A stretch of DNA of 64,000 nucleotides, taken from positions 37,313 to 101,312 of the forward strand of contig JAQUPP010000001.1 of NCBI GenBank assembly GCA_028716665.1, written 5' to 3'. Position numbers and translations under genes: made by a program. Below are positions 1-64,000 of this stretch, in pieces (positions within the stretch are counted from its first letter, which is position 1; the number at the start of each line of letters is the position of its first letter). The DNA comes from Patescibacteria group bacterium. Its GTDB lineage: Bacteria; Patescibacteriota; Patescibacteriia; UBA2591; JAQUPP01. The notes under the pieces are model-generated. The model had not been told where the DNA came from. It saw nothing but the letters and a program-made list of their open reading frames with translations, and searched no databases.

Positions 1-1
1 T

Positions 2-178
2 TTAATCGGCAGAATGAAAGTAAAAGGGGTAACGCTTGTTCCTCTCAAAGCTTATACCAAAGGCGGCCTCGTAAAAATAGAATGCGGCTTGGCGAGAGGA
101 AAAAAACAATGGGATAAGCGCGAAGCCATCAAAGAGCGGGATTACAAAAGACGAGAACAAAAAGACCTTGACATTTAA
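2..178 (+). CDS. smpB: SsrA-binding protein SmpB, C-terminal fragment (5' end outside window)
   Basis: Frame 2 translates ...[48 protein letters not shown]..., stop at 176-178. Typical SmpB C-terminus, and it is immediately followed by tmRNA. Confidence 0.8.
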
Positions 179-261
179 TTTAAAAGGTATATAATATTAC
201 TATTGATCTTTAAAAAGATATCCATCACAAATTCTACCTGTCGGTAGACAGGATATTTTAT

Positions 262-639
262 GGGGATGCTCAAAAATTGACGGTTGATTTGGATAAAAAT
301 TACCTTCCGTACATTCCTATTTTTTAATAGGAAATAAATCAGAAATACGTTAATTTTCTACGGCAGATATAAATGCCAACACAAATTTAAACTTTGCTAT
401 AGCTTAACGCTGTAGCCGTTAGGATTTACAGTGCCGATGCTCGAATCATGACGTATTATATTATCGGATAAGTTAATCCAGTCGCTTGTCTGGATTTTCC
501 GAAAACCAAAATCAAGCTCTGATTAAAAAGGTTTCGTTCAGTTATCACTTTTTAATCAAGAAAATAACTGAAAAATGAAGGTAAACGTTTTTATCTAAAA
601 TTTTCCCGGACGCGGGGGAGGTACCCGCCATCTCCACCA
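262..639 (+). ncRNA. ssrA: tmRNA (ssrA), standard one-piece form
   Basis: 5' GGGGAUG pairs with 3' CAUCUCC-ACCA, including a G3.U70 wobble (the alanine identity element). The D-loop analog UUGACGG is present. The 3' end GGACGCGGGGGAGGUACCCGCCAUCUCCACCA resembles the E. coli tmRNA T-arm and acceptor. An internal tag reading frame at 375-407 (gcc aac aca aat tta aac ttt gct ata gct taa) gives ANTNLNFAIA*. Confidence 0.85.
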
Positions 640-819
640 ATTTTCTTCCCGCTGAAGCGGGACCAGAAAATTGAGTATCCCGTATCAAATCTATAAATAA
701 ATTTTATAATAAGATGAAATAAGCCGCAGGCGAGCACTGTGCTTCCAGCCTTATTTTATCACAACATTTATTCGGATTTCGGTACTGGGACACCATAACA
801 AACATAACAATTTAAAATC

Positions 820-1329
820 GTGAAATTTTATCGCACAAATAAACAAATAACTGCCCTCAAAGTTCGCCTAATCGATGAAAACGGCGTAAATGTCGGCACT
901 TTAGAAACTTCAAAAGCCCTTGAATCAGCCCGTGAAAAAGGGTTGGATTTAATGGAACTTGATCCGACGGCCGATCCCCCGATTGCCAAGATTGTAGATT
1001 TCAGTCAGTTTAAATACAATTTGCTTAAAAAACAAAAGAAAGAAAGAAAATTGCAAAAATCAGGCGGCGTTAAAGGTATCAGATTAAGCTCTCGCATTGG
1101 CCAACATGACTTGGAACTTAAAGTTGAAAAAGCCAAAGAATTCATAGCTGAAGGCCATAAGGTTCAAGCAGAATTATTTCTGCGCGGCCGAGAAAAATTA
1201 CACGCTGATTTGGCTGAAAAATTAATCAAACAATTTATTGAACTTTTAGGAGAAAATATTATAATAGAACAACCACTTAAAAGACAGGGCGGCAGACTTA
1301 GCGCCTTAGTCGTTAAAAAAAATATATGA
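820..1329 (+). CDS. infC: translation initiation factor IF-3
   Basis: The 169-aa product has an IF-3 N-terminal and C-terminal domain pattern. Start appears to be GTG at 820 (non-AUG starts are typical for infC). The stop overlaps the rpmI start as ATGA. Confidence 0.9.
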   Translation: MKFYRTNKQITALKVRLIDENGVNVGTLETSKALESAREKGLDLMELDPTADPPIAKIVDFSQFKYNLLKKQKKERKLQKSGGVKGIRLSSRIGQHDLELKVEKAKEFIAEGHKVQAELFLRGREKLHADLAEKLIKQFIELLGENIIIEQPLKRQGGRLSALVVKKNI

Positions 1330-1505
1330 AAACAAATAAAGCAATTGTCAAAAGATTCAGATTAACGAAAACGGGCAAGGTCGTGCATAAAACTTGCGGG
1401 CAGGATCATTTTAATGCTCGAGAAAAAGGCAGTAAGACTAAAAGTAAAAGAGCTGATAAGTCTGTTTATAAAACTTACGCCAAAACTGTAAAAAGTTATA
1501 TTTAA
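1326..1505 (+). CDS. rpmI: 50S ribosomal protein L35
   Basis: 59-aa basic protein MKTNKAIVKRFRLTKTGKVVHKTCGQDHFNAREKGSKTKSKRADKSVYKTYAKTVKSYI. It sits between infC and rplT, the canonical operon order. It was not in the ORF track because it is under 60 aa. Confidence 0.85.
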   Translation: MKTNKAIVKRFRLTKTGKVVHKTCGQDHFNAREKGSKTKSKRADKSVYKTYAKTVKSYI

Positions 1506-1524
1506 AAAATAATTTAAAAAAAAT

Positions 1525-1872
1525 ATGCCTAGAGTAAAACGCGGTTTAGCCCATCTTAAAAGAAGAAAAAATGTCCTTAAAGAAGCAAAGGGTTTTAAAT
1601 GGGGCCGAAAAAATAAATTTAAATTAGCTAAAATCGCTCTTTGGAGAGCCGGTAATTTTGCTTATCAAGGCAGAAAAGTCAAAAAAAGAACAGCTCGATC
1701 TTTATGGCTGATCAAAATCAATGCCGGTTGCCGAGAGAATGGAACTGTTTATTCTAAATTTATTGACGGCTTGAAAAAGAATAAAATAGAATTGGACAGA
1801 AAAACTTTGGCTAATTTGGCTTGCAATTATCCGAAAGTTTTCACCGAATTGGTTAAATCCATAAAAAAATAA
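1525..1872 (+). CDS. rplT: 50S ribosomal protein L20
   Basis: MPRVKRG...ARSLWLIKINAG... is the L20 signature, and it is the third gene of the infC-rpmI-rplT operon. Confidence 0.9.
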   Translation: MPRVKRGLAHLKRRKNVLKEAKGFKWGRKNKFKLAKIALWRAGNFAYQGRKVKKRTARSLWLIKINAGCRENGTVYSKFIDGLKKNKIELDRKTLANLACNYPKVFTELVKSIKK

Positions 1873-1880
1873 TACCTTAA

Positions 1881-1926
1881 AAACAAATACTGCTTCCTTT
1901 TTATAAGAGCAGTATTTGTTTTTGGG
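1881..1926 (+). terminator. rho-independent terminator after rplT
   Basis: 14-bp stem aaacaaatactgct / agcagtatttgttt with a T-rich tail. Confidence 0.6.
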
Positions 1927-1929
1927 GGC

Positions 1930-1957
1930 TTGTCAGAAAATAAAAATTTGATATAAT
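1930..1957 (+). promoter_or_regulatory. sigma70-like promoter for tRNA-Asp
   Basis: TTGTCA, 16-nt spacer, TATAAT, located 9 nt upstream of the tRNA 5' end. Confidence 0.45.
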
Positions 1958-1966
1958 AATTTTAAT

Positions 1967-2040
1967 GGTCCGGTAGATCAACTGGTTAGATCGCATCCCT
2001 GTCACGGATGAGGTTGCGGGTTCGAGCCCCGTCCGGACCG
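1967..2040 (+). tRNA. tRNA-Asp (GTC)
   Basis: Cloverleaf with acceptor ggtccgg/ccggacc, anticodon loop ctGTCac and T-loop ttcgagc. CCA is not encoded. Confidence 0.85.
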
Positions 2041-2074
2041 TATTTTATTTAAAATAAATAATTAAATAAAAATT

Positions 2075-2911
2075 ATGAACAAAACATCCGCTTTATCTAT
2101 TCTTTTAGTTTTAATAATAGCAGGAGGTTTAACATATTATTTATTCACACTGCAAACGTCAGTTGACAATCTTCAAGAAAGAATTTACCAAATAGAAACA
2201 AAAAATCAAGTTCAACAAAGCATGGATCAATTAAAAACAGACATTGTTAAAGAATTTAAAAAAGGTGATGAAAATGAAGTTATACGTCGCTTGCAATATA
2301 TTTTAAGCCAATATCCTCAGATTTATCCCGAAGGTCAGGTCACGGGAGTTTATGACGATAAAACTGTTCTGGCAGTTCAAAAATTTCAAGAAAAAAATGA
2401 TTTAAAAATATCCGGTGTTTTAGACGAACCGACACAAAATAAACTTGTAGAAACAACTTGTACTCCAACCTCTATCCCTGAAGAATTATCTCAACCGCGA
2501 GATGGCAATGAAAATGAAATTCTTTTACTTCTCAATGATGAAGGGAAAAGGTTCTATGCCCAGTCAAAGGCTGTCCGCGATACTTATCCGGGAAATCATC
2601 CTTATAAACATTTCTTACTTATAGGTTTTTCGGTGGATTATATGGATCAAGAAGGTTATTTTCACCCGCCAGCCGGCAGAAATTGTTTTGTGCCCAATCC
2701 TGATTTATATTCTGATATTCCCTCTGTTATCCCCGACAAATTTTATCGATATGTCAAAGATTGCGCAAATAAAACAACCATTCAGCGCCAAGTACTCGAC
2801 ACCACTGGTGGCTATATGAATTATATTGGCCGCGATCGTTATCAAGAACAATGCATTGATGATGGCAGTTTTGACAATTATTACGTAGAAAGCACCAAGA
2901 AATTAGAATAA
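2075..2911 (+). CDS. membrane-anchored protein with a putative peptidoglycan-binding domain
   Basis: N-terminal transmembrane helix. The segment GVYDDKTVLAVQKFQEKNDLKISGVLDEPTQNKL resembles PG_binding_1 repeats. Confidence 0.45.
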   Translation: MNKTSALSILLVLIIAGGLTYYLFTLQTSVDNLQERIYQIETKNQVQQSMDQLKTDIVKEFKKGDENEVIRRLQYILSQYPQIYPEGQVTGVYDDKTVLAVQKFQEKNDLKISGVLDEPTQNKLVETTCTPTSIPEELSQPRDGNENEILLLLNDEGKRFYAQSKAVRDTYPGNHPYKHFLLIGFSVDYMDQEGYFHPPAGRNCFVPNPDLYSDIPSVIPDKFYRYVKDCANKTTIQRQVLDTTGGYMNYIGRDRYQEQCIDDGSFDNYYVESTKKLE

Positions 2912-2929
2912 TAAAATTTACTTTAAATA

Positions 2930-2970
2930 AAAAATCGGCAATTATAAAATGTAATTGCCGATTTTTTATT
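2930..2970. terminator. bidirectional terminator hairpin between convergent genes
   Basis: aatcggcaatta / taattgccgatt stem flanked by A and T runs. Confidence 0.55.
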
Positions 2971-2976
2971 TTCTTA

Positions 2977-3699
2977 TTAAGAACGAGAGATTTTTTCAAA
3001 ATATTTCAAACCATTTTCGTCTTTACCGGCTTCCACAAAATCTTCAAAAACAACCGGAATAATCATTTTAACTTCTTCCAATAATTTACCCATTACTTCT
3101 CTGATTTCCCAATGAGCCGGTCGAGCAGTTCTCATTTTAAAAATATGCCGCCATTCACGAAAATTCGCTGAAACAACAATTTGAGATTTAATCGCCGTGG
3201 GCAGAATTTGTCTGGCATCTTGCGGCAACCAACCTGCCTTTCTTAATCCTCGATAAAATTCTTCCGTTTCTTGAAGCATTTCGGCCATGGACATTTCTCG
3301 GCCGTCAGCCAATTTAACTTTTTCATTTTCATCTTTATGAGCCGGAACAACGCATTTTAATTCAAATTTTTCCAAGTCCACTTCCGCGCCCGGTTTGGCA
3401 TAATCCACATAACGGGTTGATTCTTGAGAAATACCCATTATACGATGGCGAACCAATTCATGAGTCAAGCCGCGGGAACAATCATTAAATTGAACAATCA
3501 TCAAACTGTGCTCCATTACGCTTTCGTGCCCGAGTTTTAAAATCATTTTAACGAATTTTTCCGCGGTTTCCTGAGTTATTTCTTGAGCAACTGATTGATA
3601 ACAAGTCCTCCCCGCTTTTTCAATGGTTAACAACTGCGATTTTAAATTTTCTTTAGGCGTTAAAATAACAAAATTTCCGGCACTTTTAAGTATTTTCAT
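2977..3699 (-). CDS. thyX: flavin-dependent thymidylate synthase ThyX
   Basis: ThyX signature RHR...S motif (VRHRIMGISQESTRY) and length 240 aa. Confidence 0.8.
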   Translation of the reverse strand: MKILKSAGNFVILTPKENLKSQLLTIEKAGRTCYQSVAQEITQETAEKFVKMILKLGHESVMEHSLMIVQFNDCSRGLTHELVRHRIMGISQESTRYVDYAKPGAEVDLEKFELKCVVPAHKDENEKVKLADGREMSMAEMLQETEEFYRGLRKAGWLPQDARQILPTAIKSQIVVSANFREWRHIFKMRTARPAHWEIREVMGKLLEEVKMIIPVVFEDFVEAGKDENGLKYFEKISRS

Positions 3700-3921
3700 A
3701 CCAGGTAGTAGAACTTTGACAATTTTTGTCCAATCATCAAAGTTTTAAATTAATTAATTAATTAAATTATTTTAGAAAACCTTTGTTTGTTATATGAATT
3801 TTTTGTCCGACCAAAAATCAACAAAATTAAAGCTTTCAAACAGATTAAGTACGCAATATAGATATTACCAGGTAAAACTTTTTAGCTGCGAAGGACAAGT
3901 CAAAGTCCACTACCTGGCATA
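3698..3921 (-). repeat. structured repeat element copy 1 (about 224 bp) forming the thyX 5' leader
   Basis: Near-perfect terminal inverted repeats ccaggtagtagaactttgac ... gtcaaagtccactacctggcata. The thyX ATG (revcomp of 3697-3699) abuts the arm. About 90% identical to copy 2. Confidence 0.75.
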
Positions 3922-3925
3922 TTTT

Positions 3926-5044
3926 TTAAATTATATTTTTAAATGTTTTAAAAGTTTTTTCAGCGCATTTTTGCCAAGAAAATTCTTTTACCCTTTCTAA
4001 CCCTTTTTCTATCAGCACTTTTCTCAAATCTTGCTCATTAATTATTCTTTTAATCGCTTCAATCATTTGCAATGAATTTTCGGGGTTAAAATACAGAGCT
4101 GCGTCTTGAGCGACTTCGGGCAAAGAACCTTGATTTGAGGCGACAATCGGACAACCGGAGGCCATTGCTTCAAGTAAAGGGATACCGAATCCTTCATAAA
4201 AAGAAGGAAAAACAAACGCTTCTGCTCCGGCGTATAAATAAACCAAGTCTTTCGGTTCAACATAATTAATTTGACGAATTTTTTCTCCCAAAGATTTAAT
4301 TTGTGATTTCGCTTCTTGATAACCGAATCCCGGGCTTCCGGCCAAAACCAAATTTAGAATTTGGAATTTAGAATTTAGAATTTGGAGCTGCTGATAGGCG
4401 TTAATCAATCCTTTGATATTTTTCTTTTTCTCCAGCCGGCCGACAAAAAAAAGATAAGGCTTTTTAATCTGATATTTAATCAAAATTTCTTCTATTTTAT
4501 TTTTATCTTCAATCAAATTATAATTTTCACTGTATCCCAAAGGGATGACGATTATTTTATTCGGATCTGTTTTATATAAATTTATTATTTCCGTTTTTGT
4601 AAATTCCGACGGAGTGATAATTTTATCGGCATATTTGGCGGCAAAAGAATGAACCAGTGAGTAATAAATTCTCTGCCCAAAAGTATAAGCTTTTGGGAAA
4701 CGCTTGAATCCAAGATCGTGAATGGTCATTATTTTTTTAGCTCGGCAAAAAATAGGCAAACAATGAGCCGGAACAAATAAAATATCCGGCGGATTAATCA
4801 ACATTTCCCAAGATAATCTCTTCTGAGTCCAAAAATATTTCAAGGGCCAAGATAAAATTTTAGTTTTCCAGCCGGCCGGCATAATTCCCAAATCTCCTTT
4901 TAATTCTTCCGACGCGTATAAAATAAATTTATCCCCCTGAGACAGAGGGATTTTTTTTAATTCTTGAATCAAATGGTAGGAATACCATTCAACGCCTGTT
5001 TTTTGCGGGCGATTTGCCCTCGAAGCATCAATGCCGATAATCAT
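3926..5044 (-). CDS. glycosyltransferase family 4 (GT-B)
   Basis: C-terminal EX7E-like motif ...FYEGFGIPLLEAMASGCPIVASNQGSLPEV. Confidence 0.75.
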   Translation of the reverse strand: MIIGIDASRANRPQKTGVEWYSYHLIQELKKIPLSQGDKFILYASEELKGDLGIMPAGWKTKILSWPLKYFWTQKRLSWEMLINPPDILFVPAHCLPIFCRAKKIMTIHDLGFKRFPKAYTFGQRIYYSLVHSFAAKYADKIITPSEFTKTEIINLYKTDPNKIIVIPLGYSENYNLIEDKNKIEEILIKYQIKKPYLFFVGRLEKKKNIKGLINAYQQLQILNSKFQILNLVLAGSPGFGYQEAKSQIKSLGEKIRQINYVEPKDLVYLYAGAEAFVFPSFYEGFGIPLLEAMASGCPIVASNQGSLPEVAQDAALYFNPENSLQMIEAIKRIINEQDLRKVLIEKGLERVKEFSWQKCAEKTFKTFKNII

Positions 5045-5047
5045 AAA

Positions 5048-6055
5048 TTATTTCATTGCCATAAGACTCTTTTTATAAGAATCCAAATTTTCCAAAGCTA
5101 TACCTGTTCCTCGAGCTACGCAAAGTAACGGTTCTTCGGCTACATAAGCCGGCACGCCGGTAACTTGAGTGAAAAGTTTATCTAAATTTCTGATTAAAGC
5201 CGTACCTCCGGATAAAACCATGCCTTTTTCCATAATATCAGCCGCCAATTCGGGCGGAGTTTCATAAAGCACGGATTTTATCGCCGAAACAATAGCATTA
5301 AGTTCATCTTGAATGGCTTCTGTTATATCATCAGAATCAATGGTAATAATTTTAGGTAAACCGGTAATCATGTCTCTGCCCTTAATATCCATTTTCAATT
5401 TTTTTTCTAACGGCAAGGCCGAACCGATTCTGATTTTAATATCTTCGGCCGTTCTTTCACCAATCGCCAAATTATATTTTTTTCGGATGAAAACCATAAT
5501 CGCCGCATCTAATTTATTTCCAGCCACCCTGATGGAAGTTGAAGCAACAATTCCGCCCAAAGATATAACCGCTGATTCGGTTGTTCCTCCACCCATATCA
5601 ACAATCATATGTCCCGAAGCCGAACCAATGGGAATATTCGCGCCAATAGCCGAAGCAATCGGTTCTTTAATAATATAAGCCGCTCGAGCTCCGGCCGCCA
5701 TCGTCGCATCAATTACTGCTCTTCTTTCAGTTGAAGTAATGCCACCCGGCACTGCCACCATAACTTCCGGTCTGAAAAGACGAAAACGTCCGATCGCTTT
5801 ACCGATAAAATATCTTAACATGGCTTCAGTTGTTTTGTAATCCGCAATAACGCCATCTTTCAATGGTTTTTTTGCCACAATTGAATCAGGGGTTCGTCCG
5901 ATCATGGCCTTGGCTTCATCGCCAACAGCCAAGACGCTATTATCTGCCGTAGAAATTGCCACCACCGAAGGTTCATCGGTAACAATTCCTCGCCCTTGCA
6001 CATAAACCAAGATATTGGCCGTCCCTAAATCTATACCAATTTTTTTAGAAAACAT
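5048..6055 (-). CDS. mreB: rod shape-determining protein MreB
   Basis: [14 protein letters not shown]..., actin-like ATPase motifs, 335 aa. Confidence 0.9.
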
Positions 6056-6067
6056 AATAAATAATAT

Positions 6068-7126
6068 TTACGCTTTTAAATTTTTTTCCTCAAGTTCAAC
6101 TTCTCTTTTTTCTTTAAAATAATCACGGATCAAAATACTGATAACTGTGGCAATCGGAACAGAAATTAACATTCCGATCGGGCCGGCCAATCTTCCGCCA
6201 ATTAATAAAACGATCAAAGCCAAGGCCGGATTAAGTCCGACAACTTTATACATTATATTTGGAGAAATTATAAGATGCCCAATTTCTTGAATAATAATAT
6301 AGAGAATTATCACCAATAAACCTAAAAGCGGTGATTGAACAAAAGCGATAATTACCGCCGGAATAGCTCCTAAAGCAAAACCTATAAATGGAATCATCTC
6401 TCCGAAGCCGGTAATAATGGCTAAAATTAAAGCGAATTTAACTTTTAAAAAGAATAAGCCGATATAAGTTAGAATACCTATAATCAAGCAAATTAAGAAT
6501 TGACCTATCGCCCATCCGCTGACTTCTTTCTGGGATAATCTCATAAAATGCTCAAAAAAATGGCGATATTTTATCGGAATTATTAAATTCAAATAATTAT
6601 AGAAAGTGTGTTTCTGAATAGACAAATAAAAAGATATTATTAGAACCATGAATAAGGAAACAATCTGACCAATAGTATTTCCCAATAAAGAAAACATATT
6701 TGTGTCTCCCAGAACTTTCTGATTTAACCATTGATTTCCTAATTTTAAAAATTGTTCTTGGACACCTGCTGGTATTTTTACTACAATTGATTGAAAAACA
6801 TTCGGAATTTGATCAATAAAAATTTTCCCTTGTTCTACAATAGTCGGCCAAACGGCAAAACTGATACCGGTTAAAATCAATAGAATAAACAAGTAGACAA
6901 TTAATGCTCCCAGCCAACGGGGTAATTTTTTTCTTTCAAAAAAATTAACCGTGGGGTTAATAATCACGGCCAAAAAAACCGCGATTAAAACCATAAAAAT
7001 AATGTCGCGGATAAAATACAAAAACCAAAAACCCAAAAGAACTAAAACAACTTTAACAACTGATAAAAAATCTATACTAAAAACATTTGTATTTTTTGAA
7101 CTTGAATTATTTTGATTTTCAAACAT
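6068..7126 (-). CDS. AI-2E family (PerM/UPF0118-like) polytopic membrane transporter
   Basis: About 8 predicted transmembrane segments, about 350 aa, Gly/Pro-rich C-terminal helices typical of AI-2E permeases. Confidence 0.5.
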   Translation of the reverse strand: MFENQNNSSSKNTNVFSIDFLSVVKVVLVLLGFWFLYFIRDIIFMVLIAVFLAVIINPTVNFFERKKLPRWLGALIVYLFILLILTGISFAVWPTIVEQGKIFIDQIPNVFQSIVVKIPAGVQEQFLKLGNQWLNQKVLGDTNMFSLLGNTIGQIVSLFMVLIISFYLSIQKHTFYNYLNLIIPIKYRHFFEHFMRLSQKEVSGWAIGQFLICLIIGILTYIGLFFLKVKFALILAIITGFGEMIPFIGFALGAIPAVIIAFVQSPLLGLLVIILYIIIQEIGHLIISPNIMYKVVGLNPALALIVLLIGGRLAGPIGMLISVPIATVISILIRDYFKEKREVELEEKNLKA

Positions 7127-7340
7127 ACCAGGTAGTAGAACTTTGACAATTTTTGTGAAATTACCAAAGTTTTAAATTATTAATTAAATTATTTTAGGAA
7201 ACCTTTTTTATTTTATGAATTTTTTGTCCGACCAAAAATCAACAAATTAAATCTTCAACGATATGTTAGATGCGCAAAATATATACCAGATAAAACTTTT
7301 TAGTTGTGAGAGGACAAGTCAAAGTCCACTACCTGGCATA
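7125..7340 (-). repeat. structured repeat element copy 2 (about 216 bp) forming the leader of the AI-2E-like gene
   Basis: Same terminal inverted repeats and internal sequence as copy 1. The gene start codon (7124-7126, revcomp) directly abuts the arm. Confidence 0.75.
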
Positions 7341-7366
7341 AATTTTGATTTATATTTATACTTTAA

Positions 7367-8647
7367 TTATATCTCATCTTGCAAAATCCGCAAGAATTGG
7401 CGATTTTCTTTAAATGGCCCGATCATGGCCAAACTTAAATTTTTGTTTTTAAAAAGCTGGTTGGCTATTCTTTGAATATCAGATTGGCTGACCATTTTTA
7501 TCTTTTTTAATTTTTCTTTCGGTTCAATAATCTTGCCAACCAATAATAATTGCCTGCCGTACCATGAAGCCAAAGTGGCCGATTCTTCAAAAGAAAGCTT
7601 CATTGTCCCTTCAATGTAATCTTTAGCCCGAGTCAGTTCTTCTTTGCTTACGCCTTGTTTTTTAATTTTATTTAATTCTTCCAAAATAACTTTTAACGTT
7701 TCTTCCGTTCTGTTTTTATCAACACCGGCTCGAATTTCAAAACTGCCCGTATCTTGATAAACGCCCAATTCCATTTCCACGAAATAAGCCAGTCCTCTTT
7801 TTACTCTTATCTCGGTGAAAAGCCGCGAACTCATATTACCGCCCAAAATAAGGCTTAAAACACTAGCCGCTTCCAAATCGGGATGATGATAAGAATAGGC
7901 CAGGCCGCCTAAAGCGATTTGAACCTGATTGGTATCTTTGAATAAAATATTCGCTTTGGGCCAAGATTTTTTTTCTTCATTTTTAAAAAGCGAAAAATCA
8001 GTTTTATTTTTTTTGCCCTGATAAGCACCGAAGTATTTTTTAACCAATTTAATGGCTTCTTGATTTTTGATATTGCCCGCCACCACCACGATCATCTGAT
8101 TCGGCTGATAAAATTTTTCTTTATAAGCCATTAATTTTTGCTGGCTCATTTTTTGAACAGTCGGCATATCCCCGCTTACCAACCAACTTAAAGGATGATT
8201 TCCGAATAATACTTTTTCAAACATATCTTCAATATGAAGCAAAGGATTTTCTTCATACATTTTAACTTCCTCCAAAATAACTTTTTTTTCTCTTTCAAAT
8301 TCTTCTTTGTCAAAAACCGAATTAAAAACCATATCGGATAAAATATCAAAAGCTTTTTCCGTTTTATTATCAACCGCTTTTATCCAATAACCGGTATGAT
8401 CTTTGGAAGTAAACGCATTATATCTTGCTCCCAAACTGTCCAATTCTTTCGCCACCAATAAAGAAGACGGCCGACGCTTTGTGCCTTTGAACATCATGTG
8501 TTCAATAAAATGAGAGGCGCCGTTTAAATCCTTGGTTTCATAACGCGAACCAACCGGCAAGAGCACCTCAATCGTTACTGACTCGGCATTTTTAACCGGT
8601 ACTGTAATCAAGCGAAGGCCTTGAGATAATTTTGTTTGAAAGTACAT
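7367..8647 (-). CDS. M16 family zinc peptidase (pitrilysin/insulinase-like)
   Basis: Inverted zinc-binding motif HFIEH (HxxEH) near the N-terminus, 426 aa. Confidence 0.75.
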   Translation of the reverse strand: MYFQTKLSQGLRLITVPVKNAESVTIEVLLPVGSRYETKDLNGASHFIEHMMFKGTKRRPSSLLVAKELDSLGARYNAFTSKDHTGYWIKAVDNKTEKAFDILSDMVFNSVFDKEEFEREKKVILEEVKMYEENPLLHIEDMFEKVLFGNHPLSWLVSGDMPTVQKMSQQKLMAYKEKFYQPNQMIVVVAGNIKNQEAIKLVKKYFGAYQGKKNKTDFSLFKNEEKKSWPKANILFKDTNQVQIALGGLAYSYHHPDLEAASVLSLILGGNMSSRLFTEIRVKRGLAYFVEMELGVYQDTGSFEIRAGVDKNRTEETLKVILEELNKIKKQGVSKEELTRAKDYIEGTMKLSFEESATLASWYGRQLLLVGKIIEPKEKLKKIKMVSQSDIQRIANQLFKNKNLSLAMIGPFKENRQFLRILQDEI

Positions 8648-8648
8648 A

Positions 8649-9980
8649 TTAATTTTCTAATTTATCTTTTAACCAACCGGTTAATTCTGAAATTAAAATT
8701 CTTTCCTGTTTCATGGTGTCGCGGTCGCGAACCGTCACTTTTTTATCTTCCAAACTTTCAAAATCAACAGTCACGCAATAAGGCGTGCCGATTTCATCTT
8801 GGCGGCGATAACGTTTTCCGATAGAAGCCGTTTCGTCATATTGGCACATAAAATATTTTTGCAAATCGTGATAAATTTCTTTGGCCGGTTGAGATAATTC
8901 TTCTTTTTTTGATAAAGGCAAAATTGCCACCTTAATCGGGGCTAAATTTTTATGAAGGCGTAAAACTATTTCCGTTTCATGAACTGCATTTTCGCCGCCG
9001 GATCTGGTTTCAACTTCATCATAAGCATCAATTAAAAACAAAAGAACAGCTCGATCCGCGCCCATGGAAACTTCGTCAACGTAAGGAATGAATTTTTCTT
9101 TTGTTTCTTCGTTTGTGTAATTCATGTCCACGCCGCTGTATTTTCCGTGCCGCGACAAATCCCAATCCCCGCGATTATGAATGCCGGCGAATTCGCTCCA
9201 ATCGTCAAACGGTGTTTTGTATTCCACGTCCCAGGCCTCTTTGGCGTAATGCGCCAATTCGTCTTTTTCATGCTGGCGCAAACGCAAATTTTCCGGACGA
9301 TAAACCAAATTTTTATACCAATCAAAAGTCCAATCCTTCCATTCTTGATAATATTCATTCGCTTCTTTGGGCGAAACAAAATATTGCATTTCCATTTGTT
9401 CAAACTCGCGCGTTCTGAAAATAAAATTTCCGGGGGTTATTTCGTTTCTAAATGCCTTGCCGACTTGAGCAACGCCAAACGGCAATTTTTTTCTCATTGA
9501 TTCTTTAACATTTAAATAATTCAAATAAATTCCTTGGCAAGTTTCACCACGCATATAAGCTTCGTCTTGAGAACCTTCAACCGCGCCTAAATGAGTTTTC
9601 ATTAAGAGATTGAATTTCTTGCCTTCGGTGAGTTCGCCGCCGCAATCCGGGCATTTTTTGCCTTCAATTTTATCAGACCTGAATCTCTGATGGCACTTTT
9701 TACATTCCACCAACGGATCGGTAAAATTTTCCAAATGTCCCGACGCTTCCCAAACAATTTTGGGCGTTAAAATAGAGCTGTCCAATCCCACCACGTCATC
9801 TCTTTTTTGAACTATTTCTTTCCACCAAGTTCGCTTGATGTTATTTTTCAATTCAACGCCAAGAGGGCCAAAATCCCAAGAATTGGCCAATCCGCCGTAT
9901 ATTTCAGAACCGGGGAAGATAAATCCTCGGCGTTTGCACAACGAAATTATTTTATCCATTTTTGTTAGTTCTTTTGCCAT
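8649..9980 (-). CDS. glyQS: glycine--tRNA ligase (alpha2 type)
   Basis: N-terminal ...RRGFIFPGSEIYGG...WDFGPLG..., class II aaRS motifs, 443 aa. Confidence 0.9.
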   Translation of the reverse strand: MAKELTKMDKIISLCKRRGFIFPGSEIYGGLANSWDFGPLGVELKNNIKRTWWKEIVQKRDDVVGLDSSILTPKIVWEASGHLENFTDPLVECKKCHQRFRSDKIEGKKCPDCGGELTEGKKFNLLMKTHLGAVEGSQDEAYMRGETCQGIYLNYLNVKESMRKKLPFGVAQVGKAFRNEITPGNFIFRTREFEQMEMQYFVSPKEANEYYQEWKDWTFDWYKNLVYRPENLRLRQHEKDELAHYAKEAWDVEYKTPFDDWSEFAGIHNRGDWDLSRHGKYSGVDMNYTNEETKEKFIPYVDEVSMGADRAVLLFLIDAYDEVETRSGGENAVHETEIVLRLHKNLAPIKVAILPLSKKEELSQPAKEIYHDLQKYFMCQYDETASIGKRYRRQDEIGTPYCVTVDFESLEDKKVTVRDRDTMKQERILISELTGWLKDKLEN

Positions 9981-10011
9981 ATGACATTATTATAACGCTT
10001 TTTTAAAAAAA

Positions 10012-10052
10012 GAAAAGAGGGGCACGTCTGACCGACGGCCCCTTTTTTTATT
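10012..10052. terminator. bidirectional terminator hairpin
   Basis: ggggc-acgtctgaccgac-gcccc stem flanked by an A-run and a T-run. Confidence 0.55.
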
Positions 10053-10056
10053 TCAA

Positions 10057-10461
10057 TTAACATGGCAAATACTCTCCCTTTTCTATCTCATCTTTACTTA
10101 ATGCCTTCAAATGCTTATTCCATTCTTTATAAAAAGTTTCTTTCCCGCTTTTATCCTTAACTAACACAGACACAATCGGCCAGCCCTCTTCATCAGGATA
10201 ACTTATCTTTATGTCTTTTACTTTTGGACAAACATTCTGACAGCACTTAGTATGTTTCCATACACTGCCGGGAAACAATCCGCTTTCGTAACAAGCACAC
10301 CATTTAAGTTTAGTGTCTGAATCTGAAACCATAAGTCCTTGCAGAGTTGCACAATGCTCACAGATCCCCCTAATTAACAAATATTTGAAATCCTCCTTTA
10401 CTTGTACTTTTATAAGCCTGCAATCCTCCTTTACTTTTTTAAACCATTGAAGTATTTTCAT
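10057..10461 (-). CDS. hypothetical Cys-rich protein (12 Cys in 134 aa)
   Basis: ORF with a strong SD (aaaaaaaggaggaaaaATG) that is atypical for this genome. CxxC and CC motifs are present. No confident homology. Confidence 0.45.
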   Translation of the reverse strand: MKILQWFKKVKEDCRLIKVQVKEDFKYLLIRGICEHCATLQGLMVSDSDTKLKWCACYESGLFPGSVWKHTKCCQNVCPKVKDIKISYPDEEGWPIVSVLVKDKSGKETFYKEWNKHLKALSKDEIEKGEYLPC

Positions 10462-10561
10462 TTTTCCTCCTTTTTTTATTGAACTAATCTTAGATTATCA
10501 AAAATTAAGAATTTGTCAAGTCCCAAGATTGCCAACAAATTTTAAATAGGTATAATAAAGA

Positions 10562-10700
10562 TATGCCAGGTAGTGAAACTTTGACTTAGTCTTTTAAGGG
10601 GTTCTACCAAGCATATAAAGTAAAATTTTAATAATAAATTAACTATTTTTATAACTTTGACAGGAATAAATAACCGGTCAAAGTTCTACTACCTGGTATG
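10562..10700 (+). repeat. structured repeat element copy 3 (short form, 139 bp) forming the leader of the RmlD-like gene
   Basis: 5' arm tatgccaggtagtgaaactttgac, 3' arm gtcaaagttctactacctggtATG ending with the start codon. A TTGCCA-17-TATAAT promoter lies just upstream (10530-10554). Confidence 0.7.
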
Positions 10701-11549
10701 AAAAATAATAAACCAAGTTTTTATATTTTAGGGGCAAGCGGATTTATGGGCGGAAAATTCGTGGAATATCTAAAACAAAATAATTTTGAAGTTTCCAACG
10801 AAAGAATTGATATTACTGATTTGCCGGCTTTAAAGAAAAAATTTAAAGAAATCAAACCTGATGTGGTGATTAATTTTGCCGGCGTCAGAGCTTATCCGAA
10901 TATTGACTGGTGCGAAACTCACAAACAAGAAACAATTGCCGTAAATGTCGCGGGCGCGATTAACGTCGCTTTAGCCGCTCTGGAAGCGTCAAGTTTTATG
11001 ATTCAAATCGCTTCGGGCTGTATTTATTCCGGCACGCCGGAAACGCCTTTTAGCGAAGAAGATGAACCGAATTTTTTCGGCAGTTTTTATTCCAGAATGA
11101 GAGTCGCAATGCAAATGGCGCTTAAAGAATTGCCCGTTCTTCAATTGAGAATCAGAATGCCGATTTCCATGTATTCTCATCCGCGCAATCTGCTTAATAA
11201 AATAATTTCTTACAAAAAAGTTATTTCTTTGCCTAATTCCGTAACTTTAATTGAAGATATGTTTCCGGCTTTGGTTAAATTGGCGGAAATCAAACCGACC
11301 GGAATTTTAAATTTAGTGAATGACAATTATCTGACTCACGAACAAATGCTTAAAGCTTATCAAGAAATAGTCAATCCAAATCATCAATATGAATTAATTT
11401 CTTTGAATGAACTTTATAATATTACCAGCGCCAAACGAAGCAATTGCATTTTGTCCAATCAAAAAGCGAAAGATTTGGGAATAGAAATGCCGGCAATTGA
11501 CGAAAAACGGCTGAGAGAAATCATGGAAGTCTACAAAAAATCTTTGTAA
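10698..11549 (+). CDS. NAD(P)-dependent sugar epimerase/reductase (RmlD-like short-chain fold)
   Basis: N-terminal Rossmann motif ILGASGFMGG, 283 aa. Confidence 0.5.
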   Translation: MKNNKPSFYILGASGFMGGKFVEYLKQNNFEVSNERIDITDLPALKKKFKEIKPDVVINFAGVRAYPNIDWCETHKQETIAVNVAGAINVALAALEASSFMIQIASGCIYSGTPETPFSEEDEPNFFGSFYSRMRVAMQMALKELPVLQLRIRMPISMYSHPRNLLNKIISYKKVISLPNSVTLIEDMFPALVKLAEIKPTGILNLVNDNYLTHEQMLKAYQEIVNPNHQYELISLNELYNITSAKRSNCILSNQKAKDLGIEMPAIDEKRLREIMEVYKKSL

Positions 11550-11572
11550 ATTTTAGAAAATATAAAATATTA

Positions 11573-11600
11573 AAAGACCGTAGAAATCTACGGTCTTTTA
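11573..11600. terminator. terminator hairpin
   Basis: aaagaccgtag-aaat-ctacggtcttt followed by T-rich sequence. Confidence 0.55.
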
Positions 11601-11603
11601 ATA

Positions 11604-11675
11604 TGCCAGGGGGCAGAATCGGACTGCCAACGCAAGGATTTTCAGTCCTTCGCTCTACCACTGAGCTACCCTGGC
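11604..11675 (-). tRNA. tRNA-Phe (GAA)
   Basis: The revcomp folds as a cloverleaf with acceptor gccaggg/ccctggc, anticodon loop ctGAAaa and discriminator A. Confidence 0.85.
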
Positions 11676-11704
11676 GTAAAATTTAAACATCTTAAATATT
11701 AATA

Positions 11705-11790
11705 GTCCTTCGCTCTACCACTCCGACGCCTTTACAGGGACCGGAGTCCAGACTTTTACGTCGGGGCTGAGCTACCCTGGCGTAAATCAT
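11705..11790 (-). pseudogene. duplicated 5' half of tRNA-Phe carrying a 46-nt hairpin insertion in the D-loop
   Basis: The revcomp reads gccagggtagctcag[46-nt insert ccccgacg...cgtcggag]tggtagagcgaaggact and then stops. There is no anticodon loop or 3' half. It lies 29 nt upstream of the intact tRNA-Phe. Confidence 0.55.
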
Positions 11791-11823
11791 TTCAATATTA
11801 AAACATTGTAACATTTTAACAAG

Positions 11824-11894
11824 TGGGCGACCAAGGAATCGGACCTTGTACTCTTCCGTGTAAAGGAAACGTTTTACCATTAAACTAGTCGCCC
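11824..11894 (-). tRNA. tRNA-Val (TAC)
   Basis: Acceptor gggcgac/gtcgccc, anticodon loop ttTACac, T-arm caagg-tccgatt-ccttg. Confidence 0.8.
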
Positions 11895-11913
11895 CTTGAT
11901 GCCCTTTAAATTT

Positions 11914-13413
11914 TTATTCGAGAGAATAATTCGGTGGTTCTTTTGTAATAATAATATCGTGAGGGTGAGATTCGGTTTTGCCCGCCTGTGTGATTCTAAT
12001 GAAATCTGCTTTTTCGTGAAGTTCAGAAATATTTGCCGCGCCGACATATCCCATTCCACGTTTCAGTCCGCCCAAATATTGAAAAATTACTTGTTCCAAT
12101 TCTCCTTTGTAAGGTTTTAATCCTTCAACGCCTTCGGCAATAAGTTCTTTTTTTCCTGTATCCACTTGTCTATACCTTTCTCGACTGCCTTTGTTAACTT
12201 CCATTGCCCCGATAGAACCCATTCCTCTGTAGACTTTCCATTGTCTGCCATCTTTAAAAACTATTTCACCTGGCGCCTCTTTTGTTCCTGCCAGCATGCC
12301 GCCCATCATCACAGAACACGCACCTGCACCAATAGCGATAGGAATGTCTCCTGAATTATGCAACCCGCCGTCCGCGCAAACAGGAATATCAAACGCGCCA
12401 ATAGCCTTTGCGCATTTGTAAACAGCACTTACTTGAGGCGAGCCGATTCCCGCGATAACTCTTGTAGTGCAAATTGAACCCGGTCCCTGACCTACTTTTA
12501 CTCCGTCAGCACCCGCCTTGGCGAGTCGACAGGCCGATTCCGGTTCTGAGACATTACCGACTACAACATCAATTTTATAATTTCTTTTTATTTCTTTAAG
12601 TGTTTCAATAACTGATTTTGTATCTGCGTGCGCCGTACTGATTACCAACACATTAACTTTATTTTTTACCAATAAATCAATCCGTTCAAAATCATTCACG
12701 CCCACTGCCGCGGCCACGATTAACTGTCCATTTTTATCCACATTGCATCCGGTAGGATTTTTCATTATTATTCTTTGAACATCTTTAAAAACATACATCC
12801 CTGCGATTTTACCATTTTTATCCAACAACGGCAAAATCTTCTTTTTTGTTGCCATCATTATTTTATGCGCTTCTTTTAGAGAGGTCCCTTTTGGCGCCGT
12901 GATGATTTTTTTACTCATGACTTTTGCGACCGGAAGAGAAAAATCTTGGCAAAAATCAAAATCGGTCTTACTTAATATACCGATGAGTCGATTAGCTCTA
13001 TTAATAACAGGAAAGGTGCAGAAATCATATTTCTTTTCCTCTTTTTTCATGAGAATTTCCCTTACGGATTCATTTTCGTACGCGCAAATTGGTTCGTCTA
13101 TAAAGCCATTCAGATAATATTTTACCCTAGCCACTTCATCCGCTTGGTCTTTAGGAGAAAGATTTTTATGAATTACGCCAAGTCCGCCCAACAAAGCCAT
13201 TCCTATTGCCATACCGCTTTCTGTCACCGTATCCATGTCAGCGCTAACGAGAGGAATTTTTAAAAAAATATTTTTCGAAAATTTTGATTCAAGATTTACG
13301 TTGTCCGGCATAACTTCGGAATGACCCGATTTTAGGCGAACATCATCAAAAGTCAGCGCCAATCCCAGTGCTTCCATCTTCTCAAAAAATGCATCTTTTG
13401 GGAATTTTTTCAT
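11914..13413 (-). CDS. guaB: IMP dehydrogenase
   Basis: Catalytic loop [18 protein letters not shown] pair insert, 499 aa. Confidence 0.9.
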
Positions 13414-13451
13414 AAGTTTAATTTACTAAATCCTCAACGCTAATTTCAAGA

Positions 13452-13526
13452 ATCTTATTTTTGGTGGACCCGAGGGGAATCGAACCCCTTACTCTTCCAT
13501 GCCATGGAAGCGTGTTACCGGTATAC
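13452..13526 (-). tRNA. tRNA-Ala (GGC), CCA encoded
   Basis: Acceptor gggcccg with G3.U70, anticodon loop atGGCat, 3' ...tccacca. Confidence 0.85.
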
Positions 13527-13544
13527 CACGGGCCCATAAAATTA

Positions 13545-13638
13545 TTAATTAAAGTGCGGACGGAGGGATTCGAACCCTCGCAGGATTGCTCCCACATGCA
13601 CCTCAAGCATGCGCGTATACCAGTTCCGCCACGTCCGC
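13545..13638 (-). tRNA. tRNA-Leu (GAG), long variable arm
   Basis: Acceptor gcggacg/cgtccgc, anticodon stem catgc/gcatg with loop ttGAGgt, long variable arm, T-loop ttcgaat. Confidence 0.85.
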
Positions 13639-13640
13639 AA

Positions 13641-13910
13641 TTATTTTATCAATGTTTTTAAATATTCTTTACCACAACCAGATTTAAAATATTTTTCTCT
13701 TTGTCTCGCTTGATATCTAGAACCAACAAATTCTGTAAATATAATTTTAAAAGGGATATATCGTTTATTTGATTTAGTTTTTCCAATATTATGTTCTTTT
13801 AATCTTTTCTCCGGATTTTCTGACATCCCAACATAAATATAATTATATTTAATACTTTTTATAGCATAAACATAATAACTTTCCATAATTTTAAAATTGT
13901 AATATAACAA
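13641..13910 (-). CDS. small GIY-YIG nuclease family protein (YhbQ/UPF0213-like)
   Basis: YYVYAIKS...YIYVGMSENPEKRLKEHN matches the GIY-YIG core with conserved R, E and N. 89 aa; the real start may be the internal Met at residue 9. Confidence 0.7.
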   Translation of the reverse strand: MLYYNFKIMESYYVYAIKSIKYNYIYVGMSENPEKRLKEHNIGKTKSNKRYIPFKIIFTEFVGSRYQARQREKYFKSGCGKEYLKTLIK

Positions 13911-13966
13911 TTACATGCGCGTATACCAGTTCCGCCCTGCCTGCCGGCAGGCAGGCACGTCCGCCT
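13911..13966 (-). pseudogene. duplicated 5' fragment of tRNA-Leu (nt 1-31) with a 20-nt perfect palindrome inserted after position 9
   Basis: The revcomp reads gcggacgtg[cctgcctgccggcaggcagg]gcggaactggtatacgcgcatg. The 24 nt catgcgcgtataccagttccgcc are identical to 13607-13630. Together with the intact tRNA it flanks the GIY-YIG gene. Confidence 0.6.
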
Positions 13967-13976
13967 AAAATAACAA

Positions 13977-14321
13977 TTATTTTATTTCCTTTAATTTTTT
14001 TGAATGATCTTTTAAGAAATTCAATTTGGCTCTTCTGACTTTAAACTTTTTCACTATTTCTATTTTTGAAATCGTCGGTGAATACAAAGGATAAATTTTT
14101 TCCACGCCGATATTGTCAGCCGCTTTTCTGCTAACGGTAAAAGTGGCGCCTGCTGTATTTCCACCATGGCGAGAAATGACCATGCCTTCAAAAATTTGGA
14201 TTCTTTCTTTCATATTTCCTTTCGCATCCGGTTCTTTGATTTTTTGAAAAATTTTAATCATCATTCCCGGTTTAATGTCCGTAACGTTGGTTTCTTTTTT
14301 TTCTTTTTTTATATCTTCCAT
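13977..14321 (-). CDS. rplS: 50S ribosomal protein L19
   Basis: ...KIEIVKKFKVRRAKLNFLKD... L19 C-terminal signature, 114 aa. Confidence 0.85.
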   Translation of the reverse strand: MEDIKKEKKETNVTDIKPGMMIKIFQKIKEPDAKGNMKERIQIFEGMVISRHGGNTAGATFTVSRKAADNIGVEKIYPLYSPTISKIEIVKKFKVRRAKLNFLKDHSKKLKEIK

Positions 14322-14367
14322 ATTAAATTTTAATTTTGATTAATATATTAAGGCTAATAACATGTTT

Positions 14368-14402
14368 AGGAGAAGAGGCTCTAGGCAGGAGCCTCTTCTA
14401 AA
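14368..14402. terminator. bidirectional terminator hairpin
   Basis: agaagaggctc-taggcag-gagcctcttct. Confidence 0.55.
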
Positions 14403-14944
14403 ATAATTTTCTTTATTTTTTCAACAGTTTCTTCCAGCTTCCCTTCTTCATTGGTGATAACATAATCCCAGTTATCAAGGGTGGCCAATTCTTTTTGTGT
14501 TTCAGCCAAACGTTCTTGAATTACTTCTTCCGAATCTTGTCCGCGGCTGCGCAATCGCTTTTCCAAAATTTCAATTGATGGAGGAATAATGAAAATCACT
14601 TTTGCCTCCGGGAATTTAATTTTGATTGTCTTTGCGCCTTGGCAATCAATTTTAAAGAGAATTGCTTTATTCAACTGCATTAATTGCTCCACATCCTTTT
14701 TCTGCGGACCGTAATAATTACCGTAAACCAAAGCGTGTTCAATTAATTCGTCATTTTTTATCATTTGTTCAAATTTTTCTTCTGAAACAAAATGATAAGG
14801 ATGGCCCTCTGATTCGCCTTGTCTCATCGGACGCGTGGTGGTAGTAACTACCCAATTAAAATCAAGATTCTCTTTTTTAAGACCTTCAATCACACTGTCT
14901 TTGCCTGCTCCGGAAAGTCCGGAAATTACGAATAATTTACTCAT
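14381..14944 (-). CDS. gmk: guanylate kinase
   Basis: P-loop GLSGAGKDS, GMP-binding TTRPMRQGE...YHF, 187 aa. Confidence 0.9.
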   Translation of the reverse strand: MSKLFVISGLSGAGKDSVIEGLKKENLDFNWVVTTTTRPMRQGESEGHPYHFVSEEKFEQMIKNDELIEHALVYGNYYGPQKKDVEQLMQLNKAILFKIDCQGAKTIKIKFPEAKVIFIIPPSIEILEKRLRSRGQDSEEVIQERLAETQKELATLDNWDYVITNEEGKLEETVEKIKKIILEEAPA

Positions 14945-15707
14945 TTTTACCTCCCTGTCTGCCTGATAGGCAGACTTTTTTATTTAAAAAATCCTTTAAT
15001 TCTTTTGGCAAATCGCTTTTAAATTCTTGCCATTGATTATTTAGATCGTAAAAACCCAGATAACCGGCGTGAAGAAAAATTCTATCTAAATCGGTTTTTG
15101 CTTTGCTGTGCTGCTTGTCTCCGACAATCGGACAGCCGATTGATTGCAGATGAAGACGAATTTGATGCGTTCGACCGGTAAACGGCCTGAGTTTTAATAA
15201 AGTAAATTTTGGAAATTCTTGAACAACCTCGTATTCGGTTATCGCCGGCTTGGAAATTTTAATATTTTTTTTAGATTGAACAACGACTAATTTTCCTTTT
15301 TTTGTTCGGCCAATTGGTAATTCAATTGTTCCTTTTTTTTGCGAAGGCCGGCCGCAAACCAAAGCCAAATATTCTTTTTTTACCCGGCTATTTTTAAACT
15401 GATCAATAAAATATTCAAATGATTTTTGATTTCTGGCAATTATCATCAATCCGGAAACGTTTTGGTCCAAGCGATGAACAATCCCCGGTCTTTCACTCTC
15501 ATTAATATCTTTTATTTCAGGATAATTTTCAATTAACCAATTCGCTAAAGTATTTTCTTTTTGATGTTTGGTAGGATGCACCAATAATCCGCTCGGTTTT
15601 TCAATAATCAAATAATCCTTATCTTTAAAGATTATATTCGGTTTTAAAAAAAAGTCAACCCCCATACCAAACGGCGATATATTTTTAAAATGCGATGAAT
15701 TATTCAT
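14937..15707 (-). CDS. RluA-family pseudouridine synthase
   Basis: Catalytic motif HRLDQNVSGLMIIA and GRTHQIRLHL. Confidence 0.8.
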   Translation of the reverse strand: MNNSSHFKNISPFGMGVDFFLKPNIIFKDKDYLIIEKPSGLLVHPTKHQKENTLANWLIENYPEIKDINESERPGIVHRLDQNVSGLMIIARNQKSFEYFIDQFKNSRVKKEYLALVCGRPSQKKGTIELPIGRTKKGKLVVVQSKKNIKISKPAITEYEVVQEFPKFTLLKLRPFTGRTHQIRLHLQSIGCPIVGDKQHSKAKTDLDRIFLHAGYLGFYDLNNQWQEFKSDLPKELKDFLNKKVCLSGRQGGKNE

Positions 15708-15854
15708 TATATTTGATTAATCTGTTCTAAATTTTAAAATTTATTCTATTTTAAAAAAAGTTTAAAAATATATTACTGAGCATTTTATCACCGTTCAGGT
15801 GCGGGGGTCAATCCCCATAAAAATCATTCTAGCTAAAAAACTAATTTTTGTCAA

Positions 15855-15895
15855 AAAAATCCCCCGCTCTTTTATAAGCGGGGGCTGTTTTTATT
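15855..15895 (-). terminator. terminator hairpin downstream of the 672-aa island gene
   Basis: cccccgct-cttttataa-agcggggg flanked by an A-run and a T-run. Confidence 0.55.
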
Positions 15896-17909
15896 CACTT
15901 TTTATCTCTTCCTCAAAAGAGATGTATTTGGGCCGGACACGCGTCACATTGTTCTTTCTGTCTAAGGTTATTTCAGTAATCCACATTCCAAGCCATGGAA
16001 CCATACCTCTTTCTTTTAAATAAGAGGTACTTCCTTCGAGACAAGGAACCAGGAATGAAGAGATTCCCTTATAATGCATGAATATCGACACATGAAGATG
16101 TCCCAGTAATAATACCCTTACTCCATCCTCAGAATTACTTTGTTCTTCCACAAGAGTTTCTATAAATCGTTGCGAACGATACGATTTTCCGTAAGGAATT
16201 CCTCCTTTAGGATGGACTAAACGTATGGTTACCCCATTAATGGTTGTCGTCCCTTCCACGATGAATTCTCCACCAATATATTCAACATTCTTCTGTAACC
16301 GAGCAAACATTTTGACGATATTGTAACCGGCAAGAACCGAATAGGCTTTTTCATGGGAAGATCCTCCAATTACTTTGAGAGGAATTTTAGAGTCAGGCCA
16401 AATTTTCTGTGCTCTTTCAAGTTGTTCATCCGCACCATGATATTTTAAATCAAATTGCTGTCCTTTATAAGCATTGGTTCCGGTAAAAACATCGCCGGAA
16501 TGAGTCATCACATCAGCCTTGGCCAGTTTAGCTTCTTGGTAGGCTCTCTCAATTAAATCCTCTCTTGCCGTTTTATCACCAATATGGGTATCGGAGATGG
16601 AAGCAATAATCAATTTCTTGGCATGAACGCCTGTTAAAGAAATTGGTTCAAATCTCCTTGAAGTCCAATCATACTTTAAAACGTATTTTTTGGCAGCTTC
16701 ATCATGCGCTATTCTATACTTCTTTTTCTGCAAACTCTGAATCACTTCCACCACATTGCCCTTATCAAGATTAAGTTTTCGAGATAATTCTCCAAGTCGT
16801 TTTGGTCTTTCCTGTAATTCTCTGAGAATGTCTCTCTCCGCCTCGTTTAAAGGAATGTTAGTATGATCACCCGAAGATTGAGGAGTATAATAGCATTGTT
16901 CCACCTGTTCATAAGCGGTCAGGATATTGAATTCCCATTCCACATCAATCGGATTGCCACCTTTATCAAGTTTAATTGTAACAATGGTGTAACCCAATTC
17001 CGGTACATTACCTTTCTTAATTTCTGCTTCTTGAGAAGGAGGCGTGGCGCAAAGACCCGGTAAAGCGATATTAATCATATCACCAGGTTTTTTTGCCGGA
17101 ATTACCAAAGGTGTAGAAAGACCTCCTAAAATTAAGAGATTTGGCCGATGAGATTTTCTCAGCATATACCGAATCGCTGCCGTAAAATTCTCTTTCACCT
17201 TTTGCGTAGGATAAGAAACCGTGTAAGGAGAACCCTTTTTAAGATGCATGACTTTAATTTTCCATTCCCCTTTTGATCCGGTGATATAAAAATTAGCTTC
17301 CAAATCTCCTTCTTTCCGCCAATTTTTTCTATCCTGACAGAGAACATGCGCTACATCCTGAGCATGAGTCAAATCACGAGGTCCATTTAAAAAATAAATT
17401 TTAAATGGCATTTTGGGTATCTCCGAAGTGAAATCAATTTGTTCGTCAAATCCTCCGCCTAAAAAATCCTGACCGTTGCTTTTAGTTGGCTTACCGCCGA
17501 CAATATTTCCGCAATGGATAACAAAACCCATTTTGCGTCTCTTGAATTCTTTCAAAGCCAAGGCTAAAAGTTCCGGCTGGTGAGTTTTAAGACCGAAACA
17601 AGTATCAGAAATAAATCCAATCTTTATTTCTGTTCGACCGGTAGATTCTAAACGAATTGACGGTCCAACTTGAGGTTCGTCAAAAAACTTAACCTCATAG
17701 ATAAATTCTCCCTTTTCCGTTCTTTGGGTTACTTTAATGTCATAACCCTGTTCTCTGAGAGAATCCACCATTTGGACAATTTTGTCCTGCGATTTCTTAA
17801 AAATCTTCGCCAAATCAGAAAGTAAATTTGGTCCTTTCTTCACCCTTTTCAGAAGTTGTTGTTCTAATTCTTCCGGGGTAAATACTTTCAAAGCTTTTTT
17901 CGACTTCAT
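15891..17909 (-). CDS. multidomain protein with two winged-helix-like segments and two calcineurin-like metallophosphoesterase domains (first degenerate, second intact)
   Basis: The second domain has the motifs ISDTHIGDK / HSGDVFTG / GGSSHE / LLGHLHV. The first has degenerate versions ISDTCFG / HCGNIVGG / GPRD. Segments ERDILRELQERPKRLGELSRKLNL and the N-terminal LLSDLAKIFKKSQDKIVQMVDSLREQGY look like winged helix-turn-helix. Strong SD aaaaaaaggaggaaaaaATG plus a TTGACA-16-TATAAT promoter. Confidence 0.5.
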   Translation of the reverse strand: MKSKKALKVFTPEELEQQLLKRVKKGPNLLSDLAKIFKKSQDKIVQMVDSLREQGYDIKVTQRTEKGEFIYEVKFFDEPQVGPSIRLESTGRTEIKIGFISDTCFGLKTHQPELLALALKEFKRRKMGFVIHCGNIVGGKPTKSNGQDFLGGGFDEQIDFTSEIPKMPFKIYFLNGPRDLTHAQDVAHVLCQDRKNWRKEGDLEANFYITGSKGEWKIKVMHLKKGSPYTVSYPTQKVKENFTAAIRYMLRKSHRPNLLILGGLSTPLVIPAKKPGDMINIALPGLCATPPSQEAEIKKGNVPELGYTIVTIKLDKGGNPIDVEWEFNILTAYEQVEQCYYTPQSSGDHTNIPLNEAERDILRELQERPKRLGELSRKLNLDKGNVVEVIQSLQKKKYRIAHDEAAKKYVLKYDWTSRRFEPISLTGVHAKKLIIASISDTHIGDKTAREDLIERAYQEAKLAKADVMTHSGDVFTGTNAYKGQQFDLKYHGADEQLERAQKIWPDSKIPLKVIGGSSHEKAYSVLAGYNIVKMFARLQKNVEYIGGEFIVEGTTTINGVTIRLVHPKGGIPYGKSYRSQRFIETLVEEQSNSEDGVRVLLLGHLHVSIFMHYKGISSFLVPCLEGSTSYLKERGMVPWLGMWITEITLDRKNNVTRVRPKYISFEEEIKSE

Positions 17910-17994
17910 TTTTTCCTCCTTTTTTTAATGAACTGAATCTATTTATAATTATATGTAAATTCGAAAAAGTGTCAATAGTCCGATAAATATACTT

Positions 17995-18025
17995 TATAAA
18001 AAAGGCGGTCATTTAGACCGCCCTG
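17995..18025 (-). terminator. terminator hairpin downstream of the 139-aa gene
   Basis: ggcggtc-attta-gaccgcc with a T-run on the minus strand. Confidence 0.5.
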
Positions 18026-18033
18026 ATTAATTC

Positions 18034-18453
18034 TCAGCAATAAGGAAGAAAATTGCCATTTTTATCACGAATACGCGCTCTGGTTTCTTTAATGCTTAAA
18101 TGCTTAACCAGATTAAATTTTATGTTGTCAATTGTCCCCTTTTCATCAATTTTATAAATTATTCCACCGCGTTTGGCGATATTTTTCGCTTCCTTGAATA
18201 TTCCCGCCCCCCATTTATTATCTTTAAAGGGAAGAAATATCCCCACCTCGCAATCAGAAATCAATTTTATAAAATAATCCATTGCCGCCGCACTGCCTCT
18301 TTTTTGCTTTAAACGTTTCGCTTCTTCCTGATGGCATTTTTCCGCCGGATTTATAATTTCCCATTTCGGAAAATAAAAATCGATTTTTTCGAGCAATCGT
18401 TTTTCTAAATCCGTATTATAGACATTTTGCGGATGTCCAAAATATATTTTCAT
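18034..18453 (-). CDS. hypothetical protein, possibly nucleoside 2-deoxyribosyltransferase-like fold
   Basis: MKIYFGHP... N-terminus and ...GAGIFKEAKNIAKRGGII... loosely resemble NDT-like Rossmann folds. Strong SD aaaaaggaggtgaggaATG. Weak call. Confidence 0.3.
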   Translation of the reverse strand: MKIYFGHPQNVYNTDLEKRLLEKIDFYFPKWEIINPAEKCHQEEAKRLKQKRGSAAAMDYFIKLISDCEVGIFLPFKDNKWGAGIFKEAKNIAKRGGIIYKIDEKGTIDNIKFNLVKHLSIKETRARIRDKNGNFLPYC

Positions 18454-18555
18454 TCCTCACCTCCTTTTTAATATACTAAATATTTATTTAATTATACATA
18501 AATTTTAAAAAAATAAAAGGTGCTTGCTAATATGCAAGCACCTGATTATTTTTTA

Positions 18556-19125
18556 TTATCCCCCTAAATTCAAGTTGAGACCTGATTTAATGCTTCCCTT
18601 TGGAATCCTGATTGTTATTTTGTTTGGCTTTTTCCATGTGCGAATTTTAGTTGTTTTAACAGAACCAAAGCATATCATTTTTTTCCAAAAAGTATTGGGA
18701 ATAAAAATTTTCTTATTGACAATTTCTTGCATCTCAATCACCCCGTCATTACGATCTTCTTCATAGATTGTAACCCCCGAATCAACACTTACTTTCCCGA
18801 ATTTTATGCCGCCATCAGAAGTCCGATAATAATAGTAATAAAACATTTTATTGTCAGTCTCTATGTTTCCTGTCCCAATAAAAAAATCTCCTCTTGTTTC
18901 AGAACCACTTTTATCTCTCAGAGCTACTAAACTTTGTGTTGTTAACCGACCGGATTCTTTTTTAAAAGCCCAAAATAAATCCACGCTGTCATACACAATG
19001 CTATCAATGAACAACATAATGACAAAGGTAACTATTCCTGCAATAATAGTGCTGGAAATTTTTTCTTCAATAGCAACTTTCCATAAAATTGCTATTACAA
19101 CTGCAACGGCTATCGCCAATAACAT
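18556..19125 (-). CDS. hypothetical membrane protein (2 N-terminal TM helices plus a soluble domain)
   Basis: Strong SD aaaaaggaggttaaaATG, YYYYY stretch, no recognisable homology. Confidence 0.4.
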   Translation of the reverse strand: MLLAIAVAVVIAILWKVAIEEKISSTIIAGIVTFVIMLFIDSIVYDSVDLFWAFKKESGRLTTQSLVALRDKSGSETRGDFFIGTGNIETDNKMFYYYYYRTSDGGIKFGKVSVDSGVTIYEEDRNDGVIEMQEIVNKKIFIPNTFWKKMICFGSVKTTKIRTWKKPNKITIRIPKGSIKSGLNLNLGG

Positions 19126-19161
19126 TTTAACCTCCTTTTTAAATTTACTATTTAATGTTCA

Positions 19162-20718
19162 TTAAAACACATTTTTCATTTTTGTCAACCCTCTTAAAAA
19201 TTTTATTGCTGATTTTTTATCTTTAATTTTTCCTTCGAGCTGTTTTTCTCTTAAAATCTCCAATAATTCGCCTATTCTGGGTCCCGGTTTTATTTTAAAC
19301 TCTTTCATAATTTCATTGCCGTTTAAAATCGGTTGGGGCAATTCTTTTTTATTAGCGCTTAATTTTTTTAATTCTTTGATTCTTTTCAGCATATTTTTGA
19401 AATCGCCAAAATCAGAATGGCCTTTTTCCAAAATCGTGGCTGAAATATCCGCGAATGAAAGTTTTAACAAATTTTCGCCCGGCAAATTTTGATTAAAAAA
19501 ATATTTTTCAATGGTTTGCGGCCGCATTTTAAGAGCATTGCCGTGAACCAAAAGCATGTGATTTTTAATCAACCAGGCGATTTTTTCCGGATCAACGCCG
19601 AAATTTTCCCTTCGGGGCTGAGAATCTCCCTCTGGGGCGAAGCCCGGACTTGAAAATTTTAATCGCTCGCAAATTTTTTTGGTTTTTTCCGCGCCCACCA
19701 CGTCATGCTCATTAAAACGAATGCGGTCAGTGTGATTTTTCTCCGGAGTTTGAATGGTCGGCGGCTTGCCCAAATCATGGAAAAGAGTGGCGATAATCAA
19801 TTCTGTGTTCGGGCGCTCACTATTGAATTGCTTTTTAAATTGCGGAGAAAATAATTTTTCCAAAGCCAAACGCGTATGTACCCAAACATCTCCTTCGGAA
19901 TGAAAATTTTTCGGCTGCGGACATTTTTTCATTTTTAAAATTTCCGGCATTATTGCTTCAAAAAATCCACTCTGATCAAATAAATCAAGAGCTTTAACCG
20001 GATTAAAATAAAAAGATTTCAAAAATTCCCGGGCAATAATTTCGTAAGGCACTGTCTTGGCGATCAATTTGATTTTAGATTTAATGACTTGCCATGTCAT
20101 TTTTTCAATTTGCCAATCATTATCCAACTGACAATTAAATCTTATCGCTCGCAACATTCTGGAATAATCTTCTTTAAATCTGTCTTCCGGCTTGCCAACG
20201 GTTTTAATAATTTTATTTTTAAGGTCTTTTAGGCCGTTAAATGGATCAATAATATTTGACGCCATCCCTTCGACTATGCTCAGGGCAAGTGCGTTAATCG
20301 TGAAATCGCGGCGAGACAGATCCTCTTCAATTGGCAAATCGGGATTAGTTAAAACTTTTACATCGCGATAACCGCCGGTATTAAAAGAAAAATCGCGGCG
20401 AGGCAAAGCAATATCAAAAGGATTATGCTTGTCGCCGCCTTTTGGGGTGAATTTAAAAACACCAAAACTTTTGCCGACAAATTCCACTTGTCCTAAATTC
20501 GCCAAAAACTTTTCCAAATCAGACACTTTAACCTTACAAACAACAAAATCATAGTCCTTGGTTGTTTTTTTTAAAAACAAATCTCTGACCGCGCCGCCAA
20601 CCAAATAAATTTCAGCTTTGGGAAATTTCTTTTGTAATTTTTTTAAAAAATCAAAATTTTTATCCTTATTCAGGAAGTCTAAATTAAGTTTAAAACTGTT
20701 CTTTTTTTTAGATAACAT
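19162..20718 (-). CDS. cca: CCA-adding tRNA nucleotidyltransferase with HD domain
   Basis: Pol-beta-like motif LVGGAVRDLFL...DYDF and HD motif TLFHDLGKP, 518 aa. Confidence 0.7.
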   Translation of the reverse strand: MLSKKKNSFKLNLDFLNKDKNFDFLKKLQKKFPKAEIYLVGGAVRDLFLKKTTKDYDFVVCKVKVSDLEKFLANLGQVEFVGKSFGVFKFTPKGGDKHNPFDIALPRRDFSFNTGGYRDVKVLTNPDLPIEEDLSRRDFTINALALSIVEGMASNIIDPFNGLKDLKNKIIKTVGKPEDRFKEDYSRMLRAIRFNCQLDNDWQIEKMTWQVIKSKIKLIAKTVPYEIIAREFLKSFYFNPVKALDLFDQSGFFEAIMPEILKMKKCPQPKNFHSEGDVWVHTRLALEKLFSPQFKKQFNSERPNTELIIATLFHDLGKPPTIQTPEKNHTDRIRFNEHDVVGAEKTKKICERLKFSSPGFAPEGDSQPRRENFGVDPEKIAWLIKNHMLLVHGNALKMRPQTIEKYFFNQNLPGENLLKLSFADISATILEKGHSDFGDFKNMLKRIKELKKLSANKKELPQPILNGNEIMKEFKIKPGPRIGELLEILREKQLEGKIKDKKSAIKFLRGLTKMKNVF

Positions 20719-20723
20719 AAAAA

Positions 20724-21191
20724 TTATTTGTCCAATTTTTTATGCCAAAACACGGCGGTAATTTGACGATAAGACTTATCTCCTCTTGGACCAAAAGTAT
20801 AATGATGGATTATCGGTTGTTTTTTAATTGGATTATTGCTGATTGCTTTATTATTCCCAATATAAAAACCCAGATGGGAATGATCATCTTTTGTTTCCCA
20901 CAAAATAATCGCTCCTTTTTTTAATTTTTTTATTTTACTCCAGCCCATTTTTTGCATATCTTCCAAGGTGCTTTTAACCGTTAAATGAGGCTGTTTGATC
21001 AAATTGAAATTATTTAAAATCGTGGAAACAAAAAAAGCGCAGGAAAGTTTGCCGCCCTGAACCGCGTCTTGCTTTTTATCTCCTTGCCGGATATAAAAAT
21101 TACGAAAAAGATTGGATCCCACGCCATTTTCTATCATTTTAAAATATGACTGACTCAAAGCAACTTCAATTTTAGAAAATTTTTTTGCCAT
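20724..21191 (-). CDS. hypothetical protein, possible papain-like (NlpC/P60 or CHAP-like) Cys/His fold
   Basis: Candidate catalytic Cys (LSCAFFVS) and His (HSHLGFYIG). Weak. Confidence 0.3.
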   Translation of the reverse strand: MAKKFSKIEVALSQSYFKMIENGVGSNLFRNFYIRQGDKKQDAVQGGKLSCAFFVSTILNNFNLIKQPHLTVKSTLEDMQKMGWSKIKKLKKGAIILWETKDDHSHLGFYIGNNKAISNNPIKKQPIIHHYTFGPRGDKSYRQITAVFWHKKLDK

Positions 21192-21205
21192 TTTATCTTT
21201 GATTA

Positions 21206-21448
21206 TTATTTTGAATCTGATTTTTTTGGAGGATATAAATCTAAAATTATATCCAAAATTCTATCTAATATTTTTTCCGGCTCATCTGGCAATTTATGAT
21301 ATAACCCACTGACCAATCCCTTAACTGATTCTAGAAATCTGCCTCCTTGATTTTGAACGCAATCTTTACTTAAAAAAAGTTTTAAATCATTTTCTAATTG
21401 CAATAAAACCTTGGTAAATCCTTCCGGATTTTGAAAAGCTAAAAACAT
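21206..21448 (-). CDS. hypothetical small protein
   Basis: 80-aa ORF with no recognisable homology. Confidence 0.25.
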   Translation of the reverse strand: MFLAFQNPEGFTKVLLQLENDLKLFLSKDCVQNQGGRFLESVKGLVSGLYHKLPDEPEKILDRILDIILDLYPPKKSDSK

Positions 21449-21756
21449 TACGCCTTCCTCTTCTATTTTCCATAATAATATAAATTAACATTAACTCATT
21501 TTAACAAATTCCGCAACATAAAAAATTTATCAGTTAAAATAAAATGAGAGATAAATCTCTGATTTTTCCCTCACTTTATATAGTATCCTCATTATACCAA
21601 CCTTACGCCTATTTTCAAAGTCACTAAATAAAAATAATTTCGCAAGTGTGTAAATTTGGAAAGTTTTTTAAAGGAAAAAATAATTGAATTATCAGTGGCA
21701 ATCTTTAAATCTTGTCTAGCTTTGATAAAAATTATAATTTAAAAAAGATCACTTAA

Positions 21757-22884
21757 TCACAAACTTTTATTATAAATATATTCATTGATTCTCTTTATTA
21801 CAGAGTTACAAAGATCATCTTCTGATCCAGATGAATCAACAATAACAGCTCTGCCTTTTAATTTTTTAGCAACTTTAATAAATTTTTCTCTATAATACTT
21901 TAAATCTCCAACAGTATGATATTTTTCATCTAAAACTCGACCGGCTTTTTCTAATCTTTTTCTACAAACTTCGACAGAAGCATCAAGAATAATATAAAAT
22001 TCATTCTCTGCCGGGAGGATGTTTTCATCATCAGTTAATTTTGTTGGTATCCCTCTATCTTTAACAATATATCCTCTATTTTTTAGTTGATTTACTAGAG
22101 TGGTTTTTCCTGTCCCGTCATTACCGTCTACCACAATTATAATATTAGAATTTGTTATTTTTTTAATTTGGGTGGCAAGCCACATTGTGAAATCTTGAAG
22201 AGCTTTTCGACGGTGACTTATAAGATTTTTTCTCATTGAATCTATTTCTGCCCATGTTTTACCGAACGAAGTGTCACTAATAAAAATAGGATCATATCCA
22301 AAACCATTTTTGCCGATTGATTGATCGGTAATCCATCCATGTGCTTCACCATATGAACTAAATATTATATCACCATTTAAATCTGCAACCTTTAAGGACA
22401 CAACAAATTTTGCTGATCGATAGGGCTGTTTGATATTTTTCATTAATTCCAGAACCTTTTTATTATTTAATAAATCAATTTCATTTCTCAATATACCACT
22501 TGCCTTATAGCCTGATAATATGCCCTCAGAAATATTTACATCAGAAAAATCAGAGAACCGGGCCGACCAAGGACCAGGGAGGCCTCCTAAAATTGGGATA
22601 ATCAATCCTGAATCTTCACTAATAGTCAACACATCACTTAATAATAAAAAATCTTTTGCTCTTCTGTCGCTTATTTTCTTCTTTTTCTTTAGATTTTCAA
22701 CCAAAGTTTTACATACATGCCTTGCATATTCTCTAGCTTTGATTTCTGCATTGCCATCAAAGGTGTTGGCCATTTCTTCTGGTTCAATAGAATCTGTTAC
22801 ATCAAGATCTATTTCTAAAGGACGCAAAATACTAGCCAGTTCTCTTACCTTATATGGATTGCTTGTGCCTATGTAAAATTTCAT
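21757..22884 (-). CDS. fusion of a Ham1/RdgB-type non-canonical NTP pyrophosphatase with a C-terminal P-loop (d)NMP kinase-like domain
   Basis: N-terminal MKFYIGTSNPYKVRE, the middle ...SEDSGL...LGGLPGPWSARF and ...FGYDPIF are ITPase motifs. C-terminal IIIVVDGNDGTGKTTLVNQL is a thymidylate-kinase-like P-loop. Confidence 0.6.
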   Translation of the reverse strand: MKFYIGTSNPYKVRELASILRPLEIDLDVTDSIEPEEMANTFDGNAEIKAREYARHVCKTLVENLKKKKKISDRRAKDFLLLSDVLTISEDSGLIIPILGGLPGPWSARFSDFSDVNISEGILSGYKASGILRNEIDLLNNKKVLELMKNIKQPYRSAKFVVSLKVADLNGDIIFSSYGEAHGWITDQSIGKNGFGYDPIFISDTSFGKTWAEIDSMRKNLISHRRKALQDFTMWLATQIKKITNSNIIIVVDGNDGTGKTTLVNQLKNRGYIVKDRGIPTKLTDDENILPAENEFYIILDASVEVCRKRLEKAGRVLDEKYHTVGDLKYYREKFIKVAKKLKGRAVIVDSSGSEDDLCNSVIKRINEYIYNKSL

Positions 22885-22897
22885 AAATTTAATAACA

Positions 22898-23866
22898 TTA
22901 TTTACTTATTAAATCAACCAATAATTCCCATTTTTTAATTATATCATTGCTACTACCGCCTGTTCTCCACACATCTTTATCCAAAGATCCTAAATCTAGA
23001 TGCCTGTATCTACCACAATCCGGAGATATTTCTCCATACACAAGATTCCCATCTTCTGATATAAACATACATAAATCATAAAAAACAATGTTTTTTAATG
23101 CTAAGAACTCCTCAATGCATTTAGCGGTAAGAAAGGCTGTCCGCTGTGCTTCTTTTGTGTCTATAAACCAATCCGCAATTTGTAGAGGTAACGCCACATC
23201 TGCAACTCTATTCCCCCATTCTTCAATTTTTAATTTTATTTGATTCACATATTTATTATCTGAATCAAAGTCTTCCCCTAAAATTTGTTTAGCTATATTT
23301 AAACCCTTACCTTTTTGAATAAGAGGATTGCGCCAATCGAATCTGACAACTATTTCCGGGAAAGCATCATCTGGCCCAAGTTTTATTCCACTATAAAACG
23401 AATGAGATTTTCTAATCAATGAATCTGATAAGCCCACGCAGCTATGTTTTGTTGTCCCGGTCAAATATCTCTTGGCGACAATTTCTATTGGAGGTGCTTT
23501 TGGCAATTTTTCTTTCTCTTCTGTTGTTAAATCAGGAGGAATAAATTTATTAAAACCATATTTTTTAAACTCAACCTCACTCGGCATAACCAAGAGAGAG
23601 AGAACAAAATCGTCAGTTATCTCCTTGTATGAATGTTCAATGCCATTCTTTTTTAAAAGATCAACAAAAATTTTAGACGCTCTAAGTCTAGGAATATGTG
23701 ACCCCGGAACCTCGGCACATCTATTTTCCGTGAAAGAATAAATAGTAGGTTTAAATCTTATCACCACCATCCCTTCACCTGCATATCTTACTTCCTTGCT
23801 TTCTCCTTCGATTACCAAAGGTAATTTTTTAAAACCTTCTAAGTCCAACTTTTTTATATCAATCAT
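22898..23866 (-). CDS. purC: SAICAR synthetase-like protein (PurC family)
   Basis: Alignment-like matches to PurC: ...KEVRY.GEG..., ...YSFTE..., PIEIVAKRYLTGT, and a C-terminal D..LEFG...GE.SPD motif. Confidence 0.5.
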   Translation of the reverse strand: MIDIKKLDLEGFKKLPLVIEGESKEVRYAGEGMVVIRFKPTIYSFTENRCAEVPGSHIPRLRASKIFVDLLKKNGIEHSYKEITDDFVLSLLVMPSEVEFKKYGFNKFIPPDLTTEEKEKLPKAPPIEIVAKRYLTGTTKHSCVGLSDSLIRKSHSFYSGIKLGPDDAFPEIVVRFDWRNPLIQKGKGLNIAKQILGEDFDSDNKYVNQIKLKIEEWGNRVADVALPLQIADWFIDTKEAQRTAFLTAKCIEEFLALKNIVFYDLCMFISEDGNLVYGEISPDCGRYRHLDLGSLDKDVWRTGGSSNDIIKKWELLVDLISK

Positions 23867-23871
23867 AAATA

Positions 23872-25308
23872 TTACATTAAAATAAATTGATCTCTTTTTG
23901 GGCCCACACCGATACCTGAAACAGTTAAGCCAGTCTCATTTTCAACAAATTTAATAAAAAATAAAACTTCCTTAGGCAATTTATTTTTTAATTTTATTTC
24001 TGAAAGATCTTGTTTTATGAATGGTAAATATTTTATTACCGGTTTAGTTTTTCTAAGTTCTTCTTCGGATGAAGGGAAAAAATCTATAATCTTTTTACCT
24101 AGTTTATATGCTACCACAACAGGAATCCCTGGTAGTTTAGTATGATTAAAATATTCTAGACAATCTATTTTGTTTATGAATATTTCATCAACACCACTCA
24201 ATCTGGCATTATGTTTGATCATCACTAAATCAAAAATACCGATACGACGTGGTCTTTTTGTAGTAGCTCCATATTCACCTCCAAGTATTCTCAAAGCAAC
24301 CCCGATTTCAAACTCACTTTTAGAAAGTAATCTCTTGGGATCAGAATATTGAATATTTTCCTCTTCTTTTGTATGAGACATCCCTCCGTCTTCAGCACAA
24401 TATATTTCACTCTTGCTACCGCCAAATTCAGAAACAAAAGGGCCATTGCCGACTCGCGACATAATAGCTTTAACCACCGCCACGGTTTTTTGATGAAATT
24501 TATTAGACAAATCTCCGCCCACATAAGCTGCGCCGGCTACAGTTCTACTAGAAGTTACATAAGGCACTGTTCCATAAATCGGGTCGAGCATAATCGAATT
24601 TGCCCCTTCAAAAAATATATTTTTTCCACCCTCTGCCATTTTTTGAAGAACAAGTGGATCTTTTGAAACAAATTTTTTAAGTTTCTTTACCCCATAATCA
24701 AAATCGTCAACAGCTTTTTGGATGTTCATATCTTTAATTTGACTCCATTTAATAGCATTAATCAACAATTTATTGATTATATTTTTAAATTTCAATGGAT
24801 TAGATAAATAATCTCCAATTCTAATATTCCTAATTATGTCTGACTCCATTCTAAGTGCCACATCTGCATATGCTGGCCCTATACCATTGCCGGTTGTCCC
24901 TATTTTGGCGCCATATATTTTATCATAAATAATATCAGAAGGTTTAACTAATGGCACGTTAGGTGATATTATAAGTCTATTATTAATATTTAAACCATGA
25001 GAATTTATTTCTTTTATTTCCCTATTAAATTTAATAGGTTCAAGCACGCAGCCTGAACCGTAATACAAAATCATTTTTTTATAAAAAATTCCAGAGGGTA
25101 CCTGATGCAGAGCAATTCTAATACCATTCGCCTCCAGTGTATGCCCAGCATTTGCGCCGCCATTAAACCTCGCTACAACATCATATTTCGTATGCTTCAA
25201 GAGATAATCTAAAACCCTGGCCTTACCCTCATCACCATACTGGATACCCACTAAAACAGTTGCTTTGCCAGATTTTTTATTACCAAAGCTTACTTTGTTA
25301 TTTTTCAT
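23872..25308 (-). CDS. purA: adenylosuccinate synthetase
   Basis: GIQYGDEGKARVLD (P-loop GDEGKG analog) and RFNGGANAGHTL (matching RFQGGHNAGHT). 478 aa, longer than typical. Confidence 0.75.
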   Translation of the reverse strand: MKNNKVSFGNKKSGKATVLVGIQYGDEGKARVLDYLLKHTKYDVVARFNGGANAGHTLEANGIRIALHQVPSGIFYKKMILYYGSGCVLEPIKFNREIKEINSHGLNINNRLIISPNVPLVKPSDIIYDKIYGAKIGTTGNGIGPAYADVALRMESDIIRNIRIGDYLSNPLKFKNIINKLLINAIKWSQIKDMNIQKAVDDFDYGVKKLKKFVSKDPLVLQKMAEGGKNIFFEGANSIMLDPIYGTVPYVTSSRTVAGAAYVGGDLSNKFHQKTVAVVKAIMSRVGNGPFVSEFGGSKSEIYCAEDGGMSHTKEEENIQYSDPKRLLSKSEFEIGVALRILGGEYGATTKRPRRIGIFDLVMIKHNARLSGVDEIFINKIDCLEYFNHTKLPGIPVVVAYKLGKKIIDFFPSSEEELRKTKPVIKYLPFIKQDLSEIKLKNKLPKEVLFFIKFVENETGLTVSGIGVGPKRDQFILM

Positions 25309-25963
25309 TTTTTTTTATATCATTTAATTTAATAATCATTTCATTAATTTTTTCTTTAATAAATCCATTTTTGTAATTTTCTTTATTTATCACCAGATAA
25401 GTCGAACTTCTCATTATTTCGTCTACTACAATAAGATTATTTGCAGCCATCGTTTCCCCAGTATCAATATTATCAAAAACAATATCAGCATCATCTGGAG
25501 CATATGCTTCGGTTGATCCCCAAGTTTGAATAATTATATGTGCTAAATTTTTATCAAATGCCCAATTTCCAGCAATATTCTCATATTCAGTCGCAATAAG
25601 CAGCGGCCTCTTTGGGGGGTTAACTATGATATCTTTTTGACTTTTATGGACTGCGGCGACCAATCTCACTTGGTTTAATTTCAAATCAAAAATTGGTTCA
25701 ATCTCACTATAACCAGATTCTTTTATTAAATCAAGTCCGACAAAACCCGCATTAAATTGACCAAGTGCTAATAATTGAGGAATGGCACGAACCTTGACAA
25801 GCTTAGCTTTTATATTTAAATCATTACAAATAGGATTATAGTCTCTGTTATTTTTAAATTTAAATTTGATATCAATTTTTTCCAAAAGACTAAGAACATT
25901 TGACAATAATATTCCTTTAGGCAACGCAAGTCTCATTATATTATTTATTTTCTTCTTCTCCAT
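25298..25963 (-). CDS. hisG: ATP phosphoribosyltransferase (short form)
   Basis: LRLALPKG..., ...DTGETMAANNL... HisG motifs, 221 aa. Confidence 0.7.
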   Translation of the reverse strand: MEKKKINNIMRLALPKGILLSNVLSLLEKIDIKFKFKNNRDYNPICNDLNIKAKLVKVRAIPQLLALGQFNAGFVGLDLIKESGYSEIEPIFDLKLNQVRLVAAVHKSQKDIIVNPPKRPLLIATEYENIAGNWAFDKNLAHIIIQTWGSTEAYAPDDADIVFDNIDTGETMAANNLIVVDEIMRSSTYLVINKENYKNGFIKEKINEMIIKLNDIKKNEK

Positions 25964-27234
25964 AATTCATTTTCTATATCTCTGATTGTAATATGATGTT
26001 TTGCCATAAACATCATTATAAAAAAAACTGAATCTGCAACTTCCCAAATTAAATTATCTCTATCTTTATAATTAATCATTTCATCTATTTCTTCTAAAAT
26101 CTTACCCTTAATTTTTATTTCATTCTTAGCTAAGTTTGAAACAAAAGAATCAGCTTTTGGATTTTTAATCCGATCACAAATAATATTATAGACATCTTCA
26201 AGGGAAAAATATTTATCACCAAAACAAGAATAAGATCCCGTGTGACATGCGCATCCTTTTTGTTTTACTACAAAAATAATAGCATCTTTGTCACAATCAT
26301 ATCTAGCTTTTAAAAGAAATTGTTTATTACCAGAAGTTTCACCTTTTTGCCAAAGATCCTTTCTTGAACGACTATAATATGTAGCAAAATTAGTAGCAAA
26401 AGTTTTTTTAAGCGATTCATGAGAAGAATAAGCTAGCATTAAAACCCCTCCTTTAGTATCTTGAACAATTGTCGGGATTAATCCTTTTACTTTTTTAAAA
26501 TCGAGCACAGAAATAAAAGCTTCGGATAGTTTAATTTTCCCAGTATATAAAGCCATACCGATCTGGGAATTAACATTTAGTTTCTCGAGGTTTTTTATAT
26601 CCTTATATGTAGTTATTCCGCCTGCAATTGTAAATTTATTTGAAGTTAAATTTAAAAATTTTTTAAAAATATTAAAATCTAGACCATTCATTAAACCTTC
26701 TTTATCTACATTGGTAAAAAGAAATTCACTACAATATTCAGACAACTCCTCAATAACCTGTGAGGGAGTTTTTGTTGTTAGATTGGTCCACCCATGATCA
26801 ACTATTTTACCTCCTTTTGTATCAATGGCGACAATAATTCTATCCTTCGGCAATTCTTTTAAAAATTCTTTAGTTGCTTTTGTCCCAATTATTATCTTTT
26901 TTGCTCCTGCAGCTAATAATTCATTGGCCTTTTCTAAATTTCTTATCCCGCCACCAACCCTACATTCTGCTAACTTACAGATTTTTTTTATTAATTTCAA
27001 ATTATTACCCTTATCCATCGCAGCATCAAGGTCAACAACCGCAATTTCTCCATATTTTTTAAAATCTTCAACTAAACTAAAAATGTCAGATCTTTCTAAA
27101 ACCTTAGTTTTTCCTTGCTGCAATTGTACTGCTTTACCTCTTATAATATCAATACTTGGGATTATCATAGATACTTTTATTATATAGCATAAAATAATTT
27201 TCGTCAAAATTAAACGAAACCTATAAATCGTCAC
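25945..27234 (-). CDS. hisA-hisIE: fusion HisA-HisI-HisE (ProFAR isomerase + PR-AMP cyclohydrolase + PR-ATP pyrophosphohydrolase)
   Basis: N-terminal IIPSIDIIRGKAVQLQQG is HisA-like. Middle PTIVQD...YSRSR.DLW.KGETSG...DCD.D...V.Q.G.ACHTG.SCF is HisI. The C-terminal MazG-like segment is HisE. The true start is probably the internal Met near 27168. Confidence 0.7.
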   Translation of the reverse strand: MTIYRFRLILTKIILCYIIKVSMIIPSIDIIRGKAVQLQQGKTKVLERSDIFSLVEDFKKYGEIAVVDLDAAMDKGNNLKLIKKICKLAECRVGGGIRNLEKANELLAAGAKKIIIGTKATKEFLKELPKDRIIVAIDTKGGKIVDHGWTNLTTKTPSQVIEELSEYCSEFLFTNVDKEGLMNGLDFNIFKKFLNLTSNKFTIAGGITTYKDIKNLEKLNVNSQIGMALYTGKIKLSEAFISVLDFKKVKGLIPTIVQDTKGGVLMLAYSSHESLKKTFATNFATYYSRSRKDLWQKGETSGNKQFLLKARYDCDKDAIIFVVKQKGCACHTGSYSCFGDKYFSLEDVYNIICDRIKNPKADSFVSNLAKNEIKIKGKILEEIDEMINYKDRDNLIWEVADSVFFIMMFMAKHHITIRDIENELWRRRK

Positions 27235-27353
27235 TAAAATTTCCTAGTTTTCATGCGCGTGAGATTATCTTCATTCAGCAATTTTAAAAATAAGTGCATG
27301 ATTGTTATAATAAATAAAGTGAGGAATAAATCTCTGATTTTTCCCTCACTTTA

Positions 27354-27429
27354 TGGTGGGCACTAGAGGACTCGAACCTCTGACCTTCACAATGTCAATG
27401 TGACGCGCTACCAACTGCGCCAAGTGCCC
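27354..27429 (-). tRNA. tRNA-Val (GAC), CCA encoded
   Basis: Acceptor gggcact/agtgccc, anticodon stem tcaca/tgtga with loop ttGACat, T-loop ttcgagt, 3' ...cccacca. Confidence 0.85.
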
Positions 27430-27643
27430 CTCACATGAAAATTATTAGAAATATTTTGATTCTTTTTTAAATGTATATACGACCCAGAATATCTTTTAAG
27501 TATGTTTTTTATATTTTGGTGCCTTTTTTAGGAGCACCTGTTTTATACACAGACTAAATCAAATGGAAATTAATGTTTTATAAATTCTACTAATTCTTAA
27601 ACATATAATTTTCATGTGAGGGACCAAGTGCCCATTTAATATA

Positions 27644-27718
27644 TGGTGCGCGAGGAAGGAATCGAACCTTCAACCTCGTCTTTATCAGAGACGCGTTCTA
27701 CCATTGAACTACTCGCGC
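27644..27718 (-). tRNA. tRNA-Ile (GAT), CCA encoded
   Basis: Acceptor gcgcgag/ctcgcgc, anticodon loop ctGATaa, T-loop ttcgatt, 3' ...gcgcacca. Confidence 0.85.
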
Positions 27719-27843
27719 ATTGAATAATAAAGGGTTTTTACCCTGTGTTTGTTTCACTCACTCGGAAAAGCAAATTAATTTGCTTTTCTCTCGCTCGCTC
27801 ACAAATAAAATAATATAATATTTTAAGAATTAGTCAACCCCAT

Positions 27844-28158
27844 TTAATATCCTTGTTTGTGGCGTTTGATAATTTTTCTTTTTGATTTTAAAAAAGATTG
27901 TTCCAAATCAACGCCATAACGATTAGCCAAGGTCAATAAGCTGATTAAAATATCTCCCATTTCTTTGCCTAAATCAACTTTAATATTTTTTCTTTCTTTC
28001 TTGCCGGCTTGTTTTCTGATCATTTCCGCCATTTCACCAAGTTCTTCCATTAAAAATAAAATTTCCAGATGTTCGTCAACTGTTTGAGATTTTGTTTTCC
28101 AATCTTCGTCAACCCATTGCTGAGCTTTTTTTATTTCCATAATAAATAATTGTAACAA
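27844..28158 (-). CDS. MazG-like nucleotide pyrophosphohydrolase
   Basis: EExxE-type motif LMEELGEMAEMIRK, 104 aa. Confidence 0.7.
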   Translation of the reverse strand: MLQLFIMEIKKAQQWVDEDWKTKSQTVDEHLEILFLMEELGEMAEMIRKQAGKKERKNIKVDLGKEMGDILISLLTLANRYGVDLEQSFLKSKRKIIKRHKQGY

Positions 28159-28197
28159 AAAAACCAGTTAAGTCAACTGGTTTTCTTGCTCTAAAAA

Positions 28198-28218
28198 CGC
28201 AAATCAAAGCGGGTAAAC
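28198..28218. repeat. 3' half of the 16S processing stem (21-bp inverted repeat partner of 29845-29865)
   Basis: aaacgcaaatcaaagcgggta is the exact reverse complement of tacccgctttgatttgcgttt at 29845-29865, bracketing the 16S gene like an RNase III processing helix. Confidence 0.6.
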
Positions 28219-28276
28219 TAACCTTCGACCTTAATTTTTCTATTACTCGAAAGTAATAGAAAAAATATAAGTCCTC

Positions 28277-29802
<1,526 letters not shown>

Positions 29803-29844
29803 GATTATTTGATCCAAAATTTATAATTAAGAAACAGATTAGCT

Positions 29845-29865
29845 ACCCGCTTTGATTTGCGTTTG
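29845..29865. repeat. 5' half of the 16S processing stem
   Basis: See the partner at 28198-28218. Confidence 0.6.
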
Positions 29866-29925
29866 AATAGACTAATGTTTTTAGATTAATAGGCTTCTAA
29901 TATCTAAATTGTCAACGTACTCTTA

Positions 29926-30600
29926 TTAATTGCCGAAATGTTTTTGTCTCCATTTCTCTATTTTTTGATGATTGCCTGAAAGCAATTCTTTCGGCACAAT
30001 AAGTTTTTTAATTTTACTAAATTTATCTTTAAATGTAAAGACTTCCGGACGGGTGTATTGTGGATATTCTGTGGTTAACTCTGAATCGCCAAATGACTCT
30101 TCTTTTAGGGATTCCTGTCTGATAACCCCTGGAATCAATCTGGTAATGGCATCCACCAAAATCATAGCCGGCAATTCTCCTCCGGTTAAGACATAATCGC
30201 CAATAGAAATTTTCTCATCAATAAATTTATCAATTCTGGCATCCACGCCTTCGTATCGTCCGCAGATCAAAATTATTCTTTCCAATTTTGATAAACGTCT
30301 TGCCATTTTTTGATCAAATTTTTTTCCTTCCGGAGTAAATAAAATAATTTTCTGATTTTTCGTTTTTGAAAAAAATTTTAATTTTGTAAGAGCGTTATAT
30401 AATGGTTCTATTTTTAAAATCATCCCCGGACCGCCACCGTAGGGTTTGTCATCCACTTTTTTATGCTTGTCGGCGGTGAAAGAACGAAAATTATGAACCT
30501 TAATTTTAATTAATTTTTTTTCTCGAGCTCGTTTGATAATCGAAGCGTTGAAATAATTTTCAAAAATATCAGGGAAGATTGTCAGAATGTCAAATTTCAT
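29926..30600 (-). CDS. trmD: tRNA (guanine37-N1)-methyltransferase
   Basis: MKFDILTIFPDIF...PYGGGPGMIL... The start is probably at MKFDIL (30600) rather than the upstream ORF-track Met. Confidence 0.85.
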   Translation of the reverse strand: MKFDILTIFPDIFENYFNASIIKRAREKKLIKIKVHNFRSFTADKHKKVDDKPYGGGPGMILKIEPLYNALTKLKFFSKTKNQKIILFTPEGKKFDQKMARRLSKLERIILICGRYEGVDARIDKFIDEKISIGDYVLTGGELPAMILVDAITRLIPGVIRQESLKEESFGDSELTTEYPQYTRPEVFTFKDKFSKIKKLIVPKELLSGNHQKIEKWRQKHFGN

Positions 30601-30663
30601 AATAAAATAAAATAAAATCACCACCCAAAAGGGTAGTGATTTTATTTCCCTATTGAGTAAAAA

Positions 30664-30972
30664 TTATAATTTTAAATCGTCTACCGCGCTGGAAGTGCTT
30701 CTCACTCCGCGTGTAGATCCTTCTGGTTCTTCGATTTTAAGATTAATGCGCGCATTATTTCTTAAGCCGATAATGCGGATAAGAGTTCTAATTGCTCGAG
30801 CGGTTGAACCTTCTCGACCAATTATTTGTCCCATATCTTCCGGATTAAGCCTTAAAGAAAGAAGAACACCCATTTCGTCTACTGTGCGAACGACTTTAAC
30901 ATCGTCTGGGTGGACTACAAGCGCCTTGACAACGTACTCTATAAATTCTTGATCTTTTGCTTTTACTGCCAT
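30664..30972 (-). CDS. KH-domain RNA-binding protein (YlqC/UPF0109-like)
   Basis: GQIIGREGSTARAIRTL KH motif. It sits in the conserved rpsP-KH-(rimM)-trmD-rplS neighbourhood. Confidence 0.7.
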   Translation of the reverse strand: MAVKAKDQEFIEYVVKALVVHPDDVKVVRTVDEMGVLLSLRLNPEDMGQIIGREGSTARAIRTLIRIIGLRNNARINLKIEEPEGSTRGVRSTSSAVDDLKL

Positions 30973-31151
30973 ATTGGTATTTTATAGTTTGCTTGATTCC
31001 TGCACCTTCTAAGTCAGGACATCAATACTTGCTACCTTTTAAATCATCCAGCCTTCCGACCTTTTTCCAAATGTTTTTTAAAATTTACAAACATTTGAGA
31101 CTGGCACTTTTACTTTATATACTATAACAAAAAATAAAAAATCTGTCAAGC

Positions 31152-31478
31152 CTATTTCTCAGCCTTTTCTCCTTCTTTTATATCGGCTTGCTTTTTGGCT
31201 TCCTGATTTTTCATGGTTACTTTTGTTACCTTAACCTTTTTGCCGGTAATAACTTGCAGATTAACCAACAAATTATGAACCGTCTTGGTCGGTTGAGCGC
31301 CTTTGGAAATCCAATAATTTATCCGTTCATTGTTAAGAGACGATTTTTTGGTCAGAGGATTATAATATCCCAGGTCTTCCAAAAAATTTCCCCACGGATC
31401 TTTGGACTTTTCTAAAACCAGCAGTCTGAAAGACGGCTGATGTTTTTTTCCTATTCTTGATAGTTTGATTGCTAACAT
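31152..31478 (-). CDS. rpsP: 30S ribosomal protein S16
   Basis: MLAIKLSRIGKKHQPSFRLLV... S16 N-terminal signature. Confidence 0.85.
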   Translation of the reverse strand: MLAIKLSRIGKKHQPSFRLLVLEKSKDPWGNFLEDLGYYNPLTKKSSLNNERINYWISKGAQPTKTVHNLLVNLQVITGKKVKVTKVTMKNQEAKKQADIKEGEKAEK

Positions 31479-31532
31479 AGAGATTAATATAACACTCCTT
31501 AAAAATTAGTCAATCCTGTTTATTAACAATGA

Positions 31533-32792
31533 TTAATTTTCTGTACGTTTAATGTCTGCGCCCAAAAGAGACAATCTTTCTTCCATTTTTTCATATCCCC
31601 GGTCAACAATTTCAACTTGATTAATAATAGTTTGTCCTTTGGCCAAAAGACCGGCAATAATCAAAGTGGCGCCGGCGCGCAAATCAAAACTTTTTATTTC
31701 TTGTCCGTACAAAGGCGTCGGACCGGTGATAATTACGCGATGCGGATCGGCAACAACCGCGTTGGCTCCCATTTTAATCAATTCTCCAACATAACTCATT
31801 CGACTTTCAAAAAGCGGATCTTGAATCAAACTGACTCCGTCGCATTGAGTCGCTAAAAGCGCGAAAGGAGCCTGCAAATCAGTGGGGAAACCCGGATAAG
31901 GCAAGGCCTGCAATTTAAAAGCTTTTAAATTATACGAAGGATAAATGTCCAACTGATTTTCTTTTAATTCAAATTTAACACCGATTTCCGCTAATTTTAA
32001 AAGAATTAAATCCAGGTGTTCGGGAATAATATTTTTAATATGCAGCTCCGAATGAGTGACTGCGGCCAAAACAATAAAAGTTCCGATTTCTATTTGATCA
32101 GGAATAATTTTATATTGAACACCCTTTAATTTTTCTACCCCGTCAATGATTAAATTATGAGTGCCAATGCCGGAAATTTTCGCGCCCATTTTATTTAAAA
32201 AATTGCATAAATCCTGAACATGGGGTTCTTCAGCGGCTAATTTGATAGTTGTTTGGCCCTGAGCTTTGACTGCGGCCATTAAGATATTCTCTGTTGCGGT
32301 AACGGAAAATTCTGGTAGAATAATCTTGCTGCCAATCAACTTATCGGCCTTAAGATGATAGAACCCGTTATCTTCAATAATCTGAGCGCCCAAACTTTTC
32401 AAGGCAGACAGATGAACATCAATCGGACGCTTGCCGATAATGCAGCCGCCCGGTTCAGGCAAATCAACTTTGCCGCATCTGGCCAATAAAGGACCAAGAA
32501 ATAAAATTGAAGAACGCAAACTTTTGACCGCTTTCTGATCCAATGTTTTTAAAGAAATATTTTTATTGCAAATTGTCAGTTGATGATCGCCAGTCCAAGA
32601 TATTTCACTGCCCAAACTCTTTAAAATATCAATCATTTTATCAACATCGGAAATTTTTGGGACATTATCAATAACGCTAGTTTCCTCGGTTAAAAGAGTC
32701 GCCGCAATAATGGGAGTCGCCGCGTTTTTCATTCCTTTTATTTCTACTTCTCCTTTCAAATGTTTCCCGCCCTCAATAATGAATTTAGACAT
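31533..32792 (-). CDS. murA: UDP-N-acetylglucosamine 1-carboxyvinyltransferase
   Basis: EPSP-synthase fold, KNAATPIIAA and catalytic Cys region ...GGCIIG..., 419 aa. Confidence 0.9.
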   Translation of the reverse strand: MSKFIIEGGKHLKGEVEIKGMKNAATPIIAATLLTEETSVIDNVPKISDVDKMIDILKSLGSEISWTGDHQLTICNKNISLKTLDQKAVKSLRSSILFLGPLLARCGKVDLPEPGGCIIGKRPIDVHLSALKSLGAQIIEDNGFYHLKADKLIGSKIILPEFSVTATENILMAAVKAQGQTTIKLAAEEPHVQDLCNFLNKMGAKISGIGTHNLIIDGVEKLKGVQYKIIPDQIEIGTFIVLAAVTHSELHIKNIIPEHLDLILLKLAEIGVKFELKENQLDIYPSYNLKAFKLQALPYPGFPTDLQAPFALLATQCDGVSLIQDPLFESRMSYVGELIKMGANAVVADPHRVIITGPTPLYGQEIKSFDLRAGATLIIAGLLAKGQTIINQVEIVDRGYEKMEERLSLLGADIKRTEN

Positions 32793-32804
32793 ATTATTTA
32801 ATTT

Positions 32805-34322
32805 ATGCCGAAAAAATTTAGAATTTTTTTAATTATATTTTTTACTCTTGCTTTTATTATTACCGCCCCGCCCTTGATATTTTACGCCAAAGGGTATCAA
32901 TTTGATTTTAGAACGCATCGGCTGACCAAAACCGGCAATTTATTCGTTGATTCGTATCCGCGAGATGCTTTAGTGGTAGTTGATGGTAAGACCTCCATTG
33001 AACACCATTGGTATGATTCTCTTTTGTTTTATAAAGATATTTTTGGTATGGTTAAACGACAAGGAACGACTGCTTCTCTGATTTCCAATATTTTGCCCGG
33101 CCAATATTCAGTGGAAGTTCAAAAAAACGGTTATCATTCTTGGAATAAAAAAGTTGAAATCCTGCCCAATCAAACCACCTCTTTTCAATTTATTCAATTA
33201 TTTTTAAATTCTCCTCAACCGATTTGGTTGGATGAAGGAAAAATTGTCAATAAATGGACCAACCCCAATAAAGATAAAATTATCTATCAGATCAGTTCTG
33301 AGTCCCCTAAATCTAGTCAACAATTTAAATTATTTACAACGGAAAAAGAAAGTTTGATTTCTTTGGAAAAATTAACCGATATCGGAAAAATTAATTTCAT
33401 CTCCTTTGCTCCAAATGCAAAAAATATTTTATTTTCAGCTGAACGCGATAAAAAAAATACTTATTTTATTTTTGATTGGACTGAAAAAAAACTTATTAAT
33501 CTGAATCAAGAATTTACGAAGTTTAACTTTGCCGCTTTTGACAAACAAAAAGGTGCTGTTAATATCAAATGGGCGAAAAATTTACAAAATACTATTCTGA
33601 TCAGATTAGACAACACTGTTTACTCTATAAATTTATCTGATAATAAAATGTCTGTTTTCTTCCAAATTAATAATCCTTTTACGGATTGGCTGGAATCTTC
33701 TGAAACTATTGAAATTTTAACAATACGACAAAAAAAATTATTTTTGGAAAAATATTGGTTAAATAAAAAAAATAATGGACAAAATATATTAATTGCCCAG
33801 CAGGAATTGCCGAATCTTCCGTTTGTTTTTTCTGAAATTCAGCCCTCAAGTGATTCAAGATTTTTAACCAACAACGGTAAAAAAGAATTTATGATTCTCT
33901 CTCCTGATTCGCTTGGACAATTAAGCGCTTCCACAAATGTTCAAGCCTCAGAACTTCTGCCCTTTACATCTAAAAATAATTATTTCTATTATAACGATCA
34001 CGAGCTTCAAATATTGGACATTTCCGGCGACAATCCGGAACAAAATCCGTTTAAAAGAGAAATTATAAATCGTCTCAGTCCGATAATTTCAGATGCCTCT
34101 CTGTATCCGACTCAAAATTATCTTTTATATATCATGACTGATGCGTCTTCCCAACAAAATCAAATTTTTCTTCTTGAAATAGATAACCGTGGCGGATTTA
34201 ATAATCATCTTATTTTTTCAAGCGAACAAATTTCCACTTGTTTAGTGGATTCTAACTCATATCTATTTTGTCTTGGCAAAGTTGGAGACAAAGAAGGATT
34301 TTTCAAATTAAGAATTCAGTAA
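32805..34322 (+). CDS. hypothetical membrane-anchored/secreted protein
   Basis: N-terminal TM helix. A PEGA-like segment (LFVDSYPRDALVVVDGKTS) is followed by a large extracytoplasmic region. Confidence 0.4.
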   Translation: MPKKFRIFLIIFFTLAFIITAPPLIFYAKGYQFDFRTHRLTKTGNLFVDSYPRDALVVVDGKTSIEHHWYDSLLFYKDIFGMVKRQGTTASLISNILPGQYSVEVQKNGYHSWNKKVEILPNQTTSFQFIQLFLNSPQPIWLDEGKIVNKWTNPNKDKIIYQISSESPKSSQQFKLFTTEKESLISLEKLTDIGKINFISFAPNAKNILFSAERDKKNTYFIFDWTEKKLINLNQEFTKFNFAAFDKQKGAVNIKWAKNLQNTILIRLDNTVYSINLSDNKMSVFFQINNPFTDWLESSETIEILTIRQKKLFLEKYWLNKKNNGQNILIAQQELPNLPFVFSEIQPSSDSRFLTNNGKKEFMILSPDSLGQLSASTNVQASELLPFTSKNNYFYYNDHELQILDISGDNPEQNPFKREIINRLSPIISDASLYPTQNYLLYIMTDASSQQNQIFLLEIDNRGGFNNHLIFSSEQISTCLVDSNSYLFCLGKVGDKEGFFKLRIQ

Positions 34323-35039
34323 TTATCTTGATTGCGCCACCAAATTCGCCGATTTCAAAAGCGAAGAAAATGTTCCGGCGTCAGACCAAAATCCTTTAAC
34401 AATTTCCGAACTGGCCGTACCCTGTTTGATGTAAAAATTATTAACGTCAGTAATTTCAAGCTCTCCCCTTTGGGAGGGCTTGATATTTTTTATAATATCA
34501 AAAACTTGCGAATCATACATATAAAGTCCGGTTACGGCATATTTGCTTTTAGGATTAGTTGGTTTTTCTTCAATATTAATGACTTTATTATTTTTGAGTT
34601 CCGCCACGCCAAAACGTTGAGGATCTTGAACTTCTTTCAAAAAAAGCTTGGCGCCTTTTACCTGAGATTTAAAATCTTTCACTGCTTGAGAAAAATCATC
34701 TTCAAAAATATTATCTCCCAAAATAACGGCAATCGGTTCGTTGTCGGCGAAATCTTCAGCCAAACCCAATGCTTCGGCAATTCCACCCGCGCCTTCCTGA
34801 TAAGCATAATGCATTTCTTTAATTCCCCATTCTTTGCCGCTACCCAATAATTTTAAAAAATCACCGGGATTATTACCACCGGTAACCAAAAGAATTTCTT
34901 TTATATCAGCTTTAACCAAGGTTTCTAAAGGATAATAAATCATCGGCTTATCATAAACATTCAAGAGATGCTTATTGATGACTTTGGTACACGGCAATAA
35001 TCTGCTGCCGTTGCCGCCGGCTAAAATAATTCCTTTCAT
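34323..35039 (-). CDS. sugar-phosphate nucleotidyltransferase (RmlA/GalU-like)
   Basis: MKGIILAGGNGSRLLPCTKVINKHLL signature. Confidence 0.7.
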   Translation of the reverse strand: MKGIILAGGNGSRLLPCTKVINKHLLNVYDKPMIYYPLETLVKADIKEILLVTGGNNPGDFLKLLGSGKEWGIKEMHYAYQEGAGGIAEALGLAEDFADNEPIAVILGDNIFEDDFSQAVKDFKSQVKGAKLFLKEVQDPQRFGVAELKNNKVINIEEKPTNPKSKYAVTGLYMYDSQVFDIIKNIKPSQRGELEITDVNNFYIKQGTASSEIVKGFWSDAGTFSSLLKSANLVAQSR

Positions 35040-35249
35040 ATTATTTATAAAAAAATAATTAACACACTATGAACGAAATTTGCCTGAACGATATCGCGGA
35101 AAAGCCTTAGAAAATTAAGGAGTTTTATTGAAAAATTCATCTATTTGACGATCCCACTATAGTCGGGAGAGGAGTTATGAATTTTTCAGAATAAAACGAG
35201 TATAATTTTCAAGGGTTTGGAGCGCTGAGTGAAGACGAATTTTGTAAAA

Positions 35250-37298
35250 CTAAACTATAAATTTCTTTTCTTTTTTAATTTCGCGATAAGTTTCCAAAAA
35301 ATCTCCGACTACAACTTCGGCTGAACCGACGAGTTTTAATCCGCATTCTGTGCCGAGTTTTGCTTCGGCCGCATCTTGATGATGGACTTGAAGCTCAACA
35401 ATTCTACCTTCGCCTTTCAATTCTTGATTTACCCCCCAAACTCGAGCGATATTATCTTTGAATATTTTACCGGTTACAACCCGGCCGCCCAAGATAGTTT
35501 CCTTGCCCGCGGTTCTGAAAATCGCCAAAACCTCCAATTTACCGGTTTTTTCTTCTATAATTTCTATGGAGAAAGATTTATTCATTTCATCTTTGACATT
35601 CTGCAGCAAGTCGTAAATAATCTGATAAATATTTATTTTAATTCCCATATCCGAAGCCGCTTGCTTTGCCTGATTGGTCATATCAACGTTAAAACCGATC
35701 AGCCAAGCATTGGCATTTTTGGCCAGCTCCACATCAATCTCGGTCAAATTGCCTAAATCCTTTTTTAAAATATTAATTTTTACTTCCGGATGATTTATTT
35801 TTTCCAAAGCATGAATAACGGCCTCAAGTGATCCGGAAACATCAGCTCTCAAAATAAGATTAAGAGATTTTCGTGTTGTCTTTTTGTCTTTTACTCCTTG
35901 CGTTTGATTACTGTCTCCTCTTTTTTGATAAGACAAATCAATTTCTTTAATTTTCTTTTTAAATTCCTTGTTGTCTTTTATTTCTTCAACAATGTCCCCG
36001 ACTTTCACCACTCCCTTAAGACCGAAAATTTGAACCGGCATGCCGCTTGGCGCTTTTTCCACTTCTTTATTCGCCCGATTCTTGATTAATTTAACTCTTC
36101 CATAACCATGACCGGCGATTAAATTAGTTCCTTTTTCCAAAAGTCCGTTAAAAATAATCAGACTTGCCACTTCGCCCGCGCCCGGATCGCGATGAGTTTC
36201 AATAATCGTTCCCACCAGTATTCCTTTCGGATTGGCCATCAATTTATCTTTTTTCATATCTGCCAAAAGAAGTATCATTTCCAATAATTCATCAATTCCT
36301 TGTTTTGTTTTACCGGAAACCGGTACACAAATAACCGAGCCTCCCCAATCTTCGGGTATTAAATTAATTTCCGACAAACCTTTCTTGACTCTTTCAACGT
36401 CTGCTTCGGGTTTGTCTATTTTATTAATTGCCACTATGAACGGCAAATTTTCTTGTTGAATAATTTTTATTGATTCAATGGTTTGGGGTTGAATTTTATC
36501 ATCAGCGGCCACTACCAAAACAGCGATATCAGCTGCTTCTCCGCCTCTTGATCGCATGGCTTGAAAAGTTTCATGGCCGGGCGTGTCTATAAAAGTAATT
36601 GTGCGTGACGCAGCTGCCCCTTTCTTCGCTCGGGGTGATGATTCTTTTTCCTTTGAAGGAATCATCACTTGATAGGCGCCGATTTTTTGAGTAATACCTC
36701 CCACTTCTTTGTCAGCAACATGAGTTTGGCGAATAGCATCCAAAATAGTGGTTTTACCATGATCAACATGACCCATCACCACCACTACCGGCGGACGAAT
36801 TATCAAATCATTTTTATCTTCCTGTGCCAGAACTTCTTCCAATCTTTCTTTAATCATTTTTTTCTTTATTATTTCTTCTCCTCCTTCCCCTCTTGTGGCT
36901 TTAAATCCAAAATTTTCAGAAACAATTGCCGCAACTTCATAATCCAAATTTTCATTAATACTGGCCAGAACTCCATTTTTAATCAACTCTCCCATTAATT
37001 TGGTAATAGGCATTTTTAATTTTTCGGCTAGACGATAAACCTGAATTGTCGGCGGAATGGAGATGGAATTGGTTTTAACTGTTTCTTCTTCGTCTGCCAC
37101 ACGCGACATTTTATCTTTAATTTTTTGAAGCAAGGCTGATTTTTTTTCCGCTTCATGCCAAGCTTCTATTACTTTATTAGCCTGATCGTCCGGAATTTGA
37201 ATCGCCCTTAAACCAATATGAAAACCGAGCTCGGGTAATTTTTCCTTAAGCTCTTGCGGCGTAACTTTTAATTGTCTGGCTAATTCAGTTATATTCAT
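35250..37298 (-). CDS. infB: translation initiation factor IF-2
   Basis: G-domain VVVVMGHVDHGKTTILD, DTPGH, NKID, 682 aa. Confidence 0.9.
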   Translation of the reverse strand: MNITELARQLKVTPQELKEKLPELGFHIGLRAIQIPDDQANKVIEAWHEAEKKSALLQKIKDKMSRVADEEETVKTNSISIPPTIQVYRLAEKLKMPITKLMGELIKNGVLASINENLDYEVAAIVSENFGFKATRGEGGEEIIKKKMIKERLEEVLAQEDKNDLIIRPPVVVVMGHVDHGKTTILDAIRQTHVADKEVGGITQKIGAYQVMIPSKEKESSPRAKKGAAASRTITFIDTPGHETFQAMRSRGGEAADIAVLVVAADDKIQPQTIESIKIIQQENLPFIVAINKIDKPEADVERVKKGLSEINLIPEDWGGSVICVPVSGKTKQGIDELLEMILLLADMKKDKLMANPKGILVGTIIETHRDPGAGEVASLIIFNGLLEKGTNLIAGHGYGRVKLIKNRANKEVEKAPSGMPVQIFGLKGVVKVGDIVEEIKDNKEFKKKIKEIDLSYQKRGDSNQTQGVKDKKTTRKSLNLILRADVSGSLEAVIHALEKINHPEVKINILKKDLGNLTEIDVELAKNANAWLIGFNVDMTNQAKQAASDMGIKINIYQIIYDLLQNVKDEMNKSFSIEIIEEKTGKLEVLAIFRTAGKETILGGRVVTGKIFKDNIARVWGVNQELKGEGRIVELQVHHQDAAEAKLGTECGLKLVGSAEVVVGDFLETYREIKKEKKFIV

Positions 37299-37312
37299 TT
37301 TTTTTCAATTTT

Positions 37313-39202
37313 TTAATTTGTTGGTTGATTAATTTGAGGTTCCGGCACTATTGTTGTTTCCTTGCCGATCAGCCAAACTTCAGGCCAAGGTTTATAATGA
37401 CTTTTCCAAACATCTTCTCTGATGGTGCCATTTGAAAAAGTAATAATATTTTTAAATTCCGCGTCAGCCCCTTGATGAGCTGATTCAACTTTCTTTTTTA
37501 CGCCCGGCGCCAGGGTATCTGTCTCAATATATCTAATCGGACCCGGCTTGGTGATGTTAAAAATTTTAGGCTTGGTGGTTTCAATTTTTCGGCCGTCCGG
37601 TGTGCCATATAATTCAAAAATCAAATTATTTCCTTCTATTTTTGTCTGAATTAAAAGATAGTGTTCTGTGTCATTGATAAATCTTAAATCCGGTTGAGGT
37701 GAATATATAGTAGCATCCATACCGGCCGGTTCATAGTAAACAACCCGATAAGAATGAGGGGAGCGCTGAGTGATAGACACACCTGCATTAAGAGCCACCC
37801 TAAACATAGTTGTCCCTAATTGACAAAGACCGCCTCCATATTCCGGCACTGTCCGATCTCCTTTAATGACCAATTCCGGAAGAAAACCGGCTTCTTTATC
37901 AACCGGGCCGATCGCATTAATAGTAGAAAATTCTTCTTCGGGTTTAATCAGAATGCCATTTAATTTTTGAGCTCCGACTTTAATGTTAACGCGACGATTT
38001 TGCGGGCTGCCGCTAAAATCGGAAACTCCTCGACCGACCAATTCTTTAATACCCAAGTCATTAATGTTTTCAACAATTTGGGTCGGCTTAGTTTCTTCGA
38101 CAATTAATTTGATTTCTTTATTTTTCTGAATTTCTTCGCCAGTTTTATTTTGCGACAAATCATCTGAGAATGATTGAATAATTGCCTGAGCAGAAGCATC
38201 AAAATTCATCTTCATGCCTGATTGACCGGCAGAGAACTCAACCACTTTATCATTTTCTATTTTAAATTGAGCATCAATCGATTCAACATCAATTTCCGCG
38301 GCCAGTGGTTTTAAAAATTCTTTAATTTTTTCCTGATTAAGAGTCAAACTTATTTGATTGCTGCCATCTTTGGTAAATTCCAGCCATTCAGCCCATTTGG
38401 TTGAAGGCAATTTTTTCTCTTTTTTGCCGTATTGCAAAATATAAGATGCCGAATTAAATAAATCTTGAGCTTGATTGAAAATTTTTGAACATTCACTAAT
38501 TTTTATTTGAGGTTCTAACTCCTTAACCGGAATCTGCACTTCAATATTTTGGAAAAATCGCAAATTGGTTTCCATTTGTTTGATTCCATTTTCATAGTCC
38601 AAAATAAACCCCGGTTTTTCTTCCAATAAAACCAATTCTTGCTTATTTAATTCAATTCTGGCGTTTTGAACCGGTTTTTCCAATGATTTAAAATTTTCTT
38701 CCAAAATTTGCTGAAGCCCTGATTTATCTATTTGAACTTCCGGATAAATTGTTTTGCCTTGAATAATTTCCAAAAATCTTTGAAAAATATTACCTTGACG
38801 TCCGATGGCAAAAGCTTTTTCCGCGGTTAAATCAGTGTTAAAATTGATAATTGAACGGCTTAAATCCGGATCGGCCAAGCCGATTGAATTAGTTTCCGTA
38901 TTTATTCTTTTCTCCCCCAAATCAGTTTTGGCATAAAAAGAAAAACCTTGAGATTCCATTTGATCAACTGTTTCACTTAATAAATCCTTGGCTTCTTGCA
39001 ATTTCAAACCGCCCAAATCCAGGCCATTGCAATAAAATTTCGGATAAATGGCCAAGGCGTATTTTTTTTGAAACATGAGACAATAACCACTCAGAGCAAG
39101 TAAAATAACAATAATAAATAAAAAGAAAAATATTATTTTTTTATGATTCGGCCTGCGCACAAGATTATGATTTTGTTTGGTTAAATTTAAACGAGGAGCC
39201 AT
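37313..39202 (-). CDS. VanW-domain cell-wall protein
   Basis: C-terminal GGGLCQLGTTMFRVALNAG...YEPAGMDATIY VanW-like motif. N-terminal TM helix. Confidence 0.6.
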   Translation of the reverse strand: MAPRLNLTKQNHNLVRRPNHKKIIFFFLFIIVILLALSGYCLMFQKKYALAIYPKFYCNGLDLGGLKLQEAKDLLSETVDQMESQGFSFYAKTDLGEKRINTETNSIGLADPDLSRSIINFNTDLTAEKAFAIGRQGNIFQRFLEIIQGKTIYPEVQIDKSGLQQILEENFKSLEKPVQNARIELNKQELVLLEEKPGFILDYENGIKQMETNLRFFQNIEVQIPVKELEPQIKISECSKIFNQAQDLFNSASYILQYGKKEKKLPSTKWAEWLEFTKDGSNQISLTLNQEKIKEFLKPLAAEIDVESIDAQFKIENDKVVEFSAGQSGMKMNFDASAQAIIQSFSDDLSQNKTGEEIQKNKEIKLIVEETKPTQIVENINDLGIKELVGRGVSDFSGSPQNRRVNIKVGAQKLNGILIKPEEEFSTINAIGPVDKEAGFLPELVIKGDRTVPEYGGGLCQLGTTMFRVALNAGVSITQRSPHSYRVVYYEPAGMDATIYSPQPDLRFINDTEHYLLIQTKIEGNNLIFELYGTPDGRKIETTKPKIFNITKPGPIRYIETDTLAPGVKKKVESAHQGADAEFKNIITFSNGTIREDVWKSHYKPWPEVWLIGKETTIVPEPQINQPTN

Positions 39203-39204
39203 AA

Positions 39205-39708
39205 TTATTCAACTTCAATATTTTGATCTTTGTCTTCGGTTTTTGGCAAAATAACGGTTAAAATTCCATTTTTTAAATTCGCTTTTACTTTGTCGGATTT
39301 TACCGGATATGGCAAAACCAAGGTCCGGGAAAATTTCCCCCAAAAACATTCTTGCAAATAATAATTTTTTGTTTCATCTTCTGTTTCCTGCCTTCTTTCA
39401 CCCCTGATAACAATCAAGTCAGATTCAACCGTAATATCAATGTCTTCTTTGTTAATGCCGGCAATCGTGGATTCAACGATAATGTTATTGTCTCTTTCAA
39501 AAATATCAACCACCAATTGACCTTGTCCTGAATCAGGCAGCCATTTTTTTATTTCGCTTTCTTCAGGTTTCTTTTTGGCCATAAACGGCTTTTTTTCTTT
39601 TACTTTTTTCTTTATCGGCGCCTCGGAAGTCGTATTCACTTCCTCGGTTTCTTTTTCCAAAACATCCTTGGGCAGACCGGTTATTTTTGACCAAATAATT
39701 TTTGTCAT
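39205..39708 (-). CDS. Hsp20/alpha-crystallin small heat shock protein
   Basis: Alpha-crystallin domain ...VDIFERDNNIIVESTIAGINKEDIDITVE...GILTVILPK. Confidence 0.8.
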   Translation of the reverse strand: MTKIIWSKITGLPKDVLEKETEEVNTTSEAPIKKKVKEKKPFMAKKKPEESEIKKWLPDSGQGQLVVDIFERDNNIIVESTIAGINKEDIDITVESDLIVIRGERRQETEDETKNYYLQECFWGKFSRTLVLPYPVKSDKVKANLKNGILTVILPKTEDKDQNIEVE

Positions 39709-39770
39709 AAACGAATATTTAGATTAAACTATTCTTTTATTGTAACAGAAAAGAATAAAAAAACAACCCC

Positions 39771-39798
39771 TTGACAAAAAATAAAAAAATGTTATTAT
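39771..39798 (+). promoter_or_regulatory. sigma70-like promoter
   Basis: TTGACA-16-TATTAT upstream of the 39839 ORF. Confidence 0.45.
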
Positions 39799-39838
39799 AT
39801 TTATATATAAATCAGTTCTTTATAAAAAAGGGGGCAAG

Positions 39839-40294
39839 ATGAGTGAAAGAAGAAAATTTGGAATTATGGCTATTGTCTCTTTCTGGAGCACAGTCATAAT
39901 GGCTATAACTTTATGTATAGTCAGTCATTTCGGACCAGTCTCAACCCAAGAAATTCCATGGATTAAATTAACTCTCTCCCGCTGGTGGGATGTTCTTTTT
40001 CTACCTGCTTATTCCTGGATTCTGTTTTTAATGTGGATGCTGGATACAGCAGAAAAAAAAGTGTTTTCAGGAGCAAAAACAATCACAATCTCAATTCTTG
40101 ACGCATTCGCTTATGGAGTCGTTATAGGACTTTTGGTTGGATTCTCTTGCGGGCTCTTTGAAGGATTAGGAGCTGGATTCGTTGCCGGGCTGGGAGTTGG
40201 AGTAATATTTGGAATCTGTTTCGCATTTATTATCTTATTTGTCTTGTTGGTTAAAGTAGTGGTTAATATCCATAAGTGGCTTCTAAAAAATTGA
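39839..40294 (+). CDS. hypothetical small polytopic membrane protein
   Basis: 151 aa, 4 hydrophobic helices, SD aaggggg. Confidence 0.4.
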   Translation: MSERRKFGIMAIVSFWSTVIMAITLCIVSHFGPVSTQEIPWIKLTLSRWWDVLFLPAYSWILFLMWMLDTAEKKVFSGAKTITISILDAFAYGVVIGLLVGFSCGLFEGLGAGFVAGLGVGVIFGICFAFIILFVLLVKVVVNIHKWLLKN

Positions 40295-40300
40295 AAATAA

Positions 40301-40338
40301 AAAAGACCGTTGAAAAAATCAACGGTCTTTTTCTTTTT
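40301..40338. terminator. bidirectional terminator hairpin
   Basis: agaccgttga-aaaaa-tcaacggtct followed by a T-run. Confidence 0.6.
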
Positions 40339-40387
40339 AAAAAATTATTTTCTCGAATAAGCAGCGGCTTTTCCCTAAAGAGTAAAA

Positions 40388-42613
40388 TTAATATCCTCTT
40401 GTTTTTAACACGGCAATACTTGTTCCGCCCTTAAATTGTTTAGTATAAGCATAAAACTGACTAAGCTGCTTGCTGGAAAAACTGAAAACATTAACCTGGG
40501 GTTCCATGCCTTTTTTGGGACCGGTAATAATTTCCGCCTTTTGATCACCGTCAAAATCAGCCGTGACAAGATTAATTCCTCCATAAAATTCGCGAGAGTA
40601 AGCCAAAAATTGAAGTCTGAGTTGGAGAAATTCACTGGAAAAAACTCTCACATAAGGAGAAGCGCCCGAGGCCACACTGGCTAAAATTTCATCTTTCCCA
40701 TCACCGTCAACATCGCCTGAAGCGACATTCACGCCGCCCAAAAAAGTTTTATTAAAAGCGAAGAAATTTAATTCCATAACTCCCTGACCGTCTAAAACCC
40801 TGACATGAGGACCGCCTCCAAGACCTGCGCCGGTGATAATTTCGTCTTGACCGTCAGCATCAATATCTCCTGAAGCAATATTCACCCCGCCTTTAAAACT
40901 GGATTGATAAGCAAAAAATTCATTTTTTAAATTACCGGAAAAATCAAAAATTTTAATTTGAGTATTACTGGTCATTCCACTGGTGATAATTTCGTCTTTC
41001 CCATCACCGTCAACATCACCCGAAGCGACATTCACGCCGCCGGTAAAAGTTTTTGCATAAGCGAAAAATCCACTTTTCGGCTGGCCGTAAAGATCAAATA
41101 TTCTGACATGAGGTCCGCCGCCCGGACCTGCGCCGGTGATAATTTCGTCTTTCCCATCACCGTCAACATCACCCGAAGCGACATTCACGCCGCCGGTAAA
41201 AGTTTTTGCATAAGCGAAAAATCCACTTTTCGGCTGGCCGTAAAGATCAAATATTCTGACATGAGGTCCGCCGCCCGGACCTGCGCCGGTGATAATATAA
41301 TAAGATTGGGGCAATTCTCCGGCCTGATTAAAAGTACGTTCTATGGTTTTATAAGCATTAACCCGACCGCTGCCCAACTGACCGACTAAATTGGAATTTA
41401 AAGAATCAATATTGTCAGCCTGACTGATAATAAAACTTTGAACTTGTTTTTGAGTCAGTAGCGGGTTAACAGACCAAACTAATGCCGCCAACCCGGAAAT
41501 GACCGGCGCGGCAATGGAAGTGCCGGACCAATAACCTCCGTAATATTCTTTAAAATTTTCGTAATTTGAATTATAAACCAGCGGGCCATAAATGCGCGTT
41601 CCCGGCGCCGAGATATCAATACATTTTGAACCATAATTGGAAAAAGACGCTTTTTTATCAGCGCTGTCCGTAGCTGCTACGCCAATAATAAAATTTTCAT
41701 CATCTTCGTCCAAACAGACCGGATAATTAGGCGTGTTATTGAGATTCACCGGCTCGCCTGTTGTTTCGTTGCCACCGGCTGCCACGACAATCACTCCTCT
41801 TTGCCAAGCATTTTTTAGAGCTTCAGCTAAAAAATAACTTTTATTGGTGCCGACAAAACTTAAATTGATAACTTTTACTCCATTGTCAACCGCGTATTTA
41901 ACCGCTTGAATAACATGCTCTACTGTTCCCGACCCTTCACTGTTTAAAACTCTTAAAGACATAATTTTACTTTTAAAAGCTATACCGGCCGTACCCGCGG
42001 AATTATCTCCTGTTGCGGCAATAATGCCCGCGATTAAGGTGCCGTGATGAATGCCATTGGCGTCAAAAACTTCATCAAATTTAGGCTTTGGGTTTGGCAC
42101 ATTATTTATGAAATCCCATCCATTTATATCATCAATGTAACCGTTATGATCATTATCAATACCATCTCCTTTGATTTCATCTTTATTGGACCAAATATTA
42201 TTTTTTAAATCAGGATGATCAATGTCCACGCCTGTGTCTAAAACCGCCACCGTGATATCAGTGTTCCCTCCATGGGTTAAATCCCATGCCTGCGGTATTT
42301 GAATTTTATCCAAATACCATTGTTCAAAATAAAGCGGATCATTGGGAATATAAGCGATTTTAAATGAATAATTCGGTTCAGCCCATTCTATTTCCGATCG
42401 TTCAAGAATAATTTTTTGAAATTCTTCAATTGGCAAATCATTTGATTCGACATTATAAATTTTTGAAGAATCTTTCAATTTAATTAAAAGTTCTCCTGTT
42501 TCCGGAATAGTGGAAGAATGAGCTATTTTAGGGAAATTGAAAAAAGTTGTCATACTCAAAATAACAACTAAAAAAATAACAAATATATTTTTTTGATTAA
42601 TCAATTTCATCAA
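40388..42613 (-). CDS. secreted subtilisin-like serine protease (S8) with C-terminal FG-GAP/beta-propeller repeats
   Basis: Catalytic triad VAVLDTGVD / HGTLIAG / GTSIAAPVISG. Repeated ASGDVDGDGKDEIITGAGPGGGPHVRIFD FG-GAP-like units. Signal peptide present. Confidence 0.8.
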   Translation of the reverse strand: MMKLINQKNIFVIFLVVILSMTTFFNFPKIAHSSTIPETGELLIKLKDSSKIYNVESNDLPIEEFQKIILERSEIEWAEPNYSFKIAYIPNDPLYFEQWYLDKIQIPQAWDLTHGGNTDITVAVLDTGVDIDHPDLKNNIWSNKDEIKGDGIDNDHNGYIDDINGWDFINNVPNPKPKFDEVFDANGIHHGTLIAGIIAATGDNSAGTAGIAFKSKIMSLRVLNSEGSGTVEHVIQAVKYAVDNGVKVINLSFVGTNKSYFLAEALKNAWQRGVIVVAAGGNETTGEPVNLNNTPNYPVCLDEDDENFIIGVAATDSADKKASFSNYGSKCIDISAPGTRIYGPLVYNSNYENFKEYYGGYWSGTSIAAPVISGLAALVWSVNPLLTQKQVQSFIISQADNIDSLNSNLVGQLGSGRVNAYKTIERTFNQAGELPQSYYIITGAGPGGGPHVRIFDLYGQPKSGFFAYAKTFTGGVNVASGDVDGDGKDEIITGAGPGGGPHVRIFDLYGQPKSGFFAYAKTFTGGVNVASGDVDGDGKDEIITSGMTSNTQIKIFDFSGNLKNEFFAYQSSFKGGVNIASGDIDADGQDEIITGAGLGGGPHVRVLDGQGVMELNFFAFNKTFLGGVNVASGDVDGDGKDEILASVASGASPYVRVFSSEFLQLRLQFLAYSREFYGGINLVTADFDGDQKAEIITGPKKGMEPQVNVFSFSSKQLSQFYAYTKQFKGGTSIAVLKTRGY
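40982..41287. repeat. perfect 153-bp x 2 tandem duplication inside the subtilase FG-GAP region
   Basis: 40982-41134 is identical to 41135-41287, with a further diverged unit at about 40830-40980. It encodes a duplicated 51-aa FG-GAP unit. Confidence 0.8.
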
Positions 42614-42776
42614 AATTTTTTAAAACTAATCTAAGATAATGATTTATTGCCAAGCGAGCAAGAGAAAAGAAAGTTTTATTTTCTTTTCCGATCCCGCTGT
42701 TAGCGGGAGCAGATAAAAAAGAGTTTAATACCCGACTGGCGAATGTAAAATAAGAAGTCAGAACTTGCTCTGAAAT

Positions 42777-43412
42777 CTAATACCCTTTATTTTCTTCGAT
42801 CAAGGGAACAAAACTAAAACCCGGAAATCTTTTTTTACTATATTCATCTTTACTGATTCTTTCCACTAAAACTATGTCTTGCGTGTCTTGACCCTCAGGA
42901 ATAACCAATTTGCCGCCAATCGCCAATTGCTCGAGCAATTCATCGGGAATTCTGAAAGCGGCCGCGCCAACATGTATGCGATCGAATGGAGCTTGTTCGG
43001 GTAATCCTTTTGACCCATCCCCAATTTTAACAGTCATTCGGCCGGATTTAATAAAACTATATTTTTTAATATTGTTAATGCCGAATTCCGCCAATTCAGG
43101 AATTCTTTCAATACTGAAAACCTTACCGGTTTTACCAACAATTTCCGCCAAAAGAGCTGAAGCCCACCCCGAGCCAAAACCGATATCTAAAACTTTTTGA
43201 CCTGGTTTAAGATCCAATAATTCCATCATAAAAGCGACGGTCAATGGCTGAGAAATGGTTTGTCCGAAACCGATAGCCAGAGGCGCGTTGCATTCCGCCA
43301 CTTCTTCATTTTCATCAAGAATAAAATCTTTGCGCTTAATTGCCTGGAAGGCCTTGATAATATTGGGATCTTTAAGATATTTTGTATTAATCAATTGTTG
43401 GATTAAATCCAT
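42777..43412 (-). CDS. pcm: protein-L-isoaspartate O-methyltransferase
   Basis: QTISQPLTVAFMMELL and SAM-binding VLDIGFGSGW. Confidence 0.8.
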   Translation of the reverse strand: MDLIQQLINTKYLKDPNIIKAFQAIKRKDFILDENEEVAECNAPLAIGFGQTISQPLTVAFMMELLDLKPGQKVLDIGFGSGWASALLAEIVGKTGKVFSIERIPELAEFGINNIKKYSFIKSGRMTVKIGDGSKGLPEQAPFDRIHVGAAAFRIPDELLEQLAIGGKLVIPEGQDTQDIVLVERISKDEYSKKRFPGFSFVPLIEENKGY

Positions 43413-43428
43413 AGAAACTTTTTATTAT

Positions 43429-45939
43429 TTAAATTAGAGTGCAAGAAACAACAATATCTTTGGTGTTAAATCTCATTAATCTCACTCCTTGAGTCGCCCG
43501 GCCGGTGGTAGAAACGCTTTTAAGCGGCAAACGTATAACTTGGCCCAGATGAGAAATCAAAAGCAAGTCTTTGTCTGAAATTTTATCATCCACCACAATC
43601 GCTCCGATAATTTTCCCGATTTTATCAGTAACCTTGGCGGTTTTGATTCCGCTGCCGCCCCGGCGCTGCAAACGATATTCTTTAAGGGGCGTCATTTTGC
43701 CAAAACCGTTTTCCGCCACGATTAATAATTTTTTATTGGCTATTTCTTTGGTGTCAATTACCCCCATTCCAACGATATAATCATCTTTCTTAAGTTTCAT
43801 TCCTCTGACGCCGCTCGCCACCCGTCCCAACGGTTTTAAATCTTTTTCTTTGAATCTAACCGCTTGCCCGTGAGCGGAAACCAAAACAATTTCATCATTA
43901 GGAGCGACCAACTCAGTCCAATCCAAAGAATCATCATTTTTTAATTTAATGGCAATTAATCCTGATCTGCGAACATTATCAAAAGCGCTTATTTCCAATT
44001 TTTTAATTGTTCCCTGTTTTGTCACCATTACTATCCAGCGGGAATTTTTCAAATTGGAAGAAGGCAAAACCACGGAAACTTTTTCCTGATCGCTCACTTC
44101 CAAAAAATTAACCAAAGCCTGGCCCTTGGCCGCTCGGCCGGTTTGCGGAATCTCGTGAGCTTTTAATTGAAAAGCTCTGCCCTTGGTCGTAAAGAATAAT
44201 AAATTGGTGTGAGTGGTAGTGGAAATTAATTGCTTCACTTGATCTTCATCTTTCACTTCCAGTCCAACCACGCCCTTGCCTCCGCGGCTCTGTGATTTAA
44301 AGCTTTCTGAAGCCAATCTTTTAATATAACCGTCTCGGGTAATAACCACCAAGGTCGGTTCATCAGGAATTAAATCTTCATCGCTGAATTTCCCTACTTC
44401 CGTGGCCACTACTTGTGTTCGGCGATCATCACCGTATTTTTCTTTTAATTCTTTTAAATCTTTTTTGACAATTTCCAAAATCATTTTTGGAGAAGCCAAT
44501 AATTTTTCCAATTCTTTAGCAAAGGCTAATTTTTCTTTCAACTCATCCTTAACCTTACTTCTTTCCAAATTCGCCAATTGATGAAGTTTCATTTCCAAAA
44601 TGGCATCCGCCTGAAGATCACTTAGGCGATATTTTTTCATCAAATTAATTTTGGCTTCATTCTTGTCTTGAGATTTTTTAATCAATTTAATAATTTCATC
44701 AATATGATCAATGGCGATTTCCAATCCTTTTAAAATATGAATTCTGTCTTGAGTCTGTCTTAAAATATATTCCGTGCGCTTGCGAATGATAATTTGGCGA
44801 TGATCAATATATTCTTCCAAGATTTCTTTAAGACCGAAAACTTTCGGTTGAATACCCTCGGAAAGCGCCACCATGTTAACATAAAAAACCGTTTGCAAAG
44901 AAGTCATTTGAAATAATTTATTCAATACTTTTTGCGGGAAAGTTCCTTTTTTAAGCTCAATCATCACTCTTATTCCTTCTTTACCTGATTCATCGCGAAT
45001 ATCCCTGATATCATCTATTTTCTTATCTTTAACCAACTCTGCCATTTTTTGAAGCAAGTCGGATTTATTGACTCCGTAAGGAATTTCATGGACGAGAATT
45101 TGAAAATATCCCTGTTTTGTTTCAACAATTTCTGTTTTTGCTCTGACCACAATCGGTCCTTTGCCGATCGCGTAAGCTTGCTTTATTTGATTGACGTCAA
45201 AAATAAGACCGCCGGTCGGGAAATCAGGTCCTTTCACAAGTTTAAAAATTTCATCAATTTCAGCATGGGGATGATCTATTAATAAACCGATTGCATCGCA
45301 CAATTCCCCTAAATTATGCGGTGGAATATTTGTGGCCATACCAACGGCAATGCCCATTGAACCATTTAAAAGTAAGTTGGGTAATCTGGCCGGTAAAACT
45401 TGCGGCTCAGTTAAAGTACCGTCGTAGTTTGGCGTAAAATTAACTGTTTCTTTATCAATATCCAAAAGCATTTCATCAGCAATAGCGGAAAGTCTGGCTT
45501 CAGTGTAACGATGAGCCGCTGCTCCGTCGCCGTCAATTGAACCGAAGTTTCCTTGACCGTCAATCAAAGGATAACGCAAAGAAAAATCTTGAGCCATTCT
45601 GACCATTGAATCATAAACCGCCATATCGCCGTGCGGATGATAATGACCAAGCACTTCACCGACAACCGTAGCTGATTTTCTGTATTTAACCGAATGTTTC
45701 AAACCCATAGAATGCATGGCGTAAAGAATGCGGCGATGAACCGGTTTTAAACCATCTCTGACATCAGGCAAGGCACGAGCGACGATTACACTCATAGCAT
45801 AGTCAAGATAAGAAGTTTTCACTTCGTCTTCCAAAGATTGTGTATCTATTCTCCCCGTTATTATCTCATCTGAAGGTTCTGGCTTGACTTTTGACTCTTT
45901 ATGGGGTAATCGATAAATTTTTTTGTGTTTGTTCTTCAT
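43429..45939 (-). CDS. gyrA: DNA gyrase subunit A
   Basis: [32 protein letters not shown], 836 aa. Confidence 0.9.
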
Positions 45940-46216
45940 ATTCTTCTAAAACTTTTTTCTTTAAACGATCAACTTCTTCATTGGTCATTAAATCTTTTTG
46001 AAGAAGCGGAGACTGTTTTATTCCAAGACGCGCTTCTTTAAATGATTTATTAACTTCAGAATATGTCTTTTTAATAATAGAAATAAAGGAATCTTTTTTG
46101 TCAATAATTTGAAAACTGTATTTTAAACTGAAAATCCAGCCTATGAAAATAAGAACTGTAAGTGAAATTACCATAGTCCATAATTCCACTGTCTTATTTT
46201 GAGGAGCTTTTTTCAT
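45899..46216 (-). CDS. hypothetical small membrane protein (FtsB/DivIC-like topology?)
   Basis: One N-terminal TM helix followed by a charged/coiled segment. Overlaps the gyrA start by 41 nt. Confidence 0.3.
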
Positions 46217-46228
46217 AATCGCTTGTTA

Positions 46229-46852
46229 TTATTTCGGCTCCAAAATAATAACTTTATTTTCTATCAGTTCCAAATCTTTTTTATGTAAAGATAACTTTTC
46301 CATGGTTTCTGGATTTTTAGCGCCCGCTTCTTTTAAAAAGTTATCAAGAGGATCTAAAGATACCTTAAGTCCTTTAATTTTATAACAGCAAGGAATGGTA
46401 ATTCTGGGTTCAATCTGATGAACGACTTTTACCGCTTTTTCCGCATCAAGCATGCCTTTTCCGCCAATCGGTATCAATAGAATATCAATGCCGTCTAATT
46501 TTTCCAACTGACCGTCTGTTAATGTTTTATTAATTTCTCCCAGAACTCCAATTCTGATATTATCAACAATAATCTGATAAATGGTTAATGATTTTTTATC
46601 ATCACTGGCATCCGTGCCGTAAACAAATATATTTTTTGATTCATACTCTCCCGGGCCGGAAATTAAAAAACATTCATCTTTTGAATCTTTCTGGGCGATT
46701 TTTTCTTCTTCCGGATTTGTTAATACCAAAATTGTGGCCTTATAATTAGGTCCTCTTAATCCCGCGTTTCTCGGGCTATAAGGATCAATTAAAACAACCT
46801 TCTCTCCTGTTTGAATTTTAAAACAAAATTGTCCGTACCAACTGATAATCAT
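46229..46852 (-). CDS. metallo-beta-lactamase-fold hydrolase (UPF0173-like)
   Basis: MIISWYGQFCFKIQTGEKVVLIDPY... resembles the MBL-fold N-terminus. Weak. Confidence 0.45.
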   Translation of the reverse strand: MIISWYGQFCFKIQTGEKVVLIDPYSPRNAGLRGPNYKATILVLTNPEEEKIAQKDSKDECFLISGPGEYESKNIFVYGTDASDDKKSLTIYQIIVDNIRIGVLGEINKTLTDGQLEKLDGIDILLIPIGGKGMLDAEKAVKVVHQIEPRITIPCCYKIKGLKVSLDPLDNFLKEAGAKNPETMEKLSLHKKDLELIENKVIILEPK

Positions 46853-47073
46853 TTTATTGTAAATAATTTATTATATAATTTTAAATATTTTTTCGCCGAT
46901 TGATGCCAAGAAATTTGGCTTATGGCGTTAATTTGGATTTTTCGCCAAATTTTTTTATTTTGATAAAATTTAGAGATTTTATCCTTTTGTTAAGACCTGA
47001 CAAATCATTGTTTAATTTTACATTTTTTACAGTATCGCGCAAGCCTCCTGTCGCCCTAATAATGGGGATTGTT

Positions 47074-47940
47074 TCAGAAGCGGCAAATAAAATTTTCATT
47101 GTTGATTTTAAAATAATCCCAAACTGAATTTATATCAAATCCCCATTCTTTGGGTAAAATACCATGGAAATCCGAACCGACGGTAATGGTTAAATTTAAT
47201 TCCTTGGCTACTTTCTGCCAATGTTCGTTACTCCCCCATGAATGATGACTGGAAATCGCCTCCAGGCCGTCTAATCCCATTTTTTTAAGATCTTTAATTA
47301 TATCTTGATCATGCCAAGCGAGCTGCTGCCCAGGATGAGCTAAAACCGCCTTACCATGGGCCTGCTTGATTAATTTAATGGCTTGTTTAATATCCAATTC
47401 GGTTTCCGGGCAAAGAGAAACGCCATTTTTAAAAAAATATTTTTCAATAATATCAGTCAGAGAAATAATTTTTTTAGGAGTCCAATTAAAATTTTTTCTG
47501 ATTCTATTTTGATTTTGGGGATATTTTTGAAAAACTCCGGCCAAGTTTGCCACGCCGATATATGGAGCTTTTATTTTAAAAACTTCTCTCTCGTCCATTT
47601 GCCATCCGTCTTTTTGAAGAATTCTGATTATTTTTTTAATTTTTAAAAGATGAGATGCTTGCAATTCTTTTAAAACCGAATTGAATTTTTTATTTTTCAA
47701 ATCAAATCCGTAACCCAAAAGATGAAGATGCTTGTCTTTAAAATGAGTGTAAATTTCCACGCCGGTTATGACTTTAATTTTTAACTTTTTGCCTTCTTCT
47801 TGAAACTCTTTTATTCCGTCAATTCCATTATGATCAGTTAAAGATAAAAAATTAAAACCTGCCTGCTTGGCTTTTTTCATTAAATCTTGAGGCGAATAAA
47901 CGCCATCCGAATAATAAGAATGCAAATGTAAATCAATCAT
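47074..47940 (-). CDS. PHP-domain phosphoesterase
   Basis: MIDLHLHSYYSDG...LTDHN PHP motifs. Confidence 0.7.
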   Translation of the reverse strand: MIDLHLHSYYSDGVYSPQDLMKKAKQAGFNFLSLTDHNGIDGIKEFQEEGKKLKIKVITGVEIYTHFKDKHLHLLGYGFDLKNKKFNSVLKELQASHLLKIKKIIRILQKDGWQMDEREVFKIKAPYIGVANLAGVFQKYPQNQNRIRKNFNWTPKKIISLTDIIEKYFFKNGVSLCPETELDIKQAIKLIKQAHGKAVLAHPGQQLAWHDQDIIKDLKKMGLDGLEAISSHHSWGSNEHWQKVAKELNLTITVGSDFHGILPKEWGFDINSVWDYFKINNENFICRF

Positions 47941-47957
47941 ATAAATTAGTTTATTAG

Positions 47958-48989
47958 TTATTCGTTTTTTGTTATTAGTTTTTCTCCTGCTTGTTTTAAT
48001 AAAATTTCAATCCCCTTGGCCTTATTCTCTTTGTTTGATTCAACTAAGGCTAAAATCGCCGCCATTTCCAAAATTTTTCTTATTTCAAAATAGAGCAAAC
48101 GAGTTTTAATTTTTTTATCTTCCAGCTCCTGTTTTGTAAAATAATTTTTAAAAAATAAATTTCTTATTTCTCGCGATTGTTTTTTAAATTTTGGCGCATA
48201 ATAACGGAACATTGAATCATTCTGGGCTAAAAATCCGCCTACATCTTCCAAGGGGTCCCCCCAAAAAGCATAACTGAAATCTATGATTTTAAATTTCTTA
48301 TCTTGAGAAATGATATTTCCCCAATGCAGGTCCCCATGGACTAAACCGAAATTATTTTTAAAAATTTCTTTATGTTTTCGCCTGAATTGCCAAAGTTGCT
48401 TAAGTAAAGAACTGAATTTTGGATAAAAATCTTTGGCGCATTTCTTAACCAAAAAATACCAGTGCCGATATTCCCACTTTTCGCGTTTTAAAGTTTTAAT
48501 CGGCAAAAAATCCGGCTTTTTGGACGAGATATTATGCATTTTTCTCAGACAACGAATAATCGGCTTGATTAAATTTATTTGATTATTAATTTTTCCTTGA
48601 GCCATTGAATTCTCCAATGAGAAGCCGGGCGTTTCCAAATAAAAATATATATTTAGAGACGGGTCATAATCTAAAAAATGAGGAATATTCTGTTTAAAAC
48701 CTTTGCTTTTCAACCAGTTTAAAGTTCTCCACTCCCGATACGGTATGTCCTGCCGACGATGAATTTTAGCTCTGATATTTTTTGCCCCGCGGCTTGTTGC
48801 CAGCGTATATTTTAAGCTCATATTGCGGTATTTTCCGCAAAAATTTCTGACTAATTCTATTTGAAGATCCAATAGTTTCTCGCCCTTAGTTAAAAAATTT
48901 TTTCTTCTTTTCTGAAAAAGAAGAAGCATGTGTTTTTTATTCAAAGATTTTTTGGTGCTGAAAGTGCGAGGTAATTTGATAAAAATCAT
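47958..48989 (-). CDS. APH/ChoK-family kinase (aminoglycoside phosphotransferase fold)
   Basis: Catalytic HGDLHWGNII and DFSYAFWGDPLED motifs. Confidence 0.6.
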   Translation of the reverse strand: MIFIKLPRTFSTKKSLNKKHMLLLFQKRRKNFLTKGEKLLDLQIELVRNFCGKYRNMSLKYTLATSRGAKNIRAKIHRRQDIPYREWRTLNWLKSKGFKQNIPHFLDYDPSLNIYFYLETPGFSLENSMAQGKINNQINLIKPIIRCLRKMHNISSKKPDFLPIKTLKREKWEYRHWYFLVKKCAKDFYPKFSSLLKQLWQFRRKHKEIFKNNFGLVHGDLHWGNIISQDKKFKIIDFSYAFWGDPLEDVGGFLAQNDSMFRYYAPKFKKQSREIRNLFFKNYFTKQELEDKKIKTRLLYFEIRKILEMAAILALVESNKENKAKGIEILLKQAGEKLITKNE

Positions 48990-49054
48990 AGATTAGCTTA
49001 TTAGGAATTAGCTTTTTAGCTTATTAGGAAATTATTTTCTAATGCCTAAGAAGC

Positions 49055-51034
49055 TTATTTTGATGTATAACCGGAAATTTTAAATTTAAAACCAAATCCT
49101 TCCGCGGTTGGTTTATATGGAATCTCAACAAATAATTGCCCTGCTTTATTCTTCTTGAAAAAAATCGGCGACCATCGATTGGCTTCCGCCAAAAGCGCTA
49201 ATTTTAAATATTTGCCATTTGCAGAATCCGATTGTTTTAAAAGCTGCAAAAAATCATTAATCAAACTTCCCGACTTAACGATTATTTTCAGTTTTCCTTT
49301 TTTATGTTGATAGTCGCATTGTCCTTTTTGTTGATAATCGCCGAATTTGGAGAAACGCAGTAAGCTCATGGCGTCCCAACCGAATTCTCCCAGCCAATAT
49401 TCTATATATATGGAAGGCAATTCGCAAAGATAAAAATTATTATATTCATCAAAAGAAAAACCCAGGGGATGAGTATTTTTATTTCTTTTTTTAAAAGCGA
49501 TTTTAATCAATTTGAAAAGTTCTTGCGGCTGTTTTTTTAAAAATTCTTTATCTTTGTGATTTTCAAAATATTCTTTGGCGAATTTTGAAAACTCTCCCGG
49601 CGCATATTCCCAGTAACCTTTTAAAGAAGGCAATAATCGGGTGGTTCCCAAATCGTCAACCACGTGCATAACATCATAAATATCCATTCCGTTTTTCAAT
49701 TTAAAAATAGCGTCGCGCCATTTTATCGCTTTTTCCAATTCTCTCAATTTAATCGCCTTATTCATCTCGTCTTCAAACTCCAAAACCATCGAGCTGAAAT
49801 CAGCAGCCATAACTCTCTCTTTGTAGGGTCTTAATTTTACTGTTTTAAAAGCCTGGCGATGCGCTTGCCTGATTAATCCGGATCTTTGATATTCAAAAGC
49901 CAAATCAATAATTGCGCGATAATAATTTTCCGATTTTTCTTTTATTTTATGGCTTATTTTAGGAATCAAAAAAACAATCTTTTTTAAATTAAAAGCGCTT
50001 TGCTCTATCATTTCCAAACTCCACCAAGGCTTGGCCGAAGCCCACCAATATTGATCACTAGACAATGCCTTATCCAATTTATCTCTGATTTCTTTATAAT
50101 TAGCGACATTTTTATCCAATTTTGAGACTAAATCAATTACAAAATAAGTAAGTTCCCACTGATGGCAATGAATCGGATTCCCCGGATTTTGCCAAAGAGT
50201 GAATGGGTGTTGTTTTTCTTTTTCCAGCCAAAAATCCTGCTCCTCAGAGCTCCAAGTGCAATCCCGAGGAATAATTTTTTCATTATTTGTTGAAAAATTT
50301 TTAATCAATTCCGAAATAAAAACTTTTTCAATTTTTTGATCCTGATAAATTTCGAAAAGTAAATTCTCCAAACCCGGACGATGATGACCAAATGTTTCGC
50401 CGTCCATTACCGTCAAAAGATAACGGTCTTTTTTAATTTCATCTCCGATTTCGCTGGTCAAAGATTTAAAATTTCGGCAAATGGCCGAGAGAATCAAATT
50501 GCTGATTCTTTTATCGCGAAAAATAATTTTCAAATGATTCAATTTTTGAATCGGATAAATTTTTTTAAAATCCGGTTTTTGCGGCGAAGCCAATTCTTCA
50601 GCGACAATCCATTTAAAACCGCATTCTTCCACAACTTTTGCCACTTTTTCGCTGTAAGCCAATTCGGGTGAAAAAAATCCTTTTGGCTGCCAATATTTTC
50701 CGAAATATTTTTTATTGGTTTCATTATTCAAAAGAATTTGCCTTTTAATTTCTTCTTTCGGCAATAAAGGCAAAAAGGGGTGATATTTAACCCCTCCGGT
50801 GAATTCAATTTGTCCGCGCTTGGCAAAATCTTTTATTTGCTCAATCACGTCTTGATAGCCGTTTTTCGCCAATAATTCTGTTAATCCGGCGCTGATATTA
50901 ATGGTAATTTTCGCCCGGGGATTAAGAGCCAAACCGCTGATTATTTTACGATAACTTTCATTGACTATTCGCTCTAAAATATCCAATTGCTGGCTTGATG
51001 GTTGATAAAAATGTAGAAAAATAGCCCATTTCAT
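49055..51034 (-). CDS. glycoside hydrolase family 57 protein (alpha-glucan branching / amylase-like)
   Basis: N-terminal FLHFYQP and DGETFGHH motifs typical of GH57. Adjacent to glgA. Confidence 0.6.
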   Translation of the reverse strand: MKWAIFLHFYQPSSQQLDILERIVNESYRKIISGLALNPRAKITINISAGLTELLAKNGYQDVIEQIKDFAKRGQIEFTGGVKYHPFLPLLPKEEIKRQILLNNETNKKYFGKYWQPKGFFSPELAYSEKVAKVVEECGFKWIVAEELASPQKPDFKKIYPIQKLNHLKIIFRDKRISNLILSAICRNFKSLTSEIGDEIKKDRYLLTVMDGETFGHHRPGLENLLFEIYQDQKIEKVFISELIKNFSTNNEKIIPRDCTWSSEEQDFWLEKEKQHPFTLWQNPGNPIHCHQWELTYFVIDLVSKLDKNVANYKEIRDKLDKALSSDQYWWASAKPWWSLEMIEQSAFNLKKIVFLIPKISHKIKEKSENYYRAIIDLAFEYQRSGLIRQAHRQAFKTVKLRPYKERVMAADFSSMVLEFEDEMNKAIKLRELEKAIKWRDAIFKLKNGMDIYDVMHVVDDLGTTRLLPSLKGYWEYAPGEFSKFAKEYFENHKDKEFLKKQPQELFKLIKIAFKKRNKNTHPLGFSFDEYNNFYLCELPSIYIEYWLGEFGWDAMSLLRFSKFGDYQQKGQCDYQHKKGKLKIIVKSGSLINDFLQLLKQSDSANGKYLKLALLAEANRWSPIFFKKNKAGQLFVEIPYKPTAEGFGFKFKISGYTSK

Positions 51035-51114
51035 ATCAATATTATATCACTATTTTAAAAAATATAAAAGCCAAGAACTGATTAAATATCAACTCTTGAC
51101 TTTTATATAAAAAT

Positions 51115-52587
51115 TTATTTTCTCAATTTTTTAACTATTTTACGATATAAAATCACGTATTTTTTAGCCGGTAATTTCCAAGAATATGACTCTCTCATCG
51201 CTTGGCGGACTATTTTTTGCCAAATATTTTTTCTTTTATAATTTTCCAAGGCCCTGGCGATGGTAAACAATAAATCCTGAGGATGATAAGTGGAGAGGAC
51301 AAAACCATTGCCGCGTAATGTTTGCGGATTGTAGTCAACAATCGTGTCGGAGAGCCCGCCCACTTCGTGAACAATCGGGATTGAACCGTAGCGCAAACTG
51401 ATCAATTGCGAGATTCCGCAAGGTTCAAATCGCGACGGCATTAAATAAAAATCCGAAGCGGCATAAATTTTCCTTTCCATGTCTTCTTTAAACGGATAAA
51501 AGAATAATAATTTCTTCGGGTGTTTCTTGGCTTTTTTTCTGAAAAACTCCGTATAATTTTCATCTCCACTGCCGACAATGGCTATCTGAAGATTTAATTT
51601 CAAAAGAAAATCCAAAATTTGGATAATCAATTCAAATCCTTTCTGTTCGGATAAACGATTTGCCAACCCGATTAAAGGAATTCTCGGATCAATTTTCAGA
51701 CCAAACTTTTTTTGGAGAATAATTTTATTTTCCACTTTTTTTTCCAAAGAATTGGCGCGATAATTTACATAAAGAGCCGGATCAAAACGAGGATTGAAAA
51801 CCGTATAGTCTATGCCATTAATAATGCCATAAATATCTTTTAATCTTTGCTTTAAAAAGAAATCCAATTCACAACCGAATTGCGGGGTTAAAATTTCTTG
51901 AGCATAACGCTCACTGACTGTATTGATAACATCAGCATAAATAATCCCCCTCTTCATGAAATTTATATTTTGCAATTCCTCTACGGTGTTGGGTAGTGGA
52001 TTTTTCCCATTATCTCTTTGTTCTTTGGGAATTTTCCACCAATCAGTTGGCGATTGCCAATTTAAATTATGAATCGTCAGCAGTGTACCGACATTTTTCA
52101 AATCAGGATCTTTTTTATATTTTGTTTTCAATAAATAAGGAACCAATCCGGTATGCCAGTCGTGAACATGAAAAATCTGCGGATCAAATTTTAAAATTTT
52201 AACCAATTCTATGGCCGCTAAATTAAACAGATAAAATCTCAAGCCGTTATCCGGATAGTCGTAAATTTTTTCTTTATATCTGGAACCGAATAATTTTTCC
52301 TGGCAGACAAAAAAAACCGGATATTTATCCGGAGAAATGATTTTTTTAAAACCAACTTGATAATTTCGGCCAGCCAATTTAATGGATATTTTATACGGCA
52401 AATTTTCAATCGGCCAATTATTTTTTTTAATTATGCCGTAATAAGGGGTGATAACAATTACTTTGTACCCCAAGCGATAGAGAGAGCGCGGTAAATATCT
52501 GATTACTTCGCCCAACCCGCCGGTTTTTGAATAAGGCGATACCTCAGCGCTGATATGAACAATTTTAAGGTTTTTTTTCATATTCAC
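51115..52587 (-). CDS. glgA: glycogen synthase
   Basis: VHISAEVSPYSKTGGLGEV (KTGGL motif), GT5 fold, 490 aa. Confidence 0.8.
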   Translation of the reverse strand: MNMKKNLKIVHISAEVSPYSKTGGLGEVIRYLPRSLYRLGYKVIVITPYYGIIKKNNWPIENLPYKISIKLAGRNYQVGFKKIISPDKYPVFFVCQEKLFGSRYKEKIYDYPDNGLRFYLFNLAAIELVKILKFDPQIFHVHDWHTGLVPYLLKTKYKKDPDLKNVGTLLTIHNLNWQSPTDWWKIPKEQRDNGKNPLPNTVEELQNINFMKRGIIYADVINTVSERYAQEILTPQFGCELDFFLKQRLKDIYGIINGIDYTVFNPRFDPALYVNYRANSLEKKVENKIILQKKFGLKIDPRIPLIGLANRLSEQKGFELIIQILDFLLKLNLQIAIVGSGDENYTEFFRKKAKKHPKKLLFFYPFKEDMERKIYAASDFYLMPSRFEPCGISQLISLRYGSIPIVHEVGGLSDTIVDYNPQTLRGNGFVLSTYHPQDLLFTIARALENYKRKNIWQKIVRQAMRESYSWKLPAKKYVILYRKIVKKLRK

Positions 52588-52596
52588 CTGCTAAAA

Positions 52597-53079
52597 TTAA
52601 TCCAAGAAATTCTTCATTTGCGCTCCGGCAATAGCGATTGCTAAAGCGTCAGCCGCATCGTCGGGCCTGGGAATTTCCTTGAGCCTAAGCACCAATTTGA
52701 CCATTTTCTGAATTTGCTGTTTTGAGGCCTGTCCATAACCTGTTAGGGCTTGTTTAACTTGCAATGGTGTCAGTTCGCAAACCGGGACGTCATTTAAATC
52801 CGCACTCAAAACTATCACCCCTCTCGCTTCCCCGACTTGAAAGGCTGTTTTAACGTTTTTGGCAAAATAAATTTTTTCTACAACAATTTTTTCAGGTTTG
52901 TATTTTTTAATCAAAATTTTCAGTTCATTGAAAATTTTAGACAATCTTTTTGCAAAAACGGTTTTAGACGAAGTAAGAATACACCCGTAATCTATGGCTG
53001 ACCATTTATTATTGCCTTCTGTTTTAATCACGCCGTAGCCGGTAGTGGCCACGCCAGGATCTATACCTAAAATAATCAT
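52597..53079 (-). CDS. ruvC: Holliday junction resolvase RuvC
   Basis: MIILGIDPGVATTGYGVI... RNase-H fold with catalytic D/E, 160 aa. Confidence 0.85.
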   Translation of the reverse strand: MIILGIDPGVATTGYGVIKTEGNNKWSAIDYGCILTSSKTVFAKRLSKIFNELKILIKKYKPEKIVVEKIYFAKNVKTAFQVGEARGVIVLSADLNDVPVCELTPLQVKQALTGYGQASKQQIQKMVKLVLRLKEIPRPDDAADALAIAIAGAQMKNFLD

Positions 53080-53158
53080 AAGCTAAATGCTAATCACTAT
53101 AAATTATGAGTTTGTAAAAATTTGTATGGAATTATTATTTGTAACGATTCGCATTTAA

Positions 53159-53884
53159 TTACTCAACATTAGAATAACACTCTTCAACATCCTGATCGTC
53201 TTCAATTTCTTCAATAATAGTTTCCAATTTTTTTTGAATTGATTCATCCACTTTAATCGGGTCTTTGGCAACCCATTCTATATCGGCATAATCTATTTTT
53301 ATATTTTCTTTTTCCAGACCTTCTTTAATTTTTTGCAAATTTTCTGACTTGCAATAAATCATTAATCCGTCATCTTCGGGTTTAACATCATCAACCCCTA
53401 AATCAATAATTTTTAATTCCAAATCATCTAATTTTATGCTGCTTTCCGGTGAAACAGAAGCTCGAATCACTCCCTTTCTTTCAAACATCCATAAAACAGA
53501 ATTTTGACCGCCCAAAGAACCGTTATATTTATTAAAAATGCGCCTTAAGCTGCCGGTAGTTCGATTTTTATTATCAGTTAAAGCCTTAATTACAATCATT
53601 ATTCCTTCAGGGCCAAAAGCTTCATAAATAACTTCTTCAATTTGTTCTCCTCCCAATTCGCCTGTTCCTTTTTTAACGGCCCTCTCAATGTTGTCTTTTG
53701 GCACATTAGCCTGTCTGGCTTTTTCCATAGCCAGGCGAAGCTTAAAATTAGAGACAGGATCGCCGCCGCCTTCCCGGGCGGCAATAGTAACCGCATGCGC
53801 CATTTTAGTGAAAATATTGCTTTTTTTAATATCTAAAGCCCCTTTAAAATGTTTTAATTTTGCCCATTTGCTATGTCCACTCAT
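53159..53884 (-). CDS. yebC: YebC/PmpR-family transcriptional regulatory protein
   Basis: MSGHSKWAKLKH... is a highly conserved N-terminus. Confidence 0.85.
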   Translation of the reverse strand: MSGHSKWAKLKHFKGALDIKKSNIFTKMAHAVTIAAREGGGDPVSNFKLRLAMEKARQANVPKDNIERAVKKGTGELGGEQIEEVIYEAFGPEGIMIVIKALTDNKNRTTGSLRRIFNKYNGSLGGQNSVLWMFERKGVIRASVSPESSIKLDDLELKIIDLGVDDVKPEDDGLMIYCKSENLQKIKEGLEKENIKIDYADIEWVAKDPIKVDESIQKKLETIIEEIEDDQDVEECYSNVE

Positions 53885-53998
53885 ATTAATTTATTTTAAT
53901 ATTTAATATTACAATATTATAGCATAATTTAAATTATAGACAATATTCATTACCCGTGTTAAAATGATACCATGTTAACATGCTAAAATAATATCATT

Positions 53999-55048
53999 AT
54001 GACTATTTTAGACGATTTGAAACAAATTAGAAAAATAGACAAATTAAAAATGGCTGACTTCATTTCTGAACTGCCGGAACAATGTTTGGCGGCTTATGAG
54101 CAAGCTCTAAAAATATCTCTGCCCAAAGATTGTCATGAAGTGAAAAATATCATTATCTGCGGCATGGGTGGATCGGCTATTGGCGGTGAATTGGCTAAAG
54201 ATTTGGTCCAAAATAAAATTACTGTTCCGATTATCATCAATCGTGATTTTAATTTACCGATTTTGGTTGATGAAAAAAGCTTGGTGATTCTAGTCAGTTA
54301 TTCCGGCAATACTCAAGAAACCATAAACTGCTTTAAACAATCCTTAAAAACAAAAGCAAAAAAATTTGTCATTACCGGCGGCGGTGAATTGGAAAAAATG
54401 GCAAAAAAAGAAAATTGCCCTATTTTTAAATTTAAATATTCGGCGCCTCCTCGGGCTTCTCTGGCCTATTTGTTTATACCAATCTTGGTTATTTTTGAAA
54501 AAATGGGTCTGGTAAATTTAAAATCATGGCAAATTACCGAATCTTTAAAAGAACTTCAAAAAATCAATAAAAATTTTAAACCTGAAACATTGACGGAAAA
54601 AAATAAAGCCAAATTCTTGGCTTATTCTGTTTTTGATCGCCTGCCGATTATTATCGCTCCATCTCATTTTTCTTCTTTGGCTAATCGTCTGAAAAATCAA
54701 TTGGCGGAAAACGGTAAAAATTTCGCTTTTTCCGAAACCTGGCCGGAAATTTTTCATAATTTCATTGAAAGTCGTCTACCCTTACGAATGGAAGACGATC
54801 TTATTTATTTATTTTTGGACGATTTAAATCAAGATAAAGAAATTAAAAAATCTTTAATATCTTTTCAAGATTTATTGGATAAAAAAAGAAATTACAAAGA
54901 AACAATTTCTCCTTTTGGCGAAAATTATTTCACTCAATTTTTATCTTTTATTTTAATAAGCGATTGGTTAAGCTTTTATTTGGCTATTTTGAATCAATCT
55001 GACCCCACCCCGGTTGAAAACATTAATTGGTTAAAAAAACAATTATAA
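53999..55048 (+). CDS. bifunctional phosphoglucose/phosphomannose isomerase (SIS domain)
   Basis: SIS motif IICGMGGSAIGGE, 349 aa, archaeal-type PGI/PMI architecture. Confidence 0.6.
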   Translation: MTILDDLKQIRKIDKLKMADFISELPEQCLAAYEQALKISLPKDCHEVKNIIICGMGGSAIGGELAKDLVQNKITVPIIINRDFNLPILVDEKSLVILVSYSGNTQETINCFKQSLKTKAKKFVITGGGELEKMAKKENCPIFKFKYSAPPRASLAYLFIPILVIFEKMGLVNLKSWQITESLKELQKINKNFKPETLTEKNKAKFLAYSVFDRLPIIIAPSHFSSLANRLKNQLAENGKNFAFSETWPEIFHNFIESRLPLRMEDDLIYLFLDDLNQDKEIKKSLISFQDLLDKKRNYKETISPFGENYFTQFLSFILISDWLSFYLAILNQSDPTPVENINWLKKQL

Positions 55049-56760
55049 TGCGAGCGCTGAGAATTGTATATTCTTATATAATAAAAAATTGGTCCTGGCT
55101 CAGTTACTGGGTCATTTTTAGTCTTGGCTTTATTGTATTCCTTTACATCAATATGGCTCCTCCTTGCATTTTAGATGGAGATGGATTTTATCACGTCAAA
55201 ATAGCTTTAATGTTGAAGGAAGGTAAAATAATCCAAGATTTTCCTTGGACGCAATTTACAACTTATAAAGACCTTTTTGTTGACCACCATCTTGGTTATC
55301 ACTGGCTATTGGTTCCATTTTTATCTTTGCCAACGCCGAGCAACTTAGACGCTTTTTCGGCCGAAATTGATCCTTTAATTAAGGCAAAATTAGCCACAAC
55401 TTTCTTTGCCGCCCTGATATTTGTGATAATTTATTGGTTTTTTCGCTTTCTTAAAACAAAAAAATCCTTGATTTGGACACTGCTCTGTTTCTTGGTTCCT
55501 GTTTTTTTAGTCAGACTTTCTTTTGTTAGAGCGCCGGCAATCTCAGTCGGTATTTTAATTTTGGGATATTATTTGATTTTAAAGAAAAAATATTTACTTC
55601 TATTTTTGCTTTCTTATTTATATGTTTTAACTCACGGCGCTTGGCCTCTAATTATTGTAGTAACCGTTATTTACGGCCTTGCCGGTTCTTTAAAATATTT
55701 GATTAATCATCTTTATATTTTAAAACTGAAATCTGAAAATAAAAAAATAAATATTTTTACTTTTTGTTTTTCGCATTTATGGCGAGGATTTTTCAAAAAG
55801 AATAATTTAAAACTGATTTTTTCTTGTATTCTGGGATCGACTGCCGGACTGATTTTAAATCCTTATTTCCCTAAAACTCTTCCTTTTTATTGGTTCCAAA
55901 CCGTCAAAATAGCAATTTTAAATTATCAAAGTAAAATCGGTGTCGGAGCTGAATGGTATCCCTACCCCATGGACAGCTTGGTTTTTTTCAATTTACCAAT
56001 TTTTATTCCTTTGGTAATTTCCATCGCCTGGTTTCTCACTTTTATAAAAAAACAAAGGAGGACGGTTTGGTTTTTCTTTTTACTTTCTGTTTTTTTCTTT
56101 TTATATACTTTGAAATCCAGAAGAAATGTAGAATATTTTATCCCGGTGGCTATTTTTTTCAGCGCCCTTATATTCAACCAAATAATTAAAAAAATAAACT
56201 GGCTGAAAATTAAAACCCAAATTAAAAAAAATTTTCAAGGATCTAATAATATATTTTATTTTATCTTTACGGTATTTTTCATTATTTTAAGCGGTTATTT
56301 TTTAATAAATTATATTGATCAAAGTATCTATCAATTGCGGAGATCTGAGCTCGACGACCCGTCTATTAATCACCTTCAAAGAGCTTCTGGGTGGTTAAAA
56401 CAAAACAGCCAACCGCAAGAAATAGTTTTTCAAAGTAACTGGGATATTTTTCCCCAATTATTTTATTTTAATAATCAAAATTATTACATTAATGGGCTGG
56501 ACCAAACCTTCATGTACGAGAAAGATAAAGATCTATATAAAATATGGTTGAATTTGGTTTCCGGCCGCGCTGATCCTCAAACTGCTGCTCAAATTATCAA
56601 AGAAAAATTTCATGCCTCTTATATTCTTTTGGACAAACAAGACAAAGAATTCGCCAATTTGCTGAAAAAATCAAAATTAGAAAAAACTTACGAAGACGAC
56701 GAGGCGATTATTTATAGAGTAGGGGTAATTTCTCCTACTATGCAATCTCCCTCGTTGTGA
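55048..56760 (+). CDS. polytopic membrane protein, putative GT-C family glycosyltransferase
   Basis: At least 12 TM helices with an extracytoplasmic C-terminal domain. Start probably ATG at 55048, overlapping the PGI/PMI stop. Confidence 0.45.
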   Translation: MRALRIVYSYIIKNWSWLSYWVIFSLGFIVFLYINMAPPCILDGDGFYHVKIALMLKEGKIIQDFPWTQFTTYKDLFVDHHLGYHWLLVPFLSLPTPSNLDAFSAEIDPLIKAKLATTFFAALIFVIIYWFFRFLKTKKSLIWTLLCFLVPVFLVRLSFVRAPAISVGILILGYYLILKKKYLLLFLLSYLYVLTHGAWPLIIVVTVIYGLAGSLKYLINHLYILKLKSENKKINIFTFCFSHLWRGFFKKNNLKLIFSCILGSTAGLILNPYFPKTLPFYWFQTVKIAILNYQSKIGVGAEWYPYPMDSLVFFNLPIFIPLVISIAWFLTFIKKQRRTVWFFFLLSVFFFLYTLKSRRNVEYFIPVAIFFSALIFNQIIKKINWLKIKTQIKKNFQGSNNIFYFIFTVFFIILSGYFLINYIDQSIYQLRRSELDDPSINHLQRASGWLKQNSQPQEIVFQSNWDIFPQLFYFNNQNYYINGLDQTFMYEKDKDLYKIWLNLVSGRADPQTAAQIIKEKFHASYILLDKQDKEFANLLKKSKLEKTYEDDEAIIYRVGVISPTMQSPSL

Positions 56761-56781
56761 TTATAAATTAGAAGAATAGAG

Positions 56782-58089
56782 TTGTTTATATTTATGCCAA
56801 AAGTTAATGTTTCAAAACAATTTTTTATATTTGGATTATTAACTGAAATAATTTATTTGTCCTTTTATTTTATTGAACCATTAAGAAAATATTTAGGCGA
56901 TCAATGCATTACTCTCTGCAATGATCGCCTATTTTTATTAATAGTTGGATTATTAATTCTGGCATTAATTTTTTACATTTTTGGTTACAAACAAGTAATT
57001 AAAAAGAATGTTAATTTAAAAACAATTATCATTTTTTTTATTATTTTTAATTTGACCTTATTGTTTATTTGGCCAATCGGTTCAACCGATATATTCACTT
57101 ATATTTATCAATCCAGGGTTTTATCAGTACATCACGCCAACCCATATTTAACGCCTTATAGCGCATTTCCTAACGACAGTTTCTATCATTTGATCAAAAA
57201 TTCATGGTCAACAAACACAACGCCGTATGGGCCGTTTTGGACGATTATCAGTAGCATATTAAGTTTTATCGGGAAAAATAGTTTATTGTTTTCCCTGCTG
57301 ATTTTCAAGCTCTTTTTTATCTTGATTAATTTTTTAAATCTTTTTTTAATTTATAAAATTTCAAATAGCGCCAAAGCTGTTTTTCTTTATGCATGGAATC
57401 CTTTAATTTTATACGAGTTCGCTCTTAACGGACATAATGACGTCTTAATTATTTTTTTCGTCTTACTTGGTTTGCTTTTCTTTTTACGCCAAGATAAAAT
57501 AAAAAATTATGTTTTATCTTGGATTTTTTTAATGTTTTCTGTGTTAATTAAATTCTATACAATTATATTCTTGCCGATATTCTTTTTAATCTCTTTGTTT
57601 AATCTTAAAACAAAAAAAGAAAAACTGTATTTTTCCTTAACGGCCGTTTTAACAACCATAATAATTGCAATACTTTGCTTTTTACCTTTTTGGGGCGGCT
57701 TAAAAGGTTTCTCCGGGGTCAAAACACAGCTTCTAAAAACAGAAATGATATTTTCATCAATTGCAATATTAATACTTTCATTGCTGTTTTATTTCTTGCA
57801 TCTAAACAACTATTTCAATTTAGCCAATATAATCGGCAAAATAATATTTTTAACTTCTTATTGCGCAATAACAGTAAAAATATTTTTTGATCACTGTAAA
57901 TTAATTAAAAATGATATTTTAAAATACTGTTTTTTTGTTTATTTTATTTTTATCATAACCGCGGTCAGTTGGTTAATGCCCTGGTACCTTGTTTTATTGA
58001 TAGTTCTATTGATTTTAAATTTAAAAAACAATACTCTTCTTTATTTTATCACTCTCTATGGTATATTATATTACACTATTCTCAGATAA
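56782..58089 (+). CDS. polytopic membrane protein, putative GT-C (DUF2029-like) mannosyltransferase
   Basis: Many TM helices. Loop motif YQSRVLSVHHANPYLTPY...TPYGPFW. Confidence 0.45.
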   Translation: MFIFMPKVNVSKQFFIFGLLTEIIYLSFYFIEPLRKYLGDQCITLCNDRLFLLIVGLLILALIFYIFGYKQVIKKNVNLKTIIIFFIIFNLTLLFIWPIGSTDIFTYIYQSRVLSVHHANPYLTPYSAFPNDSFYHLIKNSWSTNTTPYGPFWTIISSILSFIGKNSLLFSLLIFKLFFILINFLNLFLIYKISNSAKAVFLYAWNPLILYEFALNGHNDVLIIFFVLLGLLFFLRQDKIKNYVLSWIFLMFSVLIKFYTIIFLPIFFLISLFNLKTKKEKLYFSLTAVLTTIIIAILCFLPFWGGLKGFSGVKTQLLKTEMIFSSIAILILSLLFYFLHLNNYFNLANIIGKIIFLTSYCAITVKIFFDHCKLIKNDILKYCFFVYFIFIITAVSWLMPWYLVLLIVLLILNLKNNTLLYFITLYGILYYTILR

Positions 58090-58093
58090 TTAA

Positions 58094-59491
58094 ATGAAAA
58101 ATATATATAAAAATTTATTATTGACAATAAAAGACAAACTGGCAGTTAACAGCTGGTGGCTGTTTTTATTTTTAATTTTATTATTTTTCCATTGGGCTCG
58201 CCTCCCCAGCAGTGACGAAGGGGTTGTCACAAACGGTGCGTGGAATTTAATAAATCACAAGCAATTATATATTGATTTTTTTGAATTTATCTCTCCGGGC
58301 AGCTTTTATTTAATTTTTTGGTTTTGGGAAATCTTTGGTATTCATTATTTTATAGCTAATTTTTTGGCTATTTTAATCGTTTTTTTGAGCTCAATAGGCA
58401 TATACAGAATCACTCAAACAATCTCCAAAAACAAATTCAATCGTTTTTTTCCTCTTGTTTTTATCATCGCTTCCATTTATTGGCCGATTATCAATCATAA
58501 TACCTTTAACATATTTTTCGTCATTTGGGCTGTTTATTTTTTTCTCAAAGGATTATCTGATTATTCAAAAAATAATTTTATCATCAGCGGATTATTATCC
58601 GGCTTGTCTGTCTTATTTCTACAGCAAAGAGGAATTGCCTTGCTTCTGGCTTTATCGTCATTTTTAATCATATTTTTAATTAAAGAGAGAAAATATTTAT
58701 TATTAAAATTAAATTTTTATTTTCTCATTTTTTCCTTTCTCCCGCTTCTACTTTTACTGAAATGGCCTTTAAAAATATTATACGAAAATTTAATTATCTT
58801 TCCTCTCCTCAATTATACGGAAACGAATAAATACCCTTATTATTTATTCTTGTTTTTCTTGGTCATTTTATTTTTAGTGATCTGGTTTTTAAAAAATGAG
58901 AAATCCAAAAAAATTTGGTTGTTATTTTATGTTCAGTTTTTTCTGCTCCTATCTGTTTTGCCACGGCCTGATTTTTATCATATTTCTTTAATTATATTCC
59001 CCCTTTATTCCATTTTCCCCGTATTATTGGGGGAAATAAAAGGAACCAATCTCTTGGGAAAAACCGTTTATTTTATAATATCATTGGTCGTCTTATTAAT
59101 TATTTATCCTTCAATACTGATTATATGCTCCCAGTCCCTTTTCTATTCGGTAAAAAATGATAAAATTATCTCTTATATAAGGGATAATTGCCCGGGCACT
59201 TATTTGTATGCCGGCCCCTTTATGCCTGATATTTATTTTGAAACAAAAAAAATAAACCCTACCCCATATTCTGTTTTGATAACCAATCAGCAAACTAAAG
59301 AACAATTTCTGGAAGCGAAAAAAATGCTCGAAAAATACCAGCCAACTTGCGCCGTGTTGAACTATAATATAGTGGCTAAATTTAATTATGATAAAAATAA
59401 CCCGGTTGACAATTATATTTTAAATAATTATAAACCGAGTTTTCAAGATGGGGACACTTATGTTTATAGAATTTTGCCTGCCAATTTATAA
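58094..59491 (+). CDS. polytopic membrane protein, putative GT-C glycosyltransferase paralog
   Basis: Many TM helices and a soluble C-terminal domain. Third consecutive paralog. Confidence 0.4.
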   Translation: MKNIYKNLLLTIKDKLAVNSWWLFLFLILLFFHWARLPSSDEGVVTNGAWNLINHKQLYIDFFEFISPGSFYLIFWFWEIFGIHYFIANFLAILIVFLSSIGIYRITQTISKNKFNRFFPLVFIIASIYWPIINHNTFNIFFVIWAVYFFLKGLSDYSKNNFIISGLLSGLSVLFLQQRGIALLLALSSFLIIFLIKERKYLLLKLNFYFLIFSFLPLLLLLKWPLKILYENLIIFPLLNYTETNKYPYYLFLFFLVILFLVIWFLKNEKSKKIWLLFYVQFFLLLSVLPRPDFYHISLIIFPLYSIFPVLLGEIKGTNLLGKTVYFIISLVVLLIIYPSILIICSQSLFYSVKNDKIISYIRDNCPGTYLYAGPFMPDIYFETKKINPTPYSVLITNQQTKEQFLEAKKMLEKYQPTCAVLNYNIVAKFNYDKNNPVDNYILNNYKPSFQDGDTYVYRILPANL

Positions 59492-60188
59492 CGAAGAAAA
59501 AATATTAAAAAATAACATTTTAAAGCTATTGAATTATTGCAATAGTCAAAATTTTAATTTTGACTGGCAAATAATTATTCTTAATAATGGCTCGACGGAT
59601 AATTCTGAAAAAATTTTACGAGAATTGAATAAAGAATATCCTCAAAAAATAAAGATAGATAACATCCAACAACCGGGCAAAGGACGAGCTATAAAGTTAT
59701 ATTGCCTAAAAAGCCAAGCTGATATTATTGTTTATATGGATATTGATTTGGCTGTTTCTTTAAAGAATATCCCTGACTTGATTGATCCAATTATTAAAGA
59801 AAGATATGACTTGGTGGTTGGATCCAGATTGTTGTCGACTTCAAAAATAGAAAGATCTTTTATCAGAAGTTTAAGTTCAAAAGTTTATAATTGGTTGTCA
59901 AAAATATTGTTTAATCATAATCTCTCCGACCTGCAATGTGGATTTAAAGCGATTAAAGCCGATATTTTTAAAAAAATTATCCCTTATATTAATGACAATA
60001 AATGGTTTTTTGACACGGAATTAATTATTTTTACCAAATATTTTGGTTATAAAATAAAAGAGATACCGGTTGATTGGCAAGAAAACAGGTATGATCAAAG
60101 AAAAACCAAGGTTCGCTTATTGAAAGATAGTTTTAATTTTATCTTGAATTTAGTAAAATTAAAAATGCGGCTTTATAAAGGGTTTTAA
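59448..60188 (+). CDS. GT2 polyprenol-phosphate sugar synthase (DPM1-like)
   Basis: CLPIYNEE...NNGSTD...DIDL(DAD-like)...QCGFK motifs. Start probably the Met at 59460. Confidence 0.7.
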   Translation: MGTLMFIEFCLPIYNEEKILKNNILKLLNYCNSQNFNFDWQIIILNNGSTDNSEKILRELNKEYPQKIKIDNIQQPGKGRAIKLYCLKSQADIIVYMDIDLAVSLKNIPDLIDPIIKERYDLVVGSRLLSTSKIERSFIRSLSSKVYNWLSKILFNHNLSDLQCGFKAIKADIFKKIIPYINDNKWFFDTELIIFTKYFGYKIKEIPVDWQENRYDQRKTKVRLLKDSFNFILNLVKLKMRLYKGF

Positions 60189-60258
60189 ACCCTTTACTTT
60201 TCGCTCGCTTGATAATAAAATCCGCAAATAAAAAATATCCAAAAAATCAATAAAAAAT

Positions 60259-60295
60259 CTAAAACCCTCTCATAACGAGAGGGTTTTAGATTTTA
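60259..60295. terminator. bidirectional terminator hairpin
   Basis: ctaaaaccctctc-ataacg-agagggttttag. Confidence 0.6.
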
Positions 60296-60312
60296 AACCT
60301 AAATTCTTTACT

Positions 60313-60747
60313 TTAAGATCCCAAACCAATTTTTTGCGGCGGGTTTAATGAATTAATAACAAAAGTGGCAATCGCGTAGGATAAGAGAATAATCACTAAT
60401 CCTACTATTGCGCTAAGCATCAAGGCCTTAGCCTGACTAATTTGTTTTTCCTGACCACCGGAAATCATCCACATTACTCCGCCAACTATCAATAAAATTG
60501 TCAGAATTAATCCGCTTAATCCGAGGATAATCTTAACAATTCTACCTATAGAAGTCGGTAAGTCAGTGTTGGATTTAAGATTGGCTTGCTGACCGGTTTG
60601 ATTCAAAAGTTGTAAAGAATCTGGCTCCTCGGCTAAAACATTCGGTCTAACCATATTCGGTAACCAGATACTGATTAAGAACACGGCTATCAACAAGATA
60701 TAAAAGACCTTCTGCTTTTGGTCGAGTTTTTTCATATTCAATTTCAC
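60313..60747 (-). CDS. secreted two-helix small membrane protein, VirB2/TrbC-pilin-like paralog 4
   Basis: Signal/TM helix, then ...IVGGVMWMISGGQEKQISQAKALM... and a second hydrophobic helix. Shares the GGxxWMxSxG...K...K motif with its three neighbours. Confidence 0.45.
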   Translation of the reverse strand: MKLNMKKLDQKQKVFYILLIAVFLISIWLPNMVRPNVLAEEPDSLQLLNQTGQQANLKSNTDLPTSIGRIVKIILGLSGLILTILLIVGGVMWMISGGQEKQISQAKALMLSAIVGLVIILLSYAIATFVINSLNPPQKIGLGS

Positions 60748-60753
60748 TTATTA

Positions 60754-61119
60754 TTAATTCGTAACATCTTGTATTCTTGCAGTAAGATAACTGGCAACAG
60801 CATAGGCTAAGACAACGATAATAATACCAATTACACCAGCAGCCATTAATTTCTTGGCTTCAGCAATTTTAGTTTCATCGCCACTTGAAGTCATCCATTT
60901 AAAACCACCGGAGATAATGATGACTGCGCAGACTAAACCTAAAAAGCCCAAGACAATGCTCATAATTCTACCCATGGCGGTAGGGAGGTCGGTATTACCA
61001 TAATTCGCGGCGCTGCGGAAGTTCTCTAAACCATTGTTCATTTCTTGCGCATTAGCGACTAATGGCATAACTAAACCCACCACTAAGACCAAAGTCATTG
61101 CTAATAAACATTTTTTCAT
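60754..61119 (-). CDS. secreted two-helix small membrane protein, VirB2/TrbC-pilin-like paralog 3
   Basis: Signal peptide ...PLVANA|QE, then ...ISGGFKWMTSSGDETKIAEAKKLM... and a second helix. Confidence 0.45.
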   Translation of the reverse strand: MKKCLLAMTLVLVVGLVMPLVANAQEMNNGLENFRSAANYGNTDLPTAMGRIMSIVLGFLGLVCAVIIISGGFKWMTSSGDETKIAEAKKLMAAGVIGIIIVVLAYAVASYLTARIQDVTN

Positions 61120-61285
61120 TTTATTTTTCCTCTTTCGTCCAACCTTTTAAGTAGGACGATTTATTAAAAAAACGACCTTGAAAGTTAATATTTAATTAAA
61201 GACTAACTATAATATTATTAAATCACCTTAAAAGCTCTTTGTCAATTTGGATTTGTGGATAAAGTTTATCCATAATCACAACTAT

Positions 61286-61720
61286 TTATTTATTTGCGAA
61301 AGCTTTTAAAAGAAATTCGACTATGGCGTAGCTTAAAAATATGAAAGCCATACCCAGAATTGCCCAAACAATAGCGTTCTTGCCGGTCTTTATTTTATCC
61401 GCATTACCACCTGAAGTCATCCAAGTAAAACCTCCATAAATAAACATTACTAGAGCGATAACACCAACAAATCCCAAAATATATTTTAAAACATCACCAA
61501 TAATAACAGGGATGGATCGATGACCCAATGGTTGAGGTAGCTCTAACTCTTCTTCGGACACAACTGTATTGGCAGTATTAGCAGCATTCTGTGCCATACA
61601 AGGATGAATCAATAATAAAGAGCCAACTACCAAACAATTTAAAATTAAAAGAAAGTAAAATTTTTTAGTCATAAAGTTGTATATTTTATCGCAAACCACT
61701 AAAGAATTCACGATAATCAT
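61286..61720 (-). CDS. secreted two-helix small membrane protein, VirB2/TrbC-pilin-like paralog 2
   Basis: ...IYGGFTWMTSGGNADKIKTGKNAIVWAILG... Same architecture. Confidence 0.45.
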   Translation of the reverse strand: MIIVNSLVVCDKIYNFMTKKFYFLLILNCLVVGSLLLIHPCMAQNAANTANTVVSEEELELPQPLGHRSIPVIIGDVLKYILGFVGVIALVMFIYGGFTWMTSGGNADKIKTGKNAIVWAILGMAFIFLSYAIVEFLLKAFANK

Positions 61721-61755
61721 ATACCCTTTAGTGGTATATGATTTTAATTAATTTT

Positions 61756-62433
61756 CTATTTTGTTTCTTTACAGCAGATGGTTGTTGTGCCTGAACATTT
61801 ACCTGCACTGCATTTAAAACCTTCCACTTTATTGTCTTTATAATCATTATATCTGGATCCCGCTTCAATACATGAACCATCGTCAACTTGATCAACCTGA
61901 CATTTTTCTTGCGATAAATAACTTTCCGTGTGGAGGGCCTGCATTAATGCTTGGACTATAACATAGGCGCTTAGAACTATAACCATTCCAACAACCGCTC
62001 CCATAATAATAGCCTTGCCTTTTTTAACTTTTTCTTCAGAACCGGCAGAGGTCATCCATGATATTCCGCCAAAAATAAACAGAACCAAAGCAATCACTCC
62101 TAAATATTTTAAAATTATATTGGCAAGATTTAAATACAACCTTTCGAAATCATTAACCGTACAATCGCCGCAACAAGCGCAAATCGGTTGATTAATTAAT
62201 CCACCCACATGACAATTCGTTACATTATTGGTTCCCTGACAGAAACAATCACATTTTTTCCCTTCGTCTTCGACGCCACAAGTACAACTGGAAATTATAT
62301 TTTGAGTTTTTAATACACCGTTTTCAGTAATATTTTTTGTGCCGATAATTCTTTCGTATTTTTGAGCATTAGCAAAGCTGCCGATTGAAATTAAAAAAAT
62401 GGCGATAAAAATTATAAAAATTATTTTTTTCAT
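61756..62433 (-). CDS. pilin-like paralog 1 with extra N- and C-terminal Cys-rich modules
   Basis: Core ...IFGGISWMTSAGSEEKVKKGKAIIMG... flanked by CTCGVEDEGKKCDCFCQG...CACCGDC and a C-terminal KCQVD...CSAGKCSGTTTICC. Confidence 0.45.
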   Translation of the reverse strand: MKKIIFIIFIAIFLISIGSFANAQKYERIIGTKNITENGVLKTQNIISSCTCGVEDEGKKCDCFCQGTNNVTNCHVGGLINQPICACCGDCTVNDFERLYLNLANIILKYLGVIALVLFIFGGISWMTSAGSEEKVKKGKAIIMGAVVGMVIVLSAYVIVQALMQALHTESYLSQEKCQVDQVDDGSCIEAGSRYNDYKDNKVEGFKCSAGKCSGTTTICCKETK

Positions 62434-62677
62434 ACCAAAATTATTTTAAAATTTAAGTTTGAGCGGAGCGAAAACGCAAAATTTTTAACTATAATTTTGA
62501 GTACCCCCTCCTTTATCTCAACGACAAACTTTCAATAATCGTTAATGCAAAAGGCGAAGCCGCTCCGCTTATGGCGTATCTTAAAAAGGTAAACTTTCGA
62601 TGGAGTAAAGGAGGGGGTAAAGGTTTTCTAGTCAAATTTTATTCGTCCTCTGGACTCCAAAATTTGAAGAAAGCCCT

Positions 62678-64000
62678 TTATAAAGTTAAATTTACTTTTT
62701 GAACGCAATAATCAAGGGCTTGTTTAATTTCTTTTGTGCCGGTTAAAACATTTCTTACCATCTCCTTAAAAGATTCTTCCACTAAGGAATAATTTTTCCC
62801 TTGATACCAAGTTTGAGCCGTTAGCACGCCTTTGACAAACGGAGCTAAATCAAAATCTTCCAATTGAAATTGAATTAAAGAACGAATCGCGGTCGGATGC
62901 TTGGTTTTTTCCAAGAAAGTTTTATTATTCGCTTCTTCAGTGGCATATAAAAGAAACGCCCAAGATTCATCAGGGTGAGTATTTTTTTTGGAAATTGTTT
63001 CTATCGGATAACTGGCAAAATTAACCTCTTTTAATGATCCGGTAATTTGCGGGGCTTTAATAATATCAAAATTTAATTTTGGCGCTTTTTCTTTAATGGT
63101 CGGCAAGAAATCAGAATAGCCGAACAAGAAAGCTGTTTTTCCTTGAATAAAAGCGTCTAAAGAATTTGTCATTTTTTCATTCCAGCAATAAATTTCTTTG
63201 CCCGGTGTGGCAAAATCAGTATAAAATCTTAAAGCTTCTTCGCCCGGGAAATAACTTGCGTCATCAACCGCCGGACGATTAAAAGATGCTTGGCCGCTCT
63301 CGCTAATCATGGTTGTGCCATTTTGCAGCATTAAAAGAGATAAAATATCCGACAAATTGGCGACATTATCAATTCCGCCTAGAGCTGTTCCTGATTGCAC
63401 AAAATTACCATCTTTATCTTTGAATGTCAAAAGCCTGACGTCATCGGCAAATTCCTGCCAATTAGCCGGCGGATTAACAATACCGGCATTATTTAAAAGT
63501 TCTTTATTATAATAGAGAACTAAAATATCAAGGGATAAAGGCAAACCGTAAAGTTTATTATCAATAATCACATCCTTTGGCACCGTATCAACATATTTTT
63601 CTTGCAGTTCTCTTAAAACAGGGGTTTTCTTTTTTTCTTCAACCACTTTTGTTTCTTTTTTGAAAGTTCCGGTGGTCACTTTTCTGGCCAAGGACAATTC
63701 ATCAGGAATATTCAACGGTGAAATCTTGGTTTGATATTTTCTTAGCCAAGTATTGGGAATGGAAAAAATATCCGGCCCCTTATCTTCCGCCCAAGCTTCA
63801 AGTAATGTTTGCTCATATTCTTCCGGTCTGATTAATCTGTAAGTAATGGAAACATGAGGATATTTCGCGTGAAATCCATTGATAATACTGTCAAAAGCGC
63901 CTTGATCATCAGTTGTTCGCCAATAAACTAAATTAATCGGCTGAATTTTTTCTGCCAATTTTTTAGGAGTACCCGCGCAACCAAAACCGGTGGTTATCAA
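62678..64000 (-). CDS. ABC transporter extracellular solute-binding protein (family 1, sugar type), N-terminus outside window
   Basis: SBP_bac_1-like sequence, with a lipobox-like GFGCAG near the window edge. Confidence 0.7.
   Translation of the reverse strand: MITTGFGCAGTPKKLAEKIQPINLVYWRTTDDQGAFDSIINGFHAKYPHVSITYRLIRPEEYEQTLLEAWAEDKGPDIFSIPNTWLRKYQTKISPLNIPDELSLARKVTTGTFKKETKVVEEKKKTPVLRELQEKYVDTVPKDVIIDNKLYGLPLSLDILVLYYNKELLNNAGIVNPPANWQEFADDVRLLTFKDKDGNFVQSGTALGGIDNVANLSDILSLLMLQNGTTMISESGQASFNRPAVDDASYFPGEEALRFYTDFATPGKEIYCWNEKMTNSLDAFIQGKTAFLFGYSDFLPTIKEKAPKLNFDIIKAPQITGSLKEVNFASYPIETISKKNTHPDESWAFLLYATEEANNKTFLEKTKHPTAIRSLIQFQLEDFDLAPFVKGVLTAQTWYQGKNYSLVEESFKEMVRNVLTGTKEIKQALDYCVQKVNLTL

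Follow-up and report, generated by a model that had tools for sequence, protein, structure and literature searches.

A minimal selfish, homing-like element probably occupies positions 13608–13964 of the 64-kb stretch of DNA analysed here (the window), as a member of a family of such elements residing within tRNA transcription units. The element apparently has not been described before and is found in tRNA genes of several bacterial phyla; a full-text literature search, with subscription-only papers outside its coverage, returned no published description of it. As we picture it, the element would consist of three parts: (i) a gene for a GIY-YIG protein of the Slx1/UPF0213 type of about 80 amino acids, lying a few nucleotides 5' of tRNA position +1 or, in a minority of cases, just 3' of the tRNA; (ii) a segment of the target tRNA gene (here nt 1–31) repeated in direct orientation, by which one intact, functional tRNA would always be left; and (iii) a palindrome of 20 bp (PAL), strongly conserved, which would interrupt the redundant tRNA copy only. 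The most economical reading of the sequence is that the GIY-YIG protein is a putative mobilising endonuclease and PAL its putative cleavage or recombination site, because the open reading frame (ORF) is the sole gene of the insert, the protein is under purifying selection, and the 20-mer is unchanged in most of the diverged loci.

Organisation of the Locus

Read along the minus strand, the locus runs from rplS through nt 1–9 of a tRNA-Leu copy, PAL (CCTGCCTGCCGGCAGGCAGG), nt 10–31 of the same copy, a 27-nt spacer and the 81-aa GIY-YIG ORF to the intact tRNA-Leu(GAG), which follows after 2 nt. The features are:

13977–14321, minus strand: rplS (ribosomal protein L19; Pfam PF01245), upstream flank
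13956–13964, minus strand: copy of tRNA-Leu(GAG) nt 1–9, GCGGACGTG, 100% identical to 13630–13638
13936–13955, no strand assigned: PAL, perfect 20-bp palindrome, CCTGCCTGCCGGCAGGCAGG, inserted cleanly at the tRNA nt 9/10 boundary
13914–13935, minus strand: copy of tRNA-Leu(GAG) nt 10–31 (D arm and 5' strand of the anticodon stem), exact repeat
13887–13913, minus strand: AT-rich 27-nt spacer from the tRNA fragment to the start codon, including a small hairpin (AATTGT-N6-ACAATT)
13641–13886, minus strand: GIY-YIG nuclease gene, 81 aa, of the Slx1/UPF0213 (YhbQ-like) type by Pfam PF01541, family profile and fold
13554–13638, minus strand: intact tRNA-Leu(GAG) (ARAGORN; Rfam tRNA, 57.7 bits), 2 nt past the ORF stop codon
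13608–13913, minus strand: inserted DNA in one notation, 306 bp, comprising spacer, ORF, 2 nt and tRNA nt 1–31
13462–13535, minus strand: tRNA-Ala(GGC), downstream flank, same tRNA cluster
14954–14973, no strand assigned (minus-strand sequence given): another GC-rich hairpin insertion of 20 nt resembling PAL, CTGCCTATCAGGCAGACAGG, where an RluA-like ORF has its 3' end, adjoining the gmk start

Much of this arrangement had been noticed in a sequence-only reading of the window, whose coordinates were 2–9 nt off. That reading rightly put an intact tRNA-Leu(GAG) on the minus strand, but its end at 13545 lies 9 nt too far, as ARAGORN delimits the gene to 13554–13638. The frame which it gave for a GIY-YIG ORF upstream of the tRNA (13641–13910) is indeed open, while comparison within the family moves the start to the ATG at 13886. 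A copy of tRNA-Leu nt 1–31 is present as proposed; it spans 13914–13964 instead of 13911–13966, and the identity extends to 31/31 tRNA positions and not merely to 24 nt. The perfect palindrome described as following tRNA position 9 falls exactly on the boundary of nt 9 and 10, and the junction postulated in the anticodon stem or loop agrees with the duplicated segment stopping at tRNA nt 31, in the anticodon stem.

Both parts of the copy are 100% identical to the intact gene, the exact repeats being of 9 nt (13630–13638 and 13956–13964) and of 23 nt (13608–13630 and 13914–13936), with a spacing of 306 nt. The copy begins exactly at tRNA +1, preceded by the original leader 3' of rplS, and PAL has entered it without duplication or deletion of target sequence. 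In 100 shuffles of the window that preserved dinucleotide composition, the tRNA repeat and the palindrome were both absent throughout, and the whole arrangement recurs with 100% identity in an NCBI metagenome-assembled genome (MAG) contig (JAQVAD010000004.1) and in one Logan assembly contig, possibly from the same sample. Two further direct repeats at the junctions were considered as an extended duplication and discarded: D5 (TAATTGTTAT(A/T)TTA) is of chance size in DNA of 25–35% GC, and D6 (ATAAAATAATTG), found at the end of both rplS and the ORF, was rejected because it encodes the family-conserved C-terminus LIK* as well as being of chance size.

Regarding expression, no promoter or terminator belonging to the GIY-YIG ORF itself was detected; a promoter-like match at 14004–13976 is no better than expected from shuffles, and no terminator-like sites were found in 13300–14500. 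PAL was likewise rejected as an intrinsic terminator, being followed by GCGGAACTGG and not by a U-tract, with no terminator-like site at hand. The rplS flank is the probable source of read-through or the probable tRNA promoter region.

Empty and Occupied Sites in Relatives

The proposed insertion into a tRNA-Leu locus, and the search for an empty site in relatives that had been suggested along with it, are borne out by two sister genomes whose flanks are 92.5–99.5% identical. In one of them (L004) the site is empty, rplS being followed directly by a tRNA-Leu(GAG) of the same sequence as in the window; the other (L003) is occupied by the same insertion as the window, at 97.9% identity. Relative to the empty site, both the latter and the window contain 326 bp of additional DNA, composed of the 306-bp segment and the 20-bp PAL, in which the 81-aa ORF is the only gene and no integrase is encoded. 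Between the window and the occupied relative the flanks are less alike than the insert (78.6% at the 3' end of gmk, 93.3% in rplS); the ORF differs by six changes, four of them synonymous, and the hairpin in the spacer has retained its stem with an altered loop.

Adjacency of rplS and tRNA-Leu(GAG) was found in 24 Patescibacteria species loci, with the insert present in L003 only and absent in 23; the insert-free order is the usual state. The comparison establishes the element as an insertion that is polymorphic among close relatives and younger than the split of the hosts, although the empty state of L004 could in principle reflect a precise loss. As had also been surmised, one complete tRNA is kept: the intact tRNA-Leu(GAG) is the same in empty and occupied alleles, which differ solely in the leader junction and the PAL-interrupted copy. 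A homing enzyme specific for the tRNA sequence would therefore be without immunity.

The GIY-YIG Protein

The assignment of the gene to the YhbQ type of GIY-YIG proteins holds. The protein matches PF01541 over residues 4–69 with 55 bits (cut-off 22.6; E = 1.1e-14), and both profile and fold are nearest to Slx1/UPF0213. The family profile matches UPF0213 EF2693 (1ywl) at 1.4e-6, 1zg2 at 8e-5, Slx1 at 1.3e-3 and, partially, I-TevI at 1.5e-3. An AlphaFold2 model (pLDDT 93.6) had Slx1 as its best Foldseek match (TMq 0.70); BH0048 was retrieved with probability 1.0, I-TevI with TMq 0.47–0.57 and UvrC with 0.54. No variation was seen among 45 family members in the catalytic residues Y7, Y18-V19-G20, R28, H32, N33 and E64, and the present clade possesses an invariant C-terminal SGxGK motif of its own.

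The protein is, thus, a bare catalytic domain of the Slx1/UPF0213 type, closer to that branch than to UvrC or I-TevI. Since the entire protein is catalytic domain, with no dedicated DNA-binding domain for a long asymmetric target, it is not a classical homing endonuclease equipped with such a domain; there is no obvious way in which 81 amino acids of this kind could read 20 bp or a tRNA gene, unless as an oligomer. A dN/dS of about 0.1 in the family points to purifying selection. Furthermore, the proteins group by tRNA class, with the nearest neighbour belonging to the same class in 63/72 cases (permutation p < 0.0005).

Architecture of the Element Family

Eighty metagenomic loci encoding homologues 52–65% identical to the window protein were sampled. 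In 71 of them, a tRNA gene on the same strand (Leu, Asn, Arg, Lys or Asp) lies within 400 nt and mostly abuts the GIY-YIG gene. The order 5' fragment, GIY-YIG gene, intact tRNA is found in about 58 loci, in most of which the gap measures −8 to +12 nt, and the order tRNA, GIY-YIG gene, 3' fragment in about 13. Of 968 fragment positions, 956 are identical to the adjacent tRNA. Among 42 distinct family loci, the duplication begins at tRNA +1 in 33, with only 0–3 nt shared upstream, and its length across the family ranges from 24 to 71 nt; the spacer between fragment and start codon is mostly 0–14 nt elsewhere in the family, compared with 27 nt in the window. Tandem identical units occur, as either re-invasion of the intact tRNA or unequal exchange might produce, and there are also decayed copies of the element without an intact tRNA. 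The distribution across phyla is patchy. At E <= 1e-10 the family profile matches 3,148 clusters (50% identity), the linkage with tRNA and PAL being known from the 80 sampled loci. The insert in the window is not a one-off footprint; its architecture is the canonical one of a large, multi-phylum family.

The Palindrome

The exact PAL 20-mer is present in 51/80 homologue loci and, allowing for at most four mismatches, in 73/80 (74/81 when the window is included); in these loci it invariably lies within the redundant tRNA copy. It remains unchanged in most loci whose proteins diverge by 35–48% from that of the window, and no position, the CCGG loop included, departs from the perfect 20-mer in lineages with an ORF dS of 0.27–0.88. 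Protein and palindrome are both under constraint. Exact copies occur in Patescibacteria and in one Ignavibacteriales MAG, i.e., in at least two phyla, while the window contains a single one. As DNA, PAL is predicted to form a hairpin of −8 kcal/mol with an 8-bp stem. It lies 8–50 nt from the ORF, on its 5' side in the common architecture and on its 3' side in the minority.

The 62 PAL sites that could be mapped are clean and concentrate at the junction of D-loop and D-stem (28/62) and within the D-loop (15/62); at least 11 different tRNA positions are involved, and the 9|10 position of the window is unique among the mapped sites. Within lineages of the element the position is largely constant, with all Arg elements having PAL at nt 21 and Asn elements at nt 20–22; therefore, many copies have been inherited with the cassette and not newly inserted. 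On the other side, insertion is recurrent, because a decayed and a perfect PAL coexist next to each other at the same site of one fragment (L087, L124). Two loci (L136, L122) contain full-length tRNA copies with PAL and no GIY-YIG gene between them and the intact copy. When the DNA from one PAL to the next is excised in silico, three loci (L097, L136, L143) regain a second tRNA, and in the clearest of these (L097, L143) the restored tRNA is a second, different allele.

IMG/VR contigs added 35 stretches with PAL, most of them GC-rich, in which it lies at stem/loop junctions of unrelated hairpins; only three of these stretches are tRNA-like, and in 34 the surroundings lack a family member, so that the GIY-YIG gene is not a strict companion of PAL. 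An artefact of base composition was rejected as the cause, given that two control palindromes of the same composition produced no matches. No recurrent gene neighbouring the viral-contig PALs was identified, the ORF maps being noisy at 60–68% GC. Taken together, PAL is a separate module that is recurrently inserted, at positions varying by tRNA, and that occurs also outside this gene family.

The second hairpin of the window, 1 kb away (14954–14973), is a precise 20-nt indel relative to L004, has a predicted stability of −8.4 kcal/mol (z = −6.3), and agrees with the PAL half-site at 9/10 positions of its second half, GGCAGACAGG. The idea that it is a recurrent variant of PAL was discarded, as neither other loci, at up to three mismatches, nor viral contigs yielded a match, and it is uncertain whether this hairpin is linked to the element. 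In the locus L173, two matches to this hairpin (at most two mismatches) lie inside an apparently coding repeat.

Proposed Mechanism and Alternative Explanations

In the homing-like scheme, the nuclease would break a tRNA gene, probably recognising DNA structure or junctions in the manner of Slx1, and repair would copy the cassette from the occupied allele, homology arms being provided by the tRNA-derived repeat on the left and the intact tRNA on the right. Such arms would permit homing into the same tRNA gene of diverged genomes; the tRNA-derived repeat would preserve the tRNA gene and probably target it, too. The duplication starting from tRNA +1 may trace back to a founding target duplication via a staggered break, spanning from the base of the acceptor stem to the D or anticodon arm. 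PAL, the probable candidate site of the nuclease, would be a symmetric sequence bound or cut by a nuclease oligomer and re-inserted repeatedly into the dispensable tRNA copy. Expression of the ORF might rely on read-through from the tRNA promoter, with RNase P cutting at tRNA +1 and, thereby, freeing the mRNA. Several points count against the scheme: the bare 81-aa domain that would have to read 20 bp or a tRNA gene, the missing immunity of occupied alleles to a tRNA-specific enzyme, the PAL copies of viral contigs away from the family, the unique 9|10 position in the window, the conceivable loss in L004, and the clean insertion of a 20-bp palindrome without a ligase or recombinase, which it leaves unexplained.

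A possible, if somewhat doubtful, alternative overlaps with this scheme and differs in what moves and how. Here PAL itself would chiefly be what moves, as a hairpin "nano-transposon" of 20 bp; acting in trans, the structure-specific GIY-YIG protein would carry it into stem/loop junctions of hairpin-forming DNA. It would be visible mainly in redundant copies since insertions into an essential tRNA would be lethal, and the tRNA duplication around the ORF would be a plain target-site duplication from staggered structure-specific nicks and not a homology arm. The clean insertions at at least 11 tRNA positions, mostly loop/stem junctions, speak for it, as do the decayed copies beside perfect ones at the same site, the PAL-bearing full-length tRNA copies without an intervening GIY-YIG gene, the hairpin junctions occupied in viral contigs (35 stretches against none for the control palindromes), the second hairpin insertion in the window and the Slx1-like fold. 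It is weakened by the near-constant PAL position within element lineages, by the very small number of copies in a genome region (a single exact PAL over 64 kb here) and by the scarcity of family members near the viral-contig PALs. Moreover, no GIY-YIG enzyme is known to join DNA. We consider it improbable that PAL works on RNA, forming a hairpin for the stabilisation or processing of an mRNA within the tRNA operon, the GIY-YIG gene having been moved by general recombination and PAL being no DNA site of the nuclease. Its stable 8-bp stem, its place close to the ORF on either side depending on the architecture, as befits an end-protecting hairpin, and the lack of a detectable promoter or terminator for the ORF would fit; however, a structural hairpin would allow compensatory changes, whereas all 20 positions are identical at dS values of up to 0.88, and PAL, which has no U-tract, occurs in tRNA copies away from any ORF (L136, L122) and in unrelated viral contexts.

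tRNA genes are classic integration sites, with integrated elements flanked by partial tRNA repeats, and group I introns reside in the tRNA-Leu of some bacteria; a remnant of an integrase island, prophage or group I intron at the tRNA gene, or else a chance or assembly artefact, is nevertheless hardly conceivable here. The whole difference from the empty site amounts to 326 bp with a single 81-aa ORF and neither a tyrosine nor a serine recombinase, and the 5' and not the 3' part of the tRNA is duplicated. Group I/II introns and ribozymes were rejected, as no Rfam model matched at the gathering threshold or at E <= 1 and the downstream tRNA is already complete. Searches against PHROG and PADLOC gave no matches, and tblastn found no homologues in collections of cultured phages (50,697 phage records) and plasmids. 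Chance and misassembly are countered by the absence of repeat and palindrome from the shuffles and by the recurrence of the arrangement in many independent assemblies. Finally, the GIY-YIG protein might be a vertically inherited housekeeping nuclease of the host, co-transcribed with the tRNA and active, for example, in repair or processing at highly transcribed tRNA loci, with the fragments as by-products of recombination between tRNA genes. A 2006 phylogenomic survey regarded the Slx1-like/UPF0213 group as ancestral, mostly vertically inherited repair proteins (PMC1564403), and the strong purifying selection as well as the clustering by tRNA type would agree with such a role. Against it, and making it very unlikely in our estimation, stand the sister genomes that differ by exactly the insert, an element far better conserved than its flanks and missing from 23/24 related rplS/tRNA-Leu loci, the tandem identical units, the decayed copies lacking an intact tRNA, and the patchy cross-phylum spread of a family with one 20-mer common to at least two phyla.

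Relation to Known Systems

Comparable with the homing-like element proposed here are the Seg proteins, the products of free-standing GIY-YIG homing endonuclease genes of T-even phages, among which SegB is located in the tRNA gene cluster of T4. Seg genes are polymorphic between relatives, and their spread is attributed to the repair of breaks, in which the gene is copied together with flanking DNA. Common to both systems are intron-less, polymorphic GIY-YIG genes inserted between or next to genes, which in the case of SegB are tRNA genes. Seg enzymes comprise about 200–250 amino acids with a separate DNA-binding domain; in contrast, the present element encodes an 81-aa bare domain, is accompanied by a target duplication and a conserved palindrome, neither of which is known from Seg, and is bacterial-chromosomal, without a match in the phage records. 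In size, domain content, profile match (1.4e-6, 8e-5) and fold, the protein resembles the UPF0213 members YhbQ, EF2693 and BH0048; the apparent difference lies in the tie to tRNA genes, tRNA fragments and PAL that is seen at the loci of the present clade.

With tRNA-targeting integrase islands and prophages, the element has in common the insertion in a tRNA gene, the partial direct repeat and the intact tRNA that is kept. Unlike these, it has no integrase, measures only 326 bp, usually duplicates the tRNA from the 5' end at +1 instead of the 3' end, over 24–71 nt, and bears an extra 20-bp palindrome in the redundant copy. A short GC-rich palindrome combined with one small nuclease or transposase gene, the absence of target duplication and a preference for hairpin-forming DNA are reminiscent of REP/BIME-RAYT (TnpA-REP), IS200/IS605 and yeast mitochondrial GC clusters. 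The enzyme here is, however, GIY-YIG and not HUH Y1, and no HUH (Y1) transposase is associated with it. REP sequences are species-specific, imperfect and present in hundreds of copies per genome, whereas at least two phyla have PAL in common as a perfect 20-mer, and next to the gene it occurs only once or a few times.

The GIY-YIG restriction enzymes Eco29kI, Cfr42I and Hpy188I read short palindromic sites as oligomers and, like the present protein, lack a separate DNA-binding domain; by analogy, they provide a precedent for a palindrome as a GIY-YIG site. They consist of about 170–220 amino acids, recognise 5–6 bp and are paired with a methyltransferase, none of which is true of the element here. 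In Penelope-like retroelements with a GIY-YIG domain, nicking leads to unusually long target duplications of variable length; these elements are eukaryotic and depend on a reverse transcriptase, while the present element has neither a reverse transcriptase nor a ribozyme.

If the homing-like reading is true, a very compact and widespread selfish element would join the bacterial mobilome, part of the "housekeeping" Slx1/UPF0213 group would have to be reassigned to a selfish lifestyle, and the rescue-copy architecture would constitute a natural analogue of engineered cleave-and-rescue drives. Should the 81-aa protein truly read a 20-bp site, it would rank among the smallest sequence-specific nucleases and be a candidate tool. 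In a bolder version, which we put forward with considerable reservation, the roughly 80-aa Slx1-like GIY-YIG protein and the cross-phylum palindrome would form a new class of mobile DNA: PAL would be the smallest known transposable unit, which a structure-specific nuclease would put in cleanly, with no duplication of the target, at stem/loop junctions of DNA able to form cloverleaves or hairpins. The gene would spread by cutting a tRNA gene in two and bringing along or rebuilding an intact copy, as a natural "cleave-and-rescue" system of which L097 and L143 would be the clearest cases.

The element shows how conserved, highly transcribed and structured tRNA genes can be exploited without being destroyed. 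It also explains recurrent artefacts in MAG annotation, namely tRNA pseudo-fragments and over-long GIY-YIG gene calls; 24 of the 106 long calls translate the palindrome, as LPAGRQ, PACRQA or CLPAGR.

Organisation of the Element

The locus holds a small mobile insertion at a tRNA gene, of which one intact copy is kept. The sequence-only reading had described a tRNA-Leu gene, a GIY-YIG ORF, a tRNA fragment and a palindrome; this arrangement is correct, apart from minor coordinate errors. The tRNA gene was placed properly except for its end, which is at 13554 rather than 13545; the ORF stands, with its likely start codon at 13886; and the direct tRNA duplication is real, comprising 31 nt instead of 24 nt.

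Features of the element and its flanks in the window
14321-13977, minus: rplS, upstream flank
12 nt, minus: leader between rplS and the copy of tRNA-Leu nt 1-9
13964-13956, minus: copy of tRNA-Leu nt 1-9, GCGGACGTG, 100% identical to the intact gene
13955-13936: perfect 20-nt palindrome, CCTGCCTGCCGGCAGGCAGG, a clean insertion between tRNA nt 9 and 10
13935-13914, minus: copy of tRNA-Leu nt 10-31, 100% identical to the intact gene
27 nt, minus: AT-rich spacer between the copy of nt 10-31 and the ORF
13886 (ATG) to 13641 (stop), minus: 81-aa ORF with GIY-YIG domain (PF01541, E = 1.1e-14)
13638-13554, minus: intact tRNA-Leu(GAG), 2 nt past the ORF stop
next, minus: tRNA-Ala(GGC)

The copy and the intact gene share exact repeats of 23 nt and 9 nt, 306 nt apart. 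Neither the tRNA repeat nor the palindrome recurs in the 64-kb window or occurs in 100 shuffles of it, and no promoter or terminator of the ORF's own was detected at the locus.

Empty Site and Age of the Insertion

Scanning species-representative genomes with the L19 protein retrieved two close relatives, and the comparison for an empty site proposed by the earlier reading found one empty and one occupied locus. In L004 (L19 94% identical), rplS, the leader and an identical intact tRNA-Leu are present, without ORF, tRNA fragment or palindrome. The related locus L003 (L19 96% identical) carries the whole arrangement, with the palindrome at the same position as in the window. L003 and L004 are mutual closest relatives (flanks 92.5-99.5% identical), the window being more distant. 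The 326-bp elements of the window and L003 share 97.9% identity, with 7 differences, 6 of them in the ORF (4 synonymous); identity in the flanks is 78.6% for the adjacent gmk 3' end and 93.3% for rplS. The conserved leader and tRNA-Leu itself bound the transferred tract, and the spacer 3' of tRNA-Leu is the same in L003 and L004 and differs from that of the window.

Among 80 Patescibacteria-dominated loci retrieved, tRNA-Leu(GAG) lies just downstream of rplS in 24, and only L003 has a GIY-YIG gene in between. Since the other 23 lack it, the empty state is ancestral. The element is a young insertion, having entered at least one of the three lineages after their split; an empty locus produced by precise loss in L004 is the less likely alternative.

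The same tRNA cluster shows another difference. In the window, guaB (IMP dehydrogenase, 499 aa; 11914-13413) sits between tRNA-Ala(GGC) and tRNA-Val(TAC), unlike L003 (1322-1354) and L004 (4550-4581), where the tRNAs Leu, Ala, Val and Phe are contiguous; this is a second rearrangement or insertion. Elsewhere (27354-29800), a 16S rRNA gene (28278-29800, minus) is followed by tRNA-Ile(GAT) and tRNA-Val(GAC). No 23S rRNA was detected across the 64-kb window, and the rRNA genes therefore appear unlinked.

A Recurrent Architecture

The architecture recurs across the family. Searched with the family profile, a set of 1.84 billion representative proteins yielded 3,148 clusters at E <= 1e-10, and homologues of 77-81 aa occur in MAGs named Patescibacteria, Bacteroidota, Ignavibacteria-type and 'Chlorobi'. 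In a sample of 80 metagenomic loci whose homologues are 52-65% identical to the window protein, 71 have a tRNA on the same strand no more than 400 nt away, usually 0-17 nt past the GIY-YIG stop codon or intact 11-90 nt upstream. These tRNAs are mostly tRNA-Leu, with all five anticodons, but also Asn(GTT), Arg(CCT/CCG), Lys(CTT) and Asp. The common order (~58 cases), which is that of the window, is 5' tRNA fragment, GIY-YIG gene, intact tRNA; a minority (~13 cases) has intact tRNA, GIY-YIG gene, 3' tRNA fragment.

Left of the palindrome, fragments differ from the neighbouring tRNA at only 3 of 554 nt, and to its right at 9 of 414 nt. The fragment starts at tRNA +1 in 33 of 42 distinct loci, with 0-3 upstream nt in common; its end is at nt 24-44, with a median of 31 (nt 71 in two cases), and mostly 0-14 nt separate it from the ATG. 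With such near-identical fragments and short spacers, the non-tRNA part of the element is essentially just the ORF. The proteins group by tRNA class (nearest neighbour of the same class in 63 of 72; permutation p < 0.0005), and lineages thus keep one tRNA species and switch rarely. Tandem units of fragment, palindrome and GIY-YIG gene occur as identical copies in the metagenomic loci L118, L128 and L107, and those of L119 and an Ignavibacteriales MAG show differences of a few nt; they are expected if the intact tRNA is re-invaded or if the repeats undergo unequal exchange.

Many database calls of the family (e.g., P0003, P0043, P0057, P0147 and P0240) overshoot the true length by 15-60 aa, since gene prediction runs on through tRNA fragment and palindrome, the latter being translated as LPAGRQ, PACRQA or CLPAGR in 24 of 106 calls of at least 95 aa; the over-long calls are a systematic annotation artefact. 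In an Anditalea sp. locus (GCA_035461405.1; L201, 1740-1830), the 3' tRNA fragment that comes after an intact GIY-YIG gene is decayed and bears an expanded variant of the palindrome, CCTGCCTGCCAAGGCACGCAGGCAGG. With no intact tRNA within 1.5 kb of the gene, it looks like an orphaned or decaying copy.

The Palindrome

Of the 80 loci, 51 contain the window's 20-mer unchanged; at up to 4 mismatches, it is present in 74 of 81 loci including the window (62 perfect and 34 decayed sites). Without exception it lies within a redundant tRNA copy adjoining the GIY-YIG gene, as a clean insertion of 20 bp. When 62 sites are mapped onto the tRNA structure, 28 fall at the junction of D-loop and 3' D-stem (21|22), 15 in the D-loop after A14/A15, 5 at the junction of anticodon loop and 3' stem, 3 at that of 5' anticodon stem and loop, and 11 elsewhere (variable arm, T arm, 7|8, 9|10), the window's position 9|10 being unique.

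The palindrome is under constraint, as is the ORF. It is still perfect in lineages with ORF synonymous divergence of 0.27-0.88, at which identity of neutral 20-mers is almost never expected; the exact sequence is shared by Patescibacteria (window, L003) and an Ignavibacteriales MAG, and the copy in a Zambryskibacteria MAG differs at one position. Decayed and perfect copies stand within one fragment, adjacent at the same junction in the metagenomic loci L087 and L124 and at different junctions in L097 and L156. Perfect copies are thus repeatedly re-supplied, insertion of the palindrome is recurrent, and the palindrome is no passive footprint.

An exact-match scan also found the palindrome in 35 stretches of IMG/VR viral contigs (L163-L197); there were no matches to either of two control palindromes with its base composition. 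Only L194 has the classic tRNA and GIY-YIG arrangement. In the phage contigs L187 (2239-2330) and L164 (around 8616), a tRNA-Met-like sequence has the palindrome at, or adjacent to, its variable region; the former is called by ARAGORN as a 92-nt tRNA, which might be tolerated or even functional, and the latter, whose left flank is similar, receives no tRNA call. No family member is detectable near the palindrome in the remaining stretches (contigs of 54-68% GC). In several of these it lies at the stem/loop junction of another hairpin (L183, L185, L190, L191), in others between 7-14-nt direct repeats (L165, L171, L181) or inside heptamer-repeat arrays (L163, L165, L186, L192).

The GIY-YIG Protein

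Purifying selection on the protein is strong (median dN/dS 0.10, 33 pairs); the catalytic residues are invariant, and a C-terminal SGxGK motif is specific to the clade. The confident AlphaFold2 model (pLDDT 93.6) comes closest in structure to the nuclease domain of Slx1 (TMq 0.70) and to BH0048, a UPF0213 protein, with I-TevI and UvrC farther away, and the sequence profile agrees with this ranking. Slx1 is a structure-specific endonuclease cutting at branch and stem junctions (PMC1564403), and an Slx1-like fold would fit an enzyme favouring the stem/loop junctions that extruded tRNA-gene DNA or hairpin DNA offers.

Proposed Mechanism and Alternatives

The mechanism that we favour, and consider rather probable as a whole, starts with a break made by the GIY-YIG protein, whose repair would copy the cassette into empty tRNA genes, the tRNA-derived repeat and the intact tRNA serving as portable homology arms. 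The duplication from +1 would be the trace of a staggered, structure-guided founding cut, and the palindrome the symmetric site of an oligomeric nuclease. By splitting the tRNA repeat (9 + 22 nt in the window; two palindromes in the 71-nt repeat of L156), it would also make loss of the element through recombination between the repeats less likely. Transcription reading through from the tRNA promoter would express the ORF, its mRNA being freed by RNase P.

Some loci hint at how the element moves. Removing, in silico, all DNA from one palindrome to the next gives back a second tRNA in L097, L136 and L143. In L097, the 5' fragment (anticodon stem CACGA) and the 3' fragment downstream of the intact tRNA (TCGTG) are halves of one tRNA, and the intact tRNA that they enclose differs in its stem (CAGGA/TCCTG). 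There, a unit of palindrome, GIY-YIG gene, tRNA and palindrome splits one tRNA and supplies another; the window-type structure could have arisen from it if the two 3' parts recombined.

The IMG/VR contexts weaken a strict one-gene, one-site view, and there is some chance, albeit a minor one, that the palindrome is an independently transposing 20-bp unit; that it acts as an RNA hairpin is improbable. It is also conceivable, if unlikely, that a 20-bp palindrome transposes by targeting DNA structure and that this goes together with a natural cleave-and-rescue replacement of the tRNA. For the protein, encoded in an insertion that L004 lacks, a housekeeping role is very unlikely, and an integrase-island or intron remnant is scarcely credible.

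Relation to Known Systems

The element works most like free-standing homing endonuclease genes, with T4 SegB, located in a tRNA cluster, as the nearest analogy; its protein, however, lacks their dedicated DNA-binding domain and belongs to the Slx1/UPF0213 branch. The likeness to REP/RAYT systems is limited to the combination of a palindrome and a nuclease gene, and that to tRNA-targeting islands to the preservation of the tRNA. We know of no described family with a target duplication starting at tRNA +1 or with such a highly conserved 20-bp palindrome, and the element may be regarded as a kind of selfish nuclease-gene element with these two added features. The full-text literature searched, in which coverage is incomplete and a prior description possible, held no description of the element or palindrome. 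According to one paper, the genes that Patescibacteria seem to have exported horizontally include GIY-YIG genes (PMC12455944).

A Second Hairpin

Relative to L004, the window contains a precise 20-nt GC-rich hairpin insertion at 14954-14973 (minus strand CTGCCTATCAGGCAGACAGG; stem GTCTGCCT/AGGCAGAC), at the 3' end of an RluA-like ORF just before the gmk start, which shifts the frame and lengthens the ORF by ~9 codons (...KKVCLSGRQGGKNE*). One half matches the palindrome half-site at 9 of 10 positions, and the hairpin may be an old or variant palindrome. Pattern searches found no copies beyond this one and a hairpin much like it, CCTGTCTGACTGATGGCAGAC (plus strand of the window's hairpin, CCTGTCTGCCTGATAGGCAGAC), which adjoins the GIY-YIG element of the metagenomic locus L108 (2130-2150) and may point to a second kind of hairpin linked with these elements.

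Follow-up and report, generated by a model that had tools for sequence, protein, structure and literature searches.

A probable fixed set of four VirB2-like pilin paralogs, the first with Cys-rich extensions, on a Patescibacteria chromosome

We examined a 64-kb stretch of DNA (hereafter the window) from a Patescibacteria group bacterium and describe a cassette of four consecutive open reading frames, all on the minus strand between positions 60313 and 62433, which on balance we take to be a fixed set of VirB2-like T4SS pilin paralogs of the Pfam family PF18895 residing on a Patescibacteria chromosome. The organism whose chromosome bears the cassette probably belongs to the ABY1 class. As a type of locus the cassette is largely known, VirB2-like arrays having already been published for Patescibacteria, where 441 of them (PF18895/PF04956), each of 2–11 genes, were counted in 383 assemblies (PMC12102498); four consecutive PF18895 genes in a source labelled Patescibacteria group bacterium correspond to the array definition used in that study, which asks for at least two VirB2-like genes of a Patescibacteria genome, placed in tandem or with one non-pilin gene between them. 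What is new here is the age and non-interchangeability of the paralogs, a conserved class of Cys-decorated or peptidoglycan-binding pilins, the coupling to a solute-binding protein (SBP) gene and the regular presence of glycosyltransferase neighbours.

The four genes, designated W1 (61756..62433, 225 aa), W2 (61286..61720, 144 aa), W3 (60754..61119, 121 aa) and W4 (60313..60747, 144 aa from a GTG start), encode proteins that score 35.2, 38.8, 48.5 and 35.4 bits, respectively, against PF18895 (T4SS_pilin), all above its gathering score of 26.6. With E-values ranging from 1e-8 to 9e-13, this similarity goes far beyond chance, and the alignments extend over much or almost the whole of the model's 71 positions (from position 3, 4 or 10 to 71). 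The public gene calls of the four proteins carry precomputed PF18895 matches and the NCBI name “pilin”. The next pilin-family match is PF04956 (TrbC/VirB2), which remains below threshold for all four (15.8–21.1 bits versus 27.9), making them relatives of PF04956 but not members by the curated threshold. Paralogs W1 to W4 are 31–36% identical to one another, and seven positions are invariant in their alignment (G89, G90, W93, M94, S96, G98 and K107), forming the motif GGxxWMxSxG...K. The initial annotation had proposed four tandem secreted paralogs sharing this motif and had likened them to VirB2/TrbC pilins or to the pilin-like families reported from CPR bacteria: the tandem frames, the motif, and a signal segment and two helices in each protein are all as it described, the second comparison files the genes correctly, the source being a Patescibacteria metagenome-assembled genome and such arrays being published, and of the two Pfam pilin families that it suggested searching, T4SS_pilin is matched by all four proteins but TrbC/VirB2 by none at threshold.

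Some details of the gene models deserve mention. Public gene calls start W4 at the ATG at position 60735, and the resulting 140 aa is probably its true length, whereas an internal ATG of W2 at position 61672 would shorten the precursor to 128 aa and make its signal peptide more typical. A terminator-like hairpin on the minus strand (60254..60294), comprising a 19-bp stem and a T-run, directly follows the last pilin gene and probably ends the cassette transcript between convergent genes. Identical pilins are present in two NCBI assemblies and in a Logan (SRA) contig, a further contig of 0.2–1 Mb also carries the gene, and homologs number in the hundreds. The assemblies with the identical copies do not appear in the supplementary tables of PMC12102498. 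No PHROGs matches were obtained, and a phage origin was rejected.

Each precursor begins with a Sec-type signal peptide and contains a two-helix hairpin. According to hydropathy and motif analysis, the N-terminal hydrophobic segment of each protein ends in an AxA-type site (ANA|Q, ANA|Q, CMA|Q and VLA|E in the four pilins), and two more hydrophobic segments of ~20 residues follow. Hydropathy and AF2 models agree on the layout typical of VirB2/TrbC, namely a cleavable signal peptide and two hydrophobic helices separated by a short loop: the W3 model displays a hairpin of helices 45-76 and 82-120 with a pLDDT of about 90, and the W1 model shows strands within residues 24-76 followed by helices 93-127 and 133-166. 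When the family profile was compared with 177,635 PDB sequences, the only matches, which were weak, were Agrobacterium VirB2 chains from T-pilus structures, with which the family has the pattern TDxxT..LGxxG..G..WM in common. In a Foldseek search with the W1 model, the sole match of appreciable probability was the conjugation pilus subunit of A. pernix (8dfu), aligned to the W1 hairpin with a probability of 0.77, a target TM of 0.66 and a non-significant E-value of 1.7.

Fold searches with the pilin hairpin cannot separate it from generic helical hairpins, and weak matches to unrelated families (DctQ, TctB, DUF898 and others) accompany the pilin match, as would be expected of ordinary small membrane proteins that match Pfam through hydrophobic composition only. 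We regard such an explanation as highly improbable and largely refuted by the PF18895 scores, the VirB2 profile match and the family genes that adjoin T4SS ATPases in related genomes (see below): PF18895 is the only family whose curated cut-off is exceeded, by each of the four proteins, and the motifs TDLPT, GGxxWMxSxG and KxxxAK, none of them hydrophobic, match those of VirB2 and of hundreds of homologs.

The first gene of the cassette departs from the plain pilin plan. W1 consists of a signal peptide, a Cys-rich N-terminal module, the VirB2-like hairpin and a Cys-rich C-terminal tail; its 16 Cys are distributed between the N-terminal extension (10, residues 50-91) and the tail (six, residues 178-221), with none in the helices, in line with the terminal Cys-rich modules noticed initially. 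The N-terminal module is predicted to be four-stranded and of beta structure, and neither a Pfam family nor a significant structural match was found for the Cys-rich modules. W1 orthologs retain the module CxCQGSN..CHVGGLIS.PICACCGDCT, and in some W1 relatives a PG_binding_1 (peptidoglycan-binding) domain replaces the C-terminal tail. Since the Cys are confined to the extensions and a peptidoglycan-binding domain can take the place of the tail, both decorations should be located outside the cell. To our knowledge, VirB2 and TrbC lack large Cys-rich ectodomains. Cys-decorated first genes form a class that is conserved: among pilins found with the core HMM, it accounts for 79% of those adjacent to an SBP gene versus 11% elsewhere. 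W1 would be stabilised by extracellular disulfides and could be a subunit with a special function, for example at the tip, at the base or in adhesion; the suggestion of the initial annotation, a variant for the tip or an adhesin, is plausible.

Of the four paralogs, W3 is the most canonical, its type is the best conserved, and it alone passes the NCBIfam model NF045849 (41.3 bits for a cut-off of 40, compared with 24.4 for W1, 31.3 for W2 and 26.9 for W4). It is preceded by its own 166-bp spacer and a Shine-Dalgarno-like AGAGGA sequence, and has full-length relatives at four loci of other genomes (L055, L060, L078 and L085) with 36–45% identity and E-values of about 1e-28. W3 may be considered a candidate for the major subunit, and W2 and W4 would be further subunits that do not substitute for one another.

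The four-pilin set is kept gene-for-gene and in fixed order in other genomes. Core identity to the counterparts in locus L004 reaches 49% for W1, 41% for W2 and 50% for W3, versus 31–33% between paralogs within the window, and position-specific orthologs of W2 are found in both L004 (L004_2) and L006 (L006_2). An array of paralogs could also represent interchangeable major-pilin variants serving surface variation or adaptation to host strains, an idea proposed for the VirB2 paralogs of Bartonella and Anaplasma and suggested for Patescibacteria (PMC12102498). The low identity between the paralogs, near the published within-array mean of 25% (PMC12102498), would suit this idea, and so would the common core, with which all four could in principle fill the same filament position. 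However, the orthologs at each position are closer than the paralogs, gene order is fixed and the first gene belongs to the distinct Cys-decorated class described above, all of which argue for old, specialised subunits instead of recent diversification and render the variant-stock explanation distinctly unlikely. Sequence comparison indicates that the four paralogs are old and specific to their positions, each of which has its own orthologs in other genomes.

The genes surrounding the cassette recur at other pilin loci. Directly upstream of W1 and on the same strand lies an SBP gene (SBP_bac_1; 62678..64000, minus strand, cut by the window end; Pfam E-value 1e-24, 457 aa in the public call), separated from W1 by a 244-bp gap containing a weak terminator-like site. 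In 58 of the 86 loci compared, the gene that directly precedes a pilin gene on its strand encodes an SBP, with a median gap of 5 bp. The SBP gene is a conserved partner of the Cys-decorated pilin in related genomes and may be functionally linked to it. These SBPs were also considered as lipoproteins, a possibility that was rejected because a lipobox-like motif is present in only one of the 58; instead, a hydrophobic signal or anchor is present at their N-terminus.

On the other side of the cassette and convergent with it, a GT2 glycosyltransferase gene (59448..60188, plus strand; Pfam Glycos_transf_2) encodes a protein resembling polyprenyl-phosphate sugar synthases, with sub-threshold matches to AglJ, ArnC and Dol-P-hexose transferase. 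Present in 34 of the 86 pilin loci, GT2 is a conserved neighbour that may be linked to the pilins. Two genes for GT-C type membrane proteins precede it on the same strand: a PMT_2-like glycosyltransferase (58094..59491; Pfam PMT_2, 27.8 bits versus 26.1) and an MptA/MptB-like polyprenol-phosphomannose-dependent mannosyltransferase (56782..58089; PF26314 in the public call), whose NCBIfam matches are sub-threshold (MptB 37.9 bits versus 40, and TIGR03459). The PMT_2-like gene was rejected as a pseudogene, its frame being intact in another assembly and the 89-aa public call an annotation quirk. Further upstream, F530 (55027..56760, plus strand; probable start at 55153, 535 aa) encodes a polytopic membrane protein with a DGDGFYH motif in an N-terminal loop and a C-terminal soluble domain, for which no Pfam, NCBIfam or PDB sequence match was found. 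Its homologs occur in 47 of the 86 loci, at a median of 133 bp from the nearest pilin and on the opposite strand in 46 of the 47, making F530 the non-pilin gene that most consistently adjoins pilin arrays. Given that hhalign matched it to the PMT_2-like neighbour with a probability of only 22%, a weak match, membership of F530 in the GT-C family is a guess. Both GT2 and F530 adjoin the arrays even where the outer flanks differ. We found no paper linking an SBP to VirB2-like pilin arrays, nor any that describes the Cys-decorated first gene or names GT2/F530 as neighbours of such arrays.

These constant neighbours raise an alternative in which proteins of VirB2 ancestry do not polymerise but act as membrane hairpins of an envelope complex with the SBP and glycosyltransferases, independently of any T4SS ATPase, and for instance in glycan handling, wall anchoring or nutrient capture. 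The close and co-directional SBP, the recurrence of GT2 and F530 and the peptidoglycan-binding domain of W1 relatives, which fits a membrane-anchored protein in contact with the wall, all speak for this alternative, as does the distribution of the secretion machinery. No T4SS gene was found, either in the window or in the 10 kb that follow its right-hand end, confirming the lack of VirB4 or VirD4 genes beside the cassette already remarked upon; the scan covered 48 of the 56 open reading frames that reach 120 aa, among them all those of at least 169 aa except three nested in larger opposite-strand genes, and all were housekeeping, glycosyltransferase or unassigned. More generally, large arrays in this clade adjoin SBP and glycosyltransferase genes, not T4SS genes: no T4SS ATPase was found within 10 kb of any large pilin array examined.

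Other observations oppose an ATPase-independent complex. The W3 orthologs of L055, L060, L078 and L085 lie beside, or at most two genes from, a large Walker-A ATPase, and three of these four ATPases (L055, L060 and L078) were confirmed as members of the VirD4/VirB4 (T4SS) superfamily. The pilin family is homologous to genuine pilus subunits, the SBP has no ABC permease or ATPase partners nearby, and the common neighbourhood may be mere inherited synteny within one clade. Distance from an ATPase gene is also compatible with a pilus, as archaeal Ted systems likewise have their pilin and ATPase at distant loci. The initial annotation had named a genome devoid of any secretion ATPase as evidence against pilins; two relatives with the same cassette do encode a T4SS-superfamily ATPase elsewhere in the genome, on a contig other than that of the cassette in GCA_003104935.1, which is VirB4-positive in Table S1 of PMC12102498, and about 430 kb from the cassette in GCA_020632415.1. 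For the source genome, its own T4SS ATPase was absent among the best 120 of 7,554 relatives in a search seeded with a Komeilibacteria ATPase. No VirB6-like gene was identified in any pilin locus examined. In the published survey, only 1135 of 1948 assemblies have the pilin close to virB4 (PMC12102498). We consider the envelope complex, together with the roles listed for it, rather unlikely.

Returning to the pilin reading, we infer that W1 to W4 assemble into a pilus. After signal-peptidase cleavage, each protein would be a membrane hairpin whose two termini face outwards and whose short polar loop (SxGxE/DxK) is exposed on the cytoplasmic side. A T4SS ATPase complex, its genes lying elsewhere in the genome, would then extract the subunits and polymerise them, as is the case for VirB2. 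The product would be a filament or conduit across the wall of the single-membrane cell, serving contact or exchange with a host cell. A bolder proposal, which we put forward tentatively and hold to be improbable, is that the large VirB2-like arrays of ABY1-type Patescibacteria are a conserved surface module and not simply spare T4SS pilins, the pilins being glycosylated and/or the SBP acting at the filament. The parts of this module would be the SBP, a “first pilin” that is rich in disulfides or binds peptidoglycan, between three and six plain pilins, GT2 and GT-C-like transferases including F530, and its existence would imply a T4SS-derived appendage specialised for host binding or for the uptake of host molecules. 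Glycosylation has not been reported for the solved bacterial conjugative pili.

Much of bacterial diversity belongs to the Patescibacteria, which live attached to other microbes and draw on their host for what they need. Both the T4SS and its pilin array are essential in Ca. Southlakia epibionticum ML1, a cultured Saccharibacterium and the only species tested (PMC10633639), and the present locus is one more example of such an array. Reviews highlight a possible pilus-forming T4SS in a single-membrane bacterium, noting that a T4SS pilus has not yet been seen in any Patescibacterium and that the role of the system is “completely unknown”. The comparative leads reported here could guide work on filament composition and binding in the tractable Saccharibacteria.

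Among known systems, the archaeal pilins CedA1/TedC of the Ced/Ted DNA import machineries (PMC9905601; PDB 8dfu) are VirB2-fold hairpins in cells that likewise have one membrane; TedC has a signal-peptidase-I site, and the Ced/Ted pilin and ATPase can be at distant loci (PMC9905601). Sequence similarity to them is not detectable, the structural match has the non-significant E-value given above and, unlike Ced/Ted, nothing at the present cassette points to DNA import. The Mbov_0395 family of Mycoplasma ICEs (NF045849), from a lineage with an MPF-FATA-type T4SS, also comprises small two-helix pilin-like proteins of wall-less or single-membrane organisms. W3 passes its model over positions 15–77 of 80, but the other three paralogs fall below the cut-off (24–31 bits) and the cassette lacks an ICE context, an integrase and conjugation genes, and the equivalog name Mbov_0395 should not be transferred to these pilins. 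With Agrobacterium VirB2 and IncP TrbC, the four proteins share the cleavable signal peptide, the two helices, the short loop and the TDxxT..LGxxG..G..WM pattern; they differ in their sub-threshold PF04956 scores, their single-membrane host, the lack of adjacent virB3 or virB4 and the large Cys-rich ectodomains of one paralog. VirB2 and TrbC, the subunits of conjugative T-pili, form an extracellular helical filament that contains lipid, and N- to C-terminal cyclisation is a feature of TrbC/VirB2. The closest parallel is provided by the published Patescibacteria arrays. The S. epibionticum array lies inside a T4SS gene cluster, whereas the present cassette is separated from any T4SS gene by tens of kb or more, and the published arrays are reported to be most abundant in Microgenomatia and Saccharimonadia, whereas the present one appears ABY1-like; phylum, Pfam family, tandem arrangement, low paralog identity, chromosomal location and a neighbourhood free of relaxase and conjugation genes are common to both.

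The four tandem open reading frames reported by the initial annotation between 60313 and 62433 are all found there on the minus strand, namely W1 (61756-62433, 225 aa), W2 (61286-61720, 144 aa), W3 (60754-61119, 121 aa) and W4 (60313-60747), the latter encoding 144 aa from a GTG codon, or 140 aa from the ATG at 60735 retained in public gene calls. W3 is preceded by its own spacer with a strong Shine-Dalgarno-like sequence, and a terminator-like hairpin with a 19-bp stem lies directly 3' of W4. Pairwise identities between the four paralogs range from 31 to 36%, with the invariant columns G89, G90, W93, M94, S96, G98 and K107 reproducing the GGxxWMxSxG...K motif already recognized. Every protein displays an N-terminal hydrophobic segment ending with an AxA-type site, then two hydrophobic stretches of ~20 residues, in line with the signal peptide and two helices initially described. 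The Cys-rich modules ascribed to both ends of the 225-aa product were likewise recovered, W1 harboring 16 cysteines: ten ahead of the first helix, six past the second and none inside the helices.

All four proteins pass the gathering score of the T4SS_pilin family PF18895 (35.2-48.5 bits against 26.6); the TrbC/VirB2 family PF04956, the next pilin family and the other one suggested at the outset, stays below threshold in all four. W3 alone also passes the NCBIfam model of the Mbov_0395 pilin-like conjugal transfer protein from a Mycoplasma ICE (41.3 vs 40), a match hinting that VirB2-like proteins may belong to the monoderm MPF-FATA lineage itself, a point left undecided by Quinonero-Coronel et al. 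(PMC12102498). Two NCBI assemblies, both under the label Patescibacteria group bacterium, encode identical proteins named 'pilin', and a PHROGs search of the pilin proteins returned no match. A profile built from 44 family members and searched against all PDB sequences retrieved only Agrobacterium VirB2, as two distinct chains from structures of the T-pilus; despite the weak E-values (1.9 and 3.3), the pattern TDxxT..LGxxG..G..WM is clearly common to both families. AlphaFold models featured a confident helical hairpin (core pLDDT ~90 for W3), flanked in W1 by a preceding four-stranded beta module and a low-confidence C-terminal module. Fold searches were uninformative, matching the hairpin equally well to thousands of unrelated helical hairpins, and the only match of appreciable probability for W1, an Aeropyrum pernix conjugation-pilus subunit, was not significant. 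Weighing this unspecific fold with the family scores and the pattern common to VirB2, we regard a compositional artefact as a highly improbable source of the PF18895 match.

Using the family alignment, 80 loci were retrieved from species-representative genomes and their genes were mapped with HMMs of the window's own genes. W1, W2 and W3 share 41-50% core identity with the genes occupying the same position elsewhere, versus 31-33% with their neighbours in the window. Because orthologs are closer than neighbours, the sequences argue for old, specialised subunits rather than recent duplicates; an array of interchangeable variants, to which the same comparison is opposed, appears improbable. The decorated first pilin is a conserved class: at least two cysteines outside the hairpin are found in 79% of the 66 pilins directly 3' of a solute-binding-protein (SBP) gene vs 11% of the 401 other pilins. 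The cysteine count is even in 94% of pilins with any such residue, the hairpin core being essentially Cys-free, and in some W1 relatives a PG_binding_1 domain replaces the C-terminal module. Both the cysteine pattern and this domain fit a VirB2 topology with the two termini outside the cell.

In 58 of 86 loci, an SBP_bac_1 gene sits immediately 5' of, and co-directional with, a pilin gene, the two being a median 5 bp apart. In the window, this gene spans 62678-64000 on the minus strand and is separated from W1 by 244 bp, the widest gap among the loci, with a weak terminator-like site inside; equivalents in L006, L008 and L013-L092 have the first, usually Cys-decorated, pilin directly downstream. 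These SBP genes are orphans, lacking neighbouring permease or ATPase partners, and a single SBP of the 58 has a lipobox-like motif, the remainder showing a plain N-terminal hydrophobic segment. Arrays are also flanked by a GT2 glycosyltransferase gene (34/86 loci) and by a polytopic membrane protein of ~530 aa that we name F530 (47/86 loci; 32 of the 44 full-length ones), a flanking kept in at least two gene layouts that differ in their outer flanks. In a Falkowbacteria-type layout (L008 5171-7196 and equivalents in L023-L089), the SBP and decorated pilin stand apart from the six-gene main array, separated by four small conserved genes of ~219, 183, 127 and 118 aa (HTH_25/Glucodextran_B-like, methyltransferase, function-unassigned and UPF0102/NERD-like), then GT2 and F530.

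F530 (55027-56760 on the plus strand; L004 15132-16820, L006 11737-13356, L008 8262-9869 and L009 8019-9599) is polytopic, with a conserved DGDxFYHAK motif in its N-terminal part and a soluble domain at the C terminus. Its gene almost always runs divergently from or convergently with the array; 46 of 47 copies are on the other strand, and the median distance to the nearest pilin is 133 bp. It matched nothing in Pfam, NCBIfam or PDB sequences, and matched weakly its PMT_2-like neighbour, one of two GT-C-type genes lying between GT2 and F530 in the window (the other being MptA/B-like); it may be a new family of GT-C-like glycosyltransferases. The PMT_2-like gene (58094-59491, plus strand) is an intact 465-aa reading frame, and its public product of 89 aa (L001 12943-13212) is an annotation or indexing quirk; a pseudogene was ruled out, the DNA of two assemblies being identical across the gene. 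The main rival to a pilus, in which the pilins remain in the membrane within an envelope complex linked to the SBP and glycosyltransferases, draws on this neighbourhood and seems to us rather unlikely. As a single broad clade supplied all 80 loci, the neighbourhood could also be inherited synteny.

As initially noted of VirB4 and VirD4 in the window, neither the 64 kb nor the 10 kb past their right end contains a VirB4, VirD4 or VirB6 gene, and no T4SS ATPase adjoins any large array of the fetched loci. One or two pilins in each of L055, L060 and L078 adjoin, or lie at most two genes from, proteins of 818-856 aa that pass Pfam DUF87, TrwB_AAD_bind and variously T4SS-DNA_transf and TraG-D_C, with sub-threshold matches only to NCBIfam TraD- and VirD4-like models; in L085 the neighbour of a pilin is a Walker-A protein of 607 aa without a match in Pfam. 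These pilins are full-length and W3-type (36-45% identity, E ~1e-28). This ATPase was also located in two cassette-bearing relatives: on a different contig (L093) from a window-like cassette (L006) in GCA_003104935.1, and ~430 kb away on the same contig (L094 and L084) in GCA_020632415.1. The ATPase family exceeds 7,500 relatives, and the window genome is not represented among the best 120 of 7,554 matches.

The ATPase (~820 aa, a DUF8128 N-domain followed by a TrwB/TraG-like ATPase) resides in a conserved micro-locus (L093 9063-14701, L094 9026-14654, L060 and L078 ~4000-9800) ordered LepA, a ~145-aa two-helix membrane protein, a ~155-aa soluble protein, the ATPase, a ~200-aa protein and DnaX; LepA was seen in L093 and L094 and deduced from gene size in L060 and L078. 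No VirB6-like polytopic protein is evident near it in these four loci. On the Nomurabacteria contig of L094, ~8 kb downstream, a second, split version (20637-22442) comprises a 503-aa DUF8128-only protein, then a 582-aa DUF87/TrwB_AAD_bind/zf_Tbcl_2 protein.

The sequences themselves demonstrate family membership, precursor architecture, conservation and gene order. Beyond this, we lean, with moderate confidence, towards a pilus in which precursors would be exported by Sec and cleaved by signal peptidase, leaving an N-out/C-out hairpin in the membrane, from which a distantly encoded T4SS ATPase complex would extract and polymerise the pilins. As the most conserved paralog, with ATPase-adjacent orthologs and the separate spacer and Shine-Dalgarno-like sequence described above, W3 would be the major subunit, and W1 a specialised, disulfide-stabilised one.

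The window is ordinary chromosome, with gyrA, infB, ruvC, glgA, mreB, purine and histidine synthesis genes, tRNAs and tmRNA. A complete 16S rRNA gene (28278-29800, minus strand) is followed by tRNA-Ile (27644-27718), tRNA-Val (27354-27429) and histidine-biosynthesis genes; the 64 kb contain no 23S rRNA gene, and the rRNA operon is therefore unlinked. IMP dehydrogenase, adenylosuccinate synthetase, HisG plus a fused His-biosynthesis/HisIE protein, and MreB (11914-13413, 23872-25308, 25298-27234, 5048-6055) represent a biosynthetic capacity above that usually credited to Patescibacteria. Likely surface or wall proteins include a 741-aa subtilase with FG-GAP repeats (40388-42613, minus), a 629-aa VanW/PG_binding_4 protein (37313-39202, minus) and a 278-aa PG_binding_1 protein (2075-2911, plus). 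The best-matching pilin loci with informative titles belong to Falkowbacteria, Komeilibacteria, Kerfeldbacteria, Uhrbacteria and Magasanikbacteria, and one syntenic relative is classified as ABY1; the organism is therefore probably ABY1-like. L014, L017, L018, L022, L023 and ~30 other loci are titled 'uncultured Gammaproteobacteria bacterium' on TPA MAGs; the arrangement of SBP, pilin array, GT2 and F530 on their contigs is typical of Patescibacteria, and these organism labels look wrong.

We found no paper linking SBP, GT2 or F530 to pilin arrays, and this neighbourhood, which is testable, appears undescribed. The array itself is a real VirB2-like feature, correctly read as pilin-like from the start, and belongs to a published class. 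With PF18895 and PF04956 as queries against 3,035 genomes of Patescibacteria, PMC12102498 reported 441 VirB2 arrays, each comprising 2-11 genes, from 383 assemblies, with an average within-array identity of 25% and a pilin gene close to virB4 in just 1135 of 1948 assemblies. The predicted pilin series within the T4SS cluster of S. epibionticum is essential (Wang et al., PMC10633639), and according to a 2025 review VirB2 is as a rule missing from Gram-positive T4SSs, these pilins being the sole exception. For pilin and ATPase encoded at separate loci, the archaeal Ted systems (PMC9905601) offer a precedent.
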